A stretch of DNA of 32,000 nt from Nostoc sp. PCC 7120 = FACHB-418 (GTDB lineage Bacteria; Cyanobacteriota; Cyanobacteriia; Cyanobacteriales; Nostocaceae). The position numbers and the translations under genes were made by a program. The notes under the pieces are model-generated. The model was not told where the DNA came from. It ran no database searches and worked only from the letters and a program-made list of their open reading frames with translations. This document shows, piece by piece, positions 1 to 32,000 of this stretch (position 1 is the first letter of the stretch; every line of letters starts with the position of its first letter). The stretch covers positions 5,130,001 to 5,162,000 of the forward strand of contig NC_003272.1 in assembly GCF_000009705.1 (NCBI RefSeq), read 5' to 3'.

Positions 1-1
1 T

Positions 2-769
2 CGGGAAGTTGCCAAAAAATTAACTCGTGATACCGACGGTGATGGAAGAATTGATCAACATGGGATGGTACTACCTTTAGGCAAAGGTGAGTTTACCGTT
101 TTTACTTGGCTACCATTTATGTGGAGTGGCGGCGGCGAGTTGGTAAGTAAAGATTCACAGAATGCGGCTGGTGTCACTTTAGAAAATAATGCTGGGGCGA
201 TCGCTGCTTTGCAATTGTGGCGTGATTTAATTACAGATGGTTCGGCTGTGTTATCAGGCCCAGAAAGAGGTTATGAAACCAATGATTTGCTAGCTGGGAA
301 AGTGGCGATGCAATTAACTGGGCCTTGGACTTTAGGGGAGTTTCAAGCCAGTGGGATTGATTTTGATGTATTCCCTATTCCGGTGGGGCAAAGACCTGCT
401 ACTGTAATTGGCGGCGAAAATTTGTATATTTTTAAATCAAGACCAGAAAGAGAAAAAGCGGCTTTTAAATTTCTTGAATATGCGGCTAGTGAAGAATTTC
501 AAACAGAGTTAGCACTGGGAACTGGTTATTTACCGATTAATTTAAAATCCCGCGAAAGTTCAAAATACCAGGAATTTGTCAGGAAAGTACCCCAAGCAAA
601 AGTCTTTTTAGAACAGGCTAAGTATGCGCGATCGCGTCCTACTTTCCCCGGTTATAATCGAATTTCTGATAGTGTAGGCCGGGCAGTGGAAACTGTATTG
701 ATGGGTAAAAGTTCCCCAGCAGATGCCCTAAAAGCTAGTCAGCAGAGATTAGATTTGATTTTCAAATAA
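2..769 (+). CDS. ABC transporter substrate-binding protein (family-1 extracellular solute-binding, sugar type); 5' end lies outside the window
   Basis: The frame is open from the window edge: REVAKKLTRDTDGDGRIDQHG precedes the first Met at 65. It has the DxDGDGxID loop and the GPW and GGENL segments typical of sugar-type binding proteins. Stop TAA at 767-769. Confidence 0.75.
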   Translation, partial: REVAKKLTRDTDGDGRIDQHGMVLPLGKGEFTVFTWLPFMWSGGGELVSKDSQNAAGVTLENNAGAIAALQLWRDLITDGSAVLSGPERGYETNDLLAGKVAMQLTGPWTLGEFQASGIDFDVFPIPVGQRPATVIGGENLYIFKSRPEREKAAFKFLEYAASEEFQTELALGTGYLPINLKSRESSKYQEFVRKVPQAKVFLEQAKYARSRPTFPGYNRISDSVGRAVETVLMGKSSPADALKASQQRLDLIFK

Positions 770-872
770 TTAATATCAATTGATTTCCAAGTCATTGTGG
801 TATAAAAAGTAATTGCTATCTTGGCTCTAGGTTAACAAAACTTGAGTAAAAAAACTCAGGCTTTTTACCTGA

Positions 873-1772
873 ATGCTGACATACCAGGGCAATACTACTA
901 CTGCAATGACTACTCAAAATTTTCCCTTTAGTTTAGCCTTAGTTTCTATAATTTCTCTAGCTGTCCTCAATTTTGGGTATACTGAGCCTACCGTGCCTAT
1001 TTTGGGATTTCACGGAATTCTAGATACGAAAAATAATAAGACTTTATCAGCTTTAGCTCCAGAAGAAATGCACTACTCAAAACAGGAGTTAGAAAAACTC
1101 TTAGAGTCTTTAATTATTAATAATTATTGGTTTTTAAGTACCCAGGACTTATATAATTTTTACTTAACGAAATCTCAAGAAATTCCAGCAGAGTATCGTC
1201 GAAAAAAGCCGATAATGTTGACATTTGATGATGGCTATAAATCAGTACACACAAAGCTAATGCCTATTTTATCTAAGCTAGAAAAGCAATATGGGAGGAA
1301 GGTAAAAATAGTTTTATTTATTAATCCCAGTCGTTTAGCTCAAAAGGCAAATAGTAGTAAAACTCACCTGAGTTGCCAAGAAATCAGGGCAGGGTTACAA
1401 AAAGGATTTTATGATATTCAGTCTCACGGATTAAATCACAAGGATTTAACGAAATTATCCCGGCGAGAACTTGTGCATGAACTTCTAAAATCTAGGAGTA
1501 TTTTGAGAAAATGTACACAAGATTTAGATCCAGAACAAACCGTAGCATCTCATTTTGCTTATCCTTATGGAGCTTATAATAAACAGGTAGAGTTATATGT
1601 TGCTAGATATTATTTATCTGGATATTTATATAATGATGAAACTTTCAATTACACTTGTAAACATAATTCGTATGAAATTCCTCGATTAATCGTTAATTAC
1701 ACGAAATCACCTAAACAAATTATCAAGATGGTTGAGGAATTGGCCCCAACTAGTAATCAGGCGTGTCAGTAA
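873..1772 (+). CDS. Polysaccharide deacetylase (NodB-homology domain) with an N-terminal membrane anchor
   Basis: 299-aa ORF. It carries the NodB motifs LTFDDGYKS (Asp-Asp) and QSHGLNH (His-His), followed by FAYPYG. A hydrophobic helix (FPFSLALVSIISLAVLNF) lies near the N-terminus. The exact start (Met1 or Met12) is uncertain. Confidence 0.75.
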   Translation: MLTYQGNTTTAMTTQNFPFSLALVSIISLAVLNFGYTEPTVPILGFHGILDTKNNKTLSALAPEEMHYSKQELEKLLESLIINNYWFLSTQDLYNFYLTKSQEIPAEYRRKKPIMLTFDDGYKSVHTKLMPILSKLEKQYGRKVKIVLFINPSRLAQKANSSKTHLSCQEIRAGLQKGFYDIQSHGLNHKDLTKLSRRELVHELLKSRSILRKCTQDLDPEQTVASHFAYPYGAYNKQVELYVARYYLSGYLYNDETFNYTCKHNSYEIPRLIVNYTKSPKQIIKMVEELAPTSNQACQ

Positions 1773-1795
1773 GGGATTAGGAAGCGATTTTATCC

Positions 1796-1847
1796 ATGTA
1801 TATACATTAATCCTCACTAGTTCTTGTATCCTTCCATGTATATACAT
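1796..1847. repeat. Two copies of a perfect 12-bp palindrome ATGTATATACAT (1796-1807 and 1836-1847), each inside a 15-nt direct repeat TCCATGTATATACAT
   Basis: Read directly from the sequence. It lies in the convergent spacer between the deacetylase stop (1772) and the TetR stop (1864). Confidence 0.8.
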
Positions 1848-1863
1848 AATTCAAGGCTCAAGA

Positions 1864-2751
1864 CTAACCAATCGTAGGTAATTGAGAATTAGTCCGCTTG
1901 CCTGAAAAACCTTCACGGGCAAAGATTTCAATCATTTCACTGCGAGTTAAATTATTTTTCTCTGCTAATTCTGCCAATTGTTCCCAGGCTGTATCCGTCA
2001 ATCTTATAGACCTTAACTGTTTAGGTTCTGAACCATAGTCCATCTGGAATTTACCCGAAGCTGTACGCCTGCGCCTGGGTGATTTCTGCCTTGTACCAGA
2101 ATATTGATTCGTAGAAGTATTCTGGGAAAGATTAATAGTGATTAAGTTAATCAGATTGTCAATCAGGCGATCGCTCTCCATTGGCAAGATATCCTGACTA
2201 TGGAGCATATACTGAAGAATGATAAAGTGTACTACTGCACCAAGAAAAATACGTGCTGCTACCTCTGGATCAGGTAATTTTAGTTCTGAATGCTCTGTAA
2301 AATATTGACTCAGACGCTCTAGAGCTTGTTTATCTATGTTGCAGACAAAGGTTTTTGCTAAGGATGGAAACCGCCCAGATTCACCGATAATTAGCCTGAC
2401 TAAACTCAAAAACACTGGTTCTTTCTCTACTTGATCGAAAATATTTGTTGCTAAACGGCGTAAAACAATACGGGGTTCTCCTTGCAGAAATTCCGGGTCG
2501 TGGATTAACAAACATTTTTCCTGTGCTAGTTTTTCAATCAAAGCGGCAAATAATCCTTCTTTGTCTTGAAAGTAGCTGTAGACAGTTGTTTTCGAGACTC
2601 CGGCTGCTGCTGTCACTCTATCCATTGTTGTAGCTGCATAGCCGTGGGTCAAAAACTCTTGCATTGCACCCTTGAGAATTGCATCAACCTTCTCTGCTGA
2701 CGGCAAACGATCGCCATTATTACTTTCTATATGTGCTTTGTTCTTACTCAT
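1864..2751 (-). CDS. TetR/AcrR-family transcriptional regulator with an atypical C-terminal extension (basic linker plus ribbon-helix-helix-like segment)
   Basis: The N-terminal TetR HTH is AILKGAMQEFLTHGYAATTMDRVTAAAGVSKTTVYSYFQDKEGLF. At 295 aa it is about 90 aa longer than a typical TetR. It is divergent from the exporter operon. Confidence 0.9.
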   Translation of the reverse strand: MSKNKAHIESNNGDRLPSAEKVDAILKGAMQEFLTHGYAATTMDRVTAAAGVSKTTVYSYFQDKEGLFAALIEKLAQEKCLLIHDPEFLQGEPRIVLRRLATNIFDQVEKEPVFLSLVRLIIGESGRFPSLAKTFVCNIDKQALERLSQYFTEHSELKLPDPEVAARIFLGAVVHFIILQYMLHSQDILPMESDRLIDNLINLITINLSQNTSTNQYSGTRQKSPRRRRTASGKFQMDYGSEPKQLRSIRLTDTAWEQLAELAEKNNLTRSEMIEIFAREGFSGKRTNSQLPTIG

Positions 2752-2849
2752 ATTTTTATATTTTCGCTAAATAAACTAGCTTAGATCGATCAATGATCCG
2801 GCGTTGTAGAAATTTCTCCTGGAAGATTCATTTTTCAGTCTATACGCTC

Positions 2850-2905
2850 TTGACAATATTGTAATGTACAGTTTAGTTTAATTATAGATTACTAAACTAA
2901 ACAGT
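2850..2905. promoter_or_regulatory. Candidate promoter/operator of the exporter operon: a TTGACA -35 hexamer (2850-2855) followed by an inverted repeat GTTTAGTTTA (2871-2880) / TAAACTAAAC (2893-2902)
   Basis: The arms are a perfect 10-bp inverted repeat, extendable to 13 bp with one mismatch (2868-2880 / 2893-2905), separated by 12 nt. The left arm begins 15 nt after the -35 hexamer and covers the expected -10 position. It sits in the TetR/DevB-like divergent spacer. The -10 itself is weak (TAGTTT). Confidence 0.45.
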
Positions 2906-2936
2906 TTATTTAGCGTCCTAAACAAAAGAGGGGCTT

Positions 2937-4247
2937 ATGGTACGCGAGGTAACAGATCAAGGTTCCGTATTTTTCAAGCGTAACTCCCGGCAATTGATTA
3001 TTTTGGCAACAGCCGCAGGTTTGGCGATCGCCGGCGTAAAGGGTTATAGTTCACTACAAACCCAAGCACAGCAATCTCCTACAACCCCAATTCCCCAAGT
3101 CACCGCACCGCAGATAAAAACGGTGACAGCGTTAGGTAGACTAGAGCCAAAGGGCGAAGTGATTAAACTTTCTGCACCTTCATCATCTGGACAAGGAAGT
3201 CGAGTGGAGAAGCTTTTAGTTAAAGAAGGGGACAGGGTAAAAGCTGGACAAGTAATTGCTATTTTAGATAACCGCGATCGCCTAGAGGCAGCTTATCAAG
3301 AAGCCCAAGAAGCGGTGAAAGTCGCCCAGGTCAACTTAGAGAAAGTCCGAGAAGGGGCAAAAGTTGGGGAGATTAACGCGCAAAAAGCCGAAATTGCCCG
3401 TGTCCAAGCACAGACAACAGGTGATGGTAGAGAACAACAAGAAACAGTAGCTAGATTAGAAGCCCAATGGCAAGGTGAGAAATCAGCCCAACAAGCAACA
3501 GTTAAGAGATTAGAAGCAGAACTGAAAAATGCTCAAAGTGAGTGGGAACGCTATCAAAAGCTTTATGCGGACGGTGCAATTTCCCAATCTTCCTATGATA
3601 CTAAGCGCCTGAGTCTAGATACCATCACCCAGCAGTTAAGTGAAGCGCAAGCCAACTTGCAAAGAATTGATAGCACCGGACGCAAGCAAATTAGCGAAGC
3701 GAAAACAGCCTTATATCGAATTAACGCCACAGGTAGTAAACAAGTCAGCGCCGCCGCCGCCACCTTAAATAAAATTGCGGAAGTGCGTCCTATTGATGTG
3801 CAAGCAGCCAAAGTAGAAGTAAACCGCGCTGTAGCCGCAGCAAAACAGGCAAAGGCTAACTTAGATCAAGTTTATGTGCGGTCACCCCAAGATGGTGTGA
3901 TATTCGACATCTACACCCGCGCCGGCGAAGTTGTATCCACTGATGGTATCGTCGAGATGGGTCAAACCAGCCAGATGTATGCAGTCGTCGAAGTTTACCA
4001 AAGTGATGTCAACAAAGTCCGCCCCGGACAAAAGGTGGAGATATCAAGTAAATCTCTCTCAGGAAAATTGCAAGGTACGGTAGACCAAGTGGGCTGGAAA
4101 GTCCAACGTCAGAACATTATCAACAGCGACCCCAGTGAAAATATTGATTCACGCGTCGTAGAAGTTCATGTGCGACTAGATGAAGCCTCCAGCCAGAAAG
4201 CAGCCAAATTTACTAACTTACAAGTCACAGCAGTAATTGAACTATAA
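2937..4247 (+). CDS. ABC exporter membrane fusion protein, DevB/HlyD family
   Basis: 436 aa. It has an N-terminal TM helix (LIILATAAGLAIAGV), a lipoyl-like hairpin (VEKLLVKEGDRVKAGQVIAILD), a long coiled-coil middle with Q/A/E-rich repeats, and a C-terminal beta-barrel (VRSPQDGVIFDI). It is the first gene of a DevB-DevC-DevA gene order. Confidence 0.85.
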   Translation: MVREVTDQGSVFFKRNSRQLIILATAAGLAIAGVKGYSSLQTQAQQSPTTPIPQVTAPQIKTVTALGRLEPKGEVIKLSAPSSSGQGSRVEKLLVKEGDRVKAGQVIAILDNRDRLEAAYQEAQEAVKVAQVNLEKVREGAKVGEINAQKAEIARVQAQTTGDGREQQETVARLEAQWQGEKSAQQATVKRLEAELKNAQSEWERYQKLYADGAISQSSYDTKRLSLDTITQQLSEAQANLQRIDSTGRKQISEAKTALYRINATGSKQVSAAAATLNKIAEVRPIDVQAAKVEVNRAVAAAKQAKANLDQVYVRSPQDGVIFDIYTRAGEVVSTDGIVEMGQTSQMYAVVEVYQSDVNKVRPGQKVEISSKSLSGKLQGTVDQVGWKVQRQNIINSDPSENIDSRVVEVHVRLDEASSQKAAKFTNLQVTAVIEL

Positions 4248-4253
4248 GGCTGT

Positions 4254-4295
4254 TGACCAATAACTAATGACCAATGACTAATGACTAATATGACT
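4254..4295. repeat. STRR-type heptamer tandem array (TGACCAA/TGACTAA family, about 6 units)
   Basis: The units read tgaccaa taactaa tgaccaa tgactaa tgactaa tatgact. The array fills the DevB/DevC spacer and contains both candidate DevC start codons. Confidence 0.9.
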
Positions 4296-5468
4296 GGATT
4301 TATTCAAGAACTACAGCGACGCACACCTTTAGGATGGCTGCAACTGAGTCATCATAAAAGCCGCCTCTTGGTTGCTTTATCTGGTATCGCCTTTGCCGAT
4401 GTCCTCATGTTCATGCAGTTGGGCTTTCAAAATGCCTTGTATGACAGTAACACTCGCCTCAATCGGGCAGTGCTTGCAGACATTGTTTTAATCAGTCCTC
4501 AAAGCCGGAATATGCAAAACTTGGCTACCTTCTCGCGGCGGCGACTGTTGCAAGCTGCTGATGTTCCTGGTGTAAAATCCGCAGATGCCATGTATATCGG
4601 TTTAGTCACTTGGAAAAATCCCCAAACTCGCCGTAAAACTTCAGTGCAAGCAATTGGGTTTAATCCTGAGCAATCGGCTCTGAACATCCCAGAGGTTAAC
4701 AATCAGCTAGATAAGATTAAGTTACCAGATAACTTCATTTTTGACCGTGGGGCTAGGGGTGAATATGATAAAGTTTTTAGTCAAATTGATGCCGGTGAAA
4801 GTGTCACCACAGAAGTAGATAAAAGAACTATTTCGATTAGTGGAACATTTAAACTAGGTGCTTCCTTTGGTGCTGATGGTACTTTAATTTCTAGTGATGA
4901 AAACTTCTTGCGTTTGTTTCCTCGCAGACTAGCAGGAAGTATCAATCTAGGCTTAGTTAATATTCAACCCGGTCATGATCCAAAACAAGTAGCAGAAGCA
5001 TTAAAGTCTTACCTAACGACGGATGATGTCAAAGTCCTAACTCATGCTGAATACGTCAAAATGGAGGAAGACTACTGGAAAACGGAAAGTCCCATAGGTT
5101 TTATTTTCACCTTAGGCGTATCAATGGGATTTATGGTCGGCGTGATTATTGTTTATCAAGTACTTTCAACTGATGTAAATGCCCATATCAAAGAATATGC
5201 CACATTCAAAGCAATGGGATACGGCAATTCTTATTTACTAGGAGTAATTTTTGAAGAGGCGCTGATTCTGGCAGTCTTGGGTTTTATTCCAGGGTTCATA
5301 GTTCCCTTGGGACTTTATCGGTTAGCCGCCAATGCCACAAATCTACCCATATTTATGACAGCAGTTAGAGCCTTATTAGTCTTATTATTAACTCTAATAA
5401 TGTGTACTCTTTCGGGAGCTATAGCAACACGTAAATTACAATCTGCCGACCCAGCAGATATGTTTTGA
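4281..5468 (+). CDS. ABC exporter permease, DevC family (FtsX-like fold)
   Basis: 395 aa. It has one N-terminal TM helix, a large periplasmic domain and a C-terminal FtsX-like three-helix bundle (IFTLGVSMGFMVGVIIVYQV ... YATFKAMGY ... ALILAVLGFIPG). The start could be ATG 4281 or ATG 4290. Confidence 0.85.
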   Translation: MTNMTGFIQELQRRTPLGWLQLSHHKSRLLVALSGIAFADVLMFMQLGFQNALYDSNTRLNRAVLADIVLISPQSRNMQNLATFSRRRLLQAADVPGVKSADAMYIGLVTWKNPQTRRKTSVQAIGFNPEQSALNIPEVNNQLDKIKLPDNFIFDRGARGEYDKVFSQIDAGESVTTEVDKRTISISGTFKLGASFGADGTLISSDENFLRLFPRRLAGSINLGLVNIQPGHDPKQVAEALKSYLTTDDVKVLTHAEYVKMEEDYWKTESPIGFIFTLGVSMGFMVGVIIVYQVLSTDVNAHIKEYATFKAMGYGNSYLLGVIFEEALILAVLGFIPGFIVPLGLYRLAANATNLPIFMTAVRALLVLLLTLIMCTLSGAIATRKLQSADPADMF

Positions 5469-5595
5469 GACAGCAAAATTTTAATAACCATCATATACTC
5501 AAAAAAAACTCTCTGCGCCTCTGTCTTGAAAAGTTCAGATCGGAGGAAACCTCCGCTCCGACTTTTCGCTGCGTCTCTGCGTGCCAAATCTCCTC

Positions 5596-5684
5596 ATACC
5601 AATTCAAAATTCAAAATTAGGAAAACCAAACGGAATAAGGGTATGTCCGTATGTATCTGTCGCATTCTGTTTTCAAATTGGTAT
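5596..5684 (-). repeat. MITE-like small dispersed element, copy A, with terminal inverted repeats ATACCAATTCAAAATT / TTTTCAAATTGGTAT
   Basis: The reverse complement of 5609-5684 aligns with 19634-19702, with roughly 10 mismatches in about 70 nt. The two ends are inverted repeats of each other. The element occupies the unusually long DevC/DevA spacer. Confidence 0.7.
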
Positions 5685-5697
5685 CATTAAATCACTC

Positions 5698-6411
5698 ATG
5701 CAAACTATTAACACTTCCGAACCTGTGATTTCTATTCAAAATCTTGACCATTACTTTGGTAGTGGACAACTCCGAAAACAGGTTTTATTTAATATTAACC
5801 TCGAAATTAATGCAGGCGAAATTGTGATTATGACAGGGCCTTCTGGTTCTGGAAAAACTACCCTACTAACTTTAGTTGGTGGTTTGCGTTCTGCCCAGTC
5901 TGGGAATTTGCGGATATTAGGAAGAGAACTTACTGGTGCTAGTAGTAAACAATTAACTCAAGCAAGACGTAACAACGGTTATATATTCCAAGCACATAAC
6001 CTGCATGGTAGCCTAACAGCACTGCAAAATGTGCGGATGGGTTTGGAGTTGCAACCAGGAATTTCCACCCAGGAAATGCTCACTCGCTCAACAGAAATGT
6101 TAGAAGAAGTCGGATTAGGAAATCGGCTGAACTATTACCCTGATAACTTATCGGGAGGACAAAAACAAAGGGTAGCGATCGCCCGTGCGTTAGTCAGTCA
6201 GCCTAAAATAGTCTTAGCCGATGAACCTACAGCCGCACTAGATAAACAATCAGGGCGCGATGTCGTAGAATTAATGCAAAAATTAGCCAAAGAGCATCAC
6301 TGCACAATTCTGCTAGTTACCCACGACAACCGCATTTTAGACATAGCCGATCGCATTGTCTACATGGAAGATGGTCATCTTGTCAGGGATGCGGTGAGTG
6401 TTAATAGTTAA
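5698..6411 (+). CDS. ABC exporter ATP-binding protein, DevA family
   Basis: Walker A GPSGSGKTT, Q-loop, ABC signature LSGGQKQRVAIARAL, Walker B IVLADEPTAALD and H-loop VTHD are all present. I start the gene at ATG 5698 (MQTINTSEPVISIQNL), because the ORF-track GTG start at 5581 runs through the repeat element. Confidence 0.9.
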   Translation: MQTINTSEPVISIQNLDHYFGSGQLRKQVLFNINLEINAGEIVIMTGPSGSGKTTLLTLVGGLRSAQSGNLRILGRELTGASSKQLTQARRNNGYIFQAHNLHGSLTALQNVRMGLELQPGISTQEMLTRSTEMLEEVGLGNRLNYYPDNLSGGQKQRVAIARALVSQPKIVLADEPTAALDKQSGRDVVELMQKLAKEHHCTILLVTHDNRILDIADRIVYMEDGHLVRDAVSVNS

Positions 6412-6431
6412 TAGTCATTGGTCATTGGTCA
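6403..6431. repeat. STRR-type heptamer array (TTGGTCA family)
   Basis: The sequence reads taatagt taatagtca ttggtca ttggtca. It lies between the convergent DevA-like and creatininase-like genes and supplies the last codons and the stop of the minus-strand gene. Confidence 0.85.
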
Positions 6432-7164
6432 AAAATTCTAAATACCCGTTACTGAGTTCTTTAACAGCCAAATCATAAAACTGCTTACCATGTTCTGGTG
6501 TTGCTAAAGCGGGATTGGAACCCATGCGTCCATCTGGGTAATGTTGGCGAAAGTCGGTAGCACTGTAAATTCTATGTCCTCTGGCTACTTCTGGTGAAAG
6601 CGGTGCTTGCTTAATTGCTTCTGGGTAAACATATTGAGTCACGGCTACTTCGCTGGGTGTAGCATGAGAACCTTCTTTGTCACCGTACAATTCTTTGGCA
6701 AGTTGGTACACAGAACTGCACATAAACCAGTTGCCGACTTGACATTGTACCTTATGGGCAGAGGGAATCTGCAAGTCTTCCAGATATACGTATGTTTCTG
6801 AGAATGCAGCTTTGAGGGTAGCGATATTACCGCCGTGTCCGTTAATAAAGTAGAACTTAGTGAAACCAGCTTTGGCAAGACTAGTTACATAATCTCGCAC
6901 TAGCAAAATTAAAGTACTAGGACGCAAACTAATCGTACCCGGAAATGCAGCATGGTGTAGAGCCATCCCCACATTGATTGTAGGCGCAACGATCGCCCCT
7001 GTTGCTTCACCCACTCCATGAGCGATCGCTTCTGCACAAATCGCATCTGTCCCGATTAATCCCGTCGGCCCATGCTGTTCAGTCGAACCAATCGGCAGAA
7101 TAATTCCCGTTGATTTTTGCAAGTAGGTTTCAACTTCCTGCCATGTGCTTAAACTTAGTAACAT
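6415..7164 (-). CDS. Creatininase-family amidohydrolase
   Basis: 249 aa. The N-terminal signature ILPIGSTEQHGPTGLIGTDAICAE and the NGHGGN motif are typical of the creatininase family. Confidence 0.8.
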   Translation of the reverse strand: MLLSLSTWQEVETYLQKSTGIILPIGSTEQHGPTGLIGTDAICAEAIAHGVGEATGAIVAPTINVGMALHHAAFPGTISLRPSTLILLVRDYVTSLAKAGFTKFYFINGHGGNIATLKAAFSETYVYLEDLQIPSAHKVQCQVGNWFMCSSVYQLAKELYGDKEGSHATPSEVAVTQYVYPEAIKQAPLSPEVARGHRIYSATDFRQHYPDGRMGSNPALATPEHGKQFYDLAVKELSNGYLEFLTNDQ

Positions 7165-7188
7165 TTTTATTCACTTTCCAGTACTAGT

Positions 7189-8682
7189 TTATACAAATAC
7201 CTGGGGAGTAAAGTTGCCGTGAAGGCCATAGGGTACGTGATGCTGGAGATGTAGCCTAGCGATCGCCCCTTTAGTAAAGTCACTAGCATCTAAAATTACC
7301 ACATCTGAACGGTGATGAGCCGCATCATAAACTAGAGCCAGTACCCAACCATCATCCTCTTTTTCTGAGCCTGGACGAGGAACAAAAATCGGCTCACCCG
7401 TAAAACCGCGAGGTGCCACACTCCAGATCTGTTTTTCTCCAGACTCTAAATCTATTTTCAATAATGCTTGCAATGGTGCATTACCTGTAGCTGCATGAGC
7501 CGCACTCATATACAAGTATCGATAAGAGCGTCCTACATTACGGGGATGAATTGCGGGAAACTCACAACAACGAGATTCAATTAATTTTTTTTGTACTGTC
7601 CCATCTTTGAGGTTAAGGTAAAAACGCCATAGTTGACCAGGTGCGATCGCCTCAAAATCCACTTGACGAAAATCACTTTCTGGCTCTACTTCTGGTAAAG
7701 AGTCGTAGCAAAGGGAATCTACAAGAATTTCCTCTCCCACAACAAAAGCATTAACGTGATGGAAAATGAAACCTGAACCTACTTCTAAAGTTTTGATTTC
7801 TTTTTGTCCTGACTGAGGAAAGCGAGGAATGACAATAATCCGTGTTGGCTGATTTGGTTGTACTTGAATACATTCCCCAGCGCCACGTAATCCTAAAGCG
7901 AAAGGGATGGGGTTAAAACTAACAGGATTTTGAAAGAAGATGCAGTGATTAGGTGTAATTACAAAATCGTGAATAAAACAAAACCCAGGTACATGATGAG
8001 CGTGCTTTCTGACAACTTCGCCTGCTACATTTAACTCAAAAATCGTAATTGTTGTAGATAATCCGGGTTTAATTGAAAAATTGACTAAGCAAGGTGCGCC
8101 GTTATCTTGTTCACAACTGGGGTCAAATCGGGGATGAGCGCCAAAAGCCTCACCTGCTGACAAAACACCATGAAAATATTCTTTGCCCAATGTATCTAAC
8201 GTTTTGGGGTCAAGGCGATGGGGTTCTGCCGCCTCCCACAATGCCAATAGTTTCTCACCCCAATAGATAACATTAGTGTTAGCAATATTCTTCAGCTTGA
8301 AATCGAAAATATTAGCTAACCAACCACCAGGTTTTTGAGTACCAAAAACTCCCCGATGCAGAATTTTACCAGCATTTTTCTCTGCTAAATACCCTTCTGT
8401 TTTGACAAAACTATTACGGTAATGGGCGCGACCATTGACAAAGCTAATACGGCTAATCATGCCATCGCCATCAAAGGGATGATGAATGCTTTGTCCTTTT
8501 ATATCCAGCAATCCTGGCCCGTTTCTAAACAAAGTACCTTGCAGTTCGGTAGGAATTTCCCCTTCTACATCATCAATCCAATAATCAAACTCTTGCCTTA
8601 GAGATTTATACCCTCCCTGCCAGTCTTCACGAGTATATGATTTTTCTAAATTTTTCTTTTGTTGATATTTGTAACTTTGCAT
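7189..8682 (-). CDS. Carotenoid cleavage oxygenase (RPE65/apocarotenoid oxygenase family)
   Basis: Four iron-ligand His contexts are present: HPFDGDGM, FCFIHDF, FHHVNAF and YGLHGNF. I start the gene at ATG 8682 (MQSYKYQQ), because the longer ORF begins at a TTG 21 nt upstream. Confidence 0.9.
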   Translation of the reverse strand: MQSYKYQQKKNLEKSYTREDWQGGYKSLRQEFDYWIDDVEGEIPTELQGTLFRNGPGLLDIKGQSIHHPFDGDGMISRISFVNGRAHYRNSFVKTEGYLAEKNAGKILHRGVFGTQKPGGWLANIFDFKLKNIANTNVIYWGEKLLALWEAAEPHRLDPKTLDTLGKEYFHGVLSAGEAFGAHPRFDPSCEQDNGAPCLVNFSIKPGLSTTITIFELNVAGEVVRKHAHHVPGFCFIHDFVITPNHCIFFQNPVSFNPIPFALGLRGAGECIQVQPNQPTRIIVIPRFPQSGQKEIKTLEVGSGFIFHHVNAFVVGEEILVDSLCYDSLPEVEPESDFRQVDFEAIAPGQLWRFYLNLKDGTVQKKLIESRCCEFPAIHPRNVGRSYRYLYMSAAHAATGNAPLQALLKIDLESGEKQIWSVAPRGFTGEPIFVPRPGSEKEDDGWVLALVYDAAHHRSDVVILDASDFTKGAIARLHLQHHVPYGLHGNFTPQVFV

Positions 8683-8727
8683 ATAAAAAAAGGTGAGAAT
8701 CAAGAAAGAATTATTCCGCGTGACTTC

Positions 8728-8770
8728 ATGTCTCCGTGTTGAGAAAACAACCTTTTAACCACAGAGACAT
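8728..8770. repeat. Hairpin-forming small dispersed repeat: ATGTCTCCGTG ... TTAAC-CACAGAGACAT
   Basis: The stem is 11 bp with one mismatch and the loop is 21 nt. The TTAACCACAG(A/G)GACA motif recurs at 23278-23292 in a second hairpin. Confidence 0.6.
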
Positions 8771-8816
8771 TGAGACACAAGTAAAAATTAGGCTATCGTT
8801 GGTTGAGAAACTTTAT

Positions 8817-10238
8817 TCAACTACTTTCGGTTCTGGGTTCTGCTTCTCGCAACCTTAATTCCGGAACTAAATTGGACACTTGAGTATTAGCTGAAGCTGG
8901 TGCTAATGCCTGGGTTTCTATTTCTGCATCATCGGATGGTAGCCAGTTGAGAAACGGCAATGGTAATAGTGTACTCAAGTTAGTAATTAATACCAAAAGC
9001 CAAAGTAAATCAAAGTTAGTTTCAGTAATTCCTAGCCAGTGCATGATGATGGCTCCCGCTTCGTAAGAAACCATGCCTGCTAAATTAAAGACTGACATCA
9101 ACAAGGCAAATAATGTGGCTTCTACACCAGGGGGGCAAAGTCTGGCAGAGAGTACCAAAACTGGCATATAAGCAATTTGTCCCATCACTGTGAGAATGAG
9201 GCTATCACCCAAACTAAACCAACGGTCGTCTATACCCAAAGCCCGATTTGTGTGTGTCACCAGCAATAGCATGGTCATGCCCAAAACTGCGGAAATGACC
9301 GTACTCCAACCAAAAATTAGCCGGAAAGAGACACTTTTTAAGAAACGTTGAAAAATCCAAACACCAATCAAAGATGCCAGACTAGTAACTAAACGCACTC
9401 GCCCTAAAAACTCTGGTTCAAAGTGGAGTTCATTGGTGCTGAAGAAGAAAAAGGCTGAGTCAGCAGTTGGTGTGGCTTGCCAAATAAATACGAATGCAGT
9501 GGGTAGCCAAATACTTTTTTGGGTGAATGCTTGGCGCAGTTGCTGTAGTTGATGCTTGACACTGAGGAGGTTAGTATTACCACTCCCATCTTTACTAACG
9601 GGAGACTCAGCAATCAACCAAGCGACCCCTGAGACTATGAGGGGAAATGAGGCTGTAATCCCAAATACAGTACGGGTTGTGAAATGCTCCAGTAGCAACC
9701 CACTGAAGTAGGCAGTAATCAAACCGCCAAAGGCAGAAGCTCCCCAACATAATGCTTGTAGTGAACCAACATGAGCCACTGATTCTTCTCTGGCACGTTC
9801 CACAACTAGGGAGTCAACTATCACATCACTCACCGCAACAGATAGAGAACCAAGAGCGATCGCCACGGTAGCTGCCCAGCTAGTATGAACTATTGTGGCC
9901 AAACTGATCCAAGAAATTGCCCCCAGTATCCCTGATAACACTAGGTATGGTCGGCGACGGTAGCCGAATATCGGTAAGCCGTCTGAAACAAAGCCAAATA
10001 ATGGCTTAACCATCCAAGGTAAGGCAACAATTCCCATTAATGCCGATACCTGAACAGGACTTAACAACAATTCATCTTTGAGGAAAAAGCTGACGGCTAG
10101 ACGCGCCAGGCCTAAAATCCCTTGGACAAAATAGACGCTAAGGATGGCAATTAATTCGGCACTAGGTTCATTACCGAAGAAAATTTGTTTTCTTACTGAG
10201 TCTTTGACCTTGGACAAGCCAGAGGAGTCAATCAGCAT
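8817..10238 (-). CDS. Folate-biopterin transporter family MFS protein (BT1)
   Basis: 473 aa with about 12 TM helices. The N-terminal region ILSVYFVQGILGLARLAVSFFLKDEL ... LPWMVKPLFGFVSDGLPIFGYRRRPYL matches BT1-family hallmarks as I remember them. Confidence 0.75.
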   Translation of the reverse strand: MLIDSSGLSKVKDSVRKQIFFGNEPSAELIAILSVYFVQGILGLARLAVSFFLKDELLLSPVQVSALMGIVALPWMVKPLFGFVSDGLPIFGYRRRPYLVLSGILGAISWISLATIVHTSWAATVAIALGSLSVAVSDVIVDSLVVERAREESVAHVGSLQALCWGASAFGGLITAYFSGLLLEHFTTRTVFGITASFPLIVSGVAWLIAESPVSKDGSGNTNLLSVKHQLQQLRQAFTQKSIWLPTAFVFIWQATPTADSAFFFFSTNELHFEPEFLGRVRLVTSLASLIGVWIFQRFLKSVSFRLIFGWSTVISAVLGMTMLLLVTHTNRALGIDDRWFSLGDSLILTVMGQIAYMPVLVLSARLCPPGVEATLFALLMSVFNLAGMVSYEAGAIIMHWLGITETNFDLLWLLVLITNLSTLLPLPFLNWLPSDDAEIETQALAPASANTQVSNLVPELRLREAEPRTESS

Positions 10239-10296
10239 TTGATGAATATTCTTTAAGTTTTATCGACTTTTCTATCATATCCGTTTCTGAAATGTA

Positions 10297-10324
10297 GGGA
10301 TTGGGGATTAGGGACTGGGGACTG
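10297..10324. repeat. STRR-type heptamer array (GGGACTG family, complement of CCCCAGT)
   Basis: The units read gggattg gggatta gggactg gggactg. Confidence 0.85.
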
Positions 10325-10376
10325 AAGAAAAGGCAAAATTTTTGTGGGAAATTCCTTGTTGTCTAAACTCTAGACC

Positions 10377-11543
10377 CTAACCCCAATTATCATTCCCTCT
10401 TCCTAAAGCTATAGCTGCATTCTGTCCACCAAAACCAAAACTCAGACACAACACCTGTTGAATTTGGCTGTGTTGTGCTGTTTTTACTATATTCAAATCA
10501 AATTCTGGTTCCTGGAATCCCACACAGGGAGGTATTATTTTTTGCTCTAAAGCTAGAAGTGAAAAAGCCACTCCTAATGCGCCTGATGCGCCTAAAGTAT
10601 GGCCTGTACTGCCTTTGGTAGAACTGACTGCTACTTTTGAGGGAAATAAATGTTTGATTACTTGACTTTCTACTCTGTCATTGAGCTGAGTAGCTGTACC
10701 GTGAGCATGAATGTAATCGATATCAGTCAATGTTAGCTGACTCCGAGCTAAACATTGCTGAATAGATGCGATCGCCCCCTTCCCCTCCGGCTCTAATTGA
10801 GTACTATGATAAGCATCATTTATCAAGCCAAAACCCAAAATTTGACCATAAATCTTGGCTTTACGTTTTTTTGCTAATTGTCTGGATTCCAAGACAAATA
10901 CAGCAGCCCCTTCACCTAAAACTAAACCTTCACGCTGTAAATCAAAGGGGTAAGCTCCGGTTTTGGCTAAAGCTCCCATTTGTTGAAACCCTGACAAGGT
11001 TAAGGGTGTAATTGCTGCTTCCGTGGCTCCAGCAATGACGCGTTGATATTGCCCTGTCTGGATAAGAATTGCGGCTTGAGCGATCGCCCAAATTCCGGTA
11101 GCACAAGCCGCCATCGGTGCTATAACTGCCCCTGTCGCCCCAATTTGTCGCGCTGCGGCGATCGTATTCATGTGGGGTAAAACATCTAACCAATTCTCTA
11201 ATTTTTCTGCCTCATCCGCAGAATCATCACCAGTATATATTTGCCGTGCTAGTTTTTCCCACGATCCTTGATAACCGCGACTAGAACCAATGACTAGCGC
11301 ACAATCAGTTAAAGGTGGTACTAACCCCGCATCTTTGATTGCCGCATCCACCACCACCTGAGTCAAGCTGTGCAAACTAGTCGGCTTTTCACCAATTAAG
11401 CCTAAAGGTAGAGGTGGTAACTCTGGAAATGGTTGATGCCATTTTATTCCAGACTTGCCTGCAATTAAACCTTGCCAACTCTCCTCTAGGCTCTTACCCA
11501 AGGCTGAAACTAGCCCAATACCAGTAATGACAACTTCAATCAT
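10377..11543 (-). CDS. Beta-ketoacyl-ACP synthase, FabF/KAS II-like (Cys-His-His type)
   Basis: The active-site contexts are MAACATG (Cys), HAHGTATQLND (His) and STKGSTGHTLGASG (His), with a C-terminal SFGFGGQNAA. At 388 aa it is shorter than a canonical FabF. Confidence 0.88.
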   Translation of the reverse strand: MIEVVITGIGLVSALGKSLEESWQGLIAGKSGIKWHQPFPELPPLPLGLIGEKPTSLHSLTQVVVDAAIKDAGLVPPLTDCALVIGSSRGYQGSWEKLARQIYTGDDSADEAEKLENWLDVLPHMNTIAAARQIGATGAVIAPMAACATGIWAIAQAAILIQTGQYQRVIAGATEAAITPLTLSGFQQMGALAKTGAYPFDLQREGLVLGEGAAVFVLESRQLAKKRKAKIYGQILGFGLINDAYHSTQLEPEGKGAIASIQQCLARSQLTLTDIDYIHAHGTATQLNDRVESQVIKHLFPSKVAVSSTKGSTGHTLGASGALGVAFSLLALEQKIIPPCVGFQEPEFDLNIVKTAQHSQIQQVLCLSFGFGGQNAAIALGRGNDNWG

Positions 11544-11634
11544 GTGAGATTTTGGATTAGAGATGAGGAAATAAAGAAAAGGACACTGATTACTCTATTC
11601 CCAATCACTAGTACCCCATCCCTAATCCCCAAAC

Positions 11635-12420
11635 CTATTGAGGAACTTTCAAGTTCTCAGCACCTTGAGTAACTTTAGCCGAGTCGATGCGATCGCCTTG
11701 CTGAATTTTGTTCACTACGTCAAAGCCTTGAGTAACTTGACCAAATACAGCATAGTTACCGTCGAGGAATCCCAAATCAGCTAGAGCAAAGTAAAACTGC
11801 GAAGATGCCGAATCTGGTTGTTGCGATCGCGCCATTGCTAACGCCCCTTGTTTATGCTGTAACTCAGGTGCTACTGTCACTCTAGCAGACTCGAATGTTT
11901 TGCTATAAAGTGGTTCCGCCTCTCCTTTGGGTTTAATTTCTAAGGGAATACGGCGTTCGGTGCCACTTTTTGGGTCAATATAACCACCAGTTCCCCAGAG
12001 TTGTTGAGAACTTTGTGGGTCTTTACTTTGAGGGTCGCCGCCTTGCACTACAAAGGGTTGAGGCTGACGGACAACCCGATGAAAAACGGTGTTATCGTAA
12101 ACACCTTTTTGAACTAAATCAATGAAATTGCCAGCTGTGATGGGGGCATTAGTACCGTCTACCTCGACAGTAATTGGTGACCCTTTAACTGTAATTACCA
12201 CAGTAGCTTTGCCTTCGAGGCGTGGTAAAGAATTTGTCATTCCCGAATTACTCTCACTAGTTGTTTCAGAGACAGATGTTGCTTCAGTAGTGGTGGTTGT
12301 CTCAACTGCTGTAGAAGCTGGAGAAGAGTTAAGGCTAACCTCCTGTGCAGAACAACCTCCCAACATCAGGGAGCCGATTATTAAAAATGCAACCAAGAAT
12401 TGTGAAAATTTTAACCGCAT
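11635..12420 (-). CDS. Cyclophilin-type peptidyl-prolyl cis-trans isomerase, lipoprotein
   Basis: It has a lipobox (LMLGGCSA), a Ser/Thr-rich linker and cyclophilin motifs [21 protein letters not shown] and YAVFGQV. Confidence 0.9.
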
Positions 12421-12464
12421 TGTTCAGTTACTGACTCAACCAAAGTATATTAGCCTCTTATAAC

Positions 12465-12509
12465 AATTCAAAATTCAAAATTCAAAATTCAAAATTCAAA
12501 ATTCAAAAT
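12465..12509. repeat. Heptamer tandem repeat (AATTCAA) of 6 units plus a partial unit
   Basis: Perfect units read directly from the sequence. The same heptamer occurs twice in the terminal repeat of the MITE-like copy A (5601-5614). Confidence 0.95.
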
Positions 12510-12650
12510 AAATAATTAACTAGAGGAATGGGCAGAGGGACAGGATGTAGGAGGACAGGGGGACACCTTTCTCTAAGTTTTTCCCCCTTGCTCCCCTGTT
12601 TCTTCATCTACCAAACTTCGGAAATCTAAAGCTACATCCAATCATTACCC

Positions 12651-13247
12651 TTAAAGACCTTCCAAGGGTACTCCTAAAAAGCGGGCTAACTGAGCGCCTT
12701 GAGTTTCTAATTCCGCCAAAGATAAAGGTTGACCGACTCTAGTCAATGGTATATCTCGGCGACCTTTAACGCGTAGATATAACGCGCGGCGAGGATTCAA
12801 GCCTTCCTTGATATCTACACGTACAGACTGTATATCTTGTATACGACTGCCAATTTCAATCTTACGGTTTTTACCAGGAAATCCCCAACGAAATATTTTA
12901 ATATTCCCGGTTTCTCGATTGAAATCGTTGTAGCCGCCGCCTAAGTCCCAGAGGATAACCAGCCACAAATACGACGCTAAAAGCAAGCCAGCAGTGCCAT
13001 ATAGACCCATTACCAACCCTTGAGGTACAAATATCAGTTGAGTTGGGTCGGTAACTATGAGTAAATTAACTCTTAAGTAACTGGATATGCCTGCCAAAAA
13101 AAAGCCCGATGCTCCCAACGTAACAATACTTGCCCACCAGTAGTTACTGAATCGACGAGAACCGAGAACTTTTTGATGGAGGACGCTGGAAGCGGAACTG
13201 TCACCGTTAGGTGAATCGCCTTTGTTAATTGTTGTTGATGCCGTCAT
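12651..13247 (-). CDS. ycf4: Photosystem I assembly protein Ycf4
   Basis: It has the Ycf4 hallmarks RRFSNYWWASIVTLGASGFFLAGISSYL and LVMGLYGTAG (two TM helices) plus a conserved C-terminal domain. I start it at ATG 13247, because the ORF-track start at 13319 is a TTG. Confidence 0.88.
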   Translation of the reverse strand: MTASTTINKGDSPNGDSSASSVLHQKVLGSRRFSNYWWASIVTLGASGFFLAGISSYLRVNLLIVTDPTQLIFVPQGLVMGLYGTAGLLLASYLWLVILWDLGGGYNDFNRETGNIKIFRWGFPGKNRKIEIGSRIQDIQSVRVDIKEGLNPRRALYLRVKGRRDIPLTRVGQPLSLAELETQGAQLARFLGVPLEGL

Positions 13248-13325
13248 GGAAATATCTTGGCCTGTGAGTTCTTCCCTTTTAAGAGTCTGCCACCTGAATA
13301 GGATGTCTTGCAAGCTCAAGATTAG

Positions 13326-13358
13326 TTAGTTAACCGTTGACAGTTAACGGTTAACTAA
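13326..13358. promoter_or_regulatory. Perfect 13-bp inverted repeat TTAGTTAACCGTT / AACGGTTAACTAA with a 7-nt loop, in the ycf4/psbD divergent spacer
   Basis: Read directly from the sequence. A TTGACA hexamer (13337-13342) spans the junction between the left arm and the loop. The function is unknown. Confidence 0.35.
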
Positions 13359-13730
13359 GTCCAATGTCAAGATTTCTGAGAAAAGTTGTGTCAGATTGTA
13401 AAATTTCTGATATTCATAGTATTTAATAGGTTCGTGTTTAATGGTTGATTCACATTGGATGGATTAAGCAAAAGCCGAACTAATATGGTAAGTTAAGAAT
13501 CATTAAGTTACCACACGCTAGGTGACTAGCTGATGGTGCGTGTAAAGACATAACTCTGAGAAAAGCCAATTTAACTAATTGGTAGCCTCTCAGGAACTCA
13601 GAAGTTTTAAGACAACTGAGAATGTCAAAAAAAACGTTATTTCCTCGCGGTAGTTGCCAAAAGTTGGGAAACCCAGCTAAAGCACTGCTTAAAGACGTTG
13701 CAATTTTTAGTAAAAGAGGATTTTAGTTAA

Positions 13731-14786
13731 ATGACCATCGCAGTAGGACGGGCCCCCAGTAGAGGGTGGTTTGACGTACTAGACGACTGGTTAAAGCGCG
13801 ATCGCTTCGTATTCGTAGGCTGGTCAGGGATATTATTATTTCCTTGCGCCTTCCTAGCACTAGGCGGTTGGCTAACCGGTACAACATTTGTAACGTCGTG
13901 GTACACCCACGGACTAGCATCATCCTACCTGGAAGGAGCAAACTTCCTGACAGTAGCAGTATCCAGCCCAGCAGACAGCATGGGACACTCCCTGTTGTTG
14001 TTATGGGGGCCAGAAGCCCAAGGCGACTTGACCCGTTGGTTTCAGCTAGGAGGGTTATGGCCATTCGTAGCCCTACACGGAGCCTTTGGATTAATCGGGT
14101 TCATGCTACGTCAATTTGAAATTGCGCGGCTAGTAGGAATTAGACCCTACAACGCACTAGCATTTTCAGCCCCCATCGCGGTATTCGTCAGCGTATTCCT
14201 GATGTACCCCTTGGGACAATCTTCCTGGTTCTTCGCACCCAGCTTCGGAGTAGCAGCAATCTTCAGATTCTTGTTATTCCTCCAAGGGTTCCACAACTGG
14301 ACACTCAACCCCTTCCACATGATGGGAGTAGCTGGTGTACTAGGTGGAGCGTTACTGTGTGCCATCCACGGTGCCACAGTAGAAAACACCTTGTTTGAAG
14401 ACGGCGAAGGCGCAAACACCTTCCGTGCCTTCAACCCCACCCAATCAGAAGAAACCTATTCAATGGTGACAGCCAACCGATTCTGGTCACAGATATTCGG
14501 GATTGCGTTCTCCAACAAACGCTGGTTGCACTTCTTCATGTTGTTCGTACCCGTAACTGGGTTGTGGATGAGTGCTGTAGGCATCGTCGGTTTAGCATTA
14601 AACCTCCGGGCTTATGACTTCGTTTCCCAAGAACTACGGGCAGCAGAAGACCCAGAATTTGAAACCTTCTATACCAAGAACATTTTGTTGAACGAGGGTA
14701 TCCGCGCTTGGATGGCTCCTCAAGATCAGCCTCACGAAAAATTTGTATTCCCCGAAGAGGTACTACCACGTGGTAACGCTCTCTAA
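13731..14786 (+). CDS. psbD: Photosystem II D2 reaction-centre protein
   Basis: The 351-aa translation is an unmistakable D2 sequence ([33 protein letters not shown] ... [12 protein letters not shown]). Confidence 0.99.
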
Positions 14787-16149
14787 TACCTTAGGCGGCG
14801 GACGCGACCAAGAATCATCCGGTTTTGCTTGGTGGTCTGGTAATGCGCGCCTAATTAACTTATCCGGTAAACTGCTGGGCGCTCACGTTGCTCATGCTGG
14901 CTTGATTGTATTCTGGGCTGGAGCGATGACTTTATTTGAAGTCGCTCACTTTATTCCAGAAAAACCAGTGTACGAGCAGGGTTTAATCCTGTTACCTCAC
15001 GTCGCTACCCTTGGTTGGGGCGTTGGCGTTGGTGGTGAAGTTATCGACACCTTCCCCTACTTTGTTGTCGGTGTACTCCACCTGATTTCTTCTGCTGTAT
15101 TAGGCTTTGGTGGTATTTACCATGCCGTCCGTGGCCCAGAAACCTTAGAAGAGTACTCCTCTTTCTTTGGTTACGACTGGAAAGACAAGAACAAGATGAC
15201 CAATATCATTGGCTTCCACCTGATCATCCTGGGATGTGGTGCGTTGCTGTTGGTATTAAAAGCAATGTTCTTTGGTGGTGTCTATGACACATGGGCCCCT
15301 GGTGGTGGTGATGTACGTGTAATTACTAATCCCACACTGAACCCAGCTGTGATCTTCGGTTATTTGCTTAAATCCCCCTTCGGTGGCGAAGGTTGGATTG
15401 TTAGCGTTAATAACATGGAAGATGTCATTGGCGGACACATCTGGATCGCTTTAATTTGTATTTCTGGCGGTATTTGGCACATCTTCACAAAGCCTTTCGG
15501 TTGGGCGCGTCGTGCGTTCATCTGGTCTGGTGAAGCATATCTTTCCTACAGCTTAGGCGCTTTGTCCTTAATGGGCTTTATCGCTTCCTGTATGGTTTGG
15601 TACAACAACACCGTTTACCCCAGCGAATTCTTCGGTCCCACCGGCCCTGAAGCTTCTCAAGCTCAAGCATTGACCTTCTTGGTTCGTGACCAACGCTTAG
15701 GTGCTAACGTCGGTTCTGCCCAAGGCCCTACAGGTCTAGGTAAATACTTGATGCGCTCTCCTTCTGGTGAAATCATCTTTGGTGGTGAAACCATGCGCTT
15801 CTGGGATTTCCAAGGCCCTTGGTTAGAGCCTCTACGTGGCCCTAACGGTCTTGATCTCGACAAAATCAAGAATGATATTCAGCCTTGGCAAGCACGTCGC
15901 GCTGCTGAATACATGACCCACGCTCCTCTAGGTTCTTTGAACTCTGTGGGCGGTGTGGCTACAGAAATTAACTCCTTCAACTACGTCTCACCTCGTGCGT
16001 GGTTGGCTACTTCTCACTTTGTGTTAGGATTTTTCTTCTTAATTGGTCACTTGTGGCACGCTGGACGCGCTCGCGCTGCGGCTGGTGGTTTTGAGAAGGG
16101 TATCGACCGTGAGAATGAGCCAGCAATGGCTATGGGTGACCTTGACTAG
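14770..16149 (+). CDS. psbC: Photosystem II CP43 chlorophyll-binding protein
   Basis: The translation is an unmistakable CP43 sequence ([50 protein letters not shown] ...). I start it at GTG 14770, which overlaps psbD by 17 nt. The ATG at 14743 would add a non-conserved MYSPKRYYH. Confidence 0.97.
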
Positions 16150-16192
16150 GTTGCAAATTTTATTTCATCACTGACAATCAAACGCTTTTTAG

Positions 16193-16221
16193 GCTCTTGC
16201 GTAACAGCAAGAGCTTTTTTT
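16193..16221 (+). terminator. Intrinsic terminator downstream of psbC
   Basis: The stem is GCTCTTGC (16193-16200) / GCAAGAGC (16207-16214), the loop is 6 nt, and a T7 run follows (16215-16221). Confidence 0.8.
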
Positions 16222-16234
16222 AATTATGGATTTT

Positions 16235-16272
16235 GGGGACTGGGGACTGGAGACTGGCGATTGGGGATTGGG
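16235..16272. repeat. STRR-type heptamer array (GGGGACT family)
   Basis: The units read ggggact ggggact ggagact ggcgatt ggggatt ggg. Confidence 0.85.
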
Positions 16273-16326
16273 TACAAGGAAAAGAATATAGAGGGATACA
16301 GGATTATGAATGTTTGAAACCATTAC

Positions 16327-16358
16327 ACCCTTATACCCCTATACCCCTATACCCTTAC
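16327..16358. repeat. Octamer tandem repeat ACCC(C/T)TAT, 4 units
   Basis: The units read acccttat acccctat acccctat acccttac. Confidence 0.85.
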
Positions 16359-16425
16359 TTACCAGAAAGGGAAACGGCCGCTACTGTGATTGTAAAAATG
16401 TAATCTACCAAAACCGAGGAATTGG

Positions 16426-16929
16426 CTATGAGTTTTTTTCTCCTGCGGGAAAAGCTGTAACCCCAAATAGATATACTCCTGAGATGGTTGGATTTTGCCA
16501 AGGTTTCAAGCCAATTGTGATGGTTTTACCTGGAGATACTGGCGGGTCAAATATTAGAGATACTGTTCTGGTTTGACGATTATCAGCCGCATCTTTTAAT
16601 CCAATTCTCTGTCCTCTATGGGAGCGTGTACCTTCAAAAGCAAAACTATTTTTGAGGTCGAAGCGAATATTATCTACTCCCTGATGTTGGTTAATTGTGA
16701 GTTTTTGTAAGGGTTCGCTAGCGTTTTCTGGCAAGTTGACTGTGAAATAATATGTTGCGCCCCAGACATTGACCTGATTGTATGTGGTTACAGTTTCTAC
16801 AAGGCGTGGTGGTTGGACAAAATAGACTGTACCATCTTGCAACTGAATTGCTTGACTCGGTGGGATGGTATATCCATTGAGTATTGCTAAACTGGCGATC
16901 GCTCTACCCAATAATACTTTAAGGCGCAT
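16426..16929 (-). CDS. Secreted conserved cyanobacterial protein, DUF2808-like
   Basis: 167 aa with a signal peptide. The segment DGTVYFVQPPRLV...TTYN...WGATYYFTVNLPENA resembles the DUF2808 family as I remember it. This needs an HMM check. Confidence 0.5.
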   Translation of the reverse strand: MRLKVLLGRAIASLAILNGYTIPPSQAIQLQDGTVYFVQPPRLVETVTTYNQVNVWGATYYFTVNLPENASEPLQKLTINQHQGVDNIRFDLKNSFAFEGTRSHRGQRIGLKDAADNRQTRTVSLIFDPPVSPGKTITIGLKPWQNPTISGVYLFGVTAFPAGEKNS

Positions 16930-17139
16930 GACTCAGCTTGTTTGACTCATTAGATAGTAATTATACTTGCTCAATATCTAAAATAATTAGCCCATAAACT
17001 TAACATTTATTATTAATAAATTACCAAGATAACTATTATTACTTAAAAATACAAATGATTTGTAAAAGATAATTGATATCTATTGTCAGAGTTACTATGA
17101 AAGTTAGAAACTAAACATACAAACCCAGCAATTATTCTT

Positions 17140-17631
17140 ATGAATGCTATTTCCAAAGTTGAATTCAAGCATCCGAGTTGGCAAACTGCTATCTTGTTTG
17201 CTCTCGGCTTCTGGCTAAGTGCTAGCCTAGTTTTGGATTGGGTAATTATGCCTAGTCTTTACCTTTCAGGGATGATGTTGCAAGAGGGTTTTACTACAGC
17301 AGGGTATGCAATTTTTTGGATATTTAATCGCTTAGAATTGTTATCTGCGGCTGTAGTATTGACTGGGATACTGGTTTGGAAAAAGACTCACGTACATTGG
17401 AACGTGAATATGACAATTATCGGCTTTATGCTGTTGGCGATCGCTCTCCTCAATACTTATTTTTTTACTCCGCAAATGTCGGCAATTGGAGTTAATCTCA
17501 ATCTATTTGCCACAGAATCTACGATTCCGGCAACGATGAATTTACTACACGGTGGTTACTTTATACTAGAGGTGGTGAAATTATTAGTAGGTGGCGCACT
17601 TTTTAATTGGTGCTGGCAACAGCAAAGTTAG
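17140..17631 (+). CDS. Hypothetical integral membrane protein (4 predicted TM helices)
   Basis: 163-aa ORF with four hydrophobic stretches. I recognise no family signature. Confidence 0.55.
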   Translation: MNAISKVEFKHPSWQTAILFALGFWLSASLVLDWVIMPSLYLSGMMLQEGFTTAGYAIFWIFNRLELLSAAVVLTGILVWKKTHVHWNVNMTIIGFMLLAIALLNTYFFTPQMSAIGVNLNLFATESTIPATMNLLHGGYFILEVVKLLVGGALFNWCWQQQS

Positions 17632-17747
17632 ATAGTTTTTCCTAAAAAATAGATGAAACCCAGGCAAAAAGCCCTGAAGCTGAATGAGATTAAACTCGTG
17701 AATGTTGATCAGCTATTACGCTTTTAAATTACATAGACACATGGTTT

Positions 17748-17791
17748 GTTGAGGGCTGACCCTGAGCGTAGTCGAAGGGTCAGCCCTCAAC
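17748..17791. repeat. Perfect 15-bp stem hairpin GTTGAGGGCTGACCC / GGGTCAGCCCTCAAC with a 14-nt loop
   Basis: Read directly from the sequence, between convergent genes. Neither side has a U-tract, so it is more likely a palindromic repeat element than a classical terminator. Confidence 0.7.
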
Positions 17792-17793
17792 TA

Positions 17794-19320
17794 TTAAAAA
17801 TACTGTACTCTTGCGTCTAAGCCATTAGAGCGTAACATCCTAGACATTTGTTCTGCGGAAGAGCGATCGCTATAGGTTCCAGCATTCACAAAGGTTCCCA
17901 AATTGGATTTAGATGTGTAAGCACGAGGTACATAACGGCGCACTTGGTTGAGAGTCCCGCCATTACTAATCGGCACTATGACCACATAGCGATTATTACC
18001 AGGATTATAAGAAATCTCTGCGATGGGTGAACCATTAATGTTTAGTGCTTGCCAAGTTTGCGAATCTACGTTACCAGTAGGATTCAGTTGATAATATTGC
18101 TGGAATGAGGCTACAGATGCTCTGGTGTATTCATCAAAATAACCATCTAGACTGCCAGTAAAAAAGCCTAGCTGTGTCAAACGCTGTTGAACTGCTCTCA
18201 CATTGTTGCCGCGATCGCCTACAGTGAGTAAGTTTCTATTGGGCTGATTAGCATATCTATCTTCCCAGACCCGGCTAACTGCCTGTAAAATCTGCACATC
18301 AGCAATGCCATCGGCTGTGAGTCTATAGTCACGCTGAAATCGGACGATTGCATCCCTTGTCATTGCACCAATAGAGCCGGTGGGATTGCCATTAAAATAA
18401 CCCAAATCCCGTAGACGTTGCTGCAAATCTCTCACCTGTGGAGTAGATAATCCCGGTCTATTGGGAGCTTGAGCAACACCACCTAAAGCGTTCCAAGTTT
18501 GTTGATTGACGACTCCGGTAATAGGTAAACCTGCTTTGCGTTGAAAGGCCATGACAGCATCTCTAGTGATACCGCGAAAATTGCCTGTAGGATTAGGGCT
18601 GAAATAACCCAACTGACGTAAACGCTGTTGCAGTCTAGTGACAGCTTGGCCAGTACTACCTTCTGAAAGTACTGGAGATTCAACACCTACGCTACCAGTT
18701 GCTGCATTTCTGATGGCTTGTGCAGTTTGATTACCAACAATACCATCAGCGCCTATACGATTGGCACGTTGAAATCTGATGACTGCTTGCTGAGTTTCTG
18801 AGCCAAAATAGCCAGTGTTGGGGCCGTTAAAGTAACGCAACCGCCGCAAATTCTGTTGTAATTGGGAAACTGCTGCTCCTCTGCTACCTAGCCGCAAGTC
18901 ACCACGGCTGATAGCTCCAGGAGTTGCAGAGCGACACGCTCTTTGTAAAGCCCTTTGTGTCCCACCACCCACAACACCATCAGCCGCGAGTCTATTAGCA
19001 CGTTGAAAACCAATCACACCACTACGGGTGATGCTAGCAAATCTGCCATTCACGGGGCCATTAAAGAAGCCTAATCTTTTTAAACATCTTTGGATTTCGG
19101 CAACTTCTGAACCAGTACTGCCTACTTTTTGTAATGCTAAAGCTTCTCCAGCCACACTCAAGATACTTATACTCAGGGCTACAGATAACAGCCTGATTGT
19201 TGCATTACTAGAAAACTTAGGCCATTGCCAAAATTTTAGATTAACTTTGATAGGAATAAATTCTATATATTCTGATGCCTCATAAATAGAAGCAAGATGG
19301 GAATAACTGATGGTGTCCAT
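17794..19320 (-). CDS. Peptidoglycan-binding protein: five PG_binding_1-type repeats plus a C-terminal SPOR-like domain
   Basis: There are five repeats of about 60 aa with the pattern GSxGxxVxxLQxxLxxLGYFxGxxxGxFxxxTxxAVxxFQRxxxLxxDGxVG. The C-terminal YVVIVPISNGG...AEQMSRMLRSNGLDARVQYF is SPOR-like. The signal-like helix sits about 40 aa in, so the true start is uncertain. Confidence 0.8.
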   Translation of the reverse strand: MDTISYSHLASIYEASEYIEFIPIKVNLKFWQWPKFSSNATIRLLSVALSISILSVAGEALALQKVGSTGSEVAEIQRCLKRLGFFNGPVNGRFASITRSGVIGFQRANRLAADGVVGGGTQRALQRACRSATPGAISRGDLRLGSRGAAVSQLQQNLRRLRYFNGPNTGYFGSETQQAVIRFQRANRIGADGIVGNQTAQAIRNAATGSVGVESPVLSEGSTGQAVTRLQQRLRQLGYFSPNPTGNFRGITRDAVMAFQRKAGLPITGVVNQQTWNALGGVAQAPNRPGLSTPQVRDLQQRLRDLGYFNGNPTGSIGAMTRDAIVRFQRDYRLTADGIADVQILQAVSRVWEDRYANQPNRNLLTVGDRGNNVRAVQQRLTQLGFFTGSLDGYFDEYTRASVASFQQYYQLNPTGNVDSQTWQALNINGSPIAEISYNPGNNRYVVIVPISNGGTLNQVRRYVPRAYTSKSNLGTFVNAGTYSDRSSAEQMSRMLRSNGLDARVQYF

Positions 19321-19633
19321 AGATGTCCTGCTTTTTTTCGTGGTAGAAGGATTCCCTGATCAGGGTTGGTTTAAGAATTAGAATCACAACGGTCAGATTA
19401 TTTTCCAGTTATTCAGCAAAGTTACTTAATAATGTGTGAACTTATTACACTGCTGTTAACTGGCATTTATAGAGATTTACTATGTCTGCGCGTATCGCCT
19501 AGAGAAAAATATACCACTTTCTCAGTGTGATACCAATTCACTAAAATTATGTATAGCTGTTGACGCTTGACTATTGTCTGTTGACAGACTTGAAAGCCTT
19601 GTATTGTCAGGGTTTTATCTGGATACGGTTATA

Positions 19634-19770
19634 ATACCAATTTGAAAAAAGAATGCAACCGATACATACGGACATACTCTTATTCTGTTTGCCTTTCCTA
19701 ATGCGCGAATTTTGTTAGCGAAGCCTTCTCTACGTTCGCGGAGCGTCGTAGAGATGCCGTAGGCTATTTT
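19634..19770 (+). repeat. MITE-like small dispersed element, copy B, carrying about 50-60 nt of extra internal sequence relative to copy A
   Basis: Its ends ATACCAATTTGAAAA / TTTTGAATTGTCAT are inverted repeats with 2 mismatches. Positions 19634-19702 align with the reverse complement of copy A. A solo end-like sequence ATACCAATTCACTAAAATT lies at 19530-19548. Confidence 0.65.
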
Positions 19771-19934
19771 GAATTGTCATAACAGTAGCCTTTGCTACGC
19801 AAATCTGCCGCGAACTCTAGGAGACGCTACTGCATTAGCGTTAGCCTTTCTGTGTTGCGTTATTTGACAACGCACCTTAAAAAATGATTGACAGTGATTT
19901 AATTATTAGTGTGTAAAATTTCTGAAGTTTTGAA

Positions 19935-20417
19935 TTATTCTTCATCTACTCGTTCAATATTTCCTACTTTTGTCCAGCCCTCTATTTTGCTGCTTTCAAC
20001 TCGAACCTTTTTCCAAAGTTTATCTGGGTTTTCTTCTAAGACAACAATTTTTTCGTTAAAACCAGCGCCTCCCACTCGTTCAGCCTCTTGAGTTGGTTCA
20101 GCCCTCAAGCTTACGCCTTGAGGCCATGTAATACGCCCCTTATAAGCACCTTTTGGCAATGGCTTTTCTGTTTCTGTGGGGGATGCGCTGGGGGTAGGGT
20201 TTTTCTCAGGTTTAGCTTGAGGTGTGGAGATGGGTTCTATCTTCTTCTTTTTGCTATCGGGGTCTTTGAGCGCAGGAGTATCATTAGCATACATAGGCTT
20301 GGTAGGAGGTATGGCGGTTCTATTCATGAAATAGAGTCCAACCGCAACGCCGCTACCTAATAAAACTGCGATCGCTAATAATATTCCTAGTATGAACTTG
20401 AGCAAGGCGGAAAACAT
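19935..20417 (-). CDS. Membrane-anchored protein with a Pro/Lys-rich linker and a C-terminal SH3b-like domain
   Basis: It has an N-terminal TM helix (ILGILLAIAVLLGSGVAVGLYF) and a low-complexity linker. The C-terminal GRITWPQGVSLRAEPTQEAERVGGAGFNEKIVVLEE..WKKVRV...EGW is bacterial SH3-like. Confidence 0.6.
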   Translation of the reverse strand: MFSALLKFILGILLAIAVLLGSGVAVGLYFMNRTAIPPTKPMYANDTPALKDPDSKKKKIEPISTPQAKPEKNPTPSASPTETEKPLPKGAYKGRITWPQGVSLRAEPTQEAERVGGAGFNEKIVVLEENPDKLWKKVRVESSKIEGWTKVGNIERVDEE

Positions 20418-20445
20418 AATTTAAAACCTCATTAGTTATTAATCG

Positions 20446-20490
20446 ATGGTCAATAGTCAATGGTGAATGGTCAATAGTCAATAGTCAACA
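20446..20490. repeat. STRR-type heptamer array (ATGGTCA/ATAGTCA, about 6 units)
   Basis: The units read atggtca atagtca atggtga atggtca atagtca atagtca. Confidence 0.9.
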
Positions 20491-20547
20491 GTTTTTGACT
20501 CTAGACTATTGACTTAGGAATAATTATGGCAACTTACACTGTAATTG

Positions 20548-22059
20548 TTAGCGTAGCTTGCCGAATGTGTCACTCAAAGGACTTTGTTTTGAGGCTAGAC
20601 GCGCTCTCCCGGCTGCTGCCCATTCTTGTAGTTCCTGAATCTGCTCTACAGCCGTTCTGGCTAGGGGTATGATTTGACTAGCCGCTTCTAAAACATCGTC
20701 GGTAGTGAAATCTCGGTTTTGACTAAAGCCGATGTGCATCGCTTCTATTAAAGTTTGCTCGATTTCTGCCCCTGAAAAATCTGGCGTTTCGTACGCTAAT
20801 CGCTCAATGTCATAATTTTTCAAATTGTGGGGGCGCAGTCGGGATAAATGAACATTAAAAATGGCTTTTCTTTCTTCTTGACTGGGTAAACCAACAAAGA
20901 AAATTTCGTCAAACCGCCCTTTCCGCAACATTTCTGGCGGTAGGGCTTGGATGTTATTGGCGGTGGCGACAACGAACACTGGGGAAGTTTTTTCGGCTAG
21001 CCAAGTAATAAATGTGCCGAAGACGCGGCTAGTAGTTCCCGCATCACCTTTACTACCCAGTCCAGAAAAGGCTTTATCGATTTCATCAATCCAGAGAATA
21101 CAGGGTGCGAGGGCTTCTGCTACTTGAATCATTTGCCGGGTACGGGATTCTGATTCACCCACCAAACCGCCAAATAATCGTCCCACATCTAGGCGTAGTA
21201 GGGGTAAATGCCAATGATGAGCGATCGCTTTTGCGGTTAAGGATTTACCAGTACCTTGAATCCCCACTAATAATAAACCCCGTGGGTGTGGTAATCCATA
21301 TTGGCGGGCGCGTTCACTAAAGGAACCACCACGGCGTAATAGCCAATCTTTGAGGTTATCTAGTCCTCCTATGTCAGAAATCTGCTCTGTGGCGGGGTAA
21401 AAGTCGAGGATTTGGGTTTGGCGGATAGTTTGGCGCTTTTCCTCCAAAACTAAATCTACGTCTTCTGGTTGCAATTCTCCGTGGGTAGCGATCGCTTTCG
21501 CTAAAACCCGCCGAATCCTTTCCATCGATAGCCCTTGGCAAGAACGCACCAAATCATCTGTAACTTTCCCAGAGAGGGAATTACCAGTTGCTTGCAGTAG
21601 ACGTTCAATCTCTATTTTAATTTCTGGAGCGTTAGGTAAGGGGAACTCGACAACCGTTAAAATTTCAGTTAAATCGTCAGGTATGGCGATGCGTGGCGAC
21701 AATAGGACGATGTTTTTCGGTTGTGACTTCAGCAGTCTGGCTAGGTTGCGGAGTTTGCGAGCGATCGCTACATCATCTAAAAATCGATGATAATCTCGCA
21801 GAATAATTACTGCTGGTGCTGATGCTGGTATTTTTTCTAAAAATTCTAAAGCTTGCAGGGGATTACGCCGCCCAAAACCCGCGTCATTGGGGTTACCTTG
21901 ATACCCATCGACAAAATCCCAGGTATATACTGGGCGATTACCTTGATTGGCTGCTTCTTCGCGGATAGCGGTTTCTACCCGTTCTTCTTCATAGGTAGGT
22001 ATGTAAATTAACGGATAACGCGCTCTCAGTAGCAGTTTAAACTCTTCACGGAAGTTCAT
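20548..22059 (-). CDS. AAA+ family ATPase (single classical AAA module in the C-terminal half)
   Basis: Walker [14 protein letters not shown], Walker [10 protein letters not shown], sensor-1 region VVATANN and arginine-finger region [11 protein letters not shown] are present. Confidence 0.88.
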
Positions 22060-22195
22060 ATCTAGGGGTTATGGTTAGTTGCTCTTGATGGCAATGTACA
22101 ACTTTCTTTAACCAAAATCCCATTTGATCATGCGATCTAGTACGGAGTGGGGTATTGGGGACTAGGGGAACAGAGATCAGGAGGAAAGGATATAG

Positions 22196-22230
22196 TGACC
22201 AATGACAACTGACAACTGACTAATGACTCA
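22196..22230. repeat. STRR-type heptamer array (TGACCAA/TGACAAC/TGACTAA)
   Basis: The units read tgaccaa tgacaac tgacaac tgactaa tgactca. The array contains the stop codon and the last codons of the 22220-22876 ORF. Confidence 0.9.
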
Positions 22231-22876
22231 TAACAAGTTGTTGCTTAAAGTAGCTCTTGGGTAAGAAACAGCGATCAGGTAAGAAAGGATTATCAATATA
22301 TTGGGATAAGAAAGTGCCTGGTTGGACTCTATGACAGAATGGCGGCACAATTCCCCAATCTTCTGCTAACCAAATCCAGTATCCTATTTCGATTTTGCCG
22401 TAGCTGGATACAGTTAAAATTTCCCCGACGCTATTGTTGATAGATACTAGCTCAGGGGATGATTTAACTTCAGTTAATAACCAGGCTAATTCATCTACAG
22501 AAAAGTAATAACCGTAATCAGCCGCTACTTTGGTAAACTGCTGTGGATTTTTTGCTGACAGTAATTGATCTTTAAGCGACGGTGTTTTCTGTGCTAAATC
22601 AAATAAATTCCAAATCTGCTTCCTGGTAACGAGGAACCAAGCAATTTCTTCTGCTCTTAAGTAATATCCGTTATCTACTACTAAGTTAATAAACCCTTCC
22701 AGGGTCTCAACTTCTCCTAATTGACTTTTTAAGAAAAAGTTTTGCTCTACAAAAGCAAAAAAATCAATAACTTTCTGCCACGTTAACTTATTAGGAATAT
22801 TATAAAGATTTATTTCTTTTTTCCAAAAGATATATTTTTCTTCTTTCAGAAAGAAATTCCATATTTGGTAATACAC
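22220..22876 (-). CDS. Hypothetical protein with two tandem Nif11-like modules
   Basis: The internal repeat is FLKSQLGEVETLEGFINLVVDNGYYLRAEEIAWFL versus SLKDQLLSAKNPQQFTKVAADYGYYFSVDELAWLL. This is the Nif11-domain pattern (helix, then xLxxkL, then GYxfsxeEl). The start codon is GTG with no internal Met nearby, so the start is uncertain. Confidence 0.5.
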   Translation of the reverse strand: MYYQIWNFFLKEEKYIFWKKEINLYNIPNKLTWQKVIDFFAFVEQNFFLKSQLGEVETLEGFINLVVDNGYYLRAEEIAWFLVTRKQIWNLFDLAQKTPSLKDQLLSAKNPQQFTKVAADYGYYFSVDELAWLLTEVKSSPELVSINNSVGEILTVSSYGKIEIGYWIWLAEDWGIVPPFCHRVQPGTFLSQYIDNPFLPDRCFLPKSYFKQQLVMSH

Positions 22877-23260
22877 AATTTACGCTTCCTTTCTTTGAAT
22901 TTTTGTGAAAGTATTATTAAGTATCAGTGTAGTAACTATAAACGTGTATATTCGACAGTATTCACAAAACTTTTTCTGTGAATAACAGCACATAGAGCAT
23001 ACGTATATTTTCATGTAAAAACTATAGCTGATAGAAAAAGATTGCTGAAACAAAATAATCAGCGATCGCTTATTTTCTATTGTTAAAAATAGTGCTAATT
23101 TCTAAATATATAGAAATGTTTGTATAAATTATTTAGGATTGCTTGAATAAAACTTTATGTAGTTATGTAACAAATAGAACGTATGGTTAAATTACGGAGA
23201 TAGCAAAGGCGATCTCTGATTCTTGATTATTAGATGAAATTTATCTGTATATGCTAAATA

Positions 23261-23290
23261 TCCCTGTAGTAGAGAATTAACCACAGGGAC
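23261..23290. repeat. Hairpin repeat TCCCTGT ... TTAACC-ACAGGGA, related to the 8728-8770 element
   Basis: The stem is 7 bp and the loop is 15 nt, and it shares TTAACCACAG(A/G)GACA with 8755-8769. It lies 27 nt downstream of the stop of the 23317-24786 gene on the minus strand, so it may act as a terminator. Confidence 0.45.
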
Positions 23291-23316
23291 ACACAGGTAA
23301 AATAAATATGCAGTAC

Positions 23317-24786
23317 TTACTTTGAGCTTATTGTTAAATCGCGGAGGTAGTAAAAGCGATCGCTCCTCCAATCATTACCTTTAACTCTGCCTAAATAGCC
23401 TGTTAAAGGTGATGAAAGTTCTATCAAAATCTCGTGCATTTCCTCTGTTTTTAGTGGTTGTGGTGGATGTGAGGCGAAATAAGCACCATGTAGAGCTTCG
23501 GCACCAGCAGATTCTGTCCCTGAATTTTCTAGATAATTGTTAACAAGCTGAATAATATGCGATCGCAACTTGATAGCTTGTTCAACTTTATCAATATATT
23601 CATTAATTTTATAGTCAATCTGTCCAGGTTTTAGATACTTTCGCAATTCAATTAAGTTGATAGCACCGGGATATTTGACTTTGAGTTCAACTAGTTTTTG
23701 TAAAGTCATTACATTTATAATACTGATTTTAGATATTTCAGCAGAGTCTTTCAGGTTTTTAGTAGGTTGACCTGGGCCAATAATTAATTTTACTGCTTGA
23801 AGGTAATTTTCTTTAAGATGTCTTTTGCCAATCCTATCTAATTCTTCTACTGCACGATCGGGAATACTTTTACCTGCTTTACATTCGCAAACCAAAGGGT
23901 AAGGTTGTGAACAGAATAAATCTAAGCCTCCAGCACCACCTTTATAAGCATATTCAACCTTAAATCCTAAAAATTCTAGACTTTGACGTGTAATATTTTC
24001 AAAGTCTGTACCAGCTTGGTAATTGCTTTTTTTCTCGTCCAGCTCTATGCTACGATCGCCTAACTTAGCAATGTCATTTATCCAAGCTAAATCTGTATTT
24101 AGTGTTTGAATCTGCTTAGTATTCTTCCAACCTAAAAATATTTGAATATCATCGTCTAATTCTTTAGCTCCTGGGTTACTGATTGCAAGTGGGGCTAGAA
24201 AACTCTGTAATTCATCTAATTCTGGATGCTGTGGGGGTTCTATTTTTTCTAGTTGTTGTTTGCGTCGTTCGAAGATGCTATCTTTTAAAATTGGTTTATC
24301 TTCAGAACCAGCGATGTTAGGTAAACTTACGAATTTACCGAATTTTTCTTGAATATTGGCATCAACAGTAACTTTACACTCCTGGGGTAAATGGTAAACA
24401 CGCAGGTAAACCAGAAAAATATTCTCTTGTTTCTGTATGATTGCTTCAAATGCTTTAGGTGTCCATATTGTTAATTGAGACAAAACATTTAAAGGTTTAG
24501 TCTTATCTATAACTTGGCAAAGTTCACATCTTGCCCAAGCTTTAATAAACACAGTTTGAGAAGAATGTTGTTGAATATTAGTTCTGGCGACGGATAATAA
24601 ATTTGCACGATAGTATTGCTCGATTGAAAGGGTATCAATTGAGATATCAGCAGGATAAAGTAAAAATTTCTGCCCAGGACGAATAAACATCTTAGGCATA
24701 GCTGCTATTGTCCGCCCCTGTATTAAAGCTTCAATCTCAGGGGCAGGTAAACACAGCGCTGTTGGAATTGAAAACAGCTGGTTCAT
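23317..24786 (-). CDS. Two-domain protein: possible PUA/ASCH-like (DUF1802-like) N-terminal domain plus a C-terminal PD-(D/E)xK (Mrr/restriction-endonuclease-like) nuclease core
   Basis: The nuclease signature is GTDFENITRQSLEFLGFKVEYAYKGGAGGLD(289)LFCSQPYPLVCE(301)CK(303)AGKS, covering nt 23857-24015. The N-terminal 135 aa (LPAPEIEALIQGRTIAAMPKMFIRPGQKFLLYPA...IFLVYLRVYHLP) resemble DUF1802/ASCH-like proteins as I remember them. The start is 10 nt after the upstream stop. Confidence 0.65.
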   Translation of the reverse strand: MNQLFSIPTALCLPAPEIEALIQGRTIAAMPKMFIRPGQKFLLYPADISIDTLSIEQYYRANLLSVARTNIQQHSSQTVFIKAWARCELCQVIDKTKPLNVLSQLTIWTPKAFEAIIQKQENIFLVYLRVYHLPQECKVTVDANIQEKFGKFVSLPNIAGSEDKPILKDSIFERRKQQLEKIEPPQHPELDELQSFLAPLAISNPGAKELDDDIQIFLGWKNTKQIQTLNTDLAWINDIAKLGDRSIELDEKKSNYQAGTDFENITRQSLEFLGFKVEYAYKGGAGGLDLFCSQPYPLVCECKAGKSIPDRAVEELDRIGKRHLKENYLQAVKLIIGPGQPTKNLKDSAEISKISIINVMTLQKLVELKVKYPGAINLIELRKYLKPGQIDYKINEYIDKVEQAIKLRSHIIQLVNNYLENSGTESAGAEALHGAYFASHPPQPLKTEEMHEILIELSSPLTGYLGRVKGNDWRSDRFYYLRDLTISSK

Positions 24787-24796
24787 TTCTATTTAG

Positions 24797-26701
24797 CTAT
24801 AGGGTGAGGTCGATATGGTCGCTAGTCGCAAAGCTTTGAGGAATACTAATAGGTAATCCATCATCAGTTAAATTAGTCGGTTCTTGACCAGAAGGATCAC
24901 TAAGAATTTCTCGGATTAGAGGATTATTAATTGCTATTTGTTTTTGTTCAATAAAATCAAATATTTGTTCTTCTGTCAGTTCGTAGCTTTCGCTGTTATA
25001 CCAAACAAAATAAATAGCTAGGAGAGGTTTAATGTCTTGGCTTTGTAAGCCTACCCACTCTCCACCTTTCTGCTTTAGCAGTGTTTTTAACTTCTCTCTA
25101 GCTAATGCTGCACCTGGGCTAATATTTTTAGATCGAACTAGGCAACCACGAGTTAAATCAAACTTTTTGTAATCAACTAATCGCTTTAATGCAGCACCTA
25201 TATACGTACCATCTTTCTGCACGACAGCCACTCCAATCCGTTGTTTTCTGTTTTTGCTAACAATTCTGAAATCTATATAGCCCTGGTCTGCTGTACTAGC
25301 TTCAATTTCTTCAATTTCTTCAATGATTACTCCTTCTAAAGTTTCACCTACTAAACTATTGAAAGCCAGCCAAAGAGCATCGGCAATAGTTGCGTCCTCT
25401 TCCATTAATGAATCAATAGAGGCTTCAACATTTGCTAATTCACTATCGAAGTATGGTTTAACAGGATGTAGGATTTGTGCTGGAGGGGTAGGTATTATCC
25501 TTTCTCCACTCAGAGGCGAAGGAAGGAAAAAATTTTCTGCACACCATTTTAAAACTGATCTAATAGTAGGTTTACCTCTGCCAAGCTCTCTGAGTTTAGT
25601 TTCATCAAATGGGTAGAGAGTATGAGGAGGATTATGTTCATTCTCTTGATAAAACTCTTTTAACCATTGCTGAACAAGAGCAACAATATCATCAGAATTA
25701 AGATATTTTAATGAGATTGGTTGTCTATCAGATTGTTCACTTACTAATCTATCAATTACTGCCTCAGCTTGTGGTAATGCCCTAATTTGCTCATTCCAAG
25801 TTTCGGGATACATCGATAGTAGTAAAACACCTTGTTTGAGGTTATTGTATAAATCCTTTGTTAAATTGGCAATTATTTGTGCTGCTGTAAAACCTGTGTC
25901 TGAAATCTCTGCAATATCTAATTCATCAAAGCAAATCACTGGAACTCTATAATGGCTAGTTATATCTAATATTTGCCGCACATTACTTAATGCTTCAGCC
26001 TCCCTGTCTTCATTTTTAGGATTTGGTAAACCCAATACATCAGATTGTGATCCAGTGATCTCTAAACCTGATAGCCAACAGGTCGCATAATGGGCGTGTG
26101 CTGTAGAAAGTGTCCACAAAATAGCTCGAATTATATAAGGATTAGTAACATCATGCTTAATTTTTAGCACTGTTTCTGTTAATCCATCAATTGTTTTAGT
26201 CGAATACTTATTTAACCAAGTTGGATAGATATTACTGATGTATTGTTGTGGTGTATATTGACAATTCTTAGCCTCATTAATTAAAGCTGCGGCTATTTCT
26301 TGCCACTGCATTACTTTTTGACTACCAAATGCTCTTAGGCTACAAGCAACAGTTTGTTGAAATTGATATTTTATTTGATTCAAGTTGTCATACTTACTCA
26401 TGTAAATGAATAAAGTATTCTCTTCTGTCTGTAAGCGATGCCGGATACGACTAATGAGATGGCTTTTACCTAATCCCTTTTCAGCAGTTATCGTGATGCC
26501 TACAGTTTCACGTTTTCCATTATGGATTTTTTCAACTGCATCAAAAACTGCATTAGAAGCATGAGCATTAATTGAGGGAACATCAGGATAACTTTTACCC
26601 CATATTTGTTGTGGTCTGACAACAATATGTCCAGCAAAAGGGTTTTGATTTCTAATGAGTTCATCAATGGTAGATGTAGTAGCAATCATGGTGTTATACA
26701 T
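24797..26701 (-). CDS. P-loop NTPase of ORC/Cdc6-/STAND-like AAA+ layout with a large uncharacterised C-terminal region
   Basis: Walker A is GITITAEKGLGKSHL (Lys79, nt about 26465-26467) and Walker B is VPVICFDELD (Asp259/Glu260, nt about 25922-25927). A lid-like segment LNSDDIVALVQQWLKEF follows. The protein is 634 aa. Confidence 0.7.
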   Translation of the reverse strand: MYNTMIATTSTIDELIRNQNPFAGHIVVRPQQIWGKSYPDVPSINAHASNAVFDAVEKIHNGKRETVGITITAEKGLGKSHLISRIRHRLQTEENTLFIYMSKYDNLNQIKYQFQQTVACSLRAFGSQKVMQWQEIAAALINEAKNCQYTPQQYISNIYPTWLNKYSTKTIDGLTETVLKIKHDVTNPYIIRAILWTLSTAHAHYATCWLSGLEITGSQSDVLGLPNPKNEDREAEALSNVRQILDITSHYRVPVICFDELDIAEISDTGFTAAQIIANLTKDLYNNLKQGVLLLSMYPETWNEQIRALPQAEAVIDRLVSEQSDRQPISLKYLNSDDIVALVQQWLKEFYQENEHNPPHTLYPFDETKLRELGRGKPTIRSVLKWCAENFFLPSPLSGERIIPTPPAQILHPVKPYFDSELANVEASIDSLMEEDATIADALWLAFNSLVGETLEGVIIEEIEEIEASTADQGYIDFRIVSKNRKQRIGVAVVQKDGTYIGAALKRLVDYKKFDLTRGCLVRSKNISPGAALAREKLKTLLKQKGGEWVGLQSQDIKPLLAIYFVWYNSESYELTEEQIFDFIEQKQIAINNPLIREILSDPSGQEPTNLTDDGLPISIPQSFATSDHIDLTL

Positions 26702-26722
26702 TTAAGAGTGAGTAAGCAAAAA

Positions 26723-27406
26723 TCAGACTTTTAACAATTTGGCGTAGCAGCGTAATCCATCTAATACCGTAGTGATGGAATCTTCTATCTTGTCAGGCGC
26801 GCTATCTTCTACACTTCCGCCTTGTAGTTGTAAAATATCGTCAGCCTGCATTTCTAGCAGCCAATCATTAAATTGAGTACGATTTAAACGATCGCCTATT
26901 TCTCTCCTAATCCGATAAATCGGTACTAGATGATTGAAGTTGTATTCATAGTTCAACTTGTCGTAGACTTCCAGTACAGTTGATTTAAACTCGTCATAGG
27001 ATGCGTAGCCCGTTGCACTCTTCACGCCGTTGACTGATTTAGCTTGTTCAGTCACAGAAACATTTATCTGACTAATCCATTTCAATAGAGCATTCGCCGC
27101 CCAAGTTCCGACAATAGTTCCTTCAAATTGGAAATTACCAGTTCTTAAACCCTCGCCCAATACCTCTAAACCCTTAGGAGATGTCAAAAAGTATCCTTGT
27201 TTAGAGCCTGCGATTACTCCGTGGTTTTGCAAGTCTTCAAATAAACTGTGATAATCTGCTGCCTTCTTGCCTTTAGTTAAAATTCGTTTTGTAAGTAGTC
27301 CTTTCTTAATTTCCTGCTGCGTTCCTCCCAAATCCCACAAAGCTAATAGGAGCCGAGTTTTAGCTTGAGTTTCTCCGCATTGGAAGCTAGTGATTTTTGA
27401 TACCAT
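26723..27406 (-). CDS. Hypothetical protein with two possible winged-helix modules; first gene of the three-gene operon
   Basis: 227-aa ORF. The segments LFEDLQNHGVIAGSKQGYFLTSPKGLEVL and LVPIYRIRREIGDRLNRTQFNDWLLEMQADDILQLQGG have helix-wing patterns. I see no catalytic motif. The stop lies 21 nt before the next start. Confidence 0.6.
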   Translation of the reverse strand: MVSKITSFQCGETQAKTRLLLALWDLGGTQQEIKKGLLTKRILTKGKKAADYHSLFEDLQNHGVIAGSKQGYFLTSPKGLEVLGEGLRTGNFQFEGTIVGTWAANALLKWISQINVSVTEQAKSVNGVKSATGYASYDEFKSTVLEVYDKLNYEYNFNHLVPIYRIRREIGDRLNRTQFNDWLLEMQADDILQLQGGSVEDSAPDKIEDSITTVLDGLRCYAKLLKV

Positions 27407-27720
27407 AAAATTAGTTCTGCCAAATAGAACTAGTATAGTTTTGCTAACTACGGAAAAAGCGCCGTGAAACTGCGGAAAGAAATATACTAATTTCCCATAT
27501 TGTCAAGTATTGAAAGTTATTTACTTGTGTTAACTAATACGGTTGTTTGTGATGATCGCTCTTAATTTCTCCCTACATATCTTTATACTTACTAACCAAA
27601 AGCCTATTTCTTTGGAGCGATCGCAATGTCTCTCAAAGGTAGGACGGAATATATATCAAATCAGATCACCATATACAACAGTTAAACGTCCTCAGACAGA
27701 ATTTCCCCAGGAGATAGATT

Positions 27721-27990
27721 ATGGTGGGTGATTTTTTCCGTAAAGCGAAAGATTTTATGGGTGGTTCCAGAGACGAAGAACGTGAGGAAGAGCGTGGTTA
27801 TCAGGAACGCTGGGGAGAAAGCGATCGCCGTTCCCGCAATGACCGTGATGAAGATGAAGAGGACGAGGAGGATTATTCCGGCGATGTCCGCCGCTCCCGT
27901 GATGACCGCTATGACGACGAAGAAGATGAAGAGGAGTACTCTGGTCGTTCTGGCAGAGACCGCTATGACGACGAAGACGAGGACGAATAA
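27721..27990 (+). CDS. Hyper-acidic, Arg/Asp/Glu-rich low-complexity repeat protein (89 aa)
   Basis: AGGAG (27709-27713) lies 7 nt upstream of ATG 27721. The protein has about 2.5 imperfect repeats of R(S/D)R(N/D)DR(D/Y)(E/D)DEEDEE(D/E)YSG. Three other overlapping ORFs lack a ribosome-binding site and look like low-complexity mirror frames. Confidence 0.55.
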   Translation: MVGDFFRKAKDFMGGSRDEEREEERGYQERWGESDRRSRNDRDEDEEDEEDYSGDVRRSRDDRYDDEEDEEEYSGRSGRDRYDDEDEDE

Positions 27991-28021
27991 TATCAACTGT
28001 GAGAATGGGTAATGGTAACAA

Positions 28022-28056
28022 CCAATCACCAATTACCCATTACCCATTACCAATTT
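28022..28056. repeat. STRR-type heptamer array (CCAATTA/CCCATTA)
   Basis: The units read ccaatca ccaatta cccatta cccatta ccaattt. The array contains the stop and the last codons (..EIGNG) of the pentapeptide-repeat gene. Confidence 0.85.
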
Positions 28057-28681
28057 CTAATATTGTCCCTACCAAACAAGCTTTATCTGTATTCACACCT
28101 TGTAAATTTGCACCTTCCAACTCTGCACAGAGTAAGTTAGCCCCGGTCAAATTCACTCCCGCCAGATTCGCCCCCCGTAAATCGGCTTCTTCGAGATTCG
28201 CTTCACTCAACAACGCCCCTTGCAAATCAGCACGGCTTAAGTCTGCGCCTTTCAGGTTAGCACCACTTAGGTTAACACCTCGCAAGTCAGCGCCCCGTAG
28301 ATCAACGCCTTGTAAATTGACGTTCATTAAATTAGCGCCACTCAAAAAAGCACCAGCCAAAGCTACACCACTAAGTCTAGCTCCCATCAGATTAGCACCA
28401 CGCAAATTACTACCCCGCAAGTCTGCCCCTGTTAAATCTGCCTGCATCAAATTGGCTCCCATCAAGTTTGCCCGCAAGTCAGTTTCTTGGAGAGTTGCAC
28501 CCATCAAATTTGCACCCTCTAAATGTCCACCTTCGAGTTTAGAGCGAGTAAAGTTAGTACCCACAAGGTGAGCGCCAGCTAAATTAATGCGGCTTAAATC
28601 CAGTTGAGAAAGTTCCTCATCTTCTAAATTCGCCCCTGGCAGTTGTTTGAGTTGTCCTAGTTTAATAGCGTCAATATTCAT
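28040..28681 (-). CDS. Pentapeptide-repeat protein
   Basis: About 35 consecutive A(D/N)LxG-type pentapeptides run through the protein (ANLMGATLQETDLRANLMGANLMQADLTGADLRGSNLRGANL...). Its start ATG overlaps the upstream stop as ATGA at 28678-28681. Confidence 0.95.
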   Translation of the reverse strand: MNIDAIKLGQLKQLPGANLEDEELSQLDLSRINLAGAHLVGTNFTRSKLEGGHLEGANLMGATLQETDLRANLMGANLMQADLTGADLRGSNLRGANLMGARLSGVALAGAFLSGANLMNVNLQGVDLRGADLRGVNLSGANLKGADLSRADLQGALLSEANLEEADLRGANLAGVNLTGANLLCAELEGANLQGVNTDKACLVGTILEIGNG

Positions 28682-30072
28682 TGTGGGTAACTACTCATCT
28701 CTTCACTAGTCTTGCTCTGGCTATCCCATCGGGAATCAAGTAGCCACATACCGATGCTGACTTTTGGTGTCATTAGGGGTAAGTCGAGTCCTTGTTGCAA
28801 ACCCATGACTAATAAAAATAGGGCATCTATTAGTTTAGGGTCAAAGCGGTTTGCTTGCTGTCGGCATTCTTCCAAGGCTTGCACAAATATTTCTTGCCGA
28901 TTTTTGCTAGCGGCTCTTTTTTGGTTAACTTGCCACTGAAAGTCTGCAACTAACGCCAAAATTCTCGACTCTAGAGGAATTTCGTCACCAGCTAAACCCG
29001 CAGGTTCCCCTGTCCCATCCCACCACTCAGTTTGATGAGTAATAATTTGAGCTACTGCCCGTAATCTTGACATTTTGCGTAATGCTTGCGCTCCTGGGAC
29101 TAAAGAGCAAGTCAAAGGACAACTGGGGGCTGATTCTTGGTGGTGAGTTGAAGTTCCAGGTGTAAAAATACTCTCTGCTTTTTGCAGTGGATCTATGCGG
29201 TGCAACAATCCTGCTAGTTTTAATCTTTTAATCTGCCATGCAGGTAAATCCAAAAGCTGTCCCAGGGTTTCTGCTAAGGCTGCTACTTCTGTAGCGGCTT
29301 GTGGATTTGTGATATCAGCCAAATCCATCAGTTGCGCCATCCGCAGAAATGCCTGGATTTCGTTGGAAACCAAGTTACTATCTAAGGCTTGATGACGCAC
29401 GGCGGCGGGGATAGATAATTGTTCTTGTCCTATTTGCAGATAATCTACAACACGGGAAACAACTGTGGTCAGGTCTGTTGATGCGATCGCACCCCTTCCT
29501 ATTTCCTGATCATGAATCAGGAGTTTCTTTGCTAATTCTGGATTGTATTTTTGAATATGAGCGATCGCTAACTCTGCCGTTTCTTTAACTAGTTCTGGCT
29601 CAAAAGTCCACAAGCCATAAAATTTACGCTCGACATCAGAAGCCGGTCTGCCACCTACCCCATAATCAGCATCAGACAACTCTTGACAAAGTACCATTGC
29701 CGTGTATTTAGGCGACAAAATAATCAAATGCCATTCTTGAGCTACTGGGTCAGATGGATCTAAAGCCACTAAATCGACATTCGGCATTTGGCTAGTGGGA
29801 TGTTCAGCAAAGCCTGCATCCGGTGCTGCCATAATAGCAATTTGGCGACTGCACTGAGCGATGTCTGCATATCTTTCAGCCTCTTGCAAATACCACTTAC
29901 CCCGTTGGAAGGCAGTAATTACCAAAGGTGAATTCTCATCCGCCAATATATGGTCTTCTAAAGCATGACAAAGCGCAACCAGGGTATTTTTGTAATACAC
30001 CCCGAATCGGACTGGTCTGGTGCTGTAGCGATGGGACGCTTCTAGCTGTTGTAGAATTGAACCTTCTAACAT
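28678..30072 (-). CDS. DICT sensory domain protein with a degenerate HD-GYP-like C-terminal domain
   Basis: The N-terminus (YYKNTLVALCHALEDHIL...PLVITAFQRGKWYLQEAERY...EWHLIILSPKYTAMVLCQE) has the DICT pattern. The C-terminus has LLHRID in place of LLHDIGK and HQTEWWDGTGEPAGLAGDEIPLESRILALVADF in place of HHERWDGSGYPxGLxGxxIPxxARIxAVAD. Confidence 0.7.
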   Translation of the reverse strand: MLEGSILQQLEASHRYSTRPVRFGVYYKNTLVALCHALEDHILADENSPLVITAFQRGKWYLQEAERYADIAQCSRQIAIMAAPDAGFAEHPTSQMPNVDLVALDPSDPVAQEWHLIILSPKYTAMVLCQELSDADYGVGGRPASDVERKFYGLWTFEPELVKETAELAIAHIQKYNPELAKKLLIHDQEIGRGAIASTDLTTVVSRVVDYLQIGQEQLSIPAAVRHQALDSNLVSNEIQAFLRMAQLMDLADITNPQAATEVAALAETLGQLLDLPAWQIKRLKLAGLLHRIDPLQKAESIFTPGTSTHHQESAPSCPLTCSLVPGAQALRKMSRLRAVAQIITHQTEWWDGTGEPAGLAGDEIPLESRILALVADFQWQVNQKRAASKNRQEIFVQALEECRQQANRFDPKLIDALFLLVMGLQQGLDLPLMTPKVSIGMWLLDSRWDSQSKTSEEMSSYPQ

Positions 30073-30183
30073 GGGGTTTGATTATATGAATCGCCAAGGC
30101 GCTAGGGAAAACAGGATTTAATCCAGAGGTGATAAATTTATGCTGCTGAATCTTTAGTTTACTGTGCTTTGCGTGTCAGTTGT

Positions 30184-30216
30184 TAGATCCCCGACTTCTT
30201 GAAAAAGCCGGGGATC
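30184..30216. repeat. Palindromic hairpin AGATCCCCG ... CGGGGATCT (9-bp perfect stem, extendable to 14 bp with 2 mismatches)
   Basis: Read directly from the sequence, in the divergent spacer about 37 nt upstream of the PrsW-like start. It resembles the GGGGATC-type palindromic dispersed repeats of Nostoc genomes. Confidence 0.6.
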
Positions 30217-30252
30217 TAGCAAACCCGTGAAAGGAGTAAAGGAGAATAACTT

Positions 30253-31476
30253 TTGACTAATGATTATTTGCAATTTGCTAAACAAGGCGATATAAATGCG
30301 ATCGCCTCATTGATGAGCTTATATTTTCAACCGCAAGGCATCACTGTTAAAGCTAGTATCAAAAATAGTTGTTTACAGTTGATATTGGAGTCTGAACAGG
30401 TTCCAGATAAAGCATCATCTGTAACTTTTATTCGTCAGGAATTATCTACGTGGCAATCTACATTAATTACTAATGTGCGAATTTATGGTCTGAGGGCTGA
30501 TCAATCTTTTCCAGATTGGGAAGAGGCTTTTTCACTGATCAGACAACAGTCTGAAACTACAACGTTTTTAGCAGCACTACGGACATTTAAATTTGCTTCT
30601 GTAGTTCCGTATCAAGATGTCTTTAGTGCTGAACTATATAGTAATAATACAGTTAAACTATTGTTATTTTTTGGACTATTTCCTTTAGGCATTGGCTTAA
30701 TTGCTAAGTCTAGTAATTTGGAACAGACTGCTTGGTTACTTGGTATTTATTACGCCAGTATTTGGGGAGTAGTTTTATACAATTTAATCAAACCTGCTTG
30801 GTTTTCTTGGCAAGAAACACTGAAATGTGTTGTGTTTACTGCTATTGTGGGCATCCCTTTACTACTGCTAATTCAACAATTTCCCCTATTCCAGTTACTT
30901 TACGCCGCAACGGAGTCGAATTTAGGACTCATTCCTCAATTAATCGGGTTTATTTTCGGTGTAGGAGTATTAGAGGAAATTTGTAAAGCTTTGCCAGTAT
31001 ATCTATTCTTGCTGCGTCCCAGAAAACTCAAAGAACCACTGACAGGGGCATTTTATGGGGCTATGTCAGGATTAGGATTTGCGATCGCTGAAGGTAGTTC
31101 CTATTCTCTACTATACGCCTTCAATTTAGTCAGAGGACAATCAGGTTTTGGCACTTACATCTTGATAAATACCATTCGCTTTGTCTCCCTACCCTTGTTC
31201 CACGCCATTTTAGCGGGAATAGTCGGTTATTTTTTGGGACTGGCAGCAATTAATCGCTCTCGACAGCTACCAATTATGTTTATCGGTGTAGCTTTGGCTG
31301 CTGTTTTACATGGTGCTTACAACACATTTAGCGATGGCATCCTTGGTCTTGTAATCATCAGCTTTACCATTTTGTTGTTCGTTGCTTATTTGCGTCGCAG
31401 CCAACAAATGGTAGCAGAAATGCAGCAAGCAGAGTTGGAGAGACTGATTTTACCGCCAGATAACTCTGAAAACTAA
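30253..31476 (+). CDS. PrsW-family intramembrane protease with an extra N-terminal soluble domain
   Basis: PrsW motifs are present: VLEEICKALPVY (EExxK), GLGFAIAEG, LPLFHAILAGIVGY and LHGAYN. It has a TTG start at 30253 with GGAGA 7 nt upstream. The N-terminal roughly 100 aa (AKQGDINAIASLMSLYFQPQGITVKASIKNSCLQLILESEQVPDK) are a cyanobacterial add-on module. Confidence 0.78.
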   Translation: MTNDYLQFAKQGDINAIASLMSLYFQPQGITVKASIKNSCLQLILESEQVPDKASSVTFIRQELSTWQSTLITNVRIYGLRADQSFPDWEEAFSLIRQQSETTTFLAALRTFKFASVVPYQDVFSAELYSNNTVKLLLFFGLFPLGIGLIAKSSNLEQTAWLLGIYYASIWGVVLYNLIKPAWFSWQETLKCVVFTAIVGIPLLLLIQQFPLFQLLYAATESNLGLIPQLIGFIFGVGVLEEICKALPVYLFLLRPRKLKEPLTGAFYGAMSGLGFAIAEGSSYSLLYAFNLVRGQSGFGTYILINTIRFVSLPLFHAILAGIVGYFLGLAAINRSRQLPIMFIGVALAAVLHGAYNTFSDGILGLVIISFTILLFVAYLRRSQQMVAEMQQAELERLILPPDNSEN

Positions 31477-31560
31477 TTCTGCGCTAGCATTATCGCTGCT
31501 ATTAAATGGAGTTTTGTAACAAATACTGAACTATCTATGTAGGAGAAATATAGTGCCACA

Positions 31561-31962
31561 TTATTTTACCTTCGCTCCCCCAAATATCAGCCGCAACCAC
31601 AGCCATCCTAAGCCGCTACCAATAAAATAATAGGGAAAATCTGCCCAAGTAAAGACAGTACCAATTAACATTCTTCCCCACCAAAATGAACGCACCCAAT
31701 TGAGAAATGGTGGGTTCCACAATTGCATAAATTCTAACAGGCAAGTAATTACCAATACCCATAAAGGAATTTGCCAAACTGCCCGACGAGTGGGAATCAA
31801 TAGAAAAGCAAACAAACACCAAAATATCTCATAAAAAATCCCTCCTACCTCTTGATTCAACCACCAAATAGAATGGCGATAGTGGCTGTATAAGAGTCCA
31901 ATGGAGAGAATAATAGTCAGGGAAAGAAGGGTGCGCCAGCGAATGTTTGTGAGTATTGGCAT
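31561..31962 (-). CDS. Small integral membrane protein, DUF2809-like
   Basis: 133 aa with 4 TM helices. The C-terminal pattern CLLEFMQLW...WWGRMLIGTVFTWADFPYYFIGSGLG resembles DUF2809 as I remember it. Confidence 0.5.
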   Translation of the reverse strand: MPILTNIRWRTLLSLTIILSIGLLYSHYRHSIWWLNQEVGGIFYEIFWCLFAFLLIPTRRAVWQIPLWVLVITCLLEFMQLWNPPFLNWVRSFWWGRMLIGTVFTWADFPYYFIGSGLGWLWLRLIFGGAKVK

Positions 31963-32000
31963 TATTTAGGGTTTAAAATCCATGATTTCCCCTTATAAAA

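Follow-up and report, generated by a model that had tools for sequence, protein, structure and literature searches.

What purpose is served by three closely spaced minus-strand genes of Nostoc sp. PCC 7120, which the original prediction had described from the letters of the DNA as the operon of a candidate uncharacterised defence or restriction-like system? The window, i.e., the whole stretch of DNA analysed, comprises 32,000 nucleotides (NC_003272.1, positions 5,130,001 to 5,162,000). The observation underlying the prediction was correct, its interpretation is partly supported. Coordinates, lengths and the gaps of 21 nt (G1-G2) and 10 nt (G2-G3) were exact for the annotated open reading frames, which were identified as all4300 (G1), all4299 (G2) and all4298 (G3):

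26723..27406, minus strand: G1, all4300, 227 aa; open reading frame identical to All4300/NP_488340
24797..26701, minus strand: G2, all4299, 634 aa (630 aa from Met5); Orc/Cdc6-STAND-type AAA+ ATPase
23317..24786, minus strand: G3, all4298, 489 aa; ASCH reader, helical linker, PD-(D/E)xK nuclease, helical region and winged helix
23254..23296, minus strand: stable hairpin directly 3' of the G3 stop (-21.2 kcal/mol, z = -4.4)
27407..27720, minus strand: intergenic region upstream of the operon, presumed promoter location

Homologues and one NCBI annotation place the start of G2 at Met5, a conserved residue (position 26689, protein of 630 aa); the G1-G2 gap would then be 33 nt. On sequence grounds all three are real genes, with more than 1000 homologue clusters for each. 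In about 45 of the 47 loci from cyanobacteria the three genes occur together and in unchanged order, with intergenic gaps of 2-50 nt in most loci; G1-G2-G3 is a conserved operon. Its AT-richness was confirmed as well: the GC content was 0.367 for the trio versus 0.416 for the window, and 0.28 for the 440-bp spacer (22877-23316). The lowest GC3 values of the window belonged to G2 (0.235) and G3 (0.253), those of other genes being 0.366 ± 0.057, and G1 was ordinary with 0.368. None of 200 shuffles matched the stability of the hairpin, a probable operon terminator or 3'-end stabiliser. Upstream of the operon, a weak sigma-70-like match was located at 27533-27506; promoter-like matches in 27407..27720 were no more numerous than in shuffled sequence, and this position is only a candidate.

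The ATPase motifs of G2 were located in an alignment of variants, and a further domain by the secondary structure of the AF2 model:

26459..26485, minus strand: Walker A of G2, AEKGLGKSH, residues 73-81
25916..25939, minus strand: Walker B of G2, VICFDELD, residues 255-262
25049..25396, minus strand: C-terminal alpha/beta domain of G2, residues ~436-551, topology a-b-b-b-a-b

Both motifs had been named by the prediction. G76, G78, K79 and H81 of Walker A (position 80 is S or T) and C257, F258, D259 and E260 of Walker B are invariant in all 42 divergent variants. Profiles and structural neighbours (Orc/Cdc6, BrxC, RdrA, TnsC, NLR) bore out an Orc/Cdc6-STAND-like affiliation rather than McrB, ABC or helicase; Pfam contributed weak matches to AAA_22. 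G2 is an Orc/Cdc6-STAND-type AAA+ ATPase with intact motifs for ATP binding and hydrolysis. Its C-terminal domain has no conserved catalytic residues (D, N or S at position 477, V-Q-x at the 'ExK' position) and obtained no domain-level structure match; the modelled topology points to a putative nuclease-like fold, an inactive REase. An iREase insert has been described for this Orc/Cdc6 subfamily (PMC10853773).

For G3, the prediction had overlooked the most informative feature of the trio, the N-terminal DUF1802/ASCH domain:

24253..24786, minus strand: DUF1802 of G3, an ASCH/PUA-like domain, residues 1-178 (Pfam PF08819, E 4e-42)
23671..24081, minus strand: PD-(D/E)xK nuclease of G3, residues ~236-372 (Foldseek NucS/EndoMS 2vld, 5gke)
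23332..23514, minus strand: C-terminal winged-helix-like domain of G3, residues ~425-485 (Foldseek Cdt1 C-terminal domain, ORC/Cdc6 WH)

Foldseek searches with a model of pLDDT 82 gave modest E-values (~1e-3) because the models are multi-domain; the neighbours of the ASCH domain were ZmASCH, TRIP4 ASCH, YqfB and TTHA0113, with probabilities up to 1.0. The E...D...ExK core seen in the prediction is intact: of 98 divergent representatives of the family, 93-95 keep E263, D289, E301 and K303 (23878-24000), and a GGxGG loop lies at residues 283-287. Relatives reach Pfam Mrr_cat with 32 bits (cut-off 21), and in PADLOC the nuclease matched a CARF_PDDEXK core (E 2.5e-4). The winged-helix-like domain carries a conserved ELSSPLxGYLGR...FYxLR motif. 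G3 unites a winged helix and an intact PD-(D/E)xK nuclease of Mrr/NucS-like type with an ASCH/PUA-like reader of nucleic acids or modified bases. In some relatives (P0442, P0458, P0470 and P0483) the G2 ATPase and the G3 nuclease module are naturally fused into a single chain (Rosetta-stone). Variants of the nuclease module adjoin or lie inside toxin-antitoxin clusters.

Instead of modified DNA, the ASCH domain might sense modified RNA or a nucleotide, e.g., a ligand of ac4C type or a nucleotide induced by a phage; G2 would then activate G3 for an indiscriminate degradation of nucleic acids, and the infected cell would be killed or arrested. Among the closest ASCH structures are ZmASCH, a single-strand RNase, and YqfB, an amidohydrolase of ac4C, infection sensing is frequent among STAND/Orc-like ATPases such as the G2 neighbours RdrA and NLR, and PUA-family domains of defence systems reportedly can bind free modified nucleotides (PMC12871103). 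That ASCH proteins such as these neighbours also act on RNA and ac4C nucleosides counts against a DNA-directed defence. However, the ASCH domain of this operon class has been described as binding modified DNA (PMC10853773), TRIP4 ASCH binds dsDNA (Foldseek matches 8yfj, 9kyl), and the winged helices together with the Mrr/NucS-type nuclease suggest a dsDNA substrate. We consider such an RNA-directed or abortive-infection system unlikely.

The genomic setting contradicted two expectations for a defence system. Neither a defence island nor a conspicuously patchy distribution was found: the loci are surrounded by psbDC and by genes for the cell wall, signalling and housekeeping, and most Nostocales carry the trio at a single fixed position amid psaE-mutM-ndhO-mdh and pgi-like genes. 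This ancient site was occupied in 15 of 18 evaluable anchor loci of Nostoc-like genomes, some canonical sites being empty. The trio was absent from 72,556 plasmids, 50,697 phage genomes and IMG/VR. Both the lack of a defence island and the absence from plasmids and phages speak against defence. No more than about 250 clusters make up the family, and all members with a named source organism are cyanobacterial. About 6 of 47 loci (L020, L024, L030, L031, L043, L045) carried a deletion, a truncated gene or an insertion of kilobase size inside the trio; in L043 G2 and the first 140 codons of G3 were deleted, and in Allocoleopsis G3 was truncated. The trio is dispensable in several genomes.

A domesticated or decaying selfish element with no present function for the organism, either an addiction-type module or a remnant of a Tn7-like element with a TnsA-type REase plus winged helix and a TnsC-type AAA+ protein, is highly improbable. 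We presume that the REase and winged-helix layout of G3 resembles TnsA. TnsC is among the structural neighbours of G2, which also has weak AAA_22 matches, the GC3 of G2 and G3 is low and the block was relocated in PCC 7120, and 'mobile gene neighbourhoods' is the term used in PMC10853773. Against this stand the site fixed across Nostocales, the absence from plasmids and phages, the strong purifying selection on the catalytic motifs, and the lack of any transposase, integrase or terminal repeat at the locus or in its vicinity. The chromosomal location and the wide retention would suit a housekeeping complex of DNA repair or replication, in which the ASCH domain finds damaged or mismatched bases and the Orc/Cdc6-like ATPase loads a NucS/EndoMS-like endonuclease. 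The nuclease of G3 resembles NucS/EndoMS, and the trio is situated about 3.5 kb from mutM in most Nostocales. But mutM belongs to the unrelated psaE-mutM-ndhO-mdh block and the linkage is lost in PCC 7120, the locus is dispensable in several genomes and the family small and, where the source is named, cyanobacterial; moreover, hypervariability and the exchange of allelic cassettes set this locus apart from repair enzymes, which are conserved. A repair function is very unlikely.

The variability is concentrated in one part of the locus:

24277..26896, minus strand: variable 'recognition cassette' of G1 tail, G2 and G3 ASCH domain; limits approximate, transferred from other loci
26726..26896, minus strand: C-terminal tail of G1, residues ~171-227, co-varying with G2 and part of the cassette

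Median pairwise identity was 0.49 for G2, 0.67 for G3 and 0.75 for G1, compared to 0.88-0.92 for adjacent housekeeping genes. G2 is highly polymorphic with at least 7 types; its divergence does not follow that of the genomes (rho 0.05), and its identity drops to about 41-44% in genome pairs with about 98% identical flanks. Between closely related genomes the cassette is swapped, the G1 body and the G3 nuclease remaining conserved; the borders of the exchange are sharp and coincide with the limits of domains. Distances of G1 tail and G2 are correlated (rho 0.85); where the G2 types differ, identity is 0.65 for the G1 tail and 0.81-0.86 for the G1 body. The ASCH domain likewise is variable and co-varies with G2. 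On the evidence of these alignments, the locus evolves by exchange of the cassette. The co-variation of G1 tail, G2 and ASCH could reflect the plain physical linkage of adjacent DNA and not protein contacts. This evolution is immune-like and strongly favours a role in conflict or defence. The swappable recognition cassette is a new observation, absent from PMC10853773.

G1 was without a match in Pfam, PADLOC, NCBIfam, PHROG or PDB and has no detectable family; profile comparisons did not confirm a DndG-like triple-wHTH fold. In its alignment a variable linker divides two conserved helix-helix-helix-wing-like blocks, a pattern that the two putative helix-wing segments of the prediction fit, and G1 is presumed to be a multi-wHTH DNA-binding adaptor. 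Here a regulatory or chromatin role has to be weighed: in filamentous cyanobacteria the trio would be a transcription or nucleoid factor specific to the lineage, G3 would serve as accessory nucleic-acid-processing subunit, and G1 and G2 would be paralogues of RcaD (DNA-binding) and RcaG (ATPase), modulators of phycobiliprotein operon expression in Calothrix/Fremyella. A DNA pull-down with a promoter-region probe recovered the All4300 homologue 5335 of Lyngbya. Its resemblance to RcaD is weak, with 22% identity and an E of 0.2, and the product of the downstream gene is 23% identical to RcaG (PMC2799420). The fixed position among housekeeping genes and the absence from mobile elements fit this role. 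All4300 is also listed among the signature proteins of Nostocales and Oscillatoriales (PMC2823733); this and the very high occupancy of one ancient site are more typical of vertically inherited, lineage-specific functions and count against defence. However, GST-5335 gave no shift of the probe DNA, the RcaD orthologue binds DNA non-specifically (PMC2799420), and the similarity to RcaD lacks statistical significance. A nuclease active site intact throughout the family, an ATPase differing by about 55% between genomes with 98% identical flanks, and deletion or disruption in several genomes are unexpected for a regulator; we regard this role as improbable. RcaD and RcaG share with G1 and G2 the order of a small DNA-binding protein gene followed by an ATPase gene. 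The trio has in addition G3, a nuclease partner being unmentioned for RcaD/RcaG in the part of the literature examined, and a regulatory phenotype has been reported for RcaD, none for All4300.

With a probability of about 0.6, all4300-all4299-all4298 is an NTP-dependent, probably modification-sensing, restriction-like system against phages or other foreign DNA. For this restriction-like system speak the operon and its co-occurrence, the domains, the conserved catalytic motifs and the ATPase-nuclease fusions, further the low GC3 of G2 and G3, the dispensability, the toxin-antitoxin neighbours, the missing methyltransferase, the immune-like evolution and the cassette exchange; added to these are the All4300 homologue on a DNA-affinity probe (PMC2799420) and an independent counter-invader prediction (PMC10853773). 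On DNA, G1 and G2 would form a switch or oligomer under the control of ATP, comparable to Orc/Cdc6, BrxC and TnsC-type ATPases; G1 would bind with its N-terminal part to DNA, to the nuclease module or to both, and would touch G2 with its C-terminal tail. The complex would license G3, whose ASCH domain may probe the bound DNA for its modifications before the nuclease cuts. Since no methyltransferase is linked to the trio, self/non-self discrimination would be Type IV-like: DNA with a modification absent from the host would be cut. The polymorphic cassette may determine the recognition target or escape phage inhibitors.

No known system was matched in PADLOC, in agreement with the original prediction. 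The family is nevertheless not undescribed: one sentence in PMC10853773 (NAR 2024) predicts an operon of Orc/Cdc6 ATPase, ASCH-fused REase and DndG-like wHTH protein as counter-invader system. Like the trio, this type combines in one operon an Orc/Cdc6-clade ATPase with a nuclease-like domain without catalytic residues after the AAA+ core, an REase fused to ASCH, and a small third protein in the position of the wHTH protein, of whose triple-wHTH architecture G1 is only a putative equivalent. No name, experiment or cyanobacterial example was identified there, the supplement contained no match, and the neighbourhoods are called mobile, whereas the trio keeps a fixed place on the chromosome and did not occur on mobile elements. 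Type IV enzymes such as EVE-HNH VcaM4I and SRA-HNH (PMC6765204, PMC7897488) share with G3 the fusion of a PUA-like reader to a nuclease and with the trio the lack of a cognate methyltransferase. They are single-chain and NTP-independent; the trio has two obligatorily linked partners, the AAA+ ATPase and the small protein, its reader is ASCH/DUF1802 with a PD-(D/E)xK nuclease, and its modification dependence is only predicted. McrBC also combines an AAA+ NTPase with a PD-(D/E)xK nuclease and a variable target reader. Its NTPase is, however, a McrB-type GTPase carrying the reader, while the trio has an Orc/Cdc6-STAND ATPase, the reader on the nuclease subunit and a third subunit; PADLOC and Pfam gave no McrB/McrC match. 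Like G2, BrxC/DUF499 of BREX is a defence ATPase of the Orc/Cdc6 clade, after which come an alpha+beta domain and a wHTH (PMC12839542). BrxC is among the best structural neighbours of G2, which has half its size, but the BREX partners PglZ, PglX/BrxX methyltransferase, BrxA and BrxB are absent from the trio, and the effector is a dedicated nuclease. Shuffling of hsdS in Type I R-M systems and of other specificity modules resembles the trio: the chromosomal locus is stable and the catalytic part constant, and the recognition module can be exchanged. Unlike in hsdS shuffling, invertible repeats or silent cassettes were not found near the trio, and its exchange unit spans three genes, from the adaptor tail across the whole ATPase into the reader domain.

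Three open reading frames on the minus strand form the locus, at the coordinates and with the gaps of 21 and 10 nt that had been predicted. In the following they are named G1, G2 and G3, and together the trio.

26723-27406, minus strand: G1, small protein of 227 aa, all4300 = BAB75999 = NP_488340 (ORF; accession and literature cross-reference)
24797-26701, minus strand: G2, ATPase, all4299 = BAB75998 (ORF; accession and literature cross-reference)
23317-24786, minus strand: G3, nuclease, all4298 = BAB75997 (ORF; accession and literature cross-reference)

With a G2 start at the conserved Met5, favoured by one annotation and by the homologues, the first gap would be 33 nt long. The AT-rich character described for the region was recovered: the 440-bp spacer has a GC content of 0.28, and G2 and G3 have the lowest GC3 among all genes of the window. 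A strong hairpin (-21.2 kcal/mol, z = -4.4) is located just 3' of the G3 stop codon. The count of promoter-like matches at the operon was not above chance, an Rfam search of positions 22000-28200 gave no match, and the spacers contained no notable repeats beyond a HIP1 palindrome and the coding repeats of an adjacent acidic ORF. The HIP1-type palindrome, GCGATCGC, lies at 23057-23074, within the AT-rich spacer downstream of G3.

Pfam DUF1802 covers residues 10-178 of G3 (E 4e-42). An AlphaFold model of G3, calculated with 120 homologues as input (pLDDT 81.9), was searched against the PDB by Foldseek. The modelled DUF1802 domain has an ASCH/PUA-like fold, with ZmASCH, the dsDNA-bound ASCH domain of TRIP4, YqfB and TTHA0113 as matches at probabilities of up to 1.0; this ASCH domain is a putative reader of modified bases. 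The central domain of the model is similar to PD-(D/E)xK nucleases of the NucS/EndoMS type, the C-terminus to winged-helix domains, i.e., the C-terminal domain of Cdt1 and the WH of ORC/Cdc6. The catalytic residues of the nuclease are conserved across the family. G3 of the window did not match Mrr_cat (PF04471) in the Pfam search; the divergent relatives P0405 and P0458 scored 32.2 and 18.4 bits at a cut-off of 21. RNA and ac4C are among the targets of ASCH proteins, and this would suit an abortive system that senses RNA or nucleotides as an alternative explanation of the trio.

The nearest structures to the model of G2 (pLDDT 82) were Cdc6/Orc1, ORC subunits, BREX BrxC, RADAR RdrA and TnsC, each with a Foldseek probability of ~1, and mS29. 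Thus G2 is predicted to be an AAA+ ATPase of the Orc/Cdc6-STAND type, and these structural neighbours agree with the type guessed earlier from its motifs. The Walker A and B motifs are intact and invariant. All profile matches of G2 were sub-threshold (AAA_22, AAA_16, KAP, NPHP3_N, Sll1717, DS41_1). With NCBIfam scores of 25.4 bits (cut-off 370) and 25.9 bits (cut-off 75), membership in DS-41 (DefensePredictor) and Sll1717 was rejected. The model presents, in this order, a disordered linker, an a-b-b-b-a-b domain (436-551) and helices. The positions of this domain equivalent to a nuclease active site are not conserved, and hhalign of the putative inactive REase domain against the REase of G3 was negative. 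The small protein G1 found no match in Pfam, NCBIfam, PADLOC (including DptG), PHROGs or PDB, neither as single sequence nor as profile; a match to JetA (E 0.085) was not significant and was discarded. Sequence and profile searches of all three proteins against PDB chains yielded nothing significant. The G1 alignment contains two conserved helix-rich, helix-wing-like blocks with a variable linker between them; hhalign of these blocks against each other and against the C-terminal winged-helix regions of G3 and G2 was negative.

An operon of an Orc/Cdc6 ATPase, an ASCH-fused REase and a DndG-like wHTH protein has been presented as a predicted class (PMC10853773), and the trio appears to match it component by component. 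G2 likewise is an apparent Orc/Cdc6-clade AAA+ ATPase with intact Walker A/B motifs, and its a-b-b-b-a-b domain is a putative counterpart of the inactive REase that the ATPases of the class carry as an insert after the AAA+ core and ahead of a C-terminal wHTH. G3 likewise fuses ASCH to a REase with conserved catalytic residues and predicted activity. G1 occupies the operon position of the DndG-like protein, which has three wHTH, and shows at least two helix-wing-like blocks in the alignment. The architecture is therefore not undescribed, and the suggestion of an undescribed family has to be given up: the locus belongs to a class of nuclease systems built around Orc/Cdc6 that had been predicted computationally. 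This architecture is unnamed, absent from PADLOC and known by computational prediction; the new aspect is a fixed locus with a swappable recognition cassette. The supplement text of PMC10853773 had no ASCH, Nostoc or Orc entries, a literature search on all4298 and all4299 found nothing, and DUF1802 retrieved only an unrelated soil-network paper.

The trio had been left unmatched to McrBC, BREX and a set of other known defence systems, and this was borne out: PADLOC assigned no system and gave a weak match to the nuclease core only. Unlike McrBC, the locus has no McrB or McrC match in PADLOC, Pfam and NCBIfam, and the structural neighbours of G2 are of the Orc/Cdc6-STAND type. Unlike BREX, it has no PglZ or methyltransferase in the window or the conserved flanks; the likeness of G2 to BrxC is structural only. 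A resemblance to Type IV restriction is suggested by the predicted modified-base reader coupled to a nuclease, with no cognate methyltransferase at the trio. The TnsA/TnsC-like features lend weak support to a remnant of a selfish element; the trio, unlike Tn7-like TnsA/TnsC elements, is without transposase and without terminal repeats.

Forty-seven cyanobacterial genome loci were collected, each with G3. The expected co-occurrence of the trio elsewhere was found: in ~45 of them G1, G2 and G3 follow one another in this order, separated by short gaps. G3 belongs to a small family: of 1.84 billion representatives, 252 clusters (50% identity) fall into it, and every member with a named source originates from a cyanobacterium. 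No trio homologues were present in PLSDB plasmids, INPHARED phages or IMG/VR. In 31-33 of the 47 loci the trio occupies one shared site, flanked on one side by a psaE-mutM-ndhO-mdh block plus a small lipoprotein-like gene and on the other by a pgi-like gene. This fixed site and the lack of plasmid, phage and IMG/VR homologues set the trio apart from the "mobile gene neighbourhood" of the predicted class (PMC10853773). The vicinity of mutM, together with the NucS-like domain of G3, is weak support for a role in DNA repair. The trio of PCC 7120 is without the psaE-mutM-ndhO-mdh and pgi-like flanks; the block containing it (acidic ORF, trio, Nif11 protein) was relocated and stands amid psbDC, cell-wall, pentapeptide, DICT-HD and PrsW genes, a neighbourhood with no defence genes and no methyltransferase.

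A metagenome scan was anchored on a neighbouring 162-aa gene, chosen as independent of the trio. Among Nostoc-like loci the trio was present in 15 and absent from three with conserved mdh synteny. At L078, one of these empty sites, an ABC transporter and an ECF sigma/anti-sigma pair take the place of the trio; on the contents of L078, the idea that the trio site is a defence hotspot was rejected. The trio is disrupted in roughly six of the 47 loci by truncations, deletion or kilobase-sized insertions: L020, L024, L030, L031 and L045 have insertions of 1.2-1.4 kb between genes or a split or shortened G2 or G3, and the sixth, L043, has a deletion. These copies suggest that the system is dispensable. 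The fixed site, the distribution, the empty sites and the disrupted copies therefore characterize the locus as ancient, mostly vertically inherited and dispensable, and the patchy distribution in defence islands anticipated for it was not found. L025, an apparent Leptolyngbyaceae locus with a Nostoc-like trio, was not counted as transfer between orders, since mis-binning of the MAG is possible. In Allocoleopsis (L048) G3 is truncated to 371 aa (11954-13069). At the same locus a DUF429 gene and a MoxR/Mg-chelatase-like AAA gene (7118-9023) lie divergently upstream of the trio, and a DUF433/DUF5615 toxin-antitoxin pair follows immediately downstream, beside kaiABC.

In its evolution the trio departs from the neighbouring genes. 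Among 17 loci with identical flanks, the median pairwise identity was 0.92 for Mdh, 0.88 for MutM and 0.92 for the pgi-like protein, against 0.75 for G1, 0.67 for G3 and 0.49 for G2. Divergence of G2 showed no relation to genome divergence (rho 0.05), and G2 identity was only 41-44% in pairs whose flanks agreed to 98%. In two such pairs the DNA identity was 92-98% across the flanks and most of G1 and 82-96% over the later part of G3; in between, beginning at the 3' end of G1, including the complete G2 and ending ~400 bp into G3, it fell to ~50%. In 111 pairs of closely related genomes that differ in G2 type, identity was 0.65 in the G1 tail against 0.81-0.86 in the G1 body, and 0.49-0.60 in ASCH against 0.85-0.87 in linker and nuclease. 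Seven pairs sharing the G2 type had no such drop in either G1 tail or ASCH. The exchanged cassette thus defined comprises the C-terminal tail of G1 (~171-227), the whole of G2 and the ASCH domain of G3 (residues 1-178). Over 40 loci, G2 distances correlated with those of the G1 tail (rho 0.85) and of ASCH (0.60; cluster agreement ARI 0.76). No correlation with G2 was seen for the G1 body (0.13) or the remainder of G3 (-0.01), two parts that correlated mutually (0.59). Physical linkage of adjacent DNA alone could produce the co-variation of G1 tail, G2 and ASCH. In L043 (Nostoc sp. CHAB 5844, 7281-9065) G1 is joined almost directly to residue 141 of G3; the deletion comprises exactly G2 and the first 140 G3 codons, most of ASCH, and fits the cassette limits. 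In other orders (Gloeocapsa, Coleofasciculaceae) G2 is nearer to the PCC 7120 type than many G2 of Nostoc, hence the G2 types are old or laterally exchanged. The evolutionary pattern is that of a conflict locus whose effector stays constant and whose recognition module can be exchanged.

Four metagenomic relatives (P0442, P0458, P0470, P0483) have a full G2-like ATPase fused to the nuclease and C-terminal module of G3 without ASCH, and one of these four is a solitary gene, with toxin-antitoxin genes on both sides (HicB and PIN/DUF2281). In other variants the nuclease module has ParB_N, TPR repeats or another nuclease module as its fusion partner. P0516 (ParB_N and nuclease module; L054, 5388-8698) lies within a dense toxin-antitoxin cluster (PIN/DUF2281 three times, DUF433/DUF5615, ParE, DUF4258), and a 133-aa protein 1.2 kb upstream matches the N-terminal block of G1 only. 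This single case fits a pairing of the G1 body with the nuclease module and of the G1 tail with the ATPase. A further variant, P0405 of Lyngbya sp. CCY1209 (685 aa), consists of DUF1802 and, after it, the nuclease and C-terminal module in two tandem copies.

All4300 is a listed signature protein of Nostocales and Oscillatoriales (PMC2823733). Its homologue in Lyngbya came down in a promoter-DNA pull-down, the GST fusion gave no DNA shift, and the similarities to RcaD (22% identity, E 0.2) and of the neighbouring ATPase to RcaG (23% identity) were marginal (PMC2799420). A regulatory module like RcaD/RcaG, suggested by this literature and by the stable chromosomal context, is hard to square with the intact nuclease, the hypervariability and the dispensability. 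We favour a defence or restriction-like role of the trio, with a probability of about 0.6; what is observed are its domains, its conserved motifs, the linked and fused genes and the way it evolves. The original prediction is thus supported in part: it stands in operon, motifs and ATPase type, and the evolutionary behaviour favours its defence role, but it does not stand in the novelty of the family or its patchy, island-like setting. In such a defence role, G1 and G2 would assemble on DNA under ATP control and recruit or license G3, whose ASCH domain would sense the modification state of DNA before the nuclease cuts; the cassette would determine recognition or evade inhibitors. The logic would be Type IV-like, since no methyltransferase is present. 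More tentatively, and with clearly less confidence than in the defence role itself, the locus in Nostocales may be an ancient immune locus, fixed in the chromosome, whose cutting part (G3 nuclease and winged helix with the G1 N-terminal body) stays the same and is paired with one recognition cassette out of seven or more, which diverge deeply and are exchanged laterally. If so, it would present a multi-gene mechanism of specificity swap for a modification-sensing restriction system, in which ATPase and reader jointly set the target specificity and G1 bridges both to the nuclease. A swap of the cassette from strain to strain should then alter the target range, and the G1 tail should contact G2. 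A working defence would also mean that current annotation tools overlook the family, as PADLOC has no match. PCC 7120 is the main genetic model of filamentous cyanobacteria and the trio occurs across most Nostocales; it therefore bears on cyanophage ecology and may also bear on what hinders DNA transfer into these strains. The trio is further a natural system in which to study the way recognition is linked to an effector through ATPases of the Orc/Cdc6 type, as in BREX.

Several neighbours in the window are of separate interest. Divergent from G1 lies the acidic ORF (27721-27990, plus strand, 89 aa), extremely D/E-rich, with internal repeats of a 63-nt period and no Pfam match. Its counterpart adjoins the trio in ~33 of the 47 loci, and in PCC 7120 both moved together; a function as DNA mimic or regulator is pure speculation. 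Downstream of the trio, past the 440-bp spacer and on the same strand, a 218-aa protein with two Nif11 domains (PF07862; 22220-22876, minus strand, GC 0.35) keeps its position in ~24 loci; its size is atypical of a RiPP precursor. A 503-aa CDC48/FtsH-like AAA+ protein (20548-22059, minus strand) matched the IetA models of PADLOC (E 7.5e-24) and scored 69 bits for NCBIfam IteA (cut-off 510). With no IetS-like partner next to it, the IetA match probably reflects generic AAA similarity. The plus-strand genes psbD and psbC (13731-16149; Photo_RC and PSII families) are arranged as is common for psbDC, with an overlap of ~44 nt.

Follow-up and report, generated by a model that had tools for sequence, protein, structure and literature searches.

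A DUF1802 protein with a predicted Mrr-type nuclease core in a chromosomally fixed cassette with a hypervariable ATPase in filamentous cyanobacteria

Three genes on the minus strand of the window (the whole 32,000-nt stretch of Nostoc sp. PCC 7120 DNA analysed here) form a compact cassette, in the order All4300 (227 aa), ATPase (634 aa) and nuclease (489 aa, the last gene). The intergenic gaps are 21 and 10 nt, the ATPase stop lying 10 nt before the nuclease ATG. We take the nuclease gene to be all4298 of Nostoc/Anabaena PCC 7120, a numbering deduced from all4300 being the 227-aa protein, and the ATPase gene is presumably all4299. A database protein identical to the nuclease bears the name 'DUF1802 family protein [Trichormus variabilis]'. 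A promoter and terminator scan performed no better than on shuffled sequence, and no methyltransferase domain was found in the cassette or in the neighbouring genes of the window. The features of the cassette are as follows.

26723..27406, minus strand: All4300 (227 aa), opening the cassette; agrees in size and name with NP_488340 all4300
24797..26701, minus strand: P-loop AAA+ (ORC/KAP/AAA_16-like) ATPase, 634 aa, presumed all4299; weak AAA_22, KAP and AAA_16 matches
26462..26485, minus strand: Walker A of the ATPase, A73-EKGLGKS80; K75, G76, G78, K79 and S80 invariant in 26 relatives
25922..25939, minus strand: Walker B of the ATPase, V255-ICFDE260; C257, F258, D259 and E260 invariant, strand 253-258 in the model
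25049..25396, minus strand: C-terminal alpha-beta-beta-beta-alpha-beta domain predicted in the ATPase, residues ~436-551 (AF2, pLDDT 80-95)
23317..24786, minus strand: nuclease gene, 489 aa, ATG-to-stop ORF; DUF1802, linker, Mrr-type nuclease, helical region, winged helix
24253..24759, minus strand: DUF1802 domain, residues 10-178 (Pfam E 4.1e-42); predicted ASCH/PUA-like beta-barrel
23752..24093, minus strand: Mrr_cat-type PD-(D/E)xK core, residues ~232-345, from relatives' Mrr_cat matches, BFVD and 5gkj
23857..24015, minus strand: catalytic motif block, residues 258-310; helix FE263, GGAGGLD289, VCE301-C-K303
23503..23751, minus strand: helical connector, residues 346-428; AF2 helices 359-371, 378-382 and 392-422
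23335..23502, minus strand: C-terminal winged helix, residues 429-484; helix, helix, beta-hairpin PLTGYLGR...DRFYYLRDL

An earlier note on this DNA had read residues 258-310 (nt 23857-24015) of the last gene as the active site of an Mrr-like endonuclease. That stretch, AGTDFENITRQSLEFLGFKVEYAYKGGAGGLDLFCSQPYPLVCECKAGKSIPD, and all the other peptides it quoted lie where they had been placed, and E263, D289, E301 and K303 sit at the positions claimed for them. Conservation among 108 relatives (representatives of 50%-identity clusters) bears the assignment out: D289 is kept in 105/108, E263, E301 and K303 each in 103/108, and the intervening C302 in all 108, the catalytic motif being lost in six family members. 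The invariant set in A5 comprises G, F, E, G-G-x-G-G-x-D, P and E-C-K. An AlphaFold2 model of the whole protein (mean pLDDT 80) places D289 within strand 289-291, E301 within strand 298-302 and K303 directly behind the latter.

The Mrr-like character of the core holds by way of its relatives, its motif and its fold, but not by a direct match, as Pfam Mrr_cat finds nothing in the window protein at E<=1. We assign the core to the Mrr type because relatives match Mrr_cat, the motif is conserved and the predicted fold agrees. Mrr_cat is matched by 18/38 relatives at E<=0.01 (best E 2.5e-6), and the relative P0165 reaches 32.2 bits against a cut-off of 21. Structural matches in BFVD are named 'Restriction endonuclease' and 'type IV Mrr domain' (prob 0.98-1.00, E 6e-4 to 1e-2), and Foldseek aligns the predicted core with EndoMS/NucS 5gkj at an rmsd of 3.3 A over 103 columns. 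Searches of PDB sequences with the whole protein and with the nuclease profile gave nothing significant; the profile had a motif-consistent match to 9wuf, a 'restriction endonuclease', at E = 0.15. The sole PADLOC match of the nuclease was a weak one to CARF_PDDEXK (2.5e-4).

Beyond the core, residues 304-360, which span its end and the start of the connector, show a bimodal distribution of pairwise identity, that is, discrete allelic forms. The winged helix suggested earlier for the C-terminus is recovered in the model (helices 429-438 and 447-457, strands 465-468 and 477-480). Its Foldseek matches are the C-terminal winged helix of Cdt1, 3a4c (prob 0.97, rmsd 3.7 A over 86 columns), and ORC/Cdc6, and its conserved residues are S459, P460, G463, F478 and R482.

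The N-terminal module had been described as a small DUF1802/ASCH-type barrel of about 135 residues. Its identity stands, but its extent is larger, about residues 10-178. Pfam DUF1802 (PF08819) matches this region over the full model (1-174/174) at 144.4 bits against a cut-off of 25, E 4.1e-42, a match that chance cannot explain, and 38/38 diverse relatives match it as well. The AF2 model (pLDDT about 80-90 here) predicts a strand at 5-14, a helix at 15-22 and strands at 28-30, 40-46, 78-92, 124-140 and 152-160. The barrel that the earlier note expected there is indeed predicted, and its best structural neighbours are ASCH proteins (ZmASCH 5GUQ, TRIP4 ASCH 8YFJ, TTHA0113 2DP9 and YqfB 1TE7). 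Among Foldseek PDB matches, ZmASCH 5y6b (prob 1.00, target TM 0.56) and TTHA0113 2dp9 (TM 0.63) accompany the TRIP4 ASCH domain. Across ASCH structures prob is 0.96-1.00 and target TM 0.5-0.63, all at E>=0.015 and with a predicted model as the query. Every match of about 140-190 aligned columns in which the target was small and had a single domain is to an ASCH protein; such matches were assumed to cover DUF1802. Phage ASCH proteins appear among the BFVD matches. Thus the model supports an ASCH-like fold for DUF1802, and with it a three-domain protein made up of an ASCH-like barrel, an Mrr-type nuclease and a winged helix.

At the level of sequence, a DUF1802 profile search of PDB sequences found no ASCH chain, and hhalign against YqfB (its sequence checked against 1TE7) gave a probability of 0.1%, no signal. 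Of the ASCH signature GxKxxExR, the source of which is reportedly Iyer 2006, DUF1802 conserves the Gly alone (G24), the K, E and R not being kept. Save for one Gly, its conserved positions are hydrophobic or aromatic: W108 is invariant, Y59, F41 and F124 are nearly so, and the invariant F172 sits in the helix after the last barrel strand. A helical insert around residues 50-77, optional in that three relatives lack it, makes DUF1802, at about 170 aa, larger than ASCH. It is also the most divergent part of the protein, with a mean identity of 33% against 49% for the nuclease. To our knowledge, the activities established for ASCH proteins are limited to RNase, N4-acylcytidine amidohydrolase and plain dsDNA binding.

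The ATPase matches Pfam AAA_22, KAP, AAA_16, NPHP3_N and DnaA-like families, in the case of the window protein below their thresholds, while its fused orthologue P0218 exceeds the cut-offs of AAA_16 (40 bits) and KAP (28 bits). Names of its relatives in databases include 'KAP NTPase' and 'Orc1-like AAA ATPase'. The McrB-type family AAA_5 gave no match to the ATPase. The protein ends in a disordered tail, residues 602-634, that is conserved. Structural matches are to generic AAA+ proteins and all weak (E>=0.006), a profile search of PDB sequences gave nothing significant, and no repeat sensor (TPR or other) was seen in the window ATPase. Its predicted C-terminal domain, residues ~436-551, weakly matches EcoT38I (prob 0.77), PaqCI and Rpb5 in Foldseek; tentatively, it may be a restriction-endonuclease-like fold that carries no conserved catalytic set.

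All4300 is probably a DNA-binding protein with two winged-helix-like halves. In Pfam it has sub-threshold winged-helix matches only and belongs to no known family, and its profile found nothing significant among PDB sequences. Its gene was named in 2010 as a signature protein of Nostocales and Oscillatoriales (PMC2823733). A Lyngbya orthologue was captured on a promoter-DNA bait; this orthologue and RcaD are 22% identical (E = 0.2), the neighbouring ATPase and RcaG are 23% identical, gene order is equal, and the GST-tagged orthologue caused no DNA shift (PMC2799420).

The cassette order is common to 80/80 Nostocales loci and also to Limnothrix and Lyngbya, with All4300 present at 80/83 loci. 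In four independent clusters (P0202, P0218, P0230 and P0243/P0275) the linkage goes as far as fusion, an orthologue of the ATPase (47% identical over 622 aa) being joined to the nuclease and winged helix. These natural fusions carry query residues 231-486 and do without DUF1802, which is dispensable in them. The nuclease and winged-helix module is also found in relatives after ParB_N or TPR domains (the latter in P0229). One of the fusions is located between HicB and PIN toxin-antitoxin genes.

Among the 80 loci the usual neighbours are housekeeping genes (lipoprotein, mdh/Ldh, Fpg, PGI, LivH), together with Nif11. Clustering the neighbours gave a conserved arrangement of mdh, Fpg, lipoprotein, cassette and then PGI or LivH; Fpg adjoins in about 25 loci, and the mdh/LivH synteny extends to Limnothrix. 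We dropped the idea of a mobile island when this clustering revealed a second, widely conserved neighbourhood. A downstream AAA protein with IetA-like matches was likewise discarded as a fourth component, being 99% conserved between strains and unlinked to the cassette elsewhere. The rarer neighbours of the cassette showed no enrichment for defence genes, and no homologue turned up in collections of 72,556 plasmids and 50,697 phage records. PADLOC 2023 models returned nothing for the ATPase or All4300, NCBIfam 2026 gave far sub-threshold P-loop matches only, and PHROGs had no informative match for any of the three proteins. With its housekeeping setting, its absence from plasmids and phages and its status as a clade signature, the cassette looks more like vertically inherited core than typical mobile defence. 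It is dispensable, since it is degraded in three genomes (L018, L034 and L067).

The position of the cassette is conserved, but the sequence of its ATPase is not. In a sister strain, the proteins that flank the cassette at the syntenic locus are 94-99% identical, but the three cassette proteins reach only 67%, 40% and 66%. In hundreds of genome pairs whose PGI, Ldh or Fpg proteins are at least 90% identical, mean ATPase identity is 52-55%, and genomes whose flanks reach that level usually have ATPases less than 55% identical. ATPase identity and flank identity are uncorrelated (rho -0.04 to 0.27). At least five allelic classes of the ATPase exist; they ignore phylogeny, and identity between them is 40-52%. 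Additionally, DUF1802 follows the ATPase: at fixed All4300 identity its own identity is 0.82 for pairs that share an ATPase class and 0.55 for pairs that do not, and no other segment of the nuclease depends on ATPase class. This co-variation could be plain genetic linkage, since the coding regions abut.

Our preferred reading, which we hold with roughly even confidence, is that the cassette is a chromosomally fixed conflict system specific to filamentous cyanobacteria, probably directed against foreign DNA, with the nuclease as its effector. The ATPase and the ASCH-like DUF1802 would together form a variable recognition or coupling unit, presumably through physical contact. What sets this unit off could be foreign DNA, some unusual feature of a nucleic acid or a protein of the invader, and modified bases are among the conceivable triggers. 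Nucleotide-dependent assembly would then license the Mrr-type PD-(D/E)xK domain to cut what we presume to be DNA, while the conserved winged helix, and possibly All4300, would keep the complex on DNA. A bolder form of this reading, which we regard as tentative and on balance unlikely, is that all4300-all4299-all4298 is an undescribed ancient immune or incompatibility locus. It would hold one address, with the specificity unit exchanged among at least five classes under long-term balancing selection, the classical chromatic-adaptation factors RcaD/RcaG would be paralogous to its first two genes, and the ASCH-like domain would be a partner-matching or sensor module, not a base reader.

The earlier note had pointed to the architecture of a modification-dependent, type IV-like enzyme. 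Spelled out, this would mean that DUF1802 flips out and reads a modified base (for example a hypermodified base of a cyanophage), that the Mrr domain then cuts, and that the ATPase provides McrB-like translocation or licensing. The three-domain architecture behind that proposal stands, and a PUA-superfamily domain joined to a nuclease is the standard layout of such enzymes; published catalogues include fusions of the types PUA-Mrr_cat-NTPase and wH-Mrr_cat-NTPase (PMC6765204; PMC11037411). The ASCH and Mrr fold matches and the lack of a nearby methyltransferase agree with it, W108 together with Y59, F41 and F124 could make an aromatic pocket, and rapid divergence of DUF1802 would fit an arms race over base modifications. 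However, the reader role of ASCH domains is as yet experimentally unconfirmed (PMC11037411), and the barrel lacks both a profile-level link to ASCH and the signature beyond its Gly. DUF1802 is moreover absent from functional-looking fusions and replaceable by ParB_N or TPR, it co-varies with the ATPase instead of varying independently, and the ATPase, with no AAA_5 match, is not McrB-like. Because the DNA of PCC 7120 is itself heavily methylated, the range of possible targets would also be narrowed. We thus consider a base-reading enzyme rather unlikely.

Another way to view the cassette is as a housekeeping complex with no immune function, either for RcaD/RcaG-like control of transcription or as a nuclease for repair or chromosome maintenance. 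Its fixed place among housekeeping genes (next to Fpg in about 25 loci, with mdh and LivH as far as Limnothrix), its very wide distribution in Nostocales, the signature status of all4300 and the lack of plasmid and phage copies are what such a complex would lead one to expect, as are the promoter-DNA capture of the All4300 orthologue and its gene order (PMC2799420). A housekeeping gene would not, however, be expected to show 40% identity beside neighbours at 94-99%, nor classes that ignore phylogeny, and the degraded cassettes and the six members with lost catalytic residues point the same way. The RcaD likeness, at 22% identity and E = 0.2, and the failure of the GST-tagged orthologue to shift DNA weigh against the regulatory version; we judge the housekeeping explanation improbable. 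An HMM search of all collected loci for distant RcaD/RcaG-like paralogues found none. Deeply divergent classes maintained at one fixed locus across an order, with cognate-specific pairing of DUF1802 and ATPase, would also be produced by a selfish addiction or allorecognition locus. Here a nuclease toxin would be restrained by its cognate ATPase and All4300, and balancing selection would keep many alleles, which would serve for incompatibility or kin discrimination when filaments meet or DNA has been exchanged. The fusion found among toxin-antitoxin genes is in keeping with this, but neither toxicity nor a delivery route is in evidence, a nuclease that carries no export signal has no means of acting on other cells, and polymorphism in defence specificity fits the pattern equally, which makes such a locus very improbable in our view.

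E. coli Mrr, a type IV restriction endonuclease (Pfam Mrr_cat, PF04471), shares with the window protein the catalytic fold and the signature GG-x-GG-x-D ... (E/Q)-C-K, has a winged helix in the same polypeptide and is likewise without a cognate methyltransferase. Its winged helix, however, is N-terminal and it acts alone, whereas the window nuclease has its winged helix at the C-terminus and DUF1802 at the N-terminus, and its gene is tied to those of an ATPase and of a protein of 227 aa. The modification-dependent enzymes MspJI (SRA-like with PD-(D/E)xK) and VcaM4I/TspA15I (EVE-HNH), like the catalogued PUA-Mrr_cat-McrB fusions (PMC6765204), have an N-terminal PUA-superfamily barrel followed by a nuclease, as here. 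Those enzymes use SRA, EVE or YTH readers with demonstrated base-flipping pockets and are sporadic and mobile, whereas DUF1802 matches ASCH structures only, and weakly, in a syntenic cassette; MspJI itself was a poor Foldseek match (prob 0.18). McrBC and the Mrr_cat-NTPase type IV systems couple a nuclease to a P-loop AAA+ NTPase, the two being fused in some relatives of the cassette, and their variable part lies on the NTPase side, as here. In contrast to McrBC, the NTPase of the cassette is of the ORC/KAP/AAA_16 type and not an McrB AAA_5 GTPase, the nuclease is Mrr_cat and not McrC, and All4300 is extra.

STAND/KAP immune proteins such as Avs carry Mrr- or Cap4-like nuclease effectors. Their AAA_16/KAP-type NTPase with a PD-(D/E)xK effector recalls the fused relatives of the cassette, and their NTPase too is highly polymorphic, but in the window the effector is encoded on its own, the fusions place the nuclease on the C-terminal side of the NTPase, and PADLOC gave no Avs match.

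Hundreds of cyanobacterial genomes carry annotated DUF1802 proteins to which no function is assigned, and the name occurs in a single paper of the literature that we searched. New for the family are its domain anatomy, its catalytic motif, its two obligate partners and the signature of a fixed locus with a hypervariable ATPase. In the model organisms Nostoc and Anabaena, restriction is a notorious obstacle to gene transfer. Should defence prove to be its role, the cassette would give these genera a barrier against phage or foreign DNA that spans the lineage, and would be an example of an ASCH-like domain at work in an NTPase-nuclease machine.

In Calothrix (Fremyella) PCC 7601, the gene of the small DNA-binding protein RcaD precedes that of the ATPase RcaG, an order that the cassette shares; RcaD has 285 aa against the 227 of All4300, and the likeness, taken from literature figures of 22-23% identity, is marginal. 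An All4300 orthologue, which a pull-down on DNA had singled out as a possible regulator of a natural-product cluster, is now tied to a nuclease operon, and this link counsels caution against taking DNA pull-downs as evidence for transcriptional regulation.

The nuclease gene stands behind two others on the same strand, with intergenic gaps of 21 nt and 10 nt:

26723-27406, minus strand: gene for the 227-aa protein All4300, upstream of the nuclease gene
24797-26701, minus strand: gene for the 634-aa P-loop ATPase, upstream of the nuclease gene
23317-24786, minus strand: nuclease ORF, ATG to stop, 489 aa

The first of these agrees with the "all4300, Nostoc sp. PCC 7120, 227 aa" of the literature, and the database entry "DUF1802 family protein [Trichormus variabilis]" is identical to the nuclease; for the ATPase, too, the database holds an identical protein. 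Because of the identical deposited proteins and the literature match of All4300, the window holds the all4298-all4300 region of a PCC 7120-type genome; for nuclease and ATPase we infer the locus-tag numbers all4298 and all4299, respectively.

The earlier note had divided the nuclease into a possible PUA/ASCH-like reader, a PD-(D/E)xK core and a possible C-terminal winged helix. Residues 258-310 do correspond exactly to nt 23857-24015 (AGTDFENITRQSLEFLGFKVEYAYKGGAGGLDLFCSQPYPLVCECKAGKSIPD), with E263, D289, E301 and K303 where it had put them, and each of the other peptides it quoted was found in its place. The three-domain layout also proved right, given an ASCH-like model of DUF1802, a conserved PD-(D/E)xK set and C-terminal winged-helix matches. 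Pfam DUF1802 matches over its full length at residues 10-178 (E 4.1e-42). In an AlphaFold2 model built from 21 homologues (mean pLDDT 80), this domain is predicted to comprise a strand (5-14), a helix (15-22) and strands at 28-30, 40-46, 78-92, 124-140 and 152-160, that is, a small barrel in which strand 1 is followed by a helix, as is described for the PUA/ASCH core (PMC7641849). Foldseek against the PDB placed ASCH proteins among the top matches of the nuclease model, including ZmASCH (5y6b, prob 1.00, target TM 0.56), TTHA0113 (2dp9, TM 0.63) and the TRIP4 ASCH domain, and entries named "ASCH domain containing protein" were matched in the viral structure library BFVD. We assigned these matches to the N-terminal domain by aligned length, ~140-190 columns against targets of ~125-150 aa, which is consistent with that domain, the Foldseek output carrying no query coordinates. 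The structure prediction thus bears out the barrel of PUA/ASCH-type layout, with ASCH matches that are all weak (E≥0.015). A DUF1802 profile found no ASCH chains in the PDB, and hhalign of DUF1802 against YqfB (sequence checked against 1TE7) gave no signal. The modelled DUF1802 fold is probably ASCH-like; homology to ASCH is unproven.

The E...D...E-C-K set of the core is intact in 103-105 of 108 cluster representatives, so that D289, E301 and K303 show the conservation on which the earlier reading depended; C302 is present in all 108, and the set is clearly lost in six family members. Pfam Mrr_cat is matched by 18/38 diverse relatives (P0165, a Lyngbya relative, lies above the cut-off), and the window nuclease itself falls short of it in hmmscan. 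BFVD proteins annotated "Restriction endonuclease" and "type IV Mrr domain" match the nuclease with prob 1.00 and E down to 6e-4, and EndoMS/NucS superposes on the core at 3.3 Å over 103 columns. Residues 429-484 are modelled as helix-helix-hairpin and match the winged helices of Cdt1 and ORC. P0165 itself (Lyngbya sp. CCY1209, locus L090, 7001-9058) is a 685-aa protein in which the nuclease and C-terminal module are tandemly duplicated behind a single DUF1802.

In the ATPase, Walker A (GLGKS) and Walker B (CFDE) are invariant among relatives. Its Pfam matches (AAA_22, KAP, AAA_16) are sub-threshold, and the neighbours of its model are generic AAA+ proteins (FtsH, ORC4, TnsC; E≥0.006). A C-terminal alpha-beta-beta-beta-alpha-beta domain in the model has weak restriction-endonuclease-like matches (E≥0.006). 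The tail beyond it (residues 602-634; 24797-24895, minus strand; DPSGQEPTNLTDDGLPISIPQ...) is highly conserved yet predicted to be disordered (pLDDT ~30), and might act as a motif on which a partner, for instance DUF1802, docks. All4300 could be assigned to no Pfam or NCBIfam family.

The order small protein, ATPase, nuclease holds in 80/80 retrieved Nostocales loci, and in Limnothrix and Lyngbya at 31-40% identity. The family is narrow: of 1.84 billion proteins it takes up 252 cluster representatives, and relatives occur in 367 of 185,579 species genomes; all named members are cyanobacterial, mostly filamentous, in agreement with the listing of all4300 as a signature protein of Nostocales and Oscillatoriales (PMC2823733). 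Clustering of neighbour proteins across loci showed that, in most Nostocales, one flank of the cassette consists of a lipoprotein gene, mdh/Ldh and Fpg, and the opposite flank of PGI, LivH or a Nif11-domain gene; the Limnothrix cassette is likewise flanked by mdh and LivH. Since these flanks are conserved, rare neighbours are not enriched for defence genes and the plasmid and phage records searched hold no cassette homologue, the locus is old and vertically placed.

Within this fixed address the alleles diverge deeply. In a sister strain, the flanking proteins at the same place are 94-99% identical and the three cassette proteins 67%, 40% and 66%; in the nuclease, identity is 93-100% for the catalytic region and falls to 30-43% for DUF1802. 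In pairs of genomes that share ≥90% identity in PGI, Ldh or Fpg, mean ATPase identity is 52-55%, and ~76-82% of such pairs have an ATPase identity below 55%. Flank identity is tracked by All4300 (rho 0.67-0.90) and the nuclease (rho 0.36-0.77) and is uncorrelated with that of the ATPase (rho -0.04 to 0.27), which, judged by these comparisons, does not follow phylogeny. The ATPases fall into five classes (29, 20, 20, 4 and 1 members) with 40-52% identity between them. At fixed All4300 identity, DUF1802 identity within versus between ATPase classes is 0.82 vs 0.55 and 0.68 vs 0.57; no dependence on ATPase class was seen in the linker, catalytic core, residues 304-360, helical region or winged helix. 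ATPase and DUF1802 thus appear, on sequence grounds, to behave as a single swappable unit, which would make DUF1802 either a surface that pairs nuclease and cognate ATPase or, jointly with the ATPase, a determinant of target specificity. Alternatively, the co-variation would reflect genetic linkage of adjoining DNA.

Other parts of the nuclease vary too. Residues 304-360 (23707-23875, minus strand), directly after K303, occur in discrete allelic forms, with bimodal pairwise identity (40-50% or 70-100%) and three sequence types in the alignment, and variation extends to the C-terminal winged helix (residues 421-489).

Natural fusions indicate that the ATPase and the nuclease act jointly. Four separate clusters (P0202, P0218, P0230 and P0243/P0275), with several members each, encode proteins of ~690-897 aa in which an orthologue of the window ATPase (44-47% identity over >600 residues) is followed directly by the nuclease and winged-helix module (query residues 231-486), with DUF1802 absent. 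One of these fusion genes is solitary, flanked by HicB and PIN/DUF2281 toxin-antitoxin genes, and no homologue of All4300 was found within 8 kb of it. Elsewhere this module follows ParB_N or TPR repeats, which points to a constant effector whose preceding part is exchangeable.

When a locus stays in place and its alleles diverge deeply and independently of phylogeny, the pattern is typical of the specificity determinants of conflict systems and not of housekeeping genes. Taking together the divergent alleles, the intact nuclease motif, the lack of a methyltransferase in the cassette or the neighbouring window genes, the obligatory ATPase and the fusions, we give an even chance to the cassette being a system in which the ATPase would gate an Mrr-type nuclease directed at foreign nucleic acid. 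It is evidently dispensable, given degraded cassettes in three genomes (loci L018, 5574-6995; L034, ~6177-6899; L067, ~6679-7000): L018, from Nostoc flagelliforme FACHB-838, carries an in-frame All4300-ATPase deletion fusion, and the other two are Nostoc MAGs with truncated ATPase genes. The mechanism suggested in the earlier note, in which DUF1802 reads a modified base, seems unlikely, as the fusions do without DUF1802, the domain lacks the ASCH signature, and a reader role for ASCH is itself called unconfirmed (PMC11037411).

A housekeeping or regulatory function would suit the conserved synteny and two published observations on All4300-type proteins. All4300-type proteins and their adjoining ATPases were reported in 2009 to resemble weakly the chromatic-adaptation factors RcaD and RcaG, with shared gene order, and the Lyngbya All4300 orthologue, itself marginally similar along with its ATPase neighbour, was captured on promoter DNA (Jones et al. 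2009; PMC2799420). However, that similarity reaches only E = 0.2, the tagged Lyngbya orthologue did not shift DNA, a related protein, 7968, bound DNA non-specifically, and the cassette is hypervariable, so that we consider such a function distinctly improbable.

For an ATPase-gated nuclease system, the building blocks and the logic of sensor domain, Mrr_cat nuclease and NTPase are of known kinds (PMC6765204, PMC11037411). What appears new is the combination of All4300, an ORC/KAP-like ATPase and a DUF1802-Mrr_cat-winged-helix nuclease, as do its confinement to filamentous cyanobacteria, the constancy of its address and the allelic classes of ATPase and DUF1802. Neither PADLOC nor NCBIfam contains a model for the cassette, and the sole mention of DUF1802 in the literature searched is unrelated to it.

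Several neighbours deserve mention. Transcribed divergently from the cassette is an 89-aa ORF (27721-27990, plus strand), extremely acidic, Arg-rich and of low complexity (MVGDFFRKAKDF..., then D/E-rich repeats); in at least 21-25 of 80 loci, homologues that share this N-terminus and have other repeats (DPYGDPADQY) occur upstream of the cassette. The ORF may be a linked neighbour or a DNA-mimic-like partner. A 218-aa protein with two Nif11 domains (22220-22876, minus strand) follows the cassette in 23-30 of 80 loci, also where the remaining flanks differ; with 94% conservation from one sister strain to the other, it is not hypervariable. The 503-aa AAA ATPase at 20548-22059 (minus strand), all4296 (PMC8147232), matches PADLOC IetA models (7.5e-24) and CDC48/FtsH-type NCBIfam models; with 99% identity in the sister strain and no linkage to the cassette elsewhere, it probably has a housekeeping role and is not a defence gene. 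Just upstream of the cassette region, a pentapeptide-repeat protein (28040-28681, minus strand) overlaps by 4 nt a DICT/CHASE6_C/HD_5 signalling protein (28678-30072, minus strand); conservation in the sister strain is 94-98% for the two, which appear unrelated to the cassette.
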